Assembly: GCA_963712115.1 (NCBI GenBank)
Contig: CAVQGX010000059.1
Span: 1-28,383, forward strand
Direction: 5' to 3'
Source of the DNA: an uncultured delta proteobacterium
GTDB taxonomy: Bacteria; Desulfobacterota; Syntrophobacteria; BM002
DNA: 28,383 nt
In this document: positions 1-28,383 of the stretch, one piece after another
Layout of the letters: each line of letters starts with the position of its first letter
How positions within the stretch are numbered: the first letter of the stretch is position 1
Made by a program: the position numbers and the translations under genes
Notes under the pieces: model-generated
Database searches by the model: none
What the model saw: the letters and a program-made list of their open reading frames with translations, nothing else
What the model was told of the DNA's origin: nothing

Positions 1-1
1 G

Positions 2-1378
2 CAGAGTTCTCCCGTGACCTATGTGGACTCTGTGAGAGATAAAAACTCTTGGGGGGCAGGGAGGAACAGCATCCATTGAGTTGAGTACGTCGCGGACTAT
101 TTCGGCTTGTTTGATAGCTATTTGATTGCGGTCCCGTAAGACAGCCTGGCCTTTGCTTCCCATGCCGTTCAGCTCTTCTGGGTTGACCAGAAAATGTCGC
201 AGTTGCGCCAAGAGCTCATCTCGGTCTCGCACCCTGACTCCGCAACCTGCCCCCTCCAACGCTTGGCTAGCTTCCAGGAAATTATCCATGTGGGGGCCGT
301 AAAAAACAGGTTTTCCCCAGGCAACCGGTTCCAGAATGTTCTGACCCCCGAGGGGTACCAGGCTACCCCCGCAAAAAATCAAATCCCCCAACCCATAGAG
401 ATCAAAGAGCATCCCAACCCCGTCCACCAAAATAACATTGGCTTTCCTTGCTTCCGATCCATTCATCAGGAAACTCAAGCGCTGAAATTCCAGACCTTGC
501 TGTTCGAACCACGAGGCCAACCGCCCAATCCGATTGAGGTGACGGGGCGCGAATATCCCAACCAAATCAGGTCTTTGCCCCAACAGCCGGGAAAAAATCT
601 CCGGCAACCAGAAAAGCTCTCGCTGGCGGATGCTTCCGGCCACAAATACGGGCTCACCGGATTGCAGCTTCAATCTCTGCCTGAGATCTTCAATTTTGTT
701 CGAGTCTGTCTGCTCCACCAATCCAGCGCCCTTCATGTTCCCCGTTACCAAAACCTTATTGGCTGGAGCACCTAGGTCAATCACCCTCTTGGCGTCATCT
801 TTAGAAGACATTGCCAGGGCAGCAAAATAATTGAGCAAGGGTTTCATCAGCGACGAGATCTTTCTATAGCGTCTAAACGACGTCGGTGAAATGCGCCCAT
901 TCAAGAGCAGAGCGGGAATTCCCAGACGATTGGCTTCGCCCAAAAAATTAGGCCAGAGCTCCGTCTCCAGGCAGACAATGATATCTGGCTGGATGTGGCG
1001 CAGAGCACGTCGAACTGAAGTAATGAAATCCAGAGGAAAATATATACAGGTTGCCCTGGGAGCAAGTTTTTCTTTGGCCAACTCCTGTCCGTGGGGAGTG
1101 GTTGTGGAAACAACTATGCCCAAGCCCGGTCTCACCTGTTCAAGGGCTTGGATCAGGGTGGAAGCAACCCCCACCTCACCTACTGAGACGGCGTGGATCC
1201 AAATCAGAGGTCTTCTGTGGAGGGAGTGAATAGTTTCTTGAGAATGAAAGCCTAATCGCTGTCTCCAGCGGTTAGCCTTTTCATCCGACAGCAGCCGGGA
1301 AATAAGGTAGGCGAGAGGTTCAGTAGCAACCGCCACAGGGAAGGTGGCGGCGTTGTAAAGAAGACGGGCGAGGTTCAT
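2..1378 (-). CDS. waaA: 3-deoxy-D-manno-octulosonic acid (Kdo) transferase, 3'-partial (runs off the window edge)
   Basis: Absent from the ORF track because no stop lies in the window. Manual translation from ATG 1378 gives in-frame WaaA motifs IWIHAVSVGE (~1175-1204), ETELWPN (~947-967), NGRIS, TGNMK and GGSLVPLGGQNILEP...GPHMDNF. Confidence 0.93.
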   Translation of the reverse strand, partial: MNLARLLYNAATFPVAVATEPLAYLISRLLSDEKANRWRQRLGFHSQETIHSLHRRPLIWIHAVSVGEVGVASTLIQALEQVRPGLGIVVSTTTPHGQELAKEKLAPRATCIYFPLDFITSVRRALRHIQPDIIVCLETELWPNFLGEANRLGIPALLLNGRISPTSFRRYRKISSLMKPLLNYFAALAMSSKDDAKRVIDLGAPANKVLVTGNMKGAGLVEQTDSNKIEDLRQRLKLQSGEPVFVAGSIRQRELFWLPEIFSRLLGQRPDLVGIFAPRHLNRIGRLASWFEQQGLEFQRLSFLMNGSEARKANVILVDGVGMLFDLYGLGDLIFCGGSLVPLGGQNILEPVAWGKPVFYGPHMDNFLEASQALEGAGCGVRVRDRDELLAQLRHFLVNPEELNGMGSKGQAVLRDRNQIAIKQAEIVRDVLNSMDAVPPCPPRVFISHRVHIGHGRTL

Positions 1379-1402
1379 ATTAGGCTCACTTTGTTCGCCG
1401 CG

Positions 1403-1590
1403 TGGAGCATGGGGCATGGGGCATAGAGTCAGAGGTCAGAGAGCGGAGATCAGAGGTCAGTGAGAATCCAGGAGTCAGGAGCCAGAATTCAGGAGAAAAG
1501 CAATAAAAATAGAGTTTTTCTCGACTACTGGCTACTGTCTACTGACTACTGGACTTTTGCCTTGGGCCTTGCACCTTATGCCTTGTGCCT
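1403..1590 (+). repeat. Dispersed ~190-220 bp intergenic element, family A copy 1 (heptamer arms around a conserved core)
   Basis: Core GCCAGAATTCAGGAGAAAAGCAATAAAAATAGAGTTTTTCTCGACTAC recurs at ~21057 (direct) and ~26994-27040 (inverted), with the same order of GCATRGR, TCAGAGG, CTACTGR and GCCTTG arrays. Confidence 0.9.
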
Positions 1591-1595
1591 GTTAC

Positions 1596-4163
1596 TTATT
1601 GCAAACTGAACAGCAGGGCTTGCTTGATCTCCTCTACTTGTTCAGGGTCCTCCACCCGTTTGCCTTCCTGGGTCAGCACATAAAAGATGTCGGCCACCTG
1701 ATCTATCCTGGTTGAAATTTTGGCCAAGAACACCTGTAATTGCAGGTCCAGCATAGTGCGGGTAATGGCATAGAGGAGGCCCGGGCGGTCCGTAGTATAG
1801 ACCTCGATTATGGTGTACTGATCCGAGGACTGATTGTCCACCACAACTTCATCAGGCTTTGCAGGTGCCCGCCTTCTTTTTTTTCTCTGGTCGGCAGCGT
1901 GCAGTGCCAGTCTGTAATCCAGAGCAAGTCTCCCTTGTAGTGCTTTCTTGAGGTCATCCATCACCTTTTCCCAGGAGATTTCCATCTTGGGCTTCAATGC
2001 GGACACCTCGAAGGTCTGAAAGGCAACACCATTCTGCTTGGTATGGGTTCTGGCTTTGCGGATATCGAGTTGATTCAAAGTCAGTATTCCTGCCGCCCTG
2101 GCGAAAAGACCAAGAGGCAGCCGGCTCATCAGCATGAGTTCCCACATTCCTTGTTTTTCTTCCACTTGCCAGGACAGAACCTCATTCTCCAGCTGACGCT
2201 CCAATCTGTATTGATTAACCACCTCTTCGGGTGTTGCCGTAAGTAGATATCGCGGTGGCATCTGCTCAAAGTGCAAATTTAACTCTTCTTTGGTCATTTC
2301 GTCGCCGAGCAACTCTGCCACTTGTCGCTTCAGAGATAGGAGCCTAGCCGCCACCGCCCTTACATCAGGATCACCCCTTTCCAAGCGATGGAGGAGGCAC
2401 TGATATAGTTCGAGCATAGGCAGGCTCTGCCAAAATTCCCAGGCCTGCGGCCCAGTGGCACGAAGGTCGGCGAGGGAGTGGAGTAAGAGCATTTTCAGCA
2501 GCTCTACCGAACCAATTTCACCAGCGCAATGCTGAAGCATCTGCTCGTCATCTATATCTCGACGGGCTGCACTGTCTGTGAGTAGCACATGGTTGGCCAC
2601 CAGGAAGCTCAGGAGCTGCTTTTCCTCATCGGCAAGACCGAGACGATCCCCAATGAGCAGTGACATCTCCCCTCCCCTCCGGGCATGGCCATGGCCTCCA
2701 CTTTTACCAACGTCGTGGATTAGCCCTGCCAGCAAGAGCACTTCCTGATCCCTAATACCGTCAAGCCATTCAGGAGTCAGCGGAAAGTCAGAATCATGTT
2801 CACCGTTGAGCAGCTTTTTCAGCTCCGCAAAAGTCCGAAGATGGTGTTCATGAACCGGGTATAGATGAAAAGCGTCATGCTGAACCAAAGCATGGACCTG
2901 GCGAAGTTCTGGGATGAGGGTTGGAAGCACTTCTGTTTCATAGAGGGCTCTTATTGTCTTGATCCCCGAGTCCTCTGCCCTGATAATCTCGAAAAGCCAA
3001 TCACGCAGTTCTGTCTGACCTTCTAAGCGGCCCGTTAGCTGGACAGCCTGGCCTTTGGCCCATTGGTAAGCTTCCACACTCAGGTCCACACCCAAATGGA
3101 CCGCCTGTTTGAACAGCTCCAGCAGCCCCTGTCCTTCATGGTTCAACTTGTCGCTGTCCACCATTAGCAGGCCGCGCTCCACCCACATTCCAGGCGCAAC
3201 TTCTTCCCTGGGAGGCTCAACCTCTTCCTCAACACCAGAGGCAATCCAGGCTCGCAGCAATTCCATGAAACGATTGGCTATCAAGCCAATCTCATAGAAA
3301 TGTCCCTCCAACTCCTTCATCATGACTTCAACGGCGAGGAAATCCCCTTCATCTTCATAACCCAAGCTGTGGGCCACTTCCCGTTGTGCCTCGTACTGCA
3401 ACTGGGTCTCCTGGCCCCTTTTGAAAAGCTGGAGATGATTTCTTACTTGCAAGAAAAAGCGTTCGGCTTTCTGCAGGGCTGAATAACTGCCTGAATCCAG
3501 ATTGTTTGTTTCAAGCCAACTTTCGGTGCCGTTGAGCAAATAGCGAGCCCAACGGATGCGATTGAGCTCACCCAAGCCGCCACTGCTGTACTCTAAGTCT
3601 GGTTCGAGGATAAATGATGGGTCTGGCTGCCCGTCTTTCCTCTCCAGCCAGTCCTGTAAGAAAGCCCGAATCGATTGCCGGTCCCTGTCTGACTCGATTT
3701 GTTCCATTAACGATAGCCGCAGGTCATCCATCAATTGGCGAGAGCCACTAATAAATCGACTGTCGAGAAGACTGCTCAACCAGCCGAAGTCACTCAAGCA
3801 CAGCTCCACAGCCTCCTCTACTTTGAGTGCTTGAGACTGGACCTCCCAACCGGCGTGTTCTAGAGGCTGGACGATACCTGTCTTCCAAACATCTTCTTCG
3901 AAGGGGGCTTCAGAGTCTTGGAGGAAGAGCAGATTTATTGGCGAAAAGGGACCGAGCTGACGTCGCCCGTATTCTCCAATGGCTAAGACTGCTCCATAGC
4001 GGCGGATTTCCAGGGCATGCAGATCACTGCGGTTGGTCAACCTATTGTAGAGGGAAATAAGAGCCACGTCGACCATGGCAGATATTCTCCCCGGATCCTC
4101 CAGTTGCTCGACTTCTTTCAGTTTTTTTCTCTGGTTGCTGAGATGGGTTACTATTTGTTCCAT
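1596..4163 (-). CDS. glnD: GlnD-family [protein-PII] uridylyltransferase/uridylyl-removing enzyme with a degenerate NTase motif
   Basis: 855 aa. NTase-like start (AIGEYGRRQLGPFSPINLLFL), EPDLEYSSGGL, HD domain (VQHDAFHLYPVHEH...LIHDVGK...ADLRATGP) and two C-terminal ACT domains (DNQSSDQYTIIEVYTTDRPGLL...KISTRIDQVADIFYV). Confidence 0.92.
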   Translation of the reverse strand: MEQIVTHLSNQRKKLKEVEQLEDPGRISAMVDVALISLYNRLTNRSDLHALEIRRYGAVLAIGEYGRRQLGPFSPINLLFLQDSEAPFEEDVWKTGIVQPLEHAGWEVQSQALKVEEAVELCLSDFGWLSSLLDSRFISGSRQLMDDLRLSLMEQIESDRDRQSIRAFLQDWLERKDGQPDPSFILEPDLEYSSGGLGELNRIRWARYLLNGTESWLETNNLDSGSYSALQKAERFFLQVRNHLQLFKRGQETQLQYEAQREVAHSLGYEDEGDFLAVEVMMKELEGHFYEIGLIANRFMELLRAWIASGVEEEVEPPREEVAPGMWVERGLLMVDSDKLNHEGQGLLELFKQAVHLGVDLSVEAYQWAKGQAVQLTGRLEGQTELRDWLFEIIRAEDSGIKTIRALYETEVLPTLIPELRQVHALVQHDAFHLYPVHEHHLRTFAELKKLLNGEHDSDFPLTPEWLDGIRDQEVLLLAGLIHDVGKSGGHGHARRGGEMSLLIGDRLGLADEEKQLLSFLVANHVLLTDSAARRDIDDEQMLQHCAGEIGSVELLKMLLLHSLADLRATGPQAWEFWQSLPMLELYQCLLHRLERGDPDVRAVAARLLSLKRQVAELLGDEMTKEELNLHFEQMPPRYLLTATPEEVVNQYRLERQLENEVLSWQVEEKQGMWELMLMSRLPLGLFARAAGILTLNQLDIRKARTHTKQNGVAFQTFEVSALKPKMEISWEKVMDDLKKALQGRLALDYRLALHAADQRKKRRRAPAKPDEVVVDNQSSDQYTIIEVYTTDRPGLLYAITRTMLDLQLQVFLAKISTRIDQVADIFYVLTQEGKRVEDPEQVEEIKQALLFSLQ

Positions 4164-4236
4164 TAGGCCATTCTTCCTTATGTCTCGGGGTCGAGATTTA
4201 GCTGTTTTGCATAGATTTTTTTCAAATTGCGCTCAA

Positions 4237-4341
4237 GGACTAATGGACTGTTGGCATGGAGCATGGAGCATTGGGCAGTAGTGAAATCCAAGGTCTGTTA
4301 TTCAGCATTCTCAATATGCCTACTGGCTACTGGCCTACTGT
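4237..4341. repeat. Inverted heptamer arms upstream of glnD
   Basis: GGCATGGAGCATGGAGCATTGGGCAGTAG on the left, CTACTGGCTACTGGCCTACTGTCCCCTATGCGCTCTGTGCTCC on the right; roughly complementary. Confidence 0.7.
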
Positions 4342-4601
4342 CCCCTATGCGCTCTGTGCTCCTAAATATTAAACCGGTTTAGTCTTGCTAACACGTTACC
4401 ACGCAGTCAAAGTTTTTATTATACCGGGATTTGGATTAAAAAGAATAGAAATCTGAGGAGGCATAGGGCAGAGGGCATAGGGAAATACAGCTGTCAGCGG
4501 GAGACCAGGCAGTTACGAAGACTAGCTAGTGAACGCTATCGAGATTCTGTTAGTCTGGATCCCGGAATCGGCCGACGACGGATTCCGAGAAGACGTCTTA
4601 T

Positions 4602-4668
4602 GGCGGGCACAGAGGCCCGCCTTCTTATAGTTCTTCGACTCACGGGCGGGGGTAAACCCCGCCCCTAC
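4602..4668 (-). repeat. Two REP-like palindromes (GTAG class)
   Basis: GGCGGGC-ACAGAG-GCCCGCC (4602-4621) and GGGCGGGGGTAAACCCCGCCCCTAC (4644-4668); the latter reads GTAG-GGGCGGGG-TTTAC-CCCCGCCC on the minus strand. Confidence 0.75.
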
Positions 4669-4869
4669 ATGATTTGGTTGGTAATGAACGAAACTTCAGA
4701 TAACTCTTCCTAAGTAATTATGTTTCGAACATTTGAGAATTAGGATTTAGGATTTGTTTCGTGCTTCGGATTTGGGATTTCGAATTTCTGATCTCCTCTT
4801 CGAAGCCTACAACCTCTCACAGGCGCCACAACCTCAGTTGAGAATTCAGTGATAGCAACTCCCAAGAGA

Positions 4870-7203
4870 TCAGCCTAACGGATCATTCTCCACCAGATCC
4901 CAGATTCCGCAAGGGCAGGCTGCAGCGCAAAAACCACAGCCAATACAAAGATCGGGATCTACTAGCATTTCCAAACCGTTTTCCTCTTCCTCTTTCTTGG
5001 AGATGGCCCCCTTGGGACAGATGGTTATGCAGACGCCGCAATCACGGCATGATCCGCAGGAAGAGCACTCCGTGGCACAATGTTCAATGGACTCGAAGCT
5101 CTGCAAGCGGGGGTCGAAGTATTCCAGCTTGATCCGGGAGCGATCAATGATTTGTCGGGTGTCTCCCCGAGGTCGCTTTCCTCCCAGGATGTCGTTTATG
5201 GCCTGGGCCGCGGTGCGCCCGGCGCCGATGGCATCGGTGAGAAGCCCAAGCTTTACCGCATCGCCCAGGGCAAATATCTGGGGATCCGTGGTCTGAAAGA
5301 TGTCATTAACCTCAATAAAGCCGTTCTGGGTTCTCACCGTTTTTGGAAGAAAATCCACATCAGGCTGATCTCCAATGGATATGATCACGGTGTCGGCTGG
5401 AATAACTTCACCGCTTGTTAGTTCTACGCCATCTGCGGTGATTTCCTTGGTAAAGCATGGCCAGCGAAACTTGGCGCCAATTTCTTCCGCTGCCTCTCGT
5501 TCAGCACCGAAAGATAAAGGTGTCTGAATATCAATGAGGGTGATGTCCTCTGCGCCCAGCCTGTGTGCCTCTGTAGCCGCGTCACAACCCACATTTCCCG
5601 CCCCGATTACTACTACCCTTTTTCCGACCTTGGCCTCGCCAGCCTTGCTCTGCCGGAGAAACTGGAGAGCCGGAATCATCCTCTCTTTGCCAGGAACGGG
5701 GAGGATACGAGGTTTTTGCGCTCCCACAGCAATAACTACGAAATCGTAGTCCTCTTTTAGCCTTTCAACCTCTTCGCTCTCCAACTTCTGTTGCAGATGT
5801 ATGTGGGGAAGAGCCTCACGGGCCCGCGCCAGTTCAGCATCTACAATTTCATCGGGAATTCGACTTCTGGGAATAAGGGAGCTTATCTTGCCCCCCAACT
5901 TTTTCTCCAGATCAAAGATAATTGCCTCGTGGCCATGTTGTCGCAGTTGCCAGGCCACAGACAGGCCGCCAGGGCCACCGCCGATAATCGCTATCTTACT
6001 CCCTGACAGGGGTGGAAGTTCAGGCAGTTTGGCCTTCAGACTTGCCTTGCCCAGACTACTCACGTCCACCGGCGTCATGCCGGCCCACTGACGGGTGCAG
6101 CCCTGCATGCAGAGGTTGGGGCAAAGGTAGCCGCAGACTGTTGCGGGAAAAGGCGTATAGGCCAGGGCCATGTCCACGGCCTCATCCACACGACCCTCCC
6201 TGATCAACCGCCAGCGGTCATGGACCGGGATACCGGTGGGACAGCTGGCCTCGCATGGGGGCATGTATGCCTGGTTTTCCCACACCGGAACATAGCGTCT
6301 GAGCTCGCCGTTGGTGATCACTGGAATAGCACTGCGGTCAAGATCGGTGAGGTCACCAATTAGTCCGCCCTTTCCAAGCTCTTGGTCCCACACCTCCTGG
6401 CAGAACTCAGTCATGGAGCGCCGGGCTGCAAAACCCCTTTCCATGGGACTCCTGGCTTCCAGCAGTTGCCACTGCTCCAGGTTAGCAAGTTTTTTATAAA
6501 GTTTGCTTTGATTTATTCTTTCCAAGAAAACCTTGAGATTTTCTTTTAACCACTCCCAGTCCTCGTCAGCTATGGGCACTAGCTTGGCGTCGTTCTGACT
6601 GAACCCTCCATGCGGACCCCGGAAGAATATCTTGCCCGCCACCATCCCGACGCAGGGGCGGTATCCCAGAATATTCTCGGGGTTTTGGCCTTCATGGCCA
6701 CAGACCACCGCAATGCCACCAGCCATGAATTCAGCAAAATAATCCCCCACCGAACCCAAGACCCAGAGCTCCGGCGGATCAAAGCGGGGGTTGTACTTGG
6801 TCATGGTCATACCCCTGGCACCAATGTTGCCGGCAACATAGATCTTGCCCTGGGCCATGGCATTGGCGGTTCCATTGGTGGCATGCCCGTGGACGGTAAT
6901 TTCCGCCCCCGCATTGAGCCAACCCACATCATCTGAGGCTGGCCCCAGAATCTCGATGCGAGTGTTGGAAAAACCCATGGATCCAGTTCTTTGGCCGGGT
7001 GAGCCGACAATTCTGATATTTAGCGGCTCATCTCCCGCCCGCCACAAACGGCCGCCGATTCCATGCTGACCAAAGGCCTCAACTTCTATGTCGCAGTGCC
7101 CACCAGAAACGGCAGATTGGATTATCTCCTCCAACACCCGCGATTCAATCCGGTGGCCGTTTTCCATGCCGGAAATCACATAAGACCGGTCTTTCTGGTT
7201 CAT
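4870..7203 (-). CDS. Glutamate synthase GXGXG (GltB C-terminal) domain fused to a GltD-like FAD/NAD(P)H oxidoreductase and a C-terminal 2x[4Fe-4S] ferredoxin
   Basis: GXGXG beta-helix repeats (GQRTGSMG, GHATNGTANAM, GSVGDYFAEFMAGG), GltD-type Cys clusters (CEASCP, CGYLCPNLCMQGC), FAD motif IIGGGPGGL, pyridine-nucleotide motif IGAGNVG, and CRDCGVCITICP / CIGCGFCAAACP. Confidence 0.9.
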   Translation of the reverse strand: MNQKDRSYVISGMENGHRIESRVLEEIIQSAVSGGHCDIEVEAFGQHGIGGRLWRAGDEPLNIRIVGSPGQRTGSMGFSNTRIEILGPASDDVGWLNAGAEITVHGHATNGTANAMAQGKIYVAGNIGARGMTMTKYNPRFDPPELWVLGSVGDYFAEFMAGGIAVVCGHEGQNPENILGYRPCVGMVAGKIFFRGPHGGFSQNDAKLVPIADEDWEWLKENLKVFLERINQSKLYKKLANLEQWQLLEARSPMERGFAARRSMTEFCQEVWDQELGKGGLIGDLTDLDRSAIPVITNGELRRYVPVWENQAYMPPCEASCPTGIPVHDRWRLIREGRVDEAVDMALAYTPFPATVCGYLCPNLCMQGCTRQWAGMTPVDVSSLGKASLKAKLPELPPLSGSKIAIIGGGPGGLSVAWQLRQHGHEAIIFDLEKKLGGKISSLIPRSRIPDEIVDAELARAREALPHIHLQQKLESEEVERLKEDYDFVVIAVGAQKPRILPVPGKERMIPALQFLRQSKAGEAKVGKRVVVIGAGNVGCDAATEAHRLGAEDITLIDIQTPLSFGAEREAAEEIGAKFRWPCFTKEITADGVELTSGEVIPADTVIISIGDQPDVDFLPKTVRTQNGFIEVNDIFQTTDPQIFALGDAVKLGLLTDAIGAGRTAAQAINDILGGKRPRGDTRQIIDRSRIKLEYFDPRLQSFESIEHCATECSSCGSCRDCGVCITICPKGAISKKEEEENGLEMLVDPDLCIGCGFCAAACPCGIWDLVENDPLG

Positions 7204-7246
7204 AGCATTATCTCCGAAACAAATACTTAATAGTTAGTAACCAAAC

Positions 7247-7268
7247 AGCATAGGGCATAGAGCATAGA
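7247..7268 (+). repeat. Heptamer array (GCATAGR)x3, left arm flanking the four-helix-bundle gene
   Basis: AGCATAGGGCATAGAGCATAGA; reverse-complementary to the array at 7705-7762. Confidence 0.85.
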
Positions 7269-7294
7269 GAAAAAAAACAGAACTGTTTGGTGTG

Positions 7295-7648
7295 TCATAA
7301 AGTGTATTGGAAACTAGTAATTTGTCGGCATAAGCTATCGAGCCGATCTAATAAAGAATCCATAGTCTCGTTGTTTATAAGCTCTCTCGTCTCCAATAAA
7401 ATGACAATATTAGCGTTCTCGTATGTGGACCTTCGTGCAATGTCCAGGAAACGTCTGAACTCTTTACTTGAAGAAGAACCTGAGCCTTCAGATATGTTAT
7501 TTGACATGGACATTCCGGAGCCCCTAAGCTGGTCGGCAAAACGGTATAATCATTTCCTTTCAAGCTCATCTGCAATATCAAAGAGTTCATTAGCTATTTC
7601 GATTGCCAACTGCCAGATTCGTAGATCTTGAAATCTAAATTTTGCCAT
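7295..7648 (-). pseudogene. Four-helix-bundle protein (23S rRNA intervening-sequence protein family) with an in-frame TGA at codon 33
   Basis: Manual translation: MAKFRFQDLRIWQLAIEIANELFDIADELERK*LYRFADQLRGSGMSMSNNISEGSG...KEFRRFLDIARRSTYE...ITSFQYTL (117 codons). Matches the family pattern F.DL..WQ.A...QLR....S...NI.EG...EF..FL.IA..S..E. TGA at 7550-7552. Confidence 0.9.
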
Positions 7649-7704
7649 GGTTCTGTGCCCCTTTCGTCTGCTAGAGAGTTTAACTATGCGCCTTTAAGTT
7701 TTGT

Positions 7705-7762
7705 CCCTATGCCCAATGCTCTATGCCCTATGCCCTATGCTCTTTGCCCTATGCTCTATGCC
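7705..7762 (+). repeat. Heptamer array (CYCTATG)x8, right arm flanking the four-helix-bundle gene
   Basis: CCCTATG CCCAATG CTCTATG CCCTATG CCCTATG CTCTTTG CCCTATG CTCTATG. Confidence 0.9.
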
Positions 7763-7780
7763 TAATCGCCACAAGCTTGA

Positions 7781-9415
7781 CTAGACGACGAAACTTATGC
7801 TTAACCGCTCGGCCGCTGGTTTATCGTTGATTCCAATGGCATCGGACATGCCAATGGGCAGGGAGGTCGAGCGGCCCAGGGGCGCCAGAATCTTCCTCAG
7901 CTCGGTGTCAAAGGAGAGAAACACATCCACCACTCTTTCCGCCACCTTTTCCGGATCCAGACGGCGATATAACCGTGGGTCCTGGGAGGTGATGCCCTTG
8001 GGGCAGAGGCCAACATTACAGAGATTACAGCGGTCGGATTCCGAGCCAATGCAGCCAGCAGCGGCCTGCATAATGTATTTGCCAATCTGCACCGCACTTG
8101 CTCCCAGCATAATGAGGGCGGCGGCATTGGCTGCCAGGTTACCTTGTTTTCCCACACCACCTGCGGCAATCAGCGGAATCTCGTTCTGCATTCCCACCTT
8201 GACCAGGTTCAGATAACAGTCGCGAATATTGCTGGCAATGGGGTATCCCATGTGATTCATGGAAACGTTGTAGGCTGCTCCGGTACCACCATCTTCACCA
8301 TCAATGCAGAGGGCGGCAGCATAGGGATTCCGGGTCAAATTATTGAGAACCGCAAGTGCAGTGGAGGTACCAGAAATCTTTGGATAGACAGGCACCCGAA
8401 AACCCCAGGCCATATACATTGACTGGATCATCTTAGCCACTGATTCTTCGATGGAGTACTTGGTCTGGTGCGTGGGCGGACTGGGAAGACTCACGCCAGC
8501 GGGAACCCCCCGTATAGCAGCGATAAGGTTGTTCACCTTGTACCACATTAACAGGCCGCCATCGCCGGGCTTGGCCCCCTGGCCGTATTTGATTTCCACC
8601 GCACAGGGGTCTTCCTTCATATCCGGCAAGGCATGGATGATCTCATCCCAGCCGAAATAACCGCTGGCAATCTGCAAAATTGTGTACTTCAAAAAGCGGG
8701 AGCGCAACAGTCTCGGGGGGCATCCCCCTTCGCCAGTGCACATACGGACCGGCATCCCCAGCTCCTCATTGAGGTAGGCCACGCCCATTTGCAATCCTTC
8801 CCACATGTTGGGAGAAAGGGCCCCGAAGGACATGGAGCCAATCATCAGGGGATAAATCTCTCGCACCGGCGGGATCCAACCTTGTTCCCTCTGCAGCCGA
8901 ATGTTTTCCTCGGCTGGAAGAATGCGCCCCAGAAGTGTCCGCAGCTCAAATTCATGGCGCCCTGCGTCGAGAGCGGGGTCAGTGAGCATGGAGATTCTGG
9001 TAAACTTGATTTGATCCAGAATGCCGCCCACCACATTCCTGCGACCCCCACGCCGGCGCGGTTGACCTCCCCGGTCGATGTGGTATTTGAGCTTGTCCGC
9101 TTCGTCGTTTCGGTAAACCATTATGCATTCGTTGGGGCAGACCATGGAGCACATGCCGCAGCCGACACAAGCATAAGCAGGGTCGGTCTTCTGCCTGATG
9201 CCATAGAAGACCTTGTAGACATTGGAGGGCTCTCTATCCAACCCCATGGGGGTTTGCACCAGCCTCTGGCGATGGACCCCCAGGTCAATGGCATGAACCG
9301 GGCAGACGGCGGTGCAGCGCCCGCACAAGCTGCATTTATCCTTTTGCCAAAGGATCTGCCAAGGCAAATCTTTGGGGCTTAGTGTTGAAGGGGTAATAGT
9401 TCCGTTTGCCGACAT
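7781..9415 (-). CDS. Glutamate synthase FMN-binding subunit (GltB2-type) with an N-terminal 2x[4Fe-4S] ferredoxin
   Basis: CSLCGRCTAVCP and CVGCGMCSMVCP; MSFGALS, TGEGG, QIASGYFG, EIKYGQGAKPGDGGLL, DGEDGGTGA; Fe-S motif C...CNLCNVGLCPKGITSQ. Confidence 0.93.
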   Translation of the reverse strand: MSANGTITPSTLSPKDLPWQILWQKDKCSLCGRCTAVCPVHAIDLGVHRQRLVQTPMGLDREPSNVYKVFYGIRQKTDPAYACVGCGMCSMVCPNECIMVYRNDEADKLKYHIDRGGQPRRRGGRRNVVGGILDQIKFTRISMLTDPALDAGRHEFELRTLLGRILPAEENIRLQREQGWIPPVREIYPLMIGSMSFGALSPNMWEGLQMGVAYLNEELGMPVRMCTGEGGCPPRLLRSRFLKYTILQIASGYFGWDEIIHALPDMKEDPCAVEIKYGQGAKPGDGGLLMWYKVNNLIAAIRGVPAGVSLPSPPTHQTKYSIEESVAKMIQSMYMAWGFRVPVYPKISGTSTALAVLNNLTRNPYAAALCIDGEDGGTGAAYNVSMNHMGYPIASNIRDCYLNLVKVGMQNEIPLIAAGGVGKQGNLAANAAALIMLGASAVQIGKYIMQAAAGCIGSESDRCNLCNVGLCPKGITSQDPRLYRRLDPEKVAERVVDVFLSFDTELRKILAPLGRSTSLPIGMSDAIGINDKPAAERLSISFVV

Positions 9416-10509
9416 GTTTCAACCTCCCGCCGATCAGGGCGAATTATGGCAGTGTCTAAATGCATTGGCTGAAAGTCTTGGCTTTTATCCCGATCGGGAA
9501 TTGCCGCATCCAGACCACACATTTCCGATGAGATGGCGTAAAGACCTGGTTTACCCCCCACCACACCCGGCCGCAGTTTCTTCCGGTCCTGAACAATAAA
9601 TAAAGTTTTGTCCGGCAGGCATCCCATCACACAGTTGGGCCCATCTATGATCATTCTTCTGCAAGTGTGCTTTAACTGCTTGAGGAAAGCTGCATTGGGA
9701 TGGTTTTCCAAATCCTGATCCTGAAGGGGGGTTATTAAATGCTTGTACATCTCGATTCCCAGTCCCAACCTGTAGTGGAGAAAGTGGAGGATGTGGGTGA
9801 AGACTTCCGAATCTGATTGATAGCCCATGTAACCTGGGAATCCCCGCGAGGTAAGAAACTCCCTAATTGGGATAAAGGCGGTGTTTTCGCCGTTGGTCAT
9901 GGTGGCAATCCCTTGGATAAAGAAAGGGTGGCAGGCATAGAGATTTATGGCGTAGTTGGTATTCTGCCGTCCCTGGGCCAGCATGACCCTGGCCTGGAGT
10001 TCTTTGCGATCGAGTTGTAGATATTCAGCCACGGTCATGGGATCGCCAATTTCCTTGATCATGATCACGTCGGGCCAAAAGCTGTAAACAATCATGTCCT
10101 CAGCTTCTTCTCCCATGCGCCGAAGTTGAAGGCGGATCATCAGCAACCGATGCTTTATTTCAGCATCGCTCAGCCCTTCCCAGTCCTCGGGTAACTCATA
10201 AGCCCGGACGAGATAGATGTCCCGTTTGGGAACTCCGTAAGGTGGCCTCTTGGGAATCTTGATGGAGATCTTGTACTTGGTCATGAAACCAACATCCATC
10301 ATGAACCGATCCAGCTTCTTCAAGCCTTCATTGCTGAAGATGCCAGAGAGGATGGGAGCACCATCCAACTCTTCAAAGGGCCCTCCAAGATCAGAAAAAA
10401 AGAGGCCCACCCCGGAACCATCATGCCCCTCCCTCATCACATCCAGTGCTTGGATGGCCATCATGGGAGACTGGGGTTCATCGCTAGTGATTGCAAATAA
10501 ACGGCACAT
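9379..10509 (-). CDS. Glutamate synthase class II glutamine amidotransferase subunit (GltB1-type)
   Basis: N-terminal nucleophile Cys (MCRL), DGSG, QGRQNTN, CHPF, NGEN, SDSE, DGP, DRKKLRP; SD GGGAGG upstream; overlaps the next gene by 37 nt. Confidence 0.92.
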   Translation of the reverse strand: MCRLFAITSDEPQSPMMAIQALDVMREGHDGSGVGLFFSDLGGPFEELDGAPILSGIFSNEGLKKLDRFMMDVGFMTKYKISIKIPKRPPYGVPKRDIYLVRAYELPEDWEGLSDAEIKHRLLMIRLQLRRMGEEAEDMIVYSFWPDVIMIKEIGDPMTVAEYLQLDRKELQARVMLAQGRQNTNYAINLYACHPFFIQGIATMTNGENTAFIPIREFLTSRGFPGYMGYQSDSEVFTHILHFLHYRLGLGIEMYKHLITPLQDQDLENHPNAAFLKQLKHTCRRMIIDGPNCVMGCLPDKTLFIVQDRKKLRPGVVGGKPGLYAISSEMCGLDAAIPDRDKSQDFQPMHLDTAIIRPDRREVETCRQTELLPLQH

Positions 10510-10550
10510 GTTTTTTGTTCCTCCCTATAAATGAATAAATCCGAAACCAA

Positions 10551-10658
10551 TTTAGGAATTCAGGAATTAGGGAATTCAGGGATTGGACTGCTCTGCACAT
10601 GGAGCCTCATTGACCTTTTAGTAATTCCTCAATTCCTTAATACCTCAATCCCTAAATC
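10551..10658. repeat. Inverted octamer arrays in the glutamate synthase leader
   Basis: TTTAGGAATTCAGGAATTAGGGAATTCAGGGATT facing AATTCCTCAATTCCTTAATACCTCAATCCCTAAA; 8-nt period, complementary arms. Confidence 0.8.
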
Positions 10659-10860
10659 ATTGCCCTTGTAATAAAACGTTCGCTCTGATGAAACTCATGG
10701 GTCATCACAGCTTCAGACTATGTCTAGTTAATATCTGGGAACTGATTGAGGCAGGAACTTCCTTGGTCCGCTTCTATGATCTGGCCTGGATTGAGGTTCA
10801 GAATCTCGCCGTTGAAACTCGGGCCGTCATCCGATCTGTCTTCGTTGACAAGTTGTGGGT

Positions 10861-10890
10861 ACTATATCAGAAATAGTTCACCAATTTCAA
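10861..10890 (-). promoter_or_regulatory. Putative sigma70 promoter of the glutamate synthase operon
   Basis: Minus strand TTGAAA-N18-TATAGT with an extended -10 (TGn). Confidence 0.5.
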
Positions 10891-10950
10891 CAAAAAAGAT
10901 GTAATATATATTTCAAAAAGTAAATTTACTTGGAGGATATGTTTCACTAA

Positions 10951-11111
10951 GCTCACTCCGTTCGCAGCATAGAGCATAGAGCATGGAGCATAGGGTATGG
11001 ATTTAGGAGCAAGGAGTCAGAATCCAGAATTAAGGAGTTAGATTGTTGGGGATTTTGGATTTAAAATTCTGCAATTCGAAATTTTCGGCCTTGGCCTTGC
11101 GCCCTGAGCCC
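10951..11111. repeat. Composite heptamer-arm intergenic element
   Basis: (GCATRGA)x4, GAGTCAGAATCCAGAATT, GATTTT/AATT arrays and a GCCTTG-type arm; begins with GCTCACT..GTTCGC, as at 1384. Confidence 0.7.
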
Positions 11112-11126
11112 TATAACTGACAGTGC

Positions 11127-11155
11127 TTGACGGAGTCATCTAAATCCAGTAGGTT
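11127..11155 (+). promoter_or_regulatory. Putative sigma70 promoter of the XRE-cupin regulator
   Basis: TTGACG-N17-TAGGTT ending 45 nt before the ATG. Confidence 0.5.
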
Positions 11156-11200
11156 CGATGGAATCTCAGTCTTAGGACCTGTTAAACAAAGGAAAGACCG

Positions 11201-12505
11201 ATGGTGTCAAAATCACTGGAAACACAGCGTGTGGCCTCGGGTGTGAGCCAGTTAGATCGGCTTTTGGGGGGCCTTTACATCGGCGACAACGTGGTTTGGC
11301 ATGATGATGCCGGTAGCCTTGCCTCCGTTTTTTGTCTCAATTTTATTCAGGCATCGCAGGCCCAAAACAAGCCCCTAATCTATGTGACCTTTGACCGCTC
11401 ACCTAAGAATCTCTTAGACAAGCTAGGACCTTTAGGTGAAAATCCCAATCTTACCATCTTGGATTGTTTTACCTACGGTAAGGGTGCCGGTTCTCCGATT
11501 TTCCTCAAATTTTATGAGGAAGTCGAGTCCGAATGCCAGATCATACAAGTAGAAGAGCCGCGCGATATGGAACACTTCATGGACACCCTCTATGGTGTTC
11601 ATGCCACAATGGAAGGAGACGTTCGCTTTGTCTTCGAAAGTATAACTGGCATGCAAGAGCTCTGGGGTGGAGAAGAACATATAGTTAATTTCTACTCCCA
11701 TTCCTGTCCGAGACTCTACGAACTGAATACCATTGCTTACTGGATATTAGAGAAGAGTGCCCATTCGCCTCGACTGAGAGCCCAGATCAATCAGATTGCT
11801 CAGGTGGCAATAGATCTGGCAATCAAAAGAGGGACTACATCACTGACCATTTTGAAAGCTGAGAAGCGAAGCCTGGAAAATCAGCACAAGCCGCACAATT
11901 ATTGGACCAAAGATCTGACTGTAACTTTTGATGATGAAAGGCGCACCTCGCGCCGTGTTGATTTTGGCTTGCGTCTCAAGGAGCTTCGCAGCAAAAGAGG
12001 GTTGTCGCAGACCGAGCTCGCCAAGCTAGTTGGAGTCACACCCAGTACTATTTCCCAGGTTGAGAGCAACTTGATTTACCCTTCTTTGCCGGCTCTTATG
12101 AAAATGGCGGAAGTGCTCTCTGTGGAAATAAGCTCTTTTTTTCAAGAACAAGCGGAACCTAAGAAGCGTCTTATCTTTACTGCAGCCGAAGCAGTGGAAG
12201 TAAAGTTCCCCGATCTGCCTGAAGGGGCAGTCCTGGCAAGACTGTTGTTACCGGTTGATTTTGATCCCAAGGCCGAACCTTATTTAATTGAGATTTCGCC
12301 CAAGGAAAAGCTTCCTTCTCATTTTTTCATTCACAAAGGTGAAGAGTTGGGATACCTGCTCTCTGGCAGATTGCAGGTGAAATTAGAAAAGTCGGCTTAC
12401 AGCCTTCGTGCGGGGGATGTAATCTACCTCACCTCGGAAATGCCTACCCAGTGGGAGAATCCCGGCCCAGGTGTGGCCAAGCTTCTTTGGATCAAGGTGA
12501 AATGA
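11201..12505 (+). CDS. Transcriptional regulator: KaiC/RecA-like domain with degenerate Walker A + XRE HTH + cupin
   Basis: SGVSQLDRLLGGL..G start typical of KaiC/RadA; YVTFD, ILDCF, RFVFESIT; HTH RLKELRSKRGLSQTELAKLVGVTPSTISQVE...PSL; cupin HKGEELGYLLSG...GDVIY...WENPG. Confidence 0.88.
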   Translation: MVSKSLETQRVASGVSQLDRLLGGLYIGDNVVWHDDAGSLASVFCLNFIQASQAQNKPLIYVTFDRSPKNLLDKLGPLGENPNLTILDCFTYGKGAGSPIFLKFYEEVESECQIIQVEEPRDMEHFMDTLYGVHATMEGDVRFVFESITGMQELWGGEEHIVNFYSHSCPRLYELNTIAYWILEKSAHSPRLRAQINQIAQVAIDLAIKRGTTSLTILKAEKRSLENQHKPHNYWTKDLTVTFDDERRTSRRVDFGLRLKELRSKRGLSQTELAKLVGVTPSTISQVESNLIYPSLPALMKMAEVLSVEISSFFQEQAEPKKRLIFTAAEAVEVKFPDLPEGAVLARLLLPVDFDPKAEPYLIEISPKEKLPSHFFIHKGEELGYLLSGRLQVKLEKSAYSLRAGDVIYLTSEMPTQWENPGPGVAKLLWIKVK

Positions 12506-12507
12506 GG

Positions 12508-12860
12508 CAAAGGGCATAGAGCATAGGGCATAGAGAAATACAGCTGGCAGAAAAAGCTATCTAACCGCAGAGTACGCAGAGGTCGCAGAGAAGATCTAAT
12601 TCAGAACCACGAAGGGCACGAAGATCACGAAGAAAACAATCGCTTAAAGGCAACCCGCGGAGCGGGTTGTCCCGATGGATCCCATCGGGACAAATGGGGA
12701 AGCTCTTGAGCGATCCTTAAATTTTATGATTTCTTGTCCTTTTTCGTGTACTTCGTACTTTCGTGTTTTCGTGGTTGAATTTTTTATCCGTGAAATCCGT
12801 GTGTCCCGCTTCGGCGGGACCCGTGCCTAAAAAATAATCTCTTTGTGACCTTTGTGTGGT
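12508..12860. repeat. Nested palindromic element, family C copy 1, between convergent genes
   Basis: GCATAGR, CGCAGAG and CACGAAG arrays on the left and TTCGTG arrays on the right; core stem ATCGCTTAA/TTGAGCGAT enclosing hairpins CAACCCGC-GGA-GCGGGTTG and TCCCGATG-GATCC-CATCGGGA; also GTCCCGC-TTCG-GCGGGAC. Confidence 0.85.
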
Positions 12861-12870
12861 GAGAGAGTCG

Positions 12871-13743
12871 CTACTTGGTTTTCCTGTCCCTGGGATTAGT
12901 TGAGTAAACCCCTTTTTCCTCCCAGAGAGCCTCTCGCTGGCGCAAAATACGTAGAGTCTTCCCAGGGTCCTGGATGCTCATTGCCGTGAGCAATGCGTTA
13001 ATCAGGCTGGTAGCAGCTGTAAATGATTCTATGAATGAGTCCAGCTGACAGCTTGCTGTTAGCACCCAGTGGGCGTAACTGGCTAAAGGCGAGAGGGGGG
13101 AATCGGTTATCGCTCCCACCCTAGCCCTTTTATTTCGTGAATGTTGGAGAACCTCCAAGGTAATCTGCGTATATCGGGGAAAGCTGATACCCACAACTAG
13201 GTCGGATCTTCCCAACCCCTGCAATATATCCCACATCTCTCCGTGGCCCGGTACGAGAAGTTGAGCCTGTTTGCCCAGAAAACGGAGATATGTTGCCAAT
13301 GTCAGAGCAGGCGCATGAGCTCCACGAAGTCCCACCACAAAAATCCTCTCGGCTGACTGCAGGTCCGCCACCGCTCGTTCGAAGATATCAAGTGAGAGAT
13401 TCCTCAGGGTCTGAGACAGGTTGTGAATGTCCTCTTGGAGGACCTTTACAACCACGTCGCCCGTCTGCCGCACGTGGTCAACAGTATGTTCCAGGCGGGT
13501 CACAGTGGAAAGGCGATCTTGTAAGCCCTGGCGGAACTTTCTCTGCATGCCCGGATACCCATCAAAACCCAGGGCTTGAGCCAATCGCACCACAGTGGCT
13601 TCGCTCACACCCACGTTTTGAGCGAGCTGCGAGGCCGTGAGGAAGATGGCCTCCTCGTAGTGTTCTATGATGTAGTGCATGATCCGCCGTTGGGCTGGAG
13701 TGAGACGAACTTTATTATCTACTAGGAGTTCTTGGAATGGCAT
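12871..13743 (-). CDS. MurR/RpiR-family transcriptional regulator (HTH + SIS)
   Basis: LTPAQRRIMHYI...TASQLAQNVGVSEATVVRLAQALGFDGYP; SIS domain IFVVGLRG...ISFPRYT...AITDSPLSPL. Confidence 0.95.
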   Translation of the reverse strand: MPFQELLVDNKVRLTPAQRRIMHYIIEHYEEAIFLTASQLAQNVGVSEATVVRLAQALGFDGYPGMQRKFRQGLQDRLSTVTRLEHTVDHVRQTGDVVVKVLQEDIHNLSQTLRNLSLDIFERAVADLQSAERIFVVGLRGAHAPALTLATYLRFLGKQAQLLVPGHGEMWDILQGLGRSDLVVGISFPRYTQITLEVLQHSRNKRARVGAITDSPLSPLASYAHWVLTASCQLDSFIESFTAATSLINALLTAMSIQDPGKTLRILRQREALWEEKGVYSTNPRDRKTK

Positions 13744-13759
13744 GAAGAAAATCCTTCAT
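13742..13759. promoter_or_regulatory. Palindrome over the RpiR SD and start codon; candidate operator
   Basis: ATGAAG-AAAATC-CTTCAT. Confidence 0.45.
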
Positions 13760-13821
13760 TAAAAAAATATCTTGCATTTCTACTTAACAATTTACTAGTA
13801 TTCAAGTCAAACTAAAAATAA

Positions 13822-14062
13822 ATCCAGGAGATAGAATCCAGAAGTCAGAATCCAGTAGGCAAAGAGCATAGAGAAATACAGCTGGCAGCTGACAGCTTGC
13901 AGCAGGCAGCAAGAGGAAAGCTCAAAGGGGAAGTCGTAAAAACCGTATAAGTCGTAGAAGTCGATAGATCAGCTCCTGATCCCTGACCCCCGACCCCTGG
14001 TCCCTTGCCCTGAACCTTGCGCCTTGAGCCCTGCGCCTGCTGTATACTGACTACTGGATTCT
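13822..14062. repeat. Composite heptamer/nonamer-arm element upstream of the GS-like gene
   Basis: AGAATCCAG...TCAGAATCCAGTAG at the left end and CTGACTACTGGATTCT at the right; internal GCAGCTG, AAGTCGTA, CCCTGAC and GCCTTG arrays. Confidence 0.75.
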
Positions 14063-14114
14063 TTGTGGTTCATCTAGGATAGGATCTTTATAGCGAAAGG
14101 AGTTTGTTGTCGCA

Positions 14115-15425
14115 ATGGCGAGTCTGAAACAAATAAAAGAAAAACTCAAAGGTTTGGATTCTACTAAGATTTTCTTTACCGATCTCAACGGTAGAAACCG
14201 GAGCTTGCCGGTGAATCCAGCAAACATGGACTCCATAATCAAGAAAGGGATCGGTTTCGATGGCAGCTCCATTGCCGGGATTGCCACAGTTGCTGACAGT
14301 GACCGACTGCTTGTCCCCCTTCAGGAAAGCTTCCGAGTGGTTGAATTTAAAGACGAGAAACTTGGTTTTTTCATAGGTAAGATTCAAAATGCTCAGGGAG
14401 AAAGATCAAAATCTGATCCCCGGGCCGTACTGGAGAATATTGTAGCCCAGGCTGAATCAGAGTTCGGCTGCAGATTCCTTCTGGGTCCAGAACACGAGTT
14501 TTTCTTGCTAACCTCTGACTGTTTCGGTGAGAATATTCACTCTGACAGCGCCGGCTATTTTCATTGCGACCCCCACGACAAGGGAGAGGTGGTAAGGAAG
14601 AGGATTGTTGAAGTTTTGGACAAGTGCGGCATCAAGTTCGAGAAAGCACACCATGAGGTTACTGCCTCACAGCATGAGATAAACCTGGAGTGTCTGGATC
14701 CTTTGGGAGCTGCCGATAGAACCGTGCTCTTCAATTACGTAACTCAAAAAGTGGCAGCGGAAAACGGCCTGCACGCCACTTTCATGCCCAAGCCTTTTGA
14801 TGGACAAAACAGAAATGCCTTTCATATCCATCTTTCCATGATGGATAAGAGGGGGAAGAATTTGTTCTACCAGGCAAAGGCAAAGCATAATTTAAGTAAG
14901 ACCGCCCGCCAGTTCATGGGTGGTATCATTAAATATGCCAGGGAGACCTCCATTGTAATGGCATCTACTTTCAATTCCTATAAGGCCTACGTGGTCGAGA
15001 GGGAGGCTCCCGTGGTGCGTGGTTGGGGCCTGAAAAACAGAAGCTCCATGGTTAGAGTCCCTTACGCCAGCAGTACGGAGAGTACCAGAATAGAGCTGAG
15101 AAACCCTGATCCCACCGGTAATCCTTACCTGCAAATGGCAGTACTGATTGGTATGGGCCTTCACGGTATAAAAGAGAACCTTGACTGTGGCCAGCCAGAT
15201 ATGGGCAGCACATACAAAGCAAGAAGAAAATACCGCGTCTGGGACAAGAGATATCTTCCCAAGTCCATGTTCGAGGCTCTGGCGGAAGCGGAAAAGAGTA
15301 AATTTCTCAGAGAGTTACTGGGAGAGCGGGTATACAGCAATTACATGGCTATCAAGATAGCAGACTGGGAAGATCACAGAACCCATGTTACGCCGAGAGA
15401 GCACAGTAAGTATCTGAGTATGTGA
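14115..15425 (+). CDS. glnA: Glutamine synthetase type I family protein with an altered glutamate-binding site
   Basis: GFDGSSI, DPR, GPEHEFF, GYF, HHEV..SQHEI, FMPKP, HIHLS, EAP, NRS..VRVP, RIELRNPDP are present; NGSG is replaced by NRNA and SYKRL by SYKAY. The family is secure, the substrate is not. Confidence 0.88.
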   Translation: MASLKQIKEKLKGLDSTKIFFTDLNGRNRSLPVNPANMDSIIKKGIGFDGSSIAGIATVADSDRLLVPLQESFRVVEFKDEKLGFFIGKIQNAQGERSKSDPRAVLENIVAQAESEFGCRFLLGPEHEFFLLTSDCFGENIHSDSAGYFHCDPHDKGEVVRKRIVEVLDKCGIKFEKAHHEVTASQHEINLECLDPLGAADRTVLFNYVTQKVAAENGLHATFMPKPFDGQNRNAFHIHLSMMDKRGKNLFYQAKAKHNLSKTARQFMGGIIKYARETSIVMASTFNSYKAYVVEREAPVVRGWGLKNRSSMVRVPYASSTESTRIELRNPDPTGNPYLQMAVLIGMGLHGIKENLDCGQPDMGSTYKARRKYRVWDKRYLPKSMFEALAEAEKSKFLRELLGERVYSNYMAIKIADWEDHRTHVTPREHSKYLSM

Positions 15426-15462
15426 TTTCACCGATGTGAGATGAATTATCGCATAGCGTTAA

Positions 15463-15569
15463 GGGCTCAAGGCGCAGGGCGACTTAGGTCATGAGGCTTC
15501 GCCGTCATTAGGTCACTACGCTACGCTGTCATTTATTGTAAGAGGTAGAGGGCCAGAAGATTGCGGATT
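15463..15569 (+). repeat. 107-bp dispersed repeat, family B copy 1
   Basis: About 100/107 identical to 19032-19138 by manual alignment; followed by a (CTCYATG)x4 arm ending at ~15612. Confidence 0.93.
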
Positions 15570-15634
15570 GCGAAAAAATTGAACTCTATGCTCCATGCTC
15601 TATGCTCTATGCTAAAACAAAGGAGAAACTCAGA

Positions 15635-16708
15635 ATGGAAGAGTGGATTGAACAATTACAGAACAGTGTAAACACACTGGAGAAACTCAAGGAATATATC
15701 AACGTTACCCCGCAGGAAGAGGAGGGTATTACCACTCTCAATACTCAGTGGGGTACGACGCCTTACTTTGCCTCTTTGATGATCCGCGATGATCCCAACT
15801 GTCCGATCAGAAAGCAGGTTGTCCCCTCAGTAAAGGAGAAAGAAAACCGCTACGGTATTCCAAACTATTTGATCTGGAAAGAAAATCGCGCCACAGATGA
15901 GATTAGACCGGACTCCATTGCCAGACAGTACTTTGACCGCATAGCCTTTACTGTCACTGACGTCTGTGCCAACTACTGCCGGCACTGTTTCCGCAAAGAA
16001 CTGGTTGTGGACCGAGATCTCAAGCTGAGAATGGACGTAGAAGAAGGTCTCGATTGGATCCGAGAACATGAAGAGATTCGCGACGTCCTCGTCACTGGTG
16101 GGGATCCTTTTATCCTCTCAGACGAAAGGATCGAATACCTCATCCGTAAGTTGCGTGAGATTCCCCATATCGAAATGATTCGTTTCGGTACCCGCACACC
16201 CATCGTGCTGCCCCACAGAATTACCCAAAGTCTGATGAAGGTGCTGAGTAAATACCACAGGGTTCCCTTGTGGGTGAACACCCAGTGCAATCATCCCAAT
16301 GAAATCACCGAAAAAACAGCCCAAGCAGTTTACGACCTTCTCTCTTGCGGGGTTAATGTGGGCAATCAGGCTGTGCTGCTAAAGGGAATCAATGACGACG
16401 TGGAGTCTTTCAGGAAGCTGCACCAAAAACTGCTCACTGTTCGGATTCGGCCTTATTATGTCTTTTATTGCGAACCGGCTCCGGGAATTGACCATTTCCG
16501 CACCCCAGTCGAGAAAGGAGCCGAACTCATTCGAGACGCCCTTCGAGGCCATACCACCGGCCTGGCCCAACCCATGTACGTCATAGCCACAAATATCGGC
16601 AAGATTCCTTTAATGCCTGACTATTACCTAGTGGATAAAAACGAGAAAGAGTACACCTTGAGGAATTACAAAGGTGAGATAACCACATTGCCGAATATTC
16701 CGGAGTGA
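15635..16708 (+). CDS. KamA-family radical-SAM/PLP 2,3-aminomutase, substrate uncertain
   Basis: CANYCRHCFR (CxxxCxxC), TGGDP, IRFGTRTP, NHP, NQAVLLKGIND, RPYY, HFRT, LRGHTTG and PLP-lysine GKIP. Start moved to ATG 15635 (SD AAGGAG 15620-15625); the ATG at 15602 lies in a heptamer repeat. Confidence 0.92.
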   Translation: MEEWIEQLQNSVNTLEKLKEYINVTPQEEEGITTLNTQWGTTPYFASLMIRDDPNCPIRKQVVPSVKEKENRYGIPNYLIWKENRATDEIRPDSIARQYFDRIAFTVTDVCANYCRHCFRKELVVDRDLKLRMDVEEGLDWIREHEEIRDVLVTGGDPFILSDERIEYLIRKLREIPHIEMIRFGTRTPIVLPHRITQSLMKVLSKYHRVPLWVNTQCNHPNEITEKTAQAVYDLLSCGVNVGNQAVLLKGINDDVESFRKLHQKLLTVRIRPYYVFYCEPAPGIDHFRTPVEKGAELIRDALRGHTTGLAQPMYVIATNIGKIPLMPDYYLVDKNEKEYTLRNYKGEITTLPNIPE

Positions 16709-16710
16709 TG

Positions 16711-17080
16711 AGGCATGGGGCATAGAGCATGGAGCAAGGGGACAGCGAGAAAGGCAGGAAATAATTAACCGCAGACGAACGCAGATGAACGCGGACGAGC
16801 GCAGACAGACCGTTTATTAACCACGAAGAACACGAAGGACACGAAGAGAAGATCGCTTAAAGGATGCATGAGAGAACCTAGAGCACAAAGATAAGCTAGC
16901 ATATTTTTGTGCTCTAGGTTCCCTCATTGGTCCCGATGATCCCATCGGGACCACCCGCGGTGCGGGTGATCTTTAAGCGATCCTTTCCTCGACTCAATCT
17001 TTTCTCACATCCTGTACATCTTGTTAATCCTGTCCAATCTCTATCTTTTCACCTGTTCGTGCTCTGCGCGACCTTAGCGG
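16711..17080. repeat. Nested palindromic element, family C copy 2, between convergent genes
   Basis: GCATRG, CGCAGA and CACGAAG arrays; perfect 12-bp stem GATCGCTTAAAG (16851-16862)/CTTTAAGCGATC (16971-16982) enclosing three hairpins. Confidence 0.85.
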
Positions 17081-17086
17081 ATAAAT

Positions 17087-17122
17087 AAAAAGAGGCCCAG
17101 CTGCGCTGGGCCTCTTTCTTTT
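17087..17122. terminator. Bidirectional intrinsic terminator
   Basis: AAAGAGGCCCAGC-TGC-GCTGGGCCTCTTT with A-rich and T-rich flanks, between convergent genes. Confidence 0.85.
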
Positions 17123-17138
17123 CTCTATTAGAACCCAA

Positions 17139-18731
17139 TTAGCTGTTCAACACTTCCATGGCTTCCTCAAGGTAGCACTCGGTGAGGAAAGGTATACCCG
17201 TGACCTTGGCGCACTCCTCGGTAAGCGACATGAGTTCTCTTCGGGTGATGGCTGGCAGTGAGAAGCACCGGGCACCAGCCAGAAGTTGTTGGAGACCCAC
17301 CCTGAGCCTGTCAGCGTAGCTGAAAATACCCACGGCCCCAAGGGGGATGTTCTTCATCTCATCCTTGCCCACGATATCAGCAACCTGCTCCCAGCATACG
17401 AAAATCTCCGCCGGGGTACTCCCAAATTCACTCACCGTCTTGGGAAGATCGCCTTTCTCAATCCATTTGGTGATGTTCTTGCCCACCATGCCGGGAATCA
17501 TCAAGGCCCGGCCCATACAAACCGCTTTCGCAAATGGCGCGCCCAGCGCCAGGGCCTTGAATATACCGTCTTCACTGGAAAATCCTCCTGCGAAAGCCAG
17601 GTCAGGAACCCTCTCGCCCTTGTCAGCCAAAATCTTGCTGAACTTGTAAGCCATGGAGTGAATGTAGAGACTGGGGATGCCCCACTCTTCCATCATTCGC
17701 CAGGGAGACATGCCCGTGCCGCCGGGTGCCCCATCAATGGTAAGCAGGTCTATTTTCGCTCTGGATCCCCACTTGATGGCCATTGCCAATTCCCGCAAAG
17801 GGTAAGCGCCTGTCTTGAGGGTGATGCGCTTAAATCCGAGTTTCCTGAGGCGATCGACCTCGGCGTAGAAATCTTCCTCGCCGATGAACCCCAGTCTACT
17901 ATGACGCTCGAATTCCTTGATGGCGCCACTAGCGAACGCTTTCTGGTGCGTAGGTGAGGAGGGGTCCGGAGTTACAATGTAGCCACGCCTCTGGAGTTCC
18001 TGAGCCCTTTCCAGGCTGTCAACTTTAATCTCGCCACCGATGCACTTGGCCCCTTGACCCCACTTGAGCTCTATGTTGTCCAGGCCGTGCTTGTCAATGA
18101 TGTACTCGGCGACACCGAGCCTGGTATCCTCAACATTCATCTGCACCAGCATTTCGCCGTAGCCTTGATGGTAGCGACGATACTGCTCAATACGCCGGTC
18201 CATATCAGGTGCATTTTTTATCTTGCCGTTCTTGTTAAGCTCCAGTGCCGGGTCGATACCGCAGACGTTCTCACCGCAGATGAGAGTGACGCCGCTAATA
18301 GCCGCGCCCACGGCGAAATGCTCCCAGTTGGCGCGGGCTATCTCTGTGGAACCCAGGGCACCGGTGAATACCGGAACCTTCATTTTAACCTTGGTGTCCC
18401 AGCCATACTCGGTTTCTGTGCTCACCGAGGGGAAAGTGGCGGTGTCCGGGTCGCCGACAACGCCTTCCGGCATGCCCCTGGCACCCATGGCGTATCCCTG
18501 GATGTTGAGATGGGAGTAATCGACGGGATAGTCCTTGTCAGCTCCCGCCGTTACCTTGCCGAAGGGACCGGGGTAGATCACCTCGCGGCCTCTAAAGGTG
18601 GATTTAAACACCTCGCAGTTCCCGCGGCAGCCGTCAGTACAGCGGGAGCAGAGGCCAGACATGGGTACCACTGATTTGGACCTGTTGAATGTTCTGGTTG
18701 CGTCATTGGCATTTGGACGTTGCAAGTTCAT
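17139..18731 (-). CDS. Stand-alone FMN-binding glutamate synthase family protein
   Basis: 530 aa; N-terminal CSRCTDGCRGNC; TGALGST, GENVCG, IELKWGQGAKCIGGE, LKTG, TIDGAPGGTGMSP, AGGFS..DGIFKALALGA, MGRA; SD AGAGGAG. Confidence 0.9.
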   Translation of the reverse strand: MNLQRPNANDATRTFNRSKSVVPMSGLCSRCTDGCRGNCEVFKSTFRGREVIYPGPFGKVTAGADKDYPVDYSHLNIQGYAMGARGMPEGVVGDPDTATFPSVSTETEYGWDTKVKMKVPVFTGALGSTEIARANWEHFAVGAAISGVTLICGENVCGIDPALELNKNGKIKNAPDMDRRIEQYRRYHQGYGEMLVQMNVEDTRLGVAEYIIDKHGLDNIELKWGQGAKCIGGEIKVDSLERAQELQRRGYIVTPDPSSPTHQKAFASGAIKEFERHSRLGFIGEEDFYAEVDRLRKLGFKRITLKTGAYPLRELAMAIKWGSRAKIDLLTIDGAPGGTGMSPWRMMEEWGIPSLYIHSMAYKFSKILADKGERVPDLAFAGGFSSEDGIFKALALGAPFAKAVCMGRALMIPGMVGKNITKWIEKGDLPKTVSEFGSTPAEIFVCWEQVADIVGKDEMKNIPLGAVGIFSYADRLRVGLQQLLAGARCFSLPAITRRELMSLTEECAKVTGIPFLTECYLEEAMEVLNS

Positions 18732-18801
18732 CTTGATACTCCTCTCTTACAGAATTTATAAAGATTTAGTCCTTACCCGAAGCACAAGACTCCTGGGCCA
18801 T

Positions 18802-18887
18802 AAATTCAAAAGGCGTCAAGCTCATGAGGATCTCCCATGGAACTGACGCCTTTGTCGAAGTTGAAAAACCGCACGCCCTTGTGCGGT
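18802..18887 (-). promoter_or_regulatory. ANTAR-target dual-hairpin RNA overlapping an intrinsic terminator (attenuator)
   Basis: Minus strand P1 ACCGCAC-AAGGGC-GTGCGGT (18887-18868) and P2 GAC-AAAGGC-GTC (18856-18845), both hexaloops with A1 and G4. P2 forms the 5' arm of the stem AAAGGCGTCA...TGACGCCTTT followed by TGAATTT. Confidence 0.88.
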
Positions 18888-18918
18888 CATTTATCTTTAC
18901 TTATTTGTGCAGCCTTAT

Positions 18919-18947
18919 TTTTTAGCTGTACTAACTGATCATGTCAA
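18919..18947 (-). promoter_or_regulatory. Putative sigma70 promoter feeding the ANTAR leader
   Basis: TTGACA-N17-TAAAAA about 30 nt upstream of P1; the -10 is imperfect. Confidence 0.45.
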
Positions 18948-19031
18948 GATATTTCTGTCGGCAAGAGTAAAAAATAGAGGCCCCAACGTTGAGCTGCCCC
19001 TTGACGCTAAGCGCAGAGCGCATAGCTTCAG

Positions 19032-19138
19032 GGGCTCAAGGCGCAGGGCCTTTTGAGTCATTAGGCTTCGCCGTCATTAGGTCATTACGCTACGCTGTCA
19101 TTTATTGTAAGAGGTAGAGGGCCAGAAGATTGCGGATT
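19032..19138 (+). repeat. 107-bp dispersed repeat, family B copy 2
   Basis: Direct repeat of 15463-15569 with the last 53 bp identical; embedded in heptamer arrays spanning ~19010-19284. Confidence 0.93.
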
Positions 19139-19284
19139 TGGGATGCATTATCGCAGAGCGCAGAGCGAGAAAGGCCTAAAGCGGGAAAGCCAGAAGACAG
19201 AGGTCAGAAGTCAGAGGTCGGAGATCAGAGGACGGAGGGCAAAGATTTTGAATTGTGGATTGCGAAATTACTACTGGATACTGG

Positions 19285-19977
19285 CTACAATTCTTCCGAT
19301 AAAAGGATAGCTTCAGCCACTTCGCGCATGGACTTGCGCGAGTCCATGCTGCGCTTTTGGATCCATCGGTGAGCCTCCTCGCCCGACATATTTCTTCGCC
19401 GCATGAGAACGTCTTTGGCCTTACCCACCAGCTTGCGGGACTCCAACTCCTCTTGAATCACCTTGGTTTTTACCATGAGTTCGGTGTTGAAAATCGCCAC
19501 CGCAGCTTGGTTGGCCACCGCGGTGAAGAGGTTATTTTCCGTCTCGGTAAATTCGTGGTCCACTGAAGTATAGCAGTTGATCACGCCAATCACTCGGTCC
19601 TTTACAGCCATGGGCACACTTAGCATGGAAACAAGTCCCATCTTTCTGGCCAGCTCTTTTTCTTTGAAACGCGGCTCTTCAAGTACGTTTCTAACCTCGT
19701 AGGGCTTGTTGTGTTGGGCCACATAACCCACTACCCCTTCGCCCAGTTTTACGGACCGTTCTTTAATGTAGTCACTGTCAATACTCTGGGTCGCCCTGAT
19801 TCTCAAGGTCTTGGCCTTTTCGTCCAAGAGCCAGAGGGAGCAAACCTCTGAATTCATCACCTTGGCAGTAACAATGACAATGAGCCTGAGTATGTCTTCG
19901 ATATACTGGTCAGAGGTGATGGCCCGGCTGATCAGAGTCAAGGCCTCGATAGTTTTTTCATATGAGCTAATATCCAT
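19285..19977 (-). CDS. GAF and ANTAR domain RNA-binding antiterminator
   Basis: GAF (CSLWLLD...GEGVVGYVA...SMLSVPM..KDRVIGVIN...VANQAAVAI), a coiled linker, and ANTAR (LESRKLVGKAKDVLM....SGEEAHRWIQKRSMDSRKSMREVAEAI). Confidence 0.95.
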   Translation of the reverse strand: MDISSYEKTIEALTLISRAITSDQYIEDILRLIVIVTAKVMNSEVCSLWLLDEKAKTLRIRATQSIDSDYIKERSVKLGEGVVGYVAQHNKPYEVRNVLEEPRFKEKELARKMGLVSMLSVPMAVKDRVIGVINCYTSVDHEFTETENNLFTAVANQAAVAIFNTELMVKTKVIQEELESRKLVGKAKDVLMRRRNMSGEEAHRWIQKRSMDSRKSMREVAEAILLSEEL

Positions 19978-19989
19978 GGCAGAGATAAA

Positions 19990-20154
19990 AGTGAGCTAAA
20001 ATGTCTAAAGTGTCTAAAATGCCTAAAATGACAGAAATTAAGCAGAACGTTTAAAGTGAACTAAAGTGTACCAAAATGTCTAAAGTGCCTAAAATTTTAT
20101 TTGACCGGATTCTCAATGCCCAATGAGAAATGCGAAATGCTTAATGAAGAATGA
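19990..20154. repeat. Nonamer (TGYCTAAAR) and heptamer (AATGNNN) arrays
   Basis: CTAAAATGTCTAAAGTGTCTAAAATGCCTAAAATG and a second similar block, then AATGCCC AATGAGA AATGCGA AATGCTT AATGAAG AATGACT. Confidence 0.8.
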
Positions 20155-20805
20155 CTAACGCACGATGTCTCCCAGGCGACTCCACCGTACCCCAAAGTTT
20201 GTGCGATCCCAGGACCAATAAATGAGGAAGGCCTTGCCCTTAAGGTAGGCATCGGGTACGAATCCCCACACCCGGCTGTCTGAGCTCTCGTCCCGGTTGT
20301 CTCCCATTACAAAGAGGTGGTGGGCTGGAACACTAACAGGTCCAAAATTACGCAAATTGCCATAGATTGAATAACTGGCATGGGGATCATCCGTAACCCT
20401 ATCATTTATAAATAACTGCTTGTTCACCAGTTCAACCTTATCCCCAGGTAAACCAACAACTCGCTTGATGTAGTCCTTTTTTGTATCAAGGGGATACTTG
20501 AAAACCACCACATCTCCCCGGTTCGGCTTCCCTAGATTGATTATGGTTTTATCAGTAAAAGGAATCTTGATGCCGTAGATGAATTTGTTTACCAGGATAT
20601 GGTCCCCCACGAGCAGGGTGGGCTTCATGGAGCCAGATGGAATCTTAAAAGCTTGCACCACGAAGGTTCGAATAAACAGGGCCAGAACAACTGCGATGGC
20701 AATGGCCTCTGCATATTCACGGAGAACACTTTTTCGTCTCGTCTTTGCCTCTGTGAGAACGTCTTCTTTCCTGGTGTCATCACCGTGGCTAACGGTCTGA
20801 CTCAT
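20155..20805 (-). CDS. lepB: Signal peptidase I
   Basis: TM helix, IPSGSMKPTL (catalytic Ser), DYIKRVVGLPGD (catalytic Lys), GDNRDESSDSRVWG. Confidence 0.97.
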   Translation of the reverse strand: MSQTVSHGDDTRKEDVLTEAKTRRKSVLREYAEAIAIAVVLALFIRTFVVQAFKIPSGSMKPTLLVGDHILVNKFIYGIKIPFTDKTIINLGKPNRGDVVVFKYPLDTKKDYIKRVVGLPGDKVELVNKQLFINDRVTDDPHASYSIYGNLRNFGPVSVPAHHLFVMGDNRDESSDSRVWGFVPDAYLKGKAFLIYWSWDRTNFGVRWSRLGDIVR

Positions 20806-20968
20806 AATCTAATATTTACCTCTCTTTTCTAAAAAAATCTTGTTGCATATGACGCATGCTGGCCTTTGTCACTACCCAACTGAATTTTAACTCAATTAGG
20901 ATCAAAGGCACCTTGCGGAGCGCCTCAAGAGTCTAGCACGATTTCATCAAATGGCAACTTATAAGTTA

Positions 20969-21189
20969 GCAGAGGGCATGGAGCATAGAGCATGGGGCAT
21001 AGGGCAGAGACTCAGAGGTCAGAGATCGGAGATCAGAGGTCAGCTAGAATGCAGGAGCCAGAATTCAGGAGAAAAGCAATTAAAATAGAGTTTTTCTCAA
21101 CTACCGGCTATTGACTACTAGGCTTTTGCCTTGAGCCTTGCGCCCTGCGCCTTTCGCCTCTCTTCAATCTACAATCTACAATCTGCAAT
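20969..21189 (+). repeat. Family A intergenic element copy 2
   Basis: Co-linear with 1403-1590; the 48-bp core differs at about 2 positions. Confidence 0.9.
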
Positions 21190-21419
21190 GTCCATGAGAT
21201 TGGCTTAGGTTTTGCATATCACAAATTCCCCAAACACCTCATCCGTCTGAGACAAGATTGAAGAAAGAAGATCACCAGTTGAATTATCTATGTTATTGTT
21301 TTTTGGACAAAATTAATAAGTTGTTCTTTTTTATAATGTTTTTATGAAGTTGAAAAGAAATAAACATTGGCTCACAAGCTATTATTGACAACTGTGCTGT
21401 GGAATTATCAGAAAAATAT

Positions 21420-21448
21420 TTGACATTTTAGTGATATATCGATAGTAT
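21420..21448 (+). promoter_or_regulatory. Putative sigma70 promoter of the pil operon
   Basis: TTGACA-N17-TAGTAT in an AT-rich region 61 nt before pilM. Confidence 0.65.
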
Positions 21449-21509
21449 GGCGCCAAACTCGCCATAGAATTCACAAGACCTGACGTCCACCAAATATCGA
21501 GAAGAGACA

Positions 21510-22565
21510 ATGTTCGGAAAAAAATCCTCCCTCTTAGGTCTTGACATTGGTTCCTACGCGGTCAAGATCGTTCATCTGCAAGAAATCAAAGGCACTTATC
21601 GACTAAGAGATATGGGGATAAGTCAGTTACCACCCAACGTTATCGTAGAAGGTGCAATCAAAGACCCTGACGCGGTCCAAACGGCAATTAAGAAACTCGT
21701 CACCAATTTGAAAACCAAGATGAAAGGCGTTGCTACTTCGATAGCTGGCTGGTCGGTGATTATCAAAAAAGTGGATCTACCACAGATGAGCGAAGATGAG
21801 CTCGCCGACAATATACAACTAGAGGCGGAACAATATATCCCCTTTAACGTGGAAGACGTCAATATTGACTTCCAGATTCTTGGTTCTTCTGCAGAAAAAG
21901 CAGATCGCATGGAAGTTATGCTGGTAGCCGCCAAGAAGGAAGTCATTGAGGATTACGTAAACCTAATAAGGAAAGCCGGATTACAGCCACAAGTTGTTGA
22001 CGTTGATTTCTTTGCTTTGGAAAATGCCTTCGAGGCCAATTATGAAGCTACCGAAAGTGGGGGGGTCGCCCTAGTAGATATTGGTGCCACCAAAATGAAC
22101 ATCAATGTCCTGAAAAATGGAGTTTCCATGTTTAACCGGGATGCCTCCATCGGCGGCTTCCAAATCACTGAGGACATCCAGCAACGCTTCGGCCTCGAAT
22201 ATGAGGAAGCTGAGAAGGTCAAGCTCGGTATGTCTTCAGAGAAAGTCCCTGTTCAGGATTTAGAAGCGATATTTGTCTCAGCCGCCACCGGCTGGTCAAC
22301 CGAGGTCAAACGCGCTATCGACTTCTTCTATGCCACTTACCCGGAAGAGACCATAGGACAAATTCTGTTAAGCGGTGGTTCCTCGCGTTTGCCCGGATTG
22401 GATGCTTTGTTCAACAAGGATACCAATATTCCTGTGGCTTATTTTAACCCTTTGGCCAAAATTGATTTCGACACTAAAGTGTTCGATCAGCAGTACCTGG
22501 ACTATATTGCTCCCCAGATAGCTGTTGCCGTGGGACTCGCCCTGCGGAGGGTAGGAGACAAATGA
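21510..22565 (+). CDS. pilM: Type IV pilus assembly protein PilM
   Basis: GLDIGS..VK, EAEQYIPF, VMLVAAKK, VDVD.FAL.N, LVDIGA, LSGG, AVGLALR. Confidence 0.97.
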   Translation: MFGKKSSLLGLDIGSYAVKIVHLQEIKGTYRLRDMGISQLPPNVIVEGAIKDPDAVQTAIKKLVTNLKTKMKGVATSIAGWSVIIKKVDLPQMSEDELADNIQLEAEQYIPFNVEDVNIDFQILGSSAEKADRMEVMLVAAKKEVIEDYVNLIRKAGLQPQVVDVDFFALENAFEANYEATESGGVALVDIGATKMNINVLKNGVSMFNRDASIGGFQITEDIQQRFGLEYEEAEKVKLGMSSEKVPVQDLEAIFVSAATGWSTEVKRAIDFFYATYPEETIGQILLSGGSSRLPGLDALFNKDTNIPVAYFNPLAKIDFDTKVFDQQYLDYIAPQIAVAVGLALRRVGDK

Positions 22566-23161
22566 TAAGAATAAACTTACTGCCCATTGGCCGACGCCCG
22601 GTTGAGGAAAAAATCCGCAAGGAGATTTCTGTCTTTTTTCTCCTGGTATTCTTCTCTCTGGTTGTGATGGCCTACTTTCATGTTGGCCACACCCGTGAGA
22701 TCAAGAGGATCACCAACGAAAAAATAAGCTTAGATAAGGATATTCGGCGCTATCAAGATAGGCAAAAACAGCTCGATGATTTGAAAAAACAGGAAAAAGT
22801 GATTAAGCAAAAGCTTGCTGTCATCGATACACTAATGAAGAATCGCGACCTCCCAGTACGAGTCCTTGACGAACTTGCAGTGAACATACCTTCAGACAAG
22901 ATGTGGATTAAGAACTTGACTCAAAAAGGAGGCATATTGACTCTGACAGGGGTGGCCAGGGGTAACGAGACCATAGCCCAGTTTATGGAAGCCTTGGCCA
23001 AGTCACCATACATTGACCCTAACGGTGTAGACCTGAAACAGTCTCGTCAGGTAAATGTTCAGGGGTATAAACTGAAAAACTTTAACTTAACCGCCAGGAT
23101 TATTGTTCCACCTGAGGTCAAGGAAGCAGAGACAGAGAAAAAGCCAGACAAGAAGACATAG
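22562..23161 (+). CDS. pilN: Type IV pilus assembly protein PilN
   Basis: MIRINLLP motif, TM helix, coiled coil, IPSDKMW; 4-nt overlap with pilM. Confidence 0.95.
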   Translation: MIRINLLPIGRRPVEEKIRKEISVFFLLVFFSLVVMAYFHVGHTREIKRITNEKISLDKDIRRYQDRQKQLDDLKKQEKVIKQKLAVIDTLMKNRDLPVRVLDELAVNIPSDKMWIKNLTQKGGILTLTGVARGNETIAQFMEALAKSPYIDPNGVDLKQSRQVNVQGYKLKNFNLTARIIVPPEVKEAETEKKPDKKT

Positions 23162-23219
23162 TCTTTCCGGGGAGACCTTATTTAATACAGTTTCCCCTTT
23201 AACTTGAGGAAGGAACCCT

Positions 23220-23885
23220 ATGGCTTTGGATGTTAAAAAAGGTCTTGGAGACGTAAAAGTACCAACTATACCATGGCACAAGCTGAGCAAGCTCAGCAGA
23301 GCGCACAAAATAATTATTTCCGTGGCAATATTGGGTACCCTTTGGGGATGTTTCGTCTGGTTTTTCTATATGCCCCAAACGGAGAAAATATCCAAGCTGA
23401 ATCAAGACCTCAAGTCTGCCCAAGACAAGCTGGCCCGTCTCAAAAATGTTGAGCAAAATCTTCGGGCTTTCAAAAAACAATTCAAAGAGACAGAACTAAA
23501 ATTCAAGGAGGCACTGAAACTCCTGCCGGACAACGAAGAGATTCCCACCCTTCTGACCAGTATTTCAAATCTTGGGGCCGAGTCCGGCCTGGAATTTATT
23601 CTGTTTCAACCACAGAAAGATGTGCCTCGAAACTTCTACGCTGAAATCCCACTAAAACTGGAAGTGACTGGCCCTTATCACAATGTTGCTACCTTCTTTG
23701 ATCAAGTGAGCAGATTAAGTCGTATCGTCAACATCGGCGACGTAACAATGACAGAGATGAAAGCCGCCAAAACACAAGCGGATGTAGTCATTCTTAAAAC
23801 CGCCTGCACCGCCACAACTTATAAATTCATTGAAGCTAAAGAAGAGCCGAAAAAGGGCAAGAAAAGGCCACGAAAGAAAAAATAG
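23220..23885 (+). CDS. pilO: Type IV pilus assembly protein PilO
   Basis: TM helix, coiled coil, LPDNEEIPTLL, SGLEF..FQP, FYAEIP, G.YH....FF..V..L.RIV. Confidence 0.95.
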   Translation: MALDVKKGLGDVKVPTIPWHKLSKLSRAHKIIISVAILGTLWGCFVWFFYMPQTEKISKLNQDLKSAQDKLARLKNVEQNLRAFKKQFKETELKFKEALKLLPDNEEIPTLLTSISNLGAESGLEFILFQPQKDVPRNFYAEIPLKLEVTGPYHNVATFFDQVSRLSRIVNIGDVTMTEMKAAKTQADVVILKTACTATTYKFIEAKEEPKKGKKRPRKKK

Positions 23886-24008
23886 ATAGCGACAATACTT
23901 GGGGAATCAAGCGGTCATGATGAGACCATCTTGATATCCGGGCTTGGAGTTGCGGGAAAACCGGGGAAAGAGCCCGCCGACAACCTTTCCCGTAGAAGGA
24001 GGACTGGA

Positions 24009-26837
24009 ATGAGGCATAGTCGAAGGTGCCCGAAACAAAGATGGATAATGTACATAGGCCTCCTGGTCTTGATTTTCTATGCTTTTGGCTGCGCTACCAA
24101 GTCTTCTGCTCCGCCAACCTCCCAGACTGCTGTTGGGGAGTCAACATCTGGTGAAACCCAACAACTCAGGGATGTTCAAGTTGTGGATCAGGATACCTCC
24201 TTGGACGTTCTTTTGGTTGGCTCAGACGCCATGACCTACACCGCCTTCAAGGCGATTGATCCCTTGCGGTTGGTGTTGGATCTGCCCAACACAGAGAGCG
24301 AAATCGTCTCCTCCCCCTTTGCCGTGGAAAACGAAATCATCGGCAAGATAGAAACCATGACCCTCACCCAGGAGCCTCAACCCCTTACTCGCGTTGAGAT
24401 CGCCCTGAACCAGGAAACTCCTTACGAAATATTTCAGGAAGAGAATCAGATCCGGGTGCAGTTTGAGAAACCCACTGCATTTGGAGAGGCCAGATCTGAG
24501 CCAGCTGCCGAGACCGAAGTGGCTACCTCCAAGACTGAGGGCGAATCAACTGTGGTAGTTGCTGCAACTCAGCCTTCAGCTAAGGTGGCGTCGGCACCGG
24601 CAAAAAAAATAACCGCAATTCAACCAATACGCTCAGACGAAGAAGTCAAAGTATACATAATTGGTGACGGTAGCATTAGCAACTACAACGTTTTTACCCT
24701 TACTGATCCAGCCAGGGTAGTGTTGGATCTGATGGGAGTAAAGTTGGTTGCTTCCAAAGGTGGAGTTCCCCCTTCCGACAAGATGCTCAAGGATATCAGG
24801 GTAGGCGAACACCCAGACAAGGTTAGGGTGGTTTTCGACTTAATTCCCGCTGCTGGCCTGCCATATCAAGTTACATCCGTAGACGACCGGCTGGTTGTTT
24901 CTTTTAAACCGGGCTCGGGCTTCTCTGCCAGCCCGCCAATAGTGGTGGCCGCGCCCGCTGTTGCGCCGCGCAAAGAAGCTGCAAGAGTCAAGAGAACCCC
25001 ACCTCCAACTGAACCAGCAAGAATTACCTCTATAGATTTTAACCTTCTGGAGACAAACAAGTCTCGTTTGATTGTTAGCGCTAACCGCCCCCTCGCGCCT
25101 GAGATTCAAATCACGGGAGCAAACTCTATCTCCATGATTTTCCCAAATACAAGGCTCCCCAAGCATCTGGAGAGACATATTGACACAGGGCAATTCTCCA
25201 GCGCTGTTAACGTGATTGATCCCCGTCCCATGAAAGGACTTCCCGGGACGGTGGAGTTTTACATAGAGATGCGTGAAATGGTCCCCTACCACATAGCGCA
25301 AGAAGACAACAAGGTCTATCTGGACTTCGATACCTCGACGATGCCGCCAACCGAGCCCATCAAGCTTGGCAAGCCAACTACGGTGGTAGATGAACGAGCC
25401 CCAGTAGCCCCCATTCCGGGCGAGGTTCAACCACCACCTGCTCCGGAAGAAATGGCTGCAGCAGCTCCTCCCCCACCAATGGAAGAGGTGGCGCTCGAAG
25501 AGGTGGCGACTGCGGATGAGCAAGCCCTGGCAGCAGGTCCACCCCCGGAAAAGGTGGTTGGGTTAGCACCGGCCGAGGCCATGCCCCCGCCGCTTGTTGT
25601 CGGAGGGAGGTACTTAGGTCAGAAGATTTCCCTTGACCTTCAAGAAGTAGACATTCGCAACGTCCTTAGGCTTCTGGCCGATGTTACCGGCAAGAACATA
25701 GTGGTGGAGCCCAATGTCAAAGGCAAAGTGACCCTTAAAGTGGACAATGTGCCCTGGGATCAGGTGCTGGAACTGATCCTCAAGATCAACGATCTGGATA
25801 CCGTCATGGAAGGGAACGTCATCCGCATTGCCACGGCAGCAAAAATAAAATCGGAATTGGATCGAAGAAGAGAAGAGGTCGAAGCCAAAAAAGAACTCAT
25901 GGCAGCGGCCAGAGATCTGGGTGAGATTACTACTGAATACCTTCAGGTCAACTACGCTGACGTGGGAGATATAAGCGCCCAGATAGAAAATATCAAGAGT
26001 GAGAAGGGAACAATATCGGTTGACAATCGAACCAATTTAATTATCTACAGCGACTTTCCCAAACGGATTCAGGTAGCCAAGCAAATCCTTGCCAGACTCG
26101 ATAGGGCAACCAAGCAAGTGATGGTTGAGTCCCGTATTGTTTCAGCCAATACCAACTTCAGCCGAAACTTAGGTATCAGCTGGAACGCCTCCTATACTGC
26201 CAACAGTTTGGCCGGTAGACTCGGAGGTTCGCCTGAGTTCGATTTCGCCGTTGCTGCACCAACTGCCGCTATTGGAACTTTTGGTCTCAATTTCACCCGG
26301 TTAGCCAACAATATCCTAGATCTGGACATGCAGCTGGATGCCTTGGAACAGGCCGGTGAGGGAAGAGTAATCTCCAGTCCGAGGATCTTTACCCTGGACC
26401 ATGTGCAAGCCATGATCCAACAGGGTGATCAGATCCCCTACCCCCAAAGGACTGAAGAGGGCACAATCAGTACTGCCTTTGCCCCGGCCACCCTCTCCTT
26501 GACCGTGACACCGCACATAACCCCTGACGGCAAGGTCCGGATGGAGGTGCTAGCTAAGAGGGACCAGGCTGACTTCAGCAGAACGGTGCAAGACGTTCCC
26601 GCCATCCGTACCCAGGAGGCCCAGACCGAACTCCTGGTAAACGACGGCGATACCATCGTCATAGGCGGTATCGTCATAAGAGATACTGAATGGTCTGAGG
26701 CTCGGGTTCCATTTTTGTGGCGAATACCAATCTTGGGTTGGCTGTTCAAAAACCGTCAGATAAGCGATGAGAAAAGCGAGCTCCTCATCTTCCTGAGTCC
26801 TACCATTGTGGAGGATCAGAAAATGACCCTGCGCTGA
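24009..26837 (+). CDS. pilQ: Type IV pilus secretin PilQ, lipoprotein with three AMIN-like domains and a Pro-rich linker
   Basis: Start moved to ATG 24009 (SD AAGGAGG). Lipobox-like AFGC; AMIN motifs PLRLVLDL and PARVVLDL; N0 YLGQKISLDLQ...VPWDQ; secretin QVMVESRIV, SSPRI, LTVTPHIT, VPFL..IPILGWLFK...ELLIFLSP. Confidence 0.96.
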   Translation: MRHSRRCPKQRWIMYIGLLVLIFYAFGCATKSSAPPTSQTAVGESTSGETQQLRDVQVVDQDTSLDVLLVGSDAMTYTAFKAIDPLRLVLDLPNTESEIVSSPFAVENEIIGKIETMTLTQEPQPLTRVEIALNQETPYEIFQEENQIRVQFEKPTAFGEARSEPAAETEVATSKTEGESTVVVAATQPSAKVASAPAKKITAIQPIRSDEEVKVYIIGDGSISNYNVFTLTDPARVVLDLMGVKLVASKGGVPPSDKMLKDIRVGEHPDKVRVVFDLIPAAGLPYQVTSVDDRLVVSFKPGSGFSASPPIVVAAPAVAPRKEAARVKRTPPPTEPARITSIDFNLLETNKSRLIVSANRPLAPEIQITGANSISMIFPNTRLPKHLERHIDTGQFSSAVNVIDPRPMKGLPGTVEFYIEMREMVPYHIAQEDNKVYLDFDTSTMPPTEPIKLGKPTTVVDERAPVAPIPGEVQPPPAPEEMAAAAPPPPMEEVALEEVATADEQALAAGPPPEKVVGLAPAEAMPPPLVVGGRYLGQKISLDLQEVDIRNVLRLLADVTGKNIVVEPNVKGKVTLKVDNVPWDQVLELILKINDLDTVMEGNVIRIATAAKIKSELDRRREEVEAKKELMAAARDLGEITTEYLQVNYADVGDISAQIENIKSEKGTISVDNRTNLIIYSDFPKRIQVAKQILARLDRATKQVMVESRIVSANTNFSRNLGISWNASYTANSLAGRLGGSPEFDFAVAAPTAAIGTFGLNFTRLANNILDLDMQLDALEQAGEGRVISSPRIFTLDHVQAMIQQGDQIPYPQRTEEGTISTAFAPATLSLTVTPHITPDGKVRMEVLAKRDQADFSRTVQDVPAIRTQEAQTELLVNDGDTIVIGGIVIRDTEWSEARVPFLWRIPILGWLFKNRQISDEKSELLIFLSPTIVEDQKMTLR

Positions 26838-26853
26838 TAATTTTAAAAGCACG

Positions 26854-26893
26854 AAAAAACCCCGGCCGGGCATCGCCCGTCGGGGTTTTTTTT
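26854..26893. terminator. Bidirectional intrinsic terminator after pilQ
   Basis: AAAAAACCCCGGCCGGGC-ATC-GCCCGTCGGGGTTTTTTTT. Confidence 0.9.
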
Positions 26894-26921
26894 GTTTGGA
26901 GTGATGGAGTGATGAAGATTT

Positions 26922-27123
26922 TAGATTCTAGATTGAAGATTGCAGAGAGGCCAAAGGCTCATGGCGAAGGCCAAGGCAAAAACCTTGTAGTCAGTAGTCG
27001 AGAAAAACTCTATTGTGATTGCCTTTCTCCTGCATTCTGGATGTCCGGCTCCTTAATTCTAGCTGACTTCCGATCTCCGATCTCTGACCTGTGACTCTAT
27101 GCTCTATGCTCTATGCTCAATGC
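26922..27123 (-). repeat. Family A intergenic element copy 3 (inverted)
   Basis: Reverse complement reads (GCATAGA)n-GTCACAGGTCAGAGATCGGAGATCGG...CCAGAATGCAGGAGAAAGGCAATCACAATAGAGTTTTTCTCGACTAC...TTTTGCCTTG. Confidence 0.88.
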
Positions 27124-27171
27124 CTTTATTAAATCTAAAATATGCAATCTACAATCTGAAATGCTTCCAGC

Positions 27172-27936
27172 TCACTTCCCTAGGGCTCTCAGGTAGCGCA
27201 GTGCCTCCTGGGCTCTGTCCGAGCCAGGATCTAGCCTTATCACCTTGTCGAAAGATTCGATGGCCTTCTGCCTTTCGCCACTCTTGTAAAGAAGTTTTCC
27301 CAGGTTCAGATATGCATCAACGTACTCCGGGTTGACCTCCAATGCTTTTTCATAGGCGTCTTCTGGCCTTAGACGTACTGCCCCAGCCCCTCGTACACCT
27401 GCCCCAAAATATTGTAAGCAGCCACAAAGTCAGGGACGAGCTGTATGGCTTCTTCCAGATGTGCTTTTGCCTTCTGGTACTCTTTGAGGCTCATATAGGC
27501 GATGCCAAGGTGATAATGAGCGTCTTGCGGTTTGGTCGAGGAGATTTTCTAGGGCTTTGTTGTAGGCTTCAATGGCTTGGTTCACCTTGCCTTGACGAAA
27601 ATAAATAACACCGAGATAATTGTACGCGTCTGAATAGTCCGGCTTCAGTGCAATGGCTTCTTTAAGATGGTGTTCCGCCTTATCAAGCACCTCCTTCCTG
27701 TCGTAGGTCAACGCCAGAACGTAGTGCAGGTATGGATCATCCGGGTTCATTTCCAGAGCTTTGAGATACTGCTCCAGCGCTTTACTAGTATCATTCCTTG
27801 CCAGGTACCTATCCCCCAAATCACGGGCTGCTCGCGCCTGTCTCTGCCTAAAAGCTTTATCAGTGGCGCAACCAGTAACAAACAAAGCTACAACTAATGT
27901 CAAGCCTACCATTCGCCATCTATTCTGCGGTCTCAA
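27172..27936 (-). pseudogene. TPR lipoprotein, PilF/PilW/Tgl-like pilotin; frameshifted (pseudogene or sequence error)
   Basis: SD AAGGAGG + TTG, lipobox FVTGC, TPRs. Frame shifts at ~27531 (continues PQDAHYHLGIAY...AAYNILGQVYEGLGQY) and returns at ~27365-27374 (EDAYEKALEVNPEYVDAYLNLG...LRALGK*, stop 27172-27174). Confidence 0.85.
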
Positions 27937-27948
27937 TCCAACCCTCCT

Positions 27949-28104
27949 TAGCCCGGATATTTCATCAATTCACGCCTTGGCGTGACTGCGACCACGGGTA
28001 TTGCCGTGCCCGCCCGCCTCGCCTGAGCGAGCAGGCTTGCGATGGCGGGCAGGCACGCCCATCTTCGCGGTCTCGCGACAGCAATTCATGAAATATCCGG
28101 GCTA
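27949..28104. mobile_element. MITE-like element with terminal inverted repeats
   Basis: TAGCCCGGATATTTCAT (27949-27965) and ATGAAATATCCGGGCTA (28088-28104) form a perfect 17-bp IR, extendable to 21/22; the outer TA may be a target duplication; no transposase-sized ORF inside. Confidence 0.8.
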
Positions 28105-28176
28105 GCTATCAGCGGCTAGCGACATGTGGGAACTTTGGTACCAAGGTCCCCTACTGCATGCCTGAAGATTTGGTTG

Positions 28177-28205
28177 AGTCTAATTGCGACGCCACCTTTT
28201 GTCAA
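28177..28205 (-). promoter_or_regulatory. Putative sigma70 promoter of the TPR lipoprotein gene
   Basis: TTGACA-N17-TAGACT. Confidence 0.65.
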
Positions 28206-28217
28206 TGAGGAAGCAAG

Positions 28218-28365
28218 ATGGAGTACTGGAGTATTGGAGTAATGGAGTGGTGGAAGGCTGAGGACTTTTGATTGAAGATTGCAGAGTTGGGAAGGCATAG
28301 GGCATGGAGCATGGGGCATAGAGTGAAAGGCACATTTCGAATTTGGAATTGCGAATTGCGGAGTG
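28218..28365 (+). repeat. Octamer/heptamer arrays (left arms of another composite element)
   Basis: TGGAGTAC TGGAGTAT TGGAGTAA TGGAGTGG; GATTGAAGATTGCAGA; (GGCATRG)x4; GAATTTG GAATTGC GAATTGC. Confidence 0.8.
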
Positions 28366-28383
28366 AAGAGAAGCGAAAGGCTC

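Follow-up and report, generated by a model that had tools for sequence, protein, structure and literature searches.

In a 28,383-nucleotide stretch of DNA from an uncultured delta proteobacterium (the window), a gene of the glutamine synthetase (GS) family stands in tandem with a gene of the KamA family of radical-SAM aminomutases, divergently from a gene coding for an RpiR-family regulator. Which reactions would two such enzymes carry out side by side? We infer the substrates of both from what their sequences display, namely their families, catalytic residues, pocket changes, linkage and neighbours. On this basis we propose, with somewhat less than even confidence, that the two genes form an operon for beta-glutamate/beta-glutamine metabolism, coding for a glutamine 2,3-aminomutase and a beta-glutamate-amidating ligase.

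Layout of the locus

A preliminary description of this DNA had placed the RpiR, GS-family and KamA-family genes between two glutamate synthase loci. All three open reading frames were found where it had put them, with GOGAT-type genes on one side and a gene bearing a glutamate synthase domain on the other (Table 1). The neighbourhood of the pair in the window further includes genes for GlnD and a GAF-ANTAR regulator.

Table 1. Features of the window around the GS-like/KamA-like gene pair
Feature	Positions	Strand	Remarks
Split GOGAT-type genes	4870-10509		
Composite direct repeat, left copy	12502-12700	+	Flanks the three-gene module
RpiR/MurR-family regulator	12871-13743	-	HTH_6 + SIS; divergent from the gene pair
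Divergent intergenic region, 371 nt	13744-14114		Contains copies of a GCATAGAG-type repeat that occurs genome-wide
GS-like gene (putative ATP-dependent amide ligase, 436 aa, GSI-alpha type)	14115-15425	+	Gln-synt_N + Gln-synt_C
GS-like/KamA-like spacer	15426-15634		
KamA-like ORF (short-form radical-SAM/PLP aminomutase family)	15602-16708, probable start 15635	+	Radical_SAM + LAM_C
Composite direct repeat, right copy	16708-16990	+	Flanks the three-gene module
Terminator-like hairpin, 13 pairs	17089-17117	+	Separates the converging KamA-like gene and 530-aa gene
530-aa protein with partial glutamate-synthase FMN domain	17139-18731	-	Pfam Glu_synthase

The KamA-like protein probably starts at the downstream ATG, which gives 357 aa; this start is favoured because AAGGAG lies 9 nt upstream of it and most homologues have that same length. 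The spacer between the two genes has an RNA fold z-score of +1.24, and in other genomes it ranges from -3 to 369 nt, frequently measuring 20 nt or less. The divergent intergenic region contains no recognised RNA element and no sigma-54 site, and its RNA fold z-score (-1.48) is not significant. Two sub-motifs of the flanking repeats, ACCCGCGGNGCGGGT and GATCCCATCGGGAC, occur twice each in the whole genome, once on either flank of the module. Residues 283-412 of the 530-aa protein match Pfam Glu_synthase (3.6e-15); NCBIfam gave no match. The gene for this protein adjoins the pair in 6 of 90 loci and is possibly associated with it; two of the six, L044 and L049, are distant and have the protein at 67-68% identity.

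Catalytic cores and substrate pockets

The GS-like protein matches the Pfam domains Gln-synt_N and Gln-synt_C (E = 6e-99) and aligns over its full length with type I-alpha GS, the GlnA found in Bacillus and methanogens (best PDB matches 8TFB, 4LNI and 8OOL; E = 1e-83 to 1e-77). However, it scores 354.1 bits on the type I GlnA model TIGR00653, below the cut-off of 429.15 bits, whereas the product of the canonical glnA of the same genome reaches 517.6 bits. Positions below follow the Salmonella numbering, mapped onto the GS-like protein by motif. Across an alignment of its clade (n = 53), D50, E129, E131, Y179, E212, E220, N264, H269, H271, E327, R339, R344, E357 and R359 are kept in all sequences and S53 in 52, so that every metal, ATP, ammonium and flap residue checked alongside TIGR00653 is kept in 52 or 53 of the 53. 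The differences from type I-alpha GS lie elsewhere: G265R, G267A and L322Y are found in 53/53 and R321A in 52/53, flap residues 324-326 are altered, and both residues checked for binding of the alpha end of glutamate, G265 and R321, are replaced. The earlier view that this enzyme keeps its catalytic core and has an altered pocket is thus borne out, the changes being invariant or nearly so. The equivalents of G265 and R321 in MtGS, Gly246 and Arg303, are described, as glutamate-binding residues "perfectly conserved" among the GS of bacteria and archaea, in a paper that also ties an Arg, R62 of BsGS, to glutamine feedback inhibition (PMC10799026). This feedback Arg is present in the genome's own GlnA and is replaced by Thr, Ser or Pro, mostly Thr, in 50 of the 53 GS-like proteins.

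Since the catalytic residues are kept and the glutamate-binding Gly and Arg are replaced, the product should be the primary amide of an acyl substrate that is bound differently. The GS-like enzyme would then use ATP and free ammonium to amidate a dicarboxylic amino acid positioned differently in the pocket, for which beta-glutamate, yielding beta-glutamine, appears to be the best candidate. The distance between the carboxylates of beta-glutamate equals that of alpha-glutamate, so the loss of R321 is not specifically predicted by this substrate. Gamma-glutamyl-amine synthetases (PuuA/GlnA3/GmaS) keep the glutamate site and remodel the ammonium site for a larger amine. We rejected such a function for the GS-like protein, which has the opposite pattern, an intact ammonium site and a changed site for the alpha end of glutamate; it scores 229 bits against a cut-off of 650 on the NCBIfam gamma-glutamylputrescine synthetase model.

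The GS-like proteins form an isolated clade. After clustering at 50%, one full-length representative was 59% identical to the window's protein and another, sharing the signature, was 44% identical. None of the other full-length proteins among the matches listed exceeded 43% identity, and canonical motifs were present in all six that were aligned. One GS-like cluster contains a metagenome-assembled genome (MAG) named Ca. Scalindua sediminis by its source.

The KamA-like protein exceeds the cut-off of the generic KamA model TIGR00238 (286.4 versus 199.2 bits) and stays below those of the equivalogs for lysine 2,3-aminomutase (TIGR03820, AblA/KamA; 350.8 versus 525.4), glutamate 2,3-aminomutase (TIGR04368; 352.6 versus 650) and arginine 2,3-aminomutase (TIGR04468; 364.2 versus 600), the last being, barely, the best of the three. 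A search of 401 genomes of another phylum and of 14 control genomes yielded no TIGR04468 member. Lysine 2,3-aminomutase (LAM) of Clostridium subterminale (KamA; PDB 2A5H; AblA) belongs to the same family (phmmer E = 1.4e-96, residues 13-363) and shares the CxxxCxxC motif, R134 and K337 with the KamA-like protein, which is shorter (357 versus 416 aa), lacks most of the LAM_C domain and has the GGGG loop reduced by two residues to T-N-I-G. In LAM, D293 and D330 bind the epsilon-amino group of lysine, R134 the carboxylate and K337 the PLP. Among 86 aligned members of the KamA-like clade, C125, C129, C132, R134 and K337 are kept in all; D293 is replaced by Glu in 86/86 and D330 by Ala in 85/86. 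As previously suggested, then, a preserved catalytic core is combined with a modified pocket. The clade is monophyletic and separate from LAM (support 100/100, stem length 0.73, 19 of the 37 rows of the tree), and in a phylum sample of 401 genomes an identity gap sets its members (at least 69%) apart from other proteins (at most 47%).

Glutamate 2,3-aminomutase of the Clostridioides difficile type (Eam), also a KamA-family enzyme, makes a C5 beta-amino acid and carries the signature Lys332/Asn369. Where Eam has Lys, at LAM position 293, the KamA-like protein holds Glu, which would repel a carboxylate. Paralogues of both kinds are encoded elsewhere in the genome: a lysine type that keeps D293 and D330, and a near-member of the Eam family (611 bits versus the TIGR04368 cut-off of 650) with Lys at position 293. 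The KamA-like protein is most readily seen as a SAM-, PLP- and [4Fe-4S]-dependent 2,3-aminomutase whose distal pocket, with Glu at the position of D293 and Ala-Thr-Asn replacing the D330 loop, may bind a neutral carboxamide; with such a pocket it would act as a glutamine 2,3-aminomutase interconverting L-Gln and beta-Gln. An equally possible partner for the Glu at position 293 would be the cationic side chain of ornithine, 2,4-diaminobutyrate (DAB), arginine or lysine.

Linkage and genomic neighbourhood

Co-occurrence of the two variant genes across genomes, a test set beforehand, was observed: 61 of 80 genome loci have the GS-like gene adjoining the KamA-like gene, as do 10 of 13 metagenome loci, and divergent metagenome pairs at 57% and 62-65% identity keep both signatures. 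The identities of the two proteins to those of the window co-vary (Spearman 0.85 over 64 loci, among which relatives are not independent). The linkage is strong yet one-sided. In the phylum sample, the KamA-like gene is present in 14 genomes and the GS-like gene in 5; four of these 5 carry the KamA-like gene on the same contig and the fifth has the GS-like gene at a contig edge, whereas 10 of the 14 KamA-like carriers have no GS-like gene. In a subclade at 72-76% identity, the KamA-like gene adjoins unrelated genes (pyruvate kinase, glycosyltransferase, DHODH). The pair is conserved in sediment sulfate-reducing bacteria, and near-identical DNA is present in sequencing runs that bear the labels estuary, marine sediment and mangrove.

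The regulator has the domains expected of the RpiR/MurR family, HTH_6 at the N-terminus (9.2e-15) and SIS at the C-terminus (1.8e-16), both above the Pfam gathering score; it reached no NCBIfam equivalog (best 76 versus 378 bits). Its inclusion in the module held for close relatives, with an RpiR homologue next to the two genes in 5 of 90 loci, and did not extend to other lineages, in which the regulator by the pair is of the GntR-FCD type or there is none. Other genes near the pair point to glutamine or beta-glutamate: a GlnHPQ-like transporter (12/90 loci), an M20 hydrolase (13/90), an asparaginase-family amidase (5/90), and an ATP-grasp protein together with a glutamate-2,3-aminomutase-like paralogue (6/90), sometimes interleaved with the pair. 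One neighbouring binding protein exceeds the cut-off of the NCBIfam GlnH equivalog (334 versus 303 bits) and scores just 83-88 bits on ArgT- and ArtJ-type models. By the ligand positions of GlnBP, the adjacent binding proteins are of two types (G68A/T70F/G119A versus H156F), so no single ligand is indicated. No Eam-like orthologue was found in the other four GS-like genomes of the phylum sample (G123, G185, G283 and G350), where the best match is 45% identical; those genomes therefore lack a source of beta-glutamate of their own.

Candidate pathways

Together, the two enzymes would connect beta-Glu, beta-Gln and L-Gln, with the KamA-like protein as the core enzyme and the GS-like protein in an accessory role, feeding or salvaging beta-glutamate. 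The pathway could run so as to assimilate beta-Glu or beta-Gln into the GS/GOGAT pool, or so as to make and maintain beta-glutamine as a compatible solute.

Parts of this scheme have precedents. A GS of Methanohalophilus turns beta-glutamate into beta-glutamine, a natural compatible solute, by the same ATP- and ammonium-dependent amidation as is proposed for the GS-like protein (PMC1224877). As that review describes it, the M. portucalensis enzyme is a general GS with relaxed specificity, unlike the GS-like protein, a separate paralogue with a rebuilt pocket and a coupled aminomutase. The two-gene plan of an aminomutase and a modifier recalls AblA/AblB, an operon in which a KamA-family aminomutase is paired with a modifying enzyme to yield the beta-amino-acid osmolyte N-epsilon-acetyl-beta-lysine (PMC1224877, PMC3017947); here, however, the partner is a GS-family ligase rather than a GNAT acetyltransferase, and the KamA-like protein lacks the lysine-binding residues. 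A literature search turned up no publication that names a glutamine 2,3-aminomutase, in line with the preliminary description, which knew of none that had been characterised. Tentatively, the two clades may be put forward as the first of their kinds, the KamA-like one as a glutamine 2,3-aminomutase and the GS-like one as a dedicated beta-glutamate:ammonia ligase.

Three other readings are, in our view, improbable. The pair might form a linear osmolyte pathway in which a dedicated L-glutamate:ammonia ligase paralogue, high in Km and insensitive to feedback (GS-like), supplies L-Gln to a glutamine 2,3-aminomutase (KamA-like) that converts it into beta-glutamine. Such a pair would be self-sufficient where the Eam-like gene is absent, and the loss of the feedback Arg in the GS-like proteins but not in GlnA, the estuary and marine sediment labels, and the Ca. 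Scalindua sediminis MAG, Scalindua being a marine genus, are consistent with it. The equivalents of MtGS Gly246 and Arg303, however, are both replaced in every GS-like member, the genome already has a canonical glnA, and the adjacent GntR/RpiR repressors and uptake systems resemble a catabolic module more.

We give just as small a chance to an amide ligase and aminomutase acting on another amino-dicarboxylate (Asp/Asn/isoasparagine, D-Glu/D-Gln or 2-aminoadipate/homoglutamine). To our knowledge none of the isoasparagine-, D-Gln- or homoglutamine-type products is an abundant metabolite, unlike beta-Gln, and the GlnH-equivalog transporter and Eam-like neighbours favour C5 glutamate chemistry. 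Nevertheless, the new Arg265 and the loss of R321 would fit a distal carboxylate moved by a shorter chain or inverted stereochemistry, the KamA-like pocket has Glu for Asp and a loop two residues shorter, and an asparaginase-family gene adjoins some of the pairs.

Of similarly low probability is a KamA-like 2,3-aminomutase that acts on a basic amino acid, be it ornithine, DAB, arginine or lysine, and uses Glu293 as counter-charge, the GS-like enzyme modifying its product or serving an unrelated step. The invariant acidic residue at 293, the arginine 2,3-aminomutase model as top equivalog (albeit far short of its cut-off, and with the Glu and Lys models scoring almost as high) and the frequent lack of a GS-like neighbour speak for it. 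Opposed to these are the loss of the second acidic residue, D330, the D/D-type lysine aminomutase that the genome already has, the GlnH-like rather than ArgT-/ArtJ-like transporter, and the partner itself, whose intact ammonium site and gained Arg imply an anionic acyl substrate and not a diamino acid.

That the pair consists of a glutamine synthetase and a lysine 2,3-aminomutase of the ordinary kind, as the names in public annotations would have it, which are neighbours by chance, is highly improbable and contradicted by the sequence evidence: both proteins fall under the equivalog cut-offs, the defining substrate residues are replaced across both clades, adjacency holds down to 57% and 62% identity, and, in keeping with the earlier view that these are not ordinary copies, the canonical glnA and the D293/D330-type lysine aminomutase are encoded separately in the genome.

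If the glutamine 2,3-aminomutase and beta-glutamate ligase assignments are correct, the pair would represent the missing genes of bacterial beta-glutamine/beta-glutamate metabolism, widespread in Desulfobacterota of marine and estuarine sediments, with a further occurrence in the MAG called Ca. Scalindua. In anoxic sediments beta-glutamine would accordingly serve as an osmolyte or nitrogen currency that has been overlooked, possibly exchanged with beta-glutamine-making methanogens. Contigs from four metatranscriptome runs, belonging to two studies, cover both genes.

Gene content and repeats around the module

The window is the entire contig C59 (28,383 bases) of a 4.9-Mb genome in 70 contigs. 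The preliminary description had delimited the open reading frames of an RpiR regulator, a glutamine-synthetase-family protein with an altered substrate pocket (GS-like) and a radical-SAM/PLP aminomutase-family protein (KamA-like), and all three were recovered at exactly the positions claimed. The true start of the KamA-like gene is probably ATG 15635, since AAGGAG lies 9 nt upstream of this codon and a length of 357 aa is found in most of the 120 best homologues.

Features of the window in and around the module
Feature	Position (nt)	Strand	Profile match or remark
Split GOGAT set	4870-10509		
376-aa ORF	9379-10509	-	Overlaps end of GltB-FMN/ferredoxin gene; no Pfam/NCBIfam match at thresholds used
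Fusion gene	11201-12505	+	KaiC/RecA-like ATPase N-terminal domain (weak match), HTH_3/cupin PuuR-like C-terminal part
Composite direct repeat, first copy	12502-12700		
RpiR/MurR-type regulator	12871-13743	-	HTH_6 and SIS domains
GS-like, full-length glutamine-synthetase family	14115-15425	+	Gln-synt_N and Gln-synt_C, E 6e-99
KamA-like radical-SAM ORF	15602-16708	+	KamA-family profile match
Composite direct repeat, second copy	16708-16990		
GCATAGAG-type short tandem repeats	12502-12550, 13847-13888, 15584-15612, 16708-16739		
530-aa protein	17139-18731	-	Partial glutamate-synthase FMN domain only; no NCBIfam family

Domain and family profiles identified nitrogen-assimilation genes around the module, namely GlnD, the split GOGAT set, the 530-aa protein and a GAF-ANTAR regulator. 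Judged by its position, the 376-aa ORF could be the amidotransferase part of this split GOGAT. The 530-aa GltB-FMN-like gene stands beside the pair (GS-like plus KamA-like) in 6 of 90 loci, two of them distant ones with 67-68% identity in which it is divergent from GS-like, and its product may be functionally linked to the pair. The unusual fusion gene adjoins the module in close relatives. An Rfam scan of 12500-17300 (E up to 1) for riboswitches or structured leaders returned only chance-level sRNA/miRNA matches well under gathering scores, folding of the RNA of both intergenic regions was no better than that of shuffles (z of -1.48 and +1.24), and no sigma-54 site (TGGCAC-N5-TTGCW; 10 matches in the window versus 15.9 expected) was found upstream of GS-like.

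On either side of the module lies one copy of a composite direct repeat (about 200-280 nt), each copy starting at the stop codon of the gene before it. The sub-motifs ACCCGCGGNGCGGGT and GATCCCATCGGGAC of this repeat are found genome-wide at these two flanks only, which suggests that the three genes were acquired or rearranged together, as one cassette. Short tandem repeats of the GCATAGAG type fill intergenic regions throughout the genome; GCATAGAGCATAG has 100 copies on 37 of the 70 contigs, versus about 0.15 expected.

Linkage of the GS-like and KamA-like genes

A species-representative genome collection yielded 341 stretches with a gene for a relative, of which the 80 best were fetched. 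In 61 of these 80 loci the two genes are neighbours: GS-like immediately precedes KamA-like on the same strand in 60, separated by -3 to 369 nt, and in the remaining one it lies downstream in the opposite orientation. Fourteen loci lack GS-like despite upstream sequence of 1.5 kb or more, four are uncallable for it at contig ends and one (L001) is masked. A search from a divergent GS-like protein (P0125) found a GS-like gene in 13 of 14 metagenome loci, with KamA-like adjacent in 10, a contig end cutting the locus in two and another KamA-family gene in one; both signatures are intact in metagenome pairs that share 57% or 62-65% identity with the window. Across 64 loci, whose members are relatives and not independent, the identities of GS-like and KamA-like co-vary (Spearman 0.85).

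Of 401 genomes sampled evenly across the phylum, 14 carry a KamA-like orthologue with an identity of 69% or more, the next best matches reaching at most 47%. GS-like occurs in five, four of which carry KamA-like on the same contig while the fifth copy lies at a contig edge. The 10 KamA-like genomes of the sample without a partner gene contained no GS-like match at E 1e-125 or better. A recheck covering eight of them (G390 and G005 lay outside it) with a DNA pattern for N-S-Y-K-A-Y, which matched both positive controls, gave a single chance match, located in a stop-filled frame of G086. The dependence is thus one-sided: GS-like depends on KamA-like, and the reverse does not hold. For this reason we take KamA-like to be the core enzyme, with GS-like in an accessory role, in which it would feed in or salvage beta-glutamate.

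Family scores and substrate pockets

GS-like scores below the NCBIfam GlnA cut-off (354 bits versus 429), and the canonical glnA of the same genome, on contig C16, reaches 517.6 bits. The GlnA of this genome was aligned with 53 GS-like proteins, one from the window and the rest from the fetched loci, in what we take to be Salmonella GS numbering, mapped by motif. The metal, ATP, ammonium and flap residues checked (D50, S53, E129, E131, Y179, E212, E220, N264, H269, H271, E327, R339, R344, E357 and R359) are kept in 52-53 of the 53 proteins. Four substitutions mark the family: G265 to R, G267 to A and L322 to Y in all 53, and R321 to A in 52. The residues equivalent to G265 and R321, Gly246 and Arg303, bind glutamate and are called "perfectly conserved" in bacterial and archaeal GS in PMC10799026, which also gives R62 of BsGS as the feedback-inhibition arginine; Thr, Ser or Pro occupies the latter position in 50 of the 53 GS-like proteins.

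Against 1.84 billion cluster representatives, the GS-like query found one full-length representative at 59% identity and a second GS-like one at 44%, which also bears the N-R-N-A and K-A-Y signature; the remaining full-length proteins among the matches listed share at most 43% identity. Six aligned proteins lacking the signature (four of those representatives, one 43% representative and the genome's GlnA) all have canonical motifs. The motif of the GS-like protein of genome G123 reads NRSALH, unlike N-R-N-A-F-H. Two giant predicted proteins ranked highest in the same search. P0124, of 4424 aa, contains 12 separate GS-like stretches and P0126, of 2757 aa, contains six, at 32-33% identity to the query; the two may be real arrays of GS domains in tandem or products of faulty gene calling.

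KamA-like passes only the generic KamA NCBIfam model (286 bits, cut-off 199) and falls far under the aminomutase equivalog cut-offs for arginine (364/600), glutamate (353/650) and lysine (351/525). Its own genome also encodes a lysine-type aminomutase on contig C27 (502 bits versus 525; D293 and D330 both kept) and a glutamate-2,3-aminomutase-like (Eam-like) protein on contig C16 (611 versus 650; Lys at the position of D293), in the numbering of lysine 2,3-aminomutase (LAM) obtained by alignment with 2A5H. Among 86 clade members surveyed, the three cluster cysteines, R134 and K337 are invariant, the last two presumably being, as in LAM, the carboxylate-binding arginine and the PLP lysine. D293 is replaced by Glu in all 86 and D330 by Ala in 85, and the glycine loop (T-N-I-G-K) is shorter by two residues. 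The LAM-type paired aspartates, which we take to grip a cationic side chain, are therefore lost, and the Eam-type lysine, presumably a grip on a carboxylate, is absent as well.

A 37-protein maximum-likelihood tree of the KamA family groups all 19 KamA-like rows in a single clade (support 100/100, stem 0.73) that stands apart from the lysine-type and Eam-like groups. An ESM Atlas search returned generic KamA clusters only, and a search of 401 genomes of another phylum and of 14 control genomes yielded no arginine 2,3-aminomutase with which the pocket could be compared. Those of the closest phylum paralogues (43-47% identity) that were examined are D/D-type lysine aminomutases except for one Gln-293 variant. 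A short KamA-family variant of 355 aa in genome G022 (L115, 274-1341) has Gln at D293 and an LDTPYGK loop, and is below every equivalog cut-off. Long paralogues, of 530-600 aa and extended at the N terminus by about 170-220 residues, occur at L025 4929-6557, L045 10786-12405, L055 169-1974 and L102 3615-5414. Glutamate 2,3-aminomutase is the NCBIfam model that they match best, but far below cut-off (341 versus 650), and in L025 and L045 Ser together with an inserted SYRN motif takes the place of D293.

Candidate substrates and role of the pair

GS-like would form an acyl phosphate that is then attacked by free ammonium, a chemistry from which its product would be a primary amide, and its acid substrate would place the distal carboxylate and the amine differently from L-glutamate. 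The Glu/Thr/Asn pocket predicted for KamA-like suits a neutral carboxamide. The simplest scheme compatible with both enzymes, with the glutamine/glutamate context and with known biology would have GS-like convert beta-glutamate to beta-glutamine and KamA-like interconvert beta-glutamine and L-glutamine. Synthesis of beta-glutamine from beta-glutamate by a GS is described for Methanohalophilus (PMC1224877).

The neighbours of the pair or of KamA-like in 90 loci bear on this scheme. A GlnHPQ-like ABC transporter lies nearby in 12, one adjoining binding protein passing the GlnH equivalog (334 bits versus 303), and in some loci KamA-like is in line with the transporter while the GS-like gene is absent. 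The adjacent binding proteins fall into two types, which differ in their substitutions at the presumed ligand positions of the glutamine-binding protein and thus do not indicate one common ligand. An M20 hydrolase is found in 13 loci, an asparaginase-family amidase in five, and an ATP-grasp gene with a long glutamate-aminomutase-like paralogue in six, some interleaved with the pair. RpiR occurs in only five loci, all close relatives, and a GntR-FCD regulator takes its place in two lineages in which KamA-like precedes GS-like. Hdr/FlpD-type genes upstream in nine loci were rejected as part of the module, since a lineage-specific quirk of gene order seems to explain them.

Contig C16 carries, 3.5 kb downstream of canonical glnA, a triad of ATP-grasp_3 (408 aa), Eam-like (429 aa) and M20 hydrolase (390 aa) genes (L086, 9011-12728), homologues of which stand beside the pair or are interleaved with it in other genomes; the triad may be a beta-glutamate ligation and hydrolysis system. 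Downstream of the lysine-type aminomutase gene on contig C27 (L087, 7487-12694) come two ATP-grasp genes that resemble D-Ala-D-Ala ligase and a gene for a 594-aa protein without an NCBIfam match.

The four remaining sample genomes with GS-like (G123, G185, G283 and G350) and the 10 with KamA-like only yielded no Eam-like orthologue. We thus rejected an endogenous glutamate aminomutase as the invariable supplier of GS-like. Together with the mixed binding-protein types, this absence is evidence against a simple beta-glutamate story, and a linear pathway from glutamate through glutamine to beta-glutamine is a live alternative. So is a different amide pair. A basic amino acid is likewise a live candidate substrate. 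Under the beta-glutamine scheme, repressors and uptake systems suggest that the module assimilates beta-glutamate or beta-glutamine; saline habitats and the lost feedback arginine suggest that it makes an osmolyte.

Literature searches, which left subscription journals and supplements outside, found no paper naming a glutamine 2,3-aminomutase, none combining KamA, radical SAM, aminomutase and glutamine synthetase, and none on this pair. Papers with both aminomutase and beta-glutamine, including PMC1224877, PMC3017947 and PMC9128505, concern methanogen or other osmolytes. The accessible part of the first, a 2005 review, names as beta-glutamine genes only the general GS of Methanohalophilus, and the searches found no later paper naming any. 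If the scheme is true, radical-SAM aminomutase chemistry would be extended to a fourth 2,3-aminomutase specificity, on an amide; to our knowledge, the characterised ones are for lysine, glutamate and arginine only. GS-like would be a GS rebuilt at the acyl site with ammonium kept, which would be unusual for a family that usually diversifies at the amine site. Because the pair is present in hundreds of sediment genomes (341 matching stretches in the species-representative collection), confirmation of its function would change the annotations "lysine 2,3-aminomutase" and "glutamine synthetase" and also the way in which the flow of nitrogen and osmolytes through anoxic sediments is modelled.

Near-identical DNA is present in 14 sequencing runs (half or more of sampled words), labelled estuary, marine sediment, sediment, mangrove or plain metagenome, with one unlabelled. 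None of the metatranscriptome pieces listed bridges the GS-like/KamA-like spacer. Four metatranscriptome runs, belonging to two studies, have contigs that cover both genes, one piece for instance spanning 15617-16708; DNA carry-over into these RNA libraries is possible. The GCATAGAG-type repeats also cause spurious joints in metatranscriptome contigs.

Follow-up and report, generated by a model that had tools for sequence, protein, structure and literature searches.

The open reading frame followed here, in a 28,383-nucleotide stretch of DNA that was analysed as a whole (the window), encodes what is, judged by its sequence, a real, conserved and uncharacterised variant of glutamine synthetase (GS), and it is paired across loci with the gene of a KamA-family 2,3-aminomutase. 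The best reading of the two, which we favour tentatively and at a little under even likelihood, is that the first (the ligase) is an accessory beta-glutamate-ammonia ligase, that is a beta-glutamine synthetase, and that the second (the mutase) acts on glutamine and beta-glutamine. In a stricter form this reading would make both enzymes undescribed, one as a dedicated beta-glutamine synthetase whose anchoring arginine has moved from position 321 to position 265, the other as an L-glutamine 2,3-aminomutase; that version is held with distinctly less assurance, as possible rather than probable. The features concerned are collected in Table 1. Residue positions are those of Escherichia coli GlnA unless ligase or mutase numbering is indicated.

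Table 1. Features of the ligase-mutase locus, in positions of the window.
Feature	Position	Strand	Basis
RpiR/MurR-type regulator (HTH_6 plus SIS), divergently transcribed	12871..13743	-	profile matches
GS-family (GSI-alpha-like) ATP-dependent carboxylate-ammonia ligase (putative), alpha end of the glutamate pocket rebuilt	14115..15425	+	Pfam, NCBIfam, structure alignments, residue table
Arg233 codon AGA (position of G265)	14811..14813	+	direct codon reading and alignment
Ala291 codon GCC (position of R321)	14985..14987	+	direct codon reading and alignment
KamA-family PLP/radical-SAM 2,3-aminomutase (putative)	15602..16708	+	TIGR00238, 2A5H alignment
Terminator-like hairpin (13 pairs plus T run), after the mutase	17089..17117	+	

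The ligase frame is complete for a GSI-alpha-type enzyme and encodes 436 residues. Both Pfam GS domains were found in it, Gln-synt_N (PF03951) at 49.6 bits against a cut-off of 33.4 and Gln-synt_C (PF00120) at 331.8 bits against 24 (E 6e-99). It scored below every NCBIfam equivalog cut-off, with 354.1 against 429.15 for GlnA (TIGR00653), 261 against 469.6 for type III GS/glutamate-methylamine ligase (TIGR03105) and 229 against 650 for the PuuA-type gamma-glutamylputrescine synthetase (NF045547). The closest solved structures are GSI-alpha enzymes (E about 2e-83). With the GSI-alpha GlnA proteins of Bacillus and archaea (8ufj, 4lnf, 8ool) the ligase shares about 37-40% identity, the two domains, the length, the absence of the GSI-beta insertion and all of the metal, ATP, phosphate and ammonium residues. 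Unlike them, it carries G265R, G267A, R321A, L322Y and Y326R/K at the alpha end of the glutamate site, falls below the GlnA equivalog cut-off, and is an accessory GS whose gene is linked to that of a 2,3-aminomutase. Its accessory status is plain from the genomes that carry it: all five examined contain another, higher-scoring GS, and the second GS of the source genome passes the GlnA equivalog (517.6 against 429.15).

Residues were compared in an alignment of the ligase, eight family members, the other GS of the source genome, E. coli GlnA and E. coli PuuA, in which 18 of 18 reference residues fell at the expected E. coli GlnA positions. The roles given to them are those of the Salmonella GS literature, R321 being the anchor of the glutamate alpha-carboxylate. 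The metal ligands (E129, E131, E212, E220, H269, E357) and the phosphate/ATP residues (H271, R339, R344, R359) are kept in the ligase and in 9/9 aligned family members. The ammonium pocket of the ligase (D50, S53, Y179, E327) is intact and N264 is likewise kept; position 179 is N in one of nine aligned family sequences. In ligase numbering, the ammonium residues D49, S52, Y148 and E297 occur in 52/52 orthologues, a set taken at 50% identity or more from genome and metagenome loci. Two stretches of the glutamate pocket are altered. The canonical NGSGMH is NRNAFH in the ligase when aligned to solved GSI-alpha structures, and NSYKRLVPGYEAP of those structures aligns with NSYKAYVVEREAP. Over positions 265-268 this gives G265 to R233, S266 to N, G267 to A (A235) and M268 to F; over positions 321-332 it gives R321 to A291, L322 to Y292, P324 to V, G325 to E, Y326 to R and L332 to R302, with E or D at 325 and R or K at 326 across the family. 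Where a glutamate site has the R321 anchor and glycines at 265 and 267, the ligase has A291, R233 and A235.

The original prediction had read Arg at position 265 and Ala at position 321, and the codons bear it out exactly (AGA at 14811 and GCC at 14985); its statement that the ammonium, metal and ATP residues are kept agrees with the alignment in E. coli GlnA numbering. It had also contrasted the ligase with gamma-glutamyl-amine ligases, in which the amine side is altered, and the E. coli PuuA control behaved accordingly, with D50P, S53V and E327Y and with G265 and R321 kept. The pattern in the ligase is the opposite one, the glutamate site being altered and the ammonium site intact, while the gamma-glutamyl-amine ligases (PuuA; GlnA3/GmaS types) resemble it in being accessory paralogues of the GS family with altered, here presumably altered, specificity. 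In an AlphaFold2 monomer of the ligase (mean pLDDT 81.6; residues 227-230, 285-288 and 305-309 below 50) no strand was assigned around residue 233, in active-site surroundings of low confidence.

R233, A235, A291 and Y292 are invariant in 52/52 ligase orthologues. A HMMER search retrieved 9602 relatives of the ligase among 1.84 billion cluster representatives, and positions 265 and 321 were tallied in those of the best 150 of these 9602 that were full-length (n=135; 50%-cluster representatives): 131 were (G,R), two were (A,R) and two were (R,A), one of the last being only 44% identical to the ligase. Neither single-swap form, (R,R) or (G,A), occurred among the 135 full-length nearest representatives. 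A quickly built maximum-likelihood tree with 60 rows placed all R/A rows (n=11) on one side of one branch, with an SH-aLRT of 98. The R/A swap thus appears to be coupled and clade-defining, beyond what chance would produce. The family is sparse in the phylum, with hits in 4 of 400 other sampled genomes at E <= 1e-100. Its relatives are common in public protein sets, always under the name 'glutamine synthetase', and one ligase cluster contains a protein labelled Candidatus Scalindua sediminis; another hit (L017) bears the label Desulfococcaceae bacterium HSG9.

The pairing of ligase and mutase is conserved across loci. Of 14 genome loci, 11 have ligase and mutase adjacent, one of these 11 with a second KamA gene between them, and in two more a contig end interrupts the locus; the assembled part of genome G350 contains the ligase but no KamA-family gene. 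The metagenome loci were chosen via the mutase, as the best 80 of at least 421 confirmed stretches encoding mutase relatives; the pair is a frequent one on metagenome contigs. Within these best 80 of at least 421, the R/A ligase adjoins the mutase in 52 (upstream in 51, downstream in one), a different GS lineage of 496 residues adjoins it in two, no GS lies by it in 17, and the context is uninformative in nine. G265 and R321 are both retained in the 496-residue lineage, which pairs with the same mutase. Linkage of the R/A ligase to the mutase persists down to 57% identity, and the remaining flanking genes vary from locus to locus around the pair.

Translation of the mutase probably starts at the ATG at 15635, which follows AAGGAG; the aligned orthologues begin MEEW. 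The protein scored 286 against the KamA-family cut-off of 199 (TIGR00238) and below the equivalogs for the arginine (364 against 600), glutamate (TIGR04368; 353 against 650) and lysine (351 against 525) enzymes. Aligned with lysine 2,3-aminomutase (2A5H), whose residue roles were reportedly given by Lepore et al. 2005, it keeps the CxxxCxxC motif, R134 and the PLP lysine K337, whereas D293 is replaced by Glu and D330 by Ala with a two-residue deletion. C122, C126, C129, R131 and K334 (mutase numbering) are present in 92/92 mutase orthologues, and at the side-chain site Glu291 is found in 92/92 and Ala329 in 90/92. The side-chain-binding residues are Lys in glutamate mutase and Asp/Asp in lysine mutase, and a Lys/Asn rule for Eam was reportedly given by Ruzicka and Frey in 2007. 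The source genome has an Eam-like KamA on contig 16 (611 bits against 650), with Lys at the side-chain site, and a lysine-mutase-like KamA on contig 27, with Asp/Asp at the side-chain sites. Eam (TIGR04368) and the mutase have in common the KamA family, the conserved Cys motif, R134 and the PLP lysine; Eam-like proteins, including the contig 16 copy, have Lys where the mutase has Glu. An ordinary Eam was ruled out by the score of 353 against 650 together with Glu291. An ESM Atlas look-up returned generic KamA clusters only, and full-text literature searches turned up no article about a glutamine 2,3-aminomutase. By these comparisons the mutase is a KamA member of an apparently undescribed specificity type.

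Other neighbours of the mutase bear on its substrate. In loci without the ligase it is adjoined by glnHPQ-like ABC transporters, and a GlnH-like protein lies at most 6 kb away in 9 of the best 80 (of at least 421) metagenome loci. The GlnH cut-off of 303 was passed by 4/4 binding proteins scanned (350, 326, 352 and 328). Six aligned GlnH-like proteins are 52-57% identical to E. coli GlnH; at the contact positions, all six keep D10, R75, K115, D157 and Y185, and five of six have H156F and G119T. In 12 of the best 80 (of at least 421) metagenome loci the gene directly after the mutase encodes a glutamate-carboxypeptidase-like M20 hydrolase, which is 38% identical to the M20 protein after the Eam-like gene of the source genome. 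Taken together, Glu291 and the association with GlnH-type transporters make it more likely that the mutase would act on glutamine/beta-glutamine than on glutamate, and its partners and Glu291 point away from lysine and arginine as well. In two loci (L077 and L092) a sister mutase copy with Glu plus Asp at the two side-chain sites flanks glnHPQ. Glutamate-mutase-like second mutases stand beside the ligase in L029 (Lys-type), L049 and L059, and a Met-type KamA paralogue lies further along in L074, L079 and L103. GntR regulators also occur among the mutase neighbours, as do a class-III aminotransferase and a beta-keto-acid cleavage enzyme in L063 and L074, the former additionally with a formamidase-type amidase. 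At the level of genomes, a Lys-type glutamate-mutase-like gene is present in three of five carriers (G000, G123 and G185), while G283 and G350, which are 99% and 89% complete, showed none.

Regulatory and nitrogen genes near the pair follow its closest relatives. The RpiR regulator lies by the pair in those relatives only (11/94 loci clustered; by locus type, 7/14 genome loci and 5 of the best 80 of at least 421 metagenome loci), and glutamate-synthase-like, GlnD-like and GAF-ANTAR regulator genes are found by it in the window and the closest relatives. The RpiR regulator, a TAXI binding protein and the nitrogen genes were each considered as parts of the unit and rejected, each being limited to subsets of loci. 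No terminator-like site was found on the plus strand between ligase and mutase. A sigma-54 promoter for the pair was also rejected, the pattern giving 26 matches against 28.9 expected and none in the leader at 13744-14114. An Rfam search of 12500-17500 gave no riboswitch, a sub-threshold sRNA match at 17082-17148 being the only signal. Both genes are covered, at 90-99% likeness, by contigs from four RNA libraries (two studies), which speaks only weakly for expression given that DNA can be present in such libraries. Among the pieces listed, no RNA contig spans the ligase-mutase spacer, and a spike of RNA depth at 15505-15611 is due to a multi-copy repeat there. DNA runs containing the stretch of the window are labelled as estuary, marine sediment, mangrove and sediment metagenomes.

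Because the alterations lie at the alpha end and leave the ammonium, metal and ATP residues untouched, it may fairly be inferred that the acid used by the ligase differs from L-glutamate at its alpha end, or is held differently there. To this extent the original prediction of an acid other than L-glutamate, such as beta-glutamate, is supported, and the contacts changed are those of the alpha end only. Its argument from geometry is weaker than it may seem, as alpha- and beta-glutamate, both pentanedioic acids, share their carboxylate spacing and the distal carboxylate need not move; the loss of R321, taken alone, is no pointer to beta-glutamate. What strongly reinforces a beta-acid is the adjacent 2,3-aminomutase, of a family that forms beta-amino acids, and the conservation of this pairing. 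In the preferred reading the ligase would phosphorylate the carboxylate with ATP and ammonia would displace the phosphate. At the rebuilt alpha-amino/alpha-carboxylate end (G265R, G267A, R321A, L322Y, Y326R/K), Arg233 would take the distal carboxylate, and L-glutamate would be disfavoured. The mutase would interconvert beta-glutamine and L-glutamine, and the two genes would form a unit working on glutamate, glutamine, beta-glutamate and beta-glutamine, whose net use may be either to build the inert osmolyte beta-glutamine or to funnel beta-glutamate into glutamine. beta-Glutamate is abundant in marine pore waters, and a role in its uptake or salvage would fit that abundance.

The proposed chemistry has a precedent. 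According to a review, ordinary GS accepts beta-glutamate, beta-glutamine formation is attributed to ordinary GS, and a GS of Methanohalophilus forms beta-glutamine from beta-glutamate (PMC1224877). The GS of Methanohalophilus portucalensis would thus resemble the proposed ligase in converting beta-glutamate, NH3 and ATP to beta-glutamine; as described there, it is the cell's own GS, with unusually good beta-glutamate activity, and not a separate paralogue (PMC1224877). The same review gives AblA/AblB as a lysine 2,3-aminomutase and a beta-lysine acetyltransferase, forming the operon for the osmolyte N-epsilon-acetyl-beta-lysine (PMC1224877). On that description AblA/AblB, like the pair studied here, joins a KamA-family mutase to an enzyme that neutralises a charge of a beta-amino acid. 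AblB is an acetyltransferase, whereas the partner here is a putative ATP-dependent amide ligase, and the two lysine-binding aspartates of the AblA-type mutase are absent from our mutase.

Some observations sit less comfortably with a beta-glutamate ligase. Glu291 at the side-chain site of the mutase fits glutamine better than glutamate, and if the mutase works on glutamine, a beta-glutamate ligase and a glutamine mutase would not form a linear path from common precursors, so that a source of beta-glutamate is needed; the Lys-type glutamate-mutase-like gene is found in only three of the five carrier genomes. Canonical G265/R321 is found in the second GS lineage that pairs with this mutase, and G350 carries the ligase with no KamA-family gene in its assembled part. 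The main alternative, which we regard as unlikely while giving it serious weight, turns each of these to account. In it the ligase would be a dedicated alpha-glutamine synthetase in which Arg233 replaces the Arg321 anchor, and the mutase would turn the glutamine into beta-glutamine, so that glutamate, NH3 and ATP would give beta-glutamine in a self-sufficient osmolyte module analogous to AblAB. Glu291 in 92/92 mutase orthologues and the linkage to GlnHPQ-type transporters fit glutamine as the mutase substrate; the path would be linear from an abundant precursor, with no call for a beta-glutamate source; a canonical glutamate site in the other GS lineage would be natural; and a ligase could stand without a mutase, as in the assembled part of G350. 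Such an enzyme leaves unexplained, however, why five residues at the alpha end of the pocket have been rebuilt and are invariant, and an ordinary GS is already present in every carrier examined. A flux through the glutamine pool on the scale of an osmolyte would presumably also disturb nitrogen sensing.

Rather more improbable is that the ligase amidates or activates some other acid made by the mutase (beta-lysine, beta-arginine, beta-ornithine or an aminoadipate derivative), or works with some nucleophile in place of ammonia. A cationic side chain could also be bound by the acidic residue at the side-chain site of the mutase, Glu plus Asp occupy the two sites of the sister copy in L077 and L092, the arginine model is marginally the top one for the mutase (364 against 353 and 351), and a pocket lacking R321 would have space for a longer substrate. 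Against this reading, the ammonium-site residues D50, S53, Y179 and E327 are all retained, and the mutase is accompanied by glutamine-type transporters, GS-family ligases and glutamate-carboxypeptidase-like hydrolases rather than by lysine or arginine genes; we know of no natural product that is an amidated basic or longer beta-amino acid. An ordinary, redundant nitrogen-assimilation GS, with neutral substitutions and a coincidental neighbourhood, is very improbable. The glutamate-synthase-like, GlnD-like and GAF-ANTAR genes nearby in the window and its closest relatives would suit it, and sources name the protein 'glutamine synthetase'. However, that nitrogen-gene context is limited to close relatives while the mutase linkage reaches to 57% identity, the R/A swap is invariant and coupled, and the ligase lies below the GlnA equivalog cut-off.

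Both beta-glutamate and beta-glutamine are established as compatible solutes. To our knowledge, dedicated beta-glutamine enzymes have never been identified, and the genetics of both compounds is thin. Every copy of the two genes is annotated plainly, as 'glutamine synthetase' or as 'lysine aminomutase family', and metabolic reconstructions of how nitrogen is assimilated would be misled by these names. A coupled, clade-defining relocation of an anchor arginine in so well-studied an enzyme would be a clean case of specificity rewiring. If the stricter reading, with a dedicated beta-glutamine synthetase and an L-glutamine 2,3-aminomutase, is true, the pair would supply the missing genetic basis of beta-glutamine metabolism for sediment bacteria, its carriers being Desulfobacterota and at least one protein from a Scalindua-labelled metagenome-assembled genome, and would serve either in osmolyte synthesis or in an ATP-driven salvage of beta-glutamate to glutamine.

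Two further genes lie close to the pair formed by the R/A-type glutamine synthetase (GS)-family ligase (Arg at G265, Ala at R321) and the KamA-family 2,3-aminomutase with Glu and Ala at its side-chain sites. The gene for a KaiC/RecA-PuuR-like fusion protein is kept near the pair in six close relatives, and that for a 530-aa protein, convergent with the mutase gene and returning no NCBIfam match, is likewise kept in six. The intergenic DNA at positions 13800-14060, 15440-15612 and 16710-16850 of the window is made up of short periodic motifs, and ligase and mutase are each flanked by their own set of inverted repeats. The genome also carries at least 42 copies of a repeat of ~70 nt (86-100% identity), which raised the depth locally 5- to 10-fold and broke numerous contigs in four RNA libraries. 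Shuffled sequence folded as well as this repeat (z 0.07), which had no match in Rfam. Coordinates are collected in the table.

Features of the window, of other contigs of its source genome and of metagenomic loci with mutase relatives
Feature	Location	Strand	Remarks
GlnD-like gene	window 1596-4163		
Split, archaeal-style glutamate-synthase-like gene set	window 4870-10509	-	upstream
KaiC/RecA-like ATPase domain fused to PuuR-like HTH + cupin module	window 11201-12505	+	434 aa
Inverted repeat bracketing ligase	window 14015-14032 with 15462-15479		18 nt, 94% complementary
~70-nt repeat copy	window 15488-15555		
Inverted repeat bracketing mutase	window 15589-15612 with 16713-16736		24 nt, 92% complementary
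530-aa protein	window 17139-18731	-	partial glutamate-synthase FMN-domain match only
~70-nt repeat copy	window 19057-19129		
~70-nt repeat copy	contig 16, 20756-20822		~26 nt past canonical glnA stop
Canonical glnA + Eam-like mutase + M20 gene	contig 16 (locus L006 5400-12728)		
Lysine-2,3-aminomutase-like gene + two ATP-grasp genes	contig 27 (locus L007 5487-8870)		
Second mutase copy	L077 11696-12694		
Second mutase copy	L092 11798-12802		
496-aa GS	L086 125-1615		
496-aa GS	L100 617-2107		

Elsewhere in the source genome, the Eam-like mutase of contig 16 lies ~3.5 kb downstream of canonical glnA, has Lys at the side-chain site and scores 611 bits against an NCBIfam equivalog cut-off of 650; the end of its gene overlaps the start of that for an M20 glutamate-carboxypeptidase-like hydrolase. 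On contig 27, two ATP-grasp genes resembling D-Ala-D-Ala ligase come after the lysine-2,3-aminomutase-like gene, whose product has Asp at both side-chain sites and scores 502 bits against a cut-off of 525; the three genes may together form a peptide or ligation module for beta-lysine.

Relatives of the mutase were also found beside a separate 496-aa GS lineage in the metagenomic loci L086 and L100, where a mutase of the same type lies directly downstream of the GS gene. This lineage is 24% identical to the ligase of the window, retains G265 and R321, carries N264A and an insertion of roughly 20 residues, and occupied a long branch of its own in the tree. In L100, a SIS-domain ORF, truncated at the contig end, lies upstream. 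Loci L077 and L092 hold GntR-mutase-glnHPQ clusters with an extra mutase copy after glnQ (74-76% identical), in which the side-chain sites are Glu and Asp as opposed to Glu and Ala.

Four other metagenomic loci (L063, L074, L079 and L103) look like catabolic clusters, all of them combining the Glu/Ala-type mutase with a LivK-type ABC transporter. L063 and L074 each encode a beta-keto-acid cleavage enzyme alongside a class-III aminotransferase; a Met-type KamA paralogue occurs in L074, L079 and L103, GntR in L074 and L103, and a formamidase-type amidase in L063. The gene content of these four loci suggests amino-acid breakdown via beta-amino and beta-keto acids.

Follow-up and report, generated by a model that had tools for sequence, protein, structure and literature searches.

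Which amino acid does the KamA-family aminomutase encoded in this window, the whole stretch of 28,383 nucleotides analysed here, rearrange? To our knowledge, only four specificities are established for the family, namely L-lysine to (S)-beta-lysine, L-lysine to (R)-beta-lysine, glutamate and arginine. On the whole, our analysis indicates that the gene very probably specifies an active PLP- and SAM-dependent radical 2,3-aminomutase that acts on a free L-alpha-amino acid with a new specificity. As its activity we tentatively put forward that of an L-glutamine 2,3-aminomutase, interconverting glutamine and beta-glutamine (3-aminoglutaramate), a serious possibility whose chances we rate a little below even. 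The features discussed below are collected in Table 1.

Table 1. Features of the aminomutase locus, with positions counted from the first letter of the window
Feature	Position	Strand	Basis
RpiR/MurR-type regulator, divergent from the GS-like gene	12871..13743	-	HTH_6 and SIS domains
Divergent glutamine-synthetase paralogue (GS-like), 436 aa	14115..15425	+	Gln-synt_C, 331.8 bits
Intergenic spacer, GS-like gene to kamA, with copies of genome-wide repeats	15426..15634	+	Sequence, repeat search
E/A-clade aminomutase (KamA family, radical-SAM/PLP), 357 aa	15635..16708, including stop	+	ORF, RBS, profile, AF2 model
CxxxCxxC (C111, C115, C118), [4Fe-4S] ligands	15965..15988	+	Alignment to 2A5H
Arg120 after CxxxCxxC	15992-15994	+	Alignment to 2A5H
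Glu280, at the site of LAM Asp293	16472..16474	+	Alignment to 2A5H, conservation in orthologues
Shortened loop A318-T-N-I-G-K323, with Ala at the site of LAM Asp330 and Lys323 as the PLP lysine	16586..16603	+	Alignment
Glutamate-synthase-FMN-domain-like protein, 530 aa, convergent with kamA	17139..18731	-	PF01645, 56.4 bits

The open reading frame spans 15602-16708 on the forward strand, and translation likely starts at the ATG at 15635, since a ribosome-binding AAGGAG lies ahead of it at 15620-15625 and most homologues have 357 aa. The protein passes the KamA subfamily model TIGR00238 (286.4 bits, cut-off 199.2) and matches 2A5H, the lysine 2,3-aminomutase (LAM) of C. subterminale, with E 1.4e-96 (HMMER) and 42% identity. 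The AF2 model of the protein has a pLDDT of 93.8, and its Foldseek top match is 2A5H (E 7.8e-39, TMq 0.83), the second match coming at 7e-7; judged by this model, the LAM fold is present in the aminomutase. Among 92 orthologues, conservation reaches 97% or more at 171 of the 357 positions, and the catalytic motifs are all retained. Contigs from RNA libraries (four runs, two studies) cover both the aminomutase gene and the GS-like gene upstream of it; such contigs show neither transcripts nor levels, and their coverage of the two genes is a weak hint of expression.

The catalytic core is that of the family. The motif CANYCRHCFR retains CxxxCxxC and the following Arg; Cys111, Cys115, Cys118, Arg120 and Lys323 correspond to Cys125, Cys129, Cys132, Arg134 and the PLP lysine Lys337 of 2A5H, and the columns of CxxxCxxC, Arg120 and Lys323 are invariant in the KamA alignments made here. 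With the GGD motif and the fold also in common with KamA/AblA, the radical mechanism is presumably the same. The residues around the substrate are different. In the HMMER alignment, YQCD of 2A5H becomes FYCE, VVDAPGGGGK becomes VIAT--NIGK with a two-residue gap, HFNHP becomes QCNHP, HRYPDR becomes RQYFDR, and DPLHE becomes NYLIWKE, the DPLxE region being rebuilt with insertions. Asp293 and Asp330 of LAM, which we take to serve the epsilon-ammonium group of lysine, are replaced by Glu280 and Ala318 (codons at 16472 and 16586, that of Lys323 lying at 16601), Arg112 by Gln and Arg136 by Glu. The zinc site of LAM presumably consists of Cys268 plus C-terminal cysteines; here its NDC motif is NDD, with Asp at the Cys268 site, and the protein stops short of the C-terminal Cys cluster, its translation having no Cys beyond residue 279. 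The first-pass annotation had read off the same picture, with Glu at 16472, Ala in a loop about two residues shorter, QCNHP, RQYFDR, neither DPLxE nor a C-terminal Cys cluster, and intact CxxxCxxC, Arg and PLP Lys, and each of these is seen in the alignment to 2A5H, the codon mapping or the translation. Glutamate 2,3-aminomutase presumably has Lys and Asn at the sites equivalent to Asp293 and Asp330; among our sequences the glutamate-aminomutase equivalog (P0143) carries K/N and the AblA equivalog D/D, in contrast to the Glu and Ala of the present clade, here called E/A. Glu280 is conserved in 100% and Ala318 in 99% of the 92 orthologues, whereas in 123 other KamA proteins the two sites are Asp in 79% and 76%, respectively, and Glu is found at the first in 2%. 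This shows that the signature is not due to chance. The same comparison gives 39 clade-specific positions, with Gln98 and Glu122 besides Glu280 and Ala318 among them, and the pocket of the clade is more acidic than those of its relatives, with Glu280 and Glu122 present and two Arg lost.

The family placement points in the same direction. The protein falls below every NCBIfam equivalog tried, the best score being that of the arginine model of the BlsG type (TIGR04468; 364.2 against a cut-off of 600), followed by the glutamate model TIGR04368 (352.6 against 650), the lysine model TIGR03820 (350.8 against 525.4) and the EpmB model TIGR03821 (192.7 against 369.3). In the tree, where the clades of known specificity are labelled by NCBIfam cut-offs and not by named characterised glutamate-aminomutase or BlsG records, the E/A clade has a support of 1.0 on a stem of 0.71. 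It is tight and isolated, with at least 73% identity within and at most about 48% to any outsider, and a search of 1.84 billion representatives gave one full-length cluster representative at 80%, the next match standing at 314 bits and 38%. In addition, the host genome encodes D/D lysine-type and K-type glutamate-type KamA paralogues, and at two loci (L041 and L105) K-type glutamate-aminomutase-like genes lie inside the same cluster as the E/A-clade gene. The earlier proposal of a different substrate is thus well supported by the failed cut-offs, the separate long-stem clade and the co-occurring paralogues, and the clustering that it had suggested as a check places the protein outside the LAM, glutamate-aminomutase, EpmB and BlsG-type groups. 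From the sequence, the substrate is predicted to be neither lysine nor glutamate, and probably not arginine either.

It is the neighbourhood that leads to glutamine. The GS-like gene lies 209 nt upstream of kamA on the same strand; its product stays below the GlnA equivalog TIGR00653 (354.1 against a cut-off of 429.15, the other GS of the genome reaching 517.6) and shares 36% identity with the canonical GlnA of the genome. Among the 71 close loci with enough upstream sequence for this count, 56 have the GS-like gene directly upstream of the aminomutase on the same strand. In a sample of 301 genomes of the phylum, GS-like orthologues occur in four, all four among the 13 aminomutase carriers, and 9 of the 12 other carriers are without the gene. 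It is absent genome-wide from all five tested genomes that lack it at the locus, one of them a closed genome with a 99%-identical aminomutase; the GS-like gene is dispensable in many aminomutase carriers. As regards the metal, ATP and ammonium sites, the GS-like proteins (56 sequences) retain the metal glutamates, the His pair, Arg339, Arg344, Arg359 and the DGSS motif, while Arg321 is replaced by Ala in at least 90% and Gly265 by Arg in all. In the GS of S. typhimurium, as we understand the residue roles, Arg321 binds the glutamate carboxylate and Gly265 is part of the glutamate site, so the enzyme may be no plain glutamine supplier. As for the sequence between and around the two genes, no contig of the RNA-library runs bridges the spacer, and the Rfam gathering scan of the whole window gave zero matches, hence no known riboswitch ahead of the GS-like gene or kamA. 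Matches to the sigma-54 consensus are fewer than in shuffled sequences, with none upstream of the pair, and a simple promoter scan gave nothing useful. A 24-nt inverted repeat framing kamA exactly (15589-15612 and 16713-16736) was considered as a cassette boundary and rejected; we give it no function because it proved to be one copy of a heptamer repeat spread over the genome, with 323 matches against 0 in the reversed control.

The second recurrent neighbour is the importer GlnHPQ, found in 12 of 91 aminomutase loci. All seven binding proteins tested pass the GlnH equivalog (329-342, cut-off 303) and score 163-196 on the Lys/Arg/Orn model, under its cut-off of 256; a GlnH-equivalog score is no proof of the ligand, and glutamine import is predicted. 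Six loci lacking the GS-like gene have GlnHPQ collinear with the aminomutase at a distance of up to about 2 kb, in two alternative arrangements; in each of three such genomes checked, no other GlnH passes the cut-off. In the genome that the window comes from, no GlnH passes it. Overall, of the 50 loci flanked on each side by 3 kb or more, 39 carry one or both of the GS-like gene and GlnHPQ and 11 carry neither, and the two associations turn up repeatedly in different orders and in several gene arrangements. As a region, the window belongs to nitrogen assimilation, with GlnD, split GOGAT and GAF-ANTAR, and its nitrogen genes other than the GS-like one are common to the closest relatives only: a GATase is found in 1 of 80 loci, and GlnD and the remaining GOGAT subunits match none of the 80. 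The RpiR/MurR-type regulator beside the pair is likewise limited to the closest relatives, at 5 of 80 loci, and the glutamate-synthase-FMN-domain-like protein, belonging to no NCBIfam family, is present in 7. Other neighbours are variable, such as CBS-ACT (15 of 80), M20 hydrolase (13) and other KamA paralogues (8). Hdr/MvhD-like genes lie upstream in 9 of the 80 loci; they follow no recurrent logic and are taken as local gene order.

The presence of the GS-like gene or GlnHPQ beside the aminomutase in many genomes suggests glutamine/beta-glutamine interconversion. Of the two candidates named in the first-pass annotation, on the grounds that one longer acidic residue might accommodate a shorter side chain, glutamine gains independent support from the neighbouring GS-family gene and GlnHPQ, and ornithine has nothing in its favour beyond the acidic pocket. 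The fold of the model, the cluster Cys, the carboxylate Arg, the PLP Lys, the clade-specific pocket and the neighbourhoods are the direct support, and we infer a mechanism as in lysine 2,3-aminomutase. The substrate would form an aldimine with PLP, the 5'-deoxyadenosyl radical would take the C3 hydrogen, and the amino group would migrate via an azacyclopropylcarbinyl radical, with the carboxamide possibly held by Glu280 in a pocket widened by the shortened loop. The glutamine may come from the adjacent GS-like ligase or through the GlnHPQ importer. In a salvage alternative, beta-glutamine that is imported, or made from beta-glutamate by the GS-like ligase, would be converted to glutamine for the adjacent GOGAT. 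Beta-glutamine is a known osmolyte, and the GS of the methanogen Methanohalophilus portucalensis amidates beta-glutamate (PMC1224877). This resembles the present locus in that a GS-family enzyme is tied to beta-glutamine formation; however, the methanogen enzyme is described there as the ordinary GS of the cell, while ours is a separate paralogue, distant from GlnA and changed in its amino-acid site, which in the phylum sample is found only with the aminomutase. Against the glutamine assignment stand the many carriers that do without the GS-like gene, the 11 well-flanked loci with neither neighbour, the absence of a GlnH over the cut-off from the window's genome, and the altered glutamate site of the GS-like enzyme. 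Our literature searches returned no report of beta-glutamine in Desulfobacterota and, for '3-aminomutase' combined with beta-amino-acid names, no glutamine aminomutase.

The reading that competes best, although we consider it unlikely, gives the 2,3-aminomutase a cationic substrate, be it arginine-like, ornithine, lysine or a derivative; Glu280 would then form a salt bridge like Asp293 of the lysine and arginine enzymes. The nearest labelled sequence is P0128 of Streptomyces griseocarneus, which passes the arginine equivalog (629.9 against 600) and is 43% identical to our protein, and the arginine model also gives the top NCBIfam score. Both P0128 and the E/A clade are of the short form without the zinc-binding C-terminal domain, have a loop before the PLP Lys that is 2-3 residues shorter, have lost Asp330, and have Thr319, Ile321, Arg91 and Trp39 in common. 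The acidic pocket, with its gained acidic residues and two lost Arg, and the loop in common with this nearest family would fit a cationic substrate, which argues against glutamine. However, the sister grouping with the arginine enzyme is supported at 0.49 only and the score of 364 is far under the cut-off; the arginine enzyme, as seen in this one exemplar, retains Asp at 293 (in YHCDN), with Thr at 330, while Asp at 293 never occurs in the E/A clade. A lysine-type paralogue with D/D is already encoded in the genome. BlsG is found among blasticidin-type antibiotic genes, unlike the E/A clade, whose recurrent neighbours are glutamine-related, with no recurrent arginine, ornithine or lysine gene nearby and with binding proteins below the Lys/Arg/Orn cut-off.

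In our view it is quite unlikely that the protein represents a glutamate 2,3-aminomutase of another type, whose beta-glutamate the GS-like ligase would amidate to beta-glutamine in a two-gene osmolyte operon. A GS-like gene confined to aminomutase carriers (4 of 4 genomes) is what would be expected of a downstream enzyme, and both its altered amino-acid site (R321 to Ala, G265 to Arg) and the reported use of beta-glutamate by the methanogen GS (PMC1224877) fit this proposal. The model for it is ablA-ablB of methanogens, where a lysine aminomutase and a beta-lysine acetyltransferase make a beta-amino-acid solute (PMC1224877, PMC9337991). There too an aminomutase is paired with an adjacent enzyme altering amino-acid charge, but that partner is a GNAT, whereas here it is a GS-family ligase that many carriers lack. 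Against a glutamate substrate stand Glu280 and Glu122 in the pocket with the K/N pair missing, the score of 353 against 650, and the K-type paralogues in the same genome and, at L041 and L105, in the same cluster; the GlnHPQ association would also be left unexplained. The glutamate enzyme of the C. difficile type is akin to ours as a KamA protein, and beta-glutamate belongs to the same small metabolite set as the proposed product, but the Lys and Asn of the glutamate enzyme are replaced by Glu and Ala in the E/A clade, with which glutamate-type paralogues coexist. A methanogen-type glutamate 2,3-aminomutase with an N-terminal extension was reportedly described by Tunckanat et al. in 2022.

Of similarly small probability is another substrate or radical reaction (for instance asparagine, citrulline, histidine or a gamma-glutamyl compound), with the glutamine-related neighbours reflecting a general nitrogen setting. 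The nitrogen-assimilation character of the window and the variability of the remaining neighbours (M20 hydrolase, CBS-ACT, KamA paralogues, Hdr-like genes) speak for it, but the nitrogen genes besides the GS-like one are confined to the closest relatives, and it is the GS-like and GlnHPQ associations that recur across orders and gene orders. That the gene is an inactive or decaying paralogue is highly improbable, as only the loss of the zinc site hints at decay, while the strong conservation among the orthologues, the kept catalytic motifs, the intact frame and the RNA-library contigs covering the gene argue against it.

If the glutamine reading is true, the clade would add a fifth specificity to the KamA family, for a neutral amide, broadening PLP/radical-SAM aminomutase chemistry and supplying a biocatalyst that yields a beta-amino acid. 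That beta-glutamine serves as an osmolyte has been known since the 1990s, and we know of no gene dedicated to it; the question is directly testable with two recombinant proteins, the aminomutase and the GS-like protein. It is possible, though we incline against it, that a founding glutamine 2,3-aminomutase, a GlnHPQ-type carrier and a GS-like ligase dedicated to beta-glutamate and ammonia together form a beta-glutamate/beta-glutamine shunt in sulfate-reducing and syntrophic Desulfobacterota. Such a shunt would also provide the first genetic route by which bacteria arrive at beta-glutamine. It would serve to make beta-glutamine as a compatible solute rich in nitrogen; alternatively, it would recycle into glutamine and GOGAT the beta-amino-acid osmolytes that methanogens release in sediments. 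More than half of the sampled sequence words are present in DNA runs labelled estuary, marine sediment, mangrove or sediment, labels from which we draw no conclusion on habitat. The clade is common in Desulfobacterota of marine and estuarine sediments, with a relative in 341 species-level genomes, so the pathway could be of consequence for the turnover of nitrogen and osmolytes in these sediments.

The aminomutase gene kamA is listed as a reading frame of 368 aa; we adopt the later in-frame ATG chosen in the first-pass annotation, since AAGGAG stands nine bases 5' of it and the resulting 357 aa agree in length with most of the top 120 homologues listed. In the product Pfam recognises Radical_SAM and the beginning of LAM_C; the protein lies above the NCBIfam cut-off of the KamA subfamily (TIGR00238, 286.4 bits vs 199.2) and under that of every function-level NCBIfam model: arginine 2,3-aminomutase (364.2, cut-off 600), glutamate 2,3-aminomutase (352.6, cut-off 650), lysine 2,3-aminomutase AblA (350.8, cut-off 525.4), AblA-like-2 (240.3, cut-off 396) and EpmB (192.7, cut-off 369.3). 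Its AlphaFold2 model, computed from an alignment of 59 sequences, is of high confidence (pLDDT 93.8, pTM 0.91) and has as best PDB match 2A5H (E 7.8e-39, TMq 0.83, 42% identity), followed by a viperin-like enzyme at 7e-7. Almost certainly the protein works by the chemistry of the PLP/radical-SAM 2,3-aminomutases.

On the whole, the family is compact and well separated. A word-indexed search gives 5864 relatives, the best 120 of which have 81-99% identity and bear only the names 'KamA family radical SAM protein' or 'lysine 2,3-aminomutase'. The representative library (1.84 billion sequences, one per 50% cluster) holds one full-length member (P0121, 80%, 683 bits) and six fragments, and the next protein beyond the family appears at 314 bits and 38% identity. 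In the species-genome collection there are 341 relatives; the best 80, at 80-99% identity, mostly carry the MAG labels Desulfobacterales, Desulfobacteraceae, Syntrophobacteria, Desulfocapsaceae, Desulfatiglandales and unclassified Deltaproteobacteria. Among 301 genomes selected evenly from the phylum, 13 have an orthologue (12 full length with 73-100% identity, one cut at a contig end), below which the best matches fall to 47%, and the only other genome of the same genus in this sample has none. The distribution is thus patchy, though conservation is high. A FastTree phylogeny built from 129 KamA sequences supports the clade at 1.0; its stem is 0.71 substitutions per site long, compared with no more than 0.38 within it.

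Coordinates of the features discussed (window positions unless a locus is named)
Feature	Position	Strand	Remarks
Nitrogen block	1596-10509	-	
KaiC-like/XRE/cupin fusion gene	11201-12505	+	434 aa
Copy of the 166-nt element	12631-12704		
Tandem heptamers GCATRGR	13857-13873; 15584-15612; 16713-16736		
Inverted heptamer pair	14015-14032 / 15462-15479		flanks GS-like gene
GS-like gene	14115-15425	+	
kamA, as listed	15602-16708	+	368 aa
kamA, adopted start	15635	+	357 aa
Segment compared with L006 (G001)	15603-16730		
Codon of E280	16472	+	
Codon of A318	16586	+	
Codon of K323	16601	+	
166-nt multi-hairpin element	16835-17000		3' of kamA
Gene of 530-aa protein	17139-18731	-	convergent with kamA
KamA of about 600 aa, locus L041	2506-4329		
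KamA of about 600 aa, locus L105	1223-3031		

The only solved family member, the C. subterminale lysine 2,3-aminomutase 2A5H, served as reference for the motifs, and its HMMER alignment (E 1.4e-96) bears out all the sequence details described in the first-pass annotation. CxxxCxxC, the Arg two residues after it and the PLP Lys are common to both proteins. The differences are YQCD to FYCE, VVDAPGGGGK to VIAT--NIGK, HFNHP to QCNHP, HRYPDR to RQYFDR, and the DPLHE stretch to NYLIWKE plus additional residues; moreover, the Cys of NDC, a zinc ligand, is Asp, and the product ends ahead of the C-terminal cysteines. When 92 orthologues are compared with 123 other KamA sequences, 39 positions are clade-specific, including E280 (D in 79% of the others), A318 (D in 76%), Q98 at LAM Arg112 (R in 70%), E122 at LAM Arg136 (R in 75%), C218, Y278 and the rebuilt DPLxE region. 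Conservation among the 92 reaches at least 97% at 171 of 357 positions, and the side-chain pocket of the clade is unique and invariant.

To label the tree, ten representatives were scored with the NCBIfam models. At the two specificity positions (Asp293 and Asp330 of LAM), P0127, which exceeds the lysine model (638 vs 525), has D/D and P0143, over the glutamate model (693 vs 650), has K/N. The neighbour of the kamA clade is P0128 from Streptomyces griseocarneus, over the arginine model (629.9 vs 600) and named arginine 2,3-aminomutase by NCBI; the pairing has a support of only 0.49, and the wider group with three sequences without names 0.84. The clade and P0128 share a shortened loop (YVLTTRIGK in P0128) together with a number of further derived residues; unlike the clade, P0128 retains Asp at 293. 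The genome of the window carries three KamA genes, kamA included. One is lysine-type (L001, contig C27; D/D, 460 aa, 501.7 vs cut-off 525.4) and overlaps the start of a Ddl-like (D-Ala-D-Ala-ligase-like) ATP-grasp gene; the other is glutamate-type (L002/L086, contig C16; K at 293, 611.3 vs cut-off 650) and sits between an ATP-grasp ligase gene and an M20 hydrolase gene. Such redundancy speaks against either lysine or glutamate being the substrate of kamA. The trio on C16 follows 3.6 kb after the canonical glnA, and with another KamA type it also surrounds the GS-like/kamA pair in three loci (L033, L043, L052); possibly it represents a pathway for beta-amino-acid peptides that is so far undescribed.

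Upstream of kamA stands a gene of the glutamine-synthetase family (GS-like), whose product is under the GlnA equivalog (354.1 vs 429.15) and 36% identical to the canonical GlnA of the same genome, which passes that model at 517.6 and is encoded in a glnD/glnE-like cluster on another contig. In the PDB, its best relatives are type I-alpha enzymes from archaea and Gram-positive bacteria. The 56 orthologues keep the glutamates that bind metal, the His pair, the arginines that bind phosphate and the DGSS motif for ammonium, while the position of Arg321 is Ala in at least 90% and that of Gly265 is invariant Arg; we take the residue roles, Arg321 as the glutamate-carboxylate Arg among them, from the S. 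typhimurium enzyme. By these residues the protein looks like an active ammonia ligase that holds its acid substrate differently. In 56 of the 71 close loci (out of 80) with 1500 nt or more upstream, this gene immediately precedes kamA on the same strand, at a median gap of 55 nt. All five genomes checked whose kamA locus is without it have no GS-like orthologue anywhere, one of them a closed 3.2-Mb chromosome with an aminomutase 99% identical to that of the window. In the 301-genome phylum sample, only 3 of the 12 other kamA carriers have the gene, and all four genomes with GS-like orthologues are carriers with both genes side by side. The link is one-sided: from this distribution, the predicted aminomutase works without the ligase, but in the genomes searched the ligase turned up only together with the aminomutase.

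A second, independent link of kamA to glutamine is the transporter GlnHPQ. A polar-amino-acid ABC transporter occurs in 12 of 91 kamA loci (80 close loci and 11 from the phylum sample). All seven binding proteins tested exceed the GlnH (glutamine) equivalog cut-off (329-342 vs 303) and reach only 163-196 on the Lys/Arg/Orn model, with a cut-off of 256; in L101 the ATPase passes the GlnQ model and the permease scores 296.8 vs 303 for GlnP. Six loci that lack the GS-like gene have the transporter collinear with kamA, either upstream (L075, L079, L101) or downstream (L030, L078, L083); in the six that possess it, the transporter diverges from the GS-like gene. The locus GlnH is the sole one of its genome above the cut-off in all three collinear cases checked. 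Where 3 kb or more is available on each side (50 loci), the GS-like gene alone is present in 30, GlnHPQ alone in five, both in four and neither in 11.

Other neighbours of kamA are an M20 hydrolase immediately downstream (13 of 80 loci), a CBS-ACT protein (15), Hdr/MvhD-like genes (9) and a second KamA-family gene (8, and 3 of the 11 phylum-sample loci) of three further types without names. One type, beside the GS-like/kamA pair in L041 and L105, is about 600 aa long; its N-terminus is extended by 180 aa, and Lys and Asn occupy the two specificity positions. Most of its family is archaeal, with 64-73% conservation across Methanosarcinales, Thermoplasmata, Altiarchaeales, Odinarchaeota and WOR-3. 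This type is probably the methanogen-type glutamate 2,3-aminomutase, resembling the enzyme of Tunckanat et al. 2022.

In the window, the 530-aa protein has a Cys-rich N-terminus, only a partial match to the glutamate-synthase FMN domain (56 bits) and no matching NCBIfam family; its gene is conserved beside kamA in 7 of 80 loci. The fusion of KaiC-like ATPase domain, XRE helix-turn-helix and cupin, PuuR-like in its C-terminal half, is encoded between the split glutamate synthase genes and an RpiR regulator. The nitrogen block includes a GlnD-like protein matched only in its central and ACT domains (a second, full GlnD is on C16), a fusion of GXGXG domain, GltD-like oxidoreductase and ferredoxin, the Fe-S/FMN subunit of a glutamate synthase, and a frame of 376 aa without Pfam or NCBIfam match, by position and sequence a candidate amidotransferase subunit; the layout is that of an archaeal-type split GOGAT. 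The multi-hairpin element, within a 430-nt spacer, folds at -90.7 kcal/mol (z = -11.5 vs shuffles), has about ten diverged copies (70-83% identity) elsewhere in the genome and no Rfam match, and is perhaps a structured repeat of intergenic regions, a MITE or a small-RNA family. The heptamers occur in many intergenic spacers genome-wide (323 matches to a 17-base pattern vs 0 for the reversed control), and copies in opposite orientation flank kamA exactly. Compared with the closed genome G001, which is without the upstream GS-like, RpiR and regulator genes, kamA has a DNA identity of 98.6% over precisely the stretch bounded by the repeats, and the gene next to it one of 94.5%; recombination, or an exchange of kamA alone, may lie behind this. 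Most of kamA and of the GS-like gene is covered, at 92-100% likeness, by contigs that two studies provide (four metatranscriptome-labelled runs), and one contig of 1166 nt contains the whole aminomutase gene; with possible DNA contamination of the libraries and no contig bridging the GS-like/kamA spacer, they are only a hint of expression.

Two unrelated kinds of neighbour, a glutamine-synthetase-family ligase and a glutamine-type importer, point to glutamine. Together with the aminomutase chemistry, the unique pocket and the first-pass proposal of glutamine or ornithine, of which these neighbours favour the former, they place the conversion of L-glutamine to or from beta-glutamine first, tentatively and at somewhat below even chances. 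This reading is weakened by the acidic pocket, the kinship with the arginine enzyme and the carriers having neither partner. A cationic amino acid is an unlikely substrate; the arginine enzyme is the nearest labelled relative, and the tested binding proteins stay under the Lys/Arg/Orn cut-off. A second glutamate aminomutase feeding the GS-like ligase is rather improbable, with a glutamate-type paralogue already in the genome. Action on something else is given an equally low chance. In the literature searched, mostly without subscription papers, neither a glutamine 2,3-aminomutase nor an assignment of this clade was found.

If the substrate is glutamine, the enzyme could serve in either of two directions. 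It could belong to a biosynthetic route to a beta-amino-acid solute; beta-glutamine is a known osmolyte, which a GS is reported to form from beta-glutamate (PMC1224877). Alternatively, it could act in salvage, where beta-glutamate would be turned into beta-glutamine, then glutamine, and enter GOGAT. The salvage route would account for the changes in the GS pocket, for a ligase distribution nested inside that of the kamA carriers and for the nitrogen-assimilation setting of the window, with its GlnD and split GOGAT.
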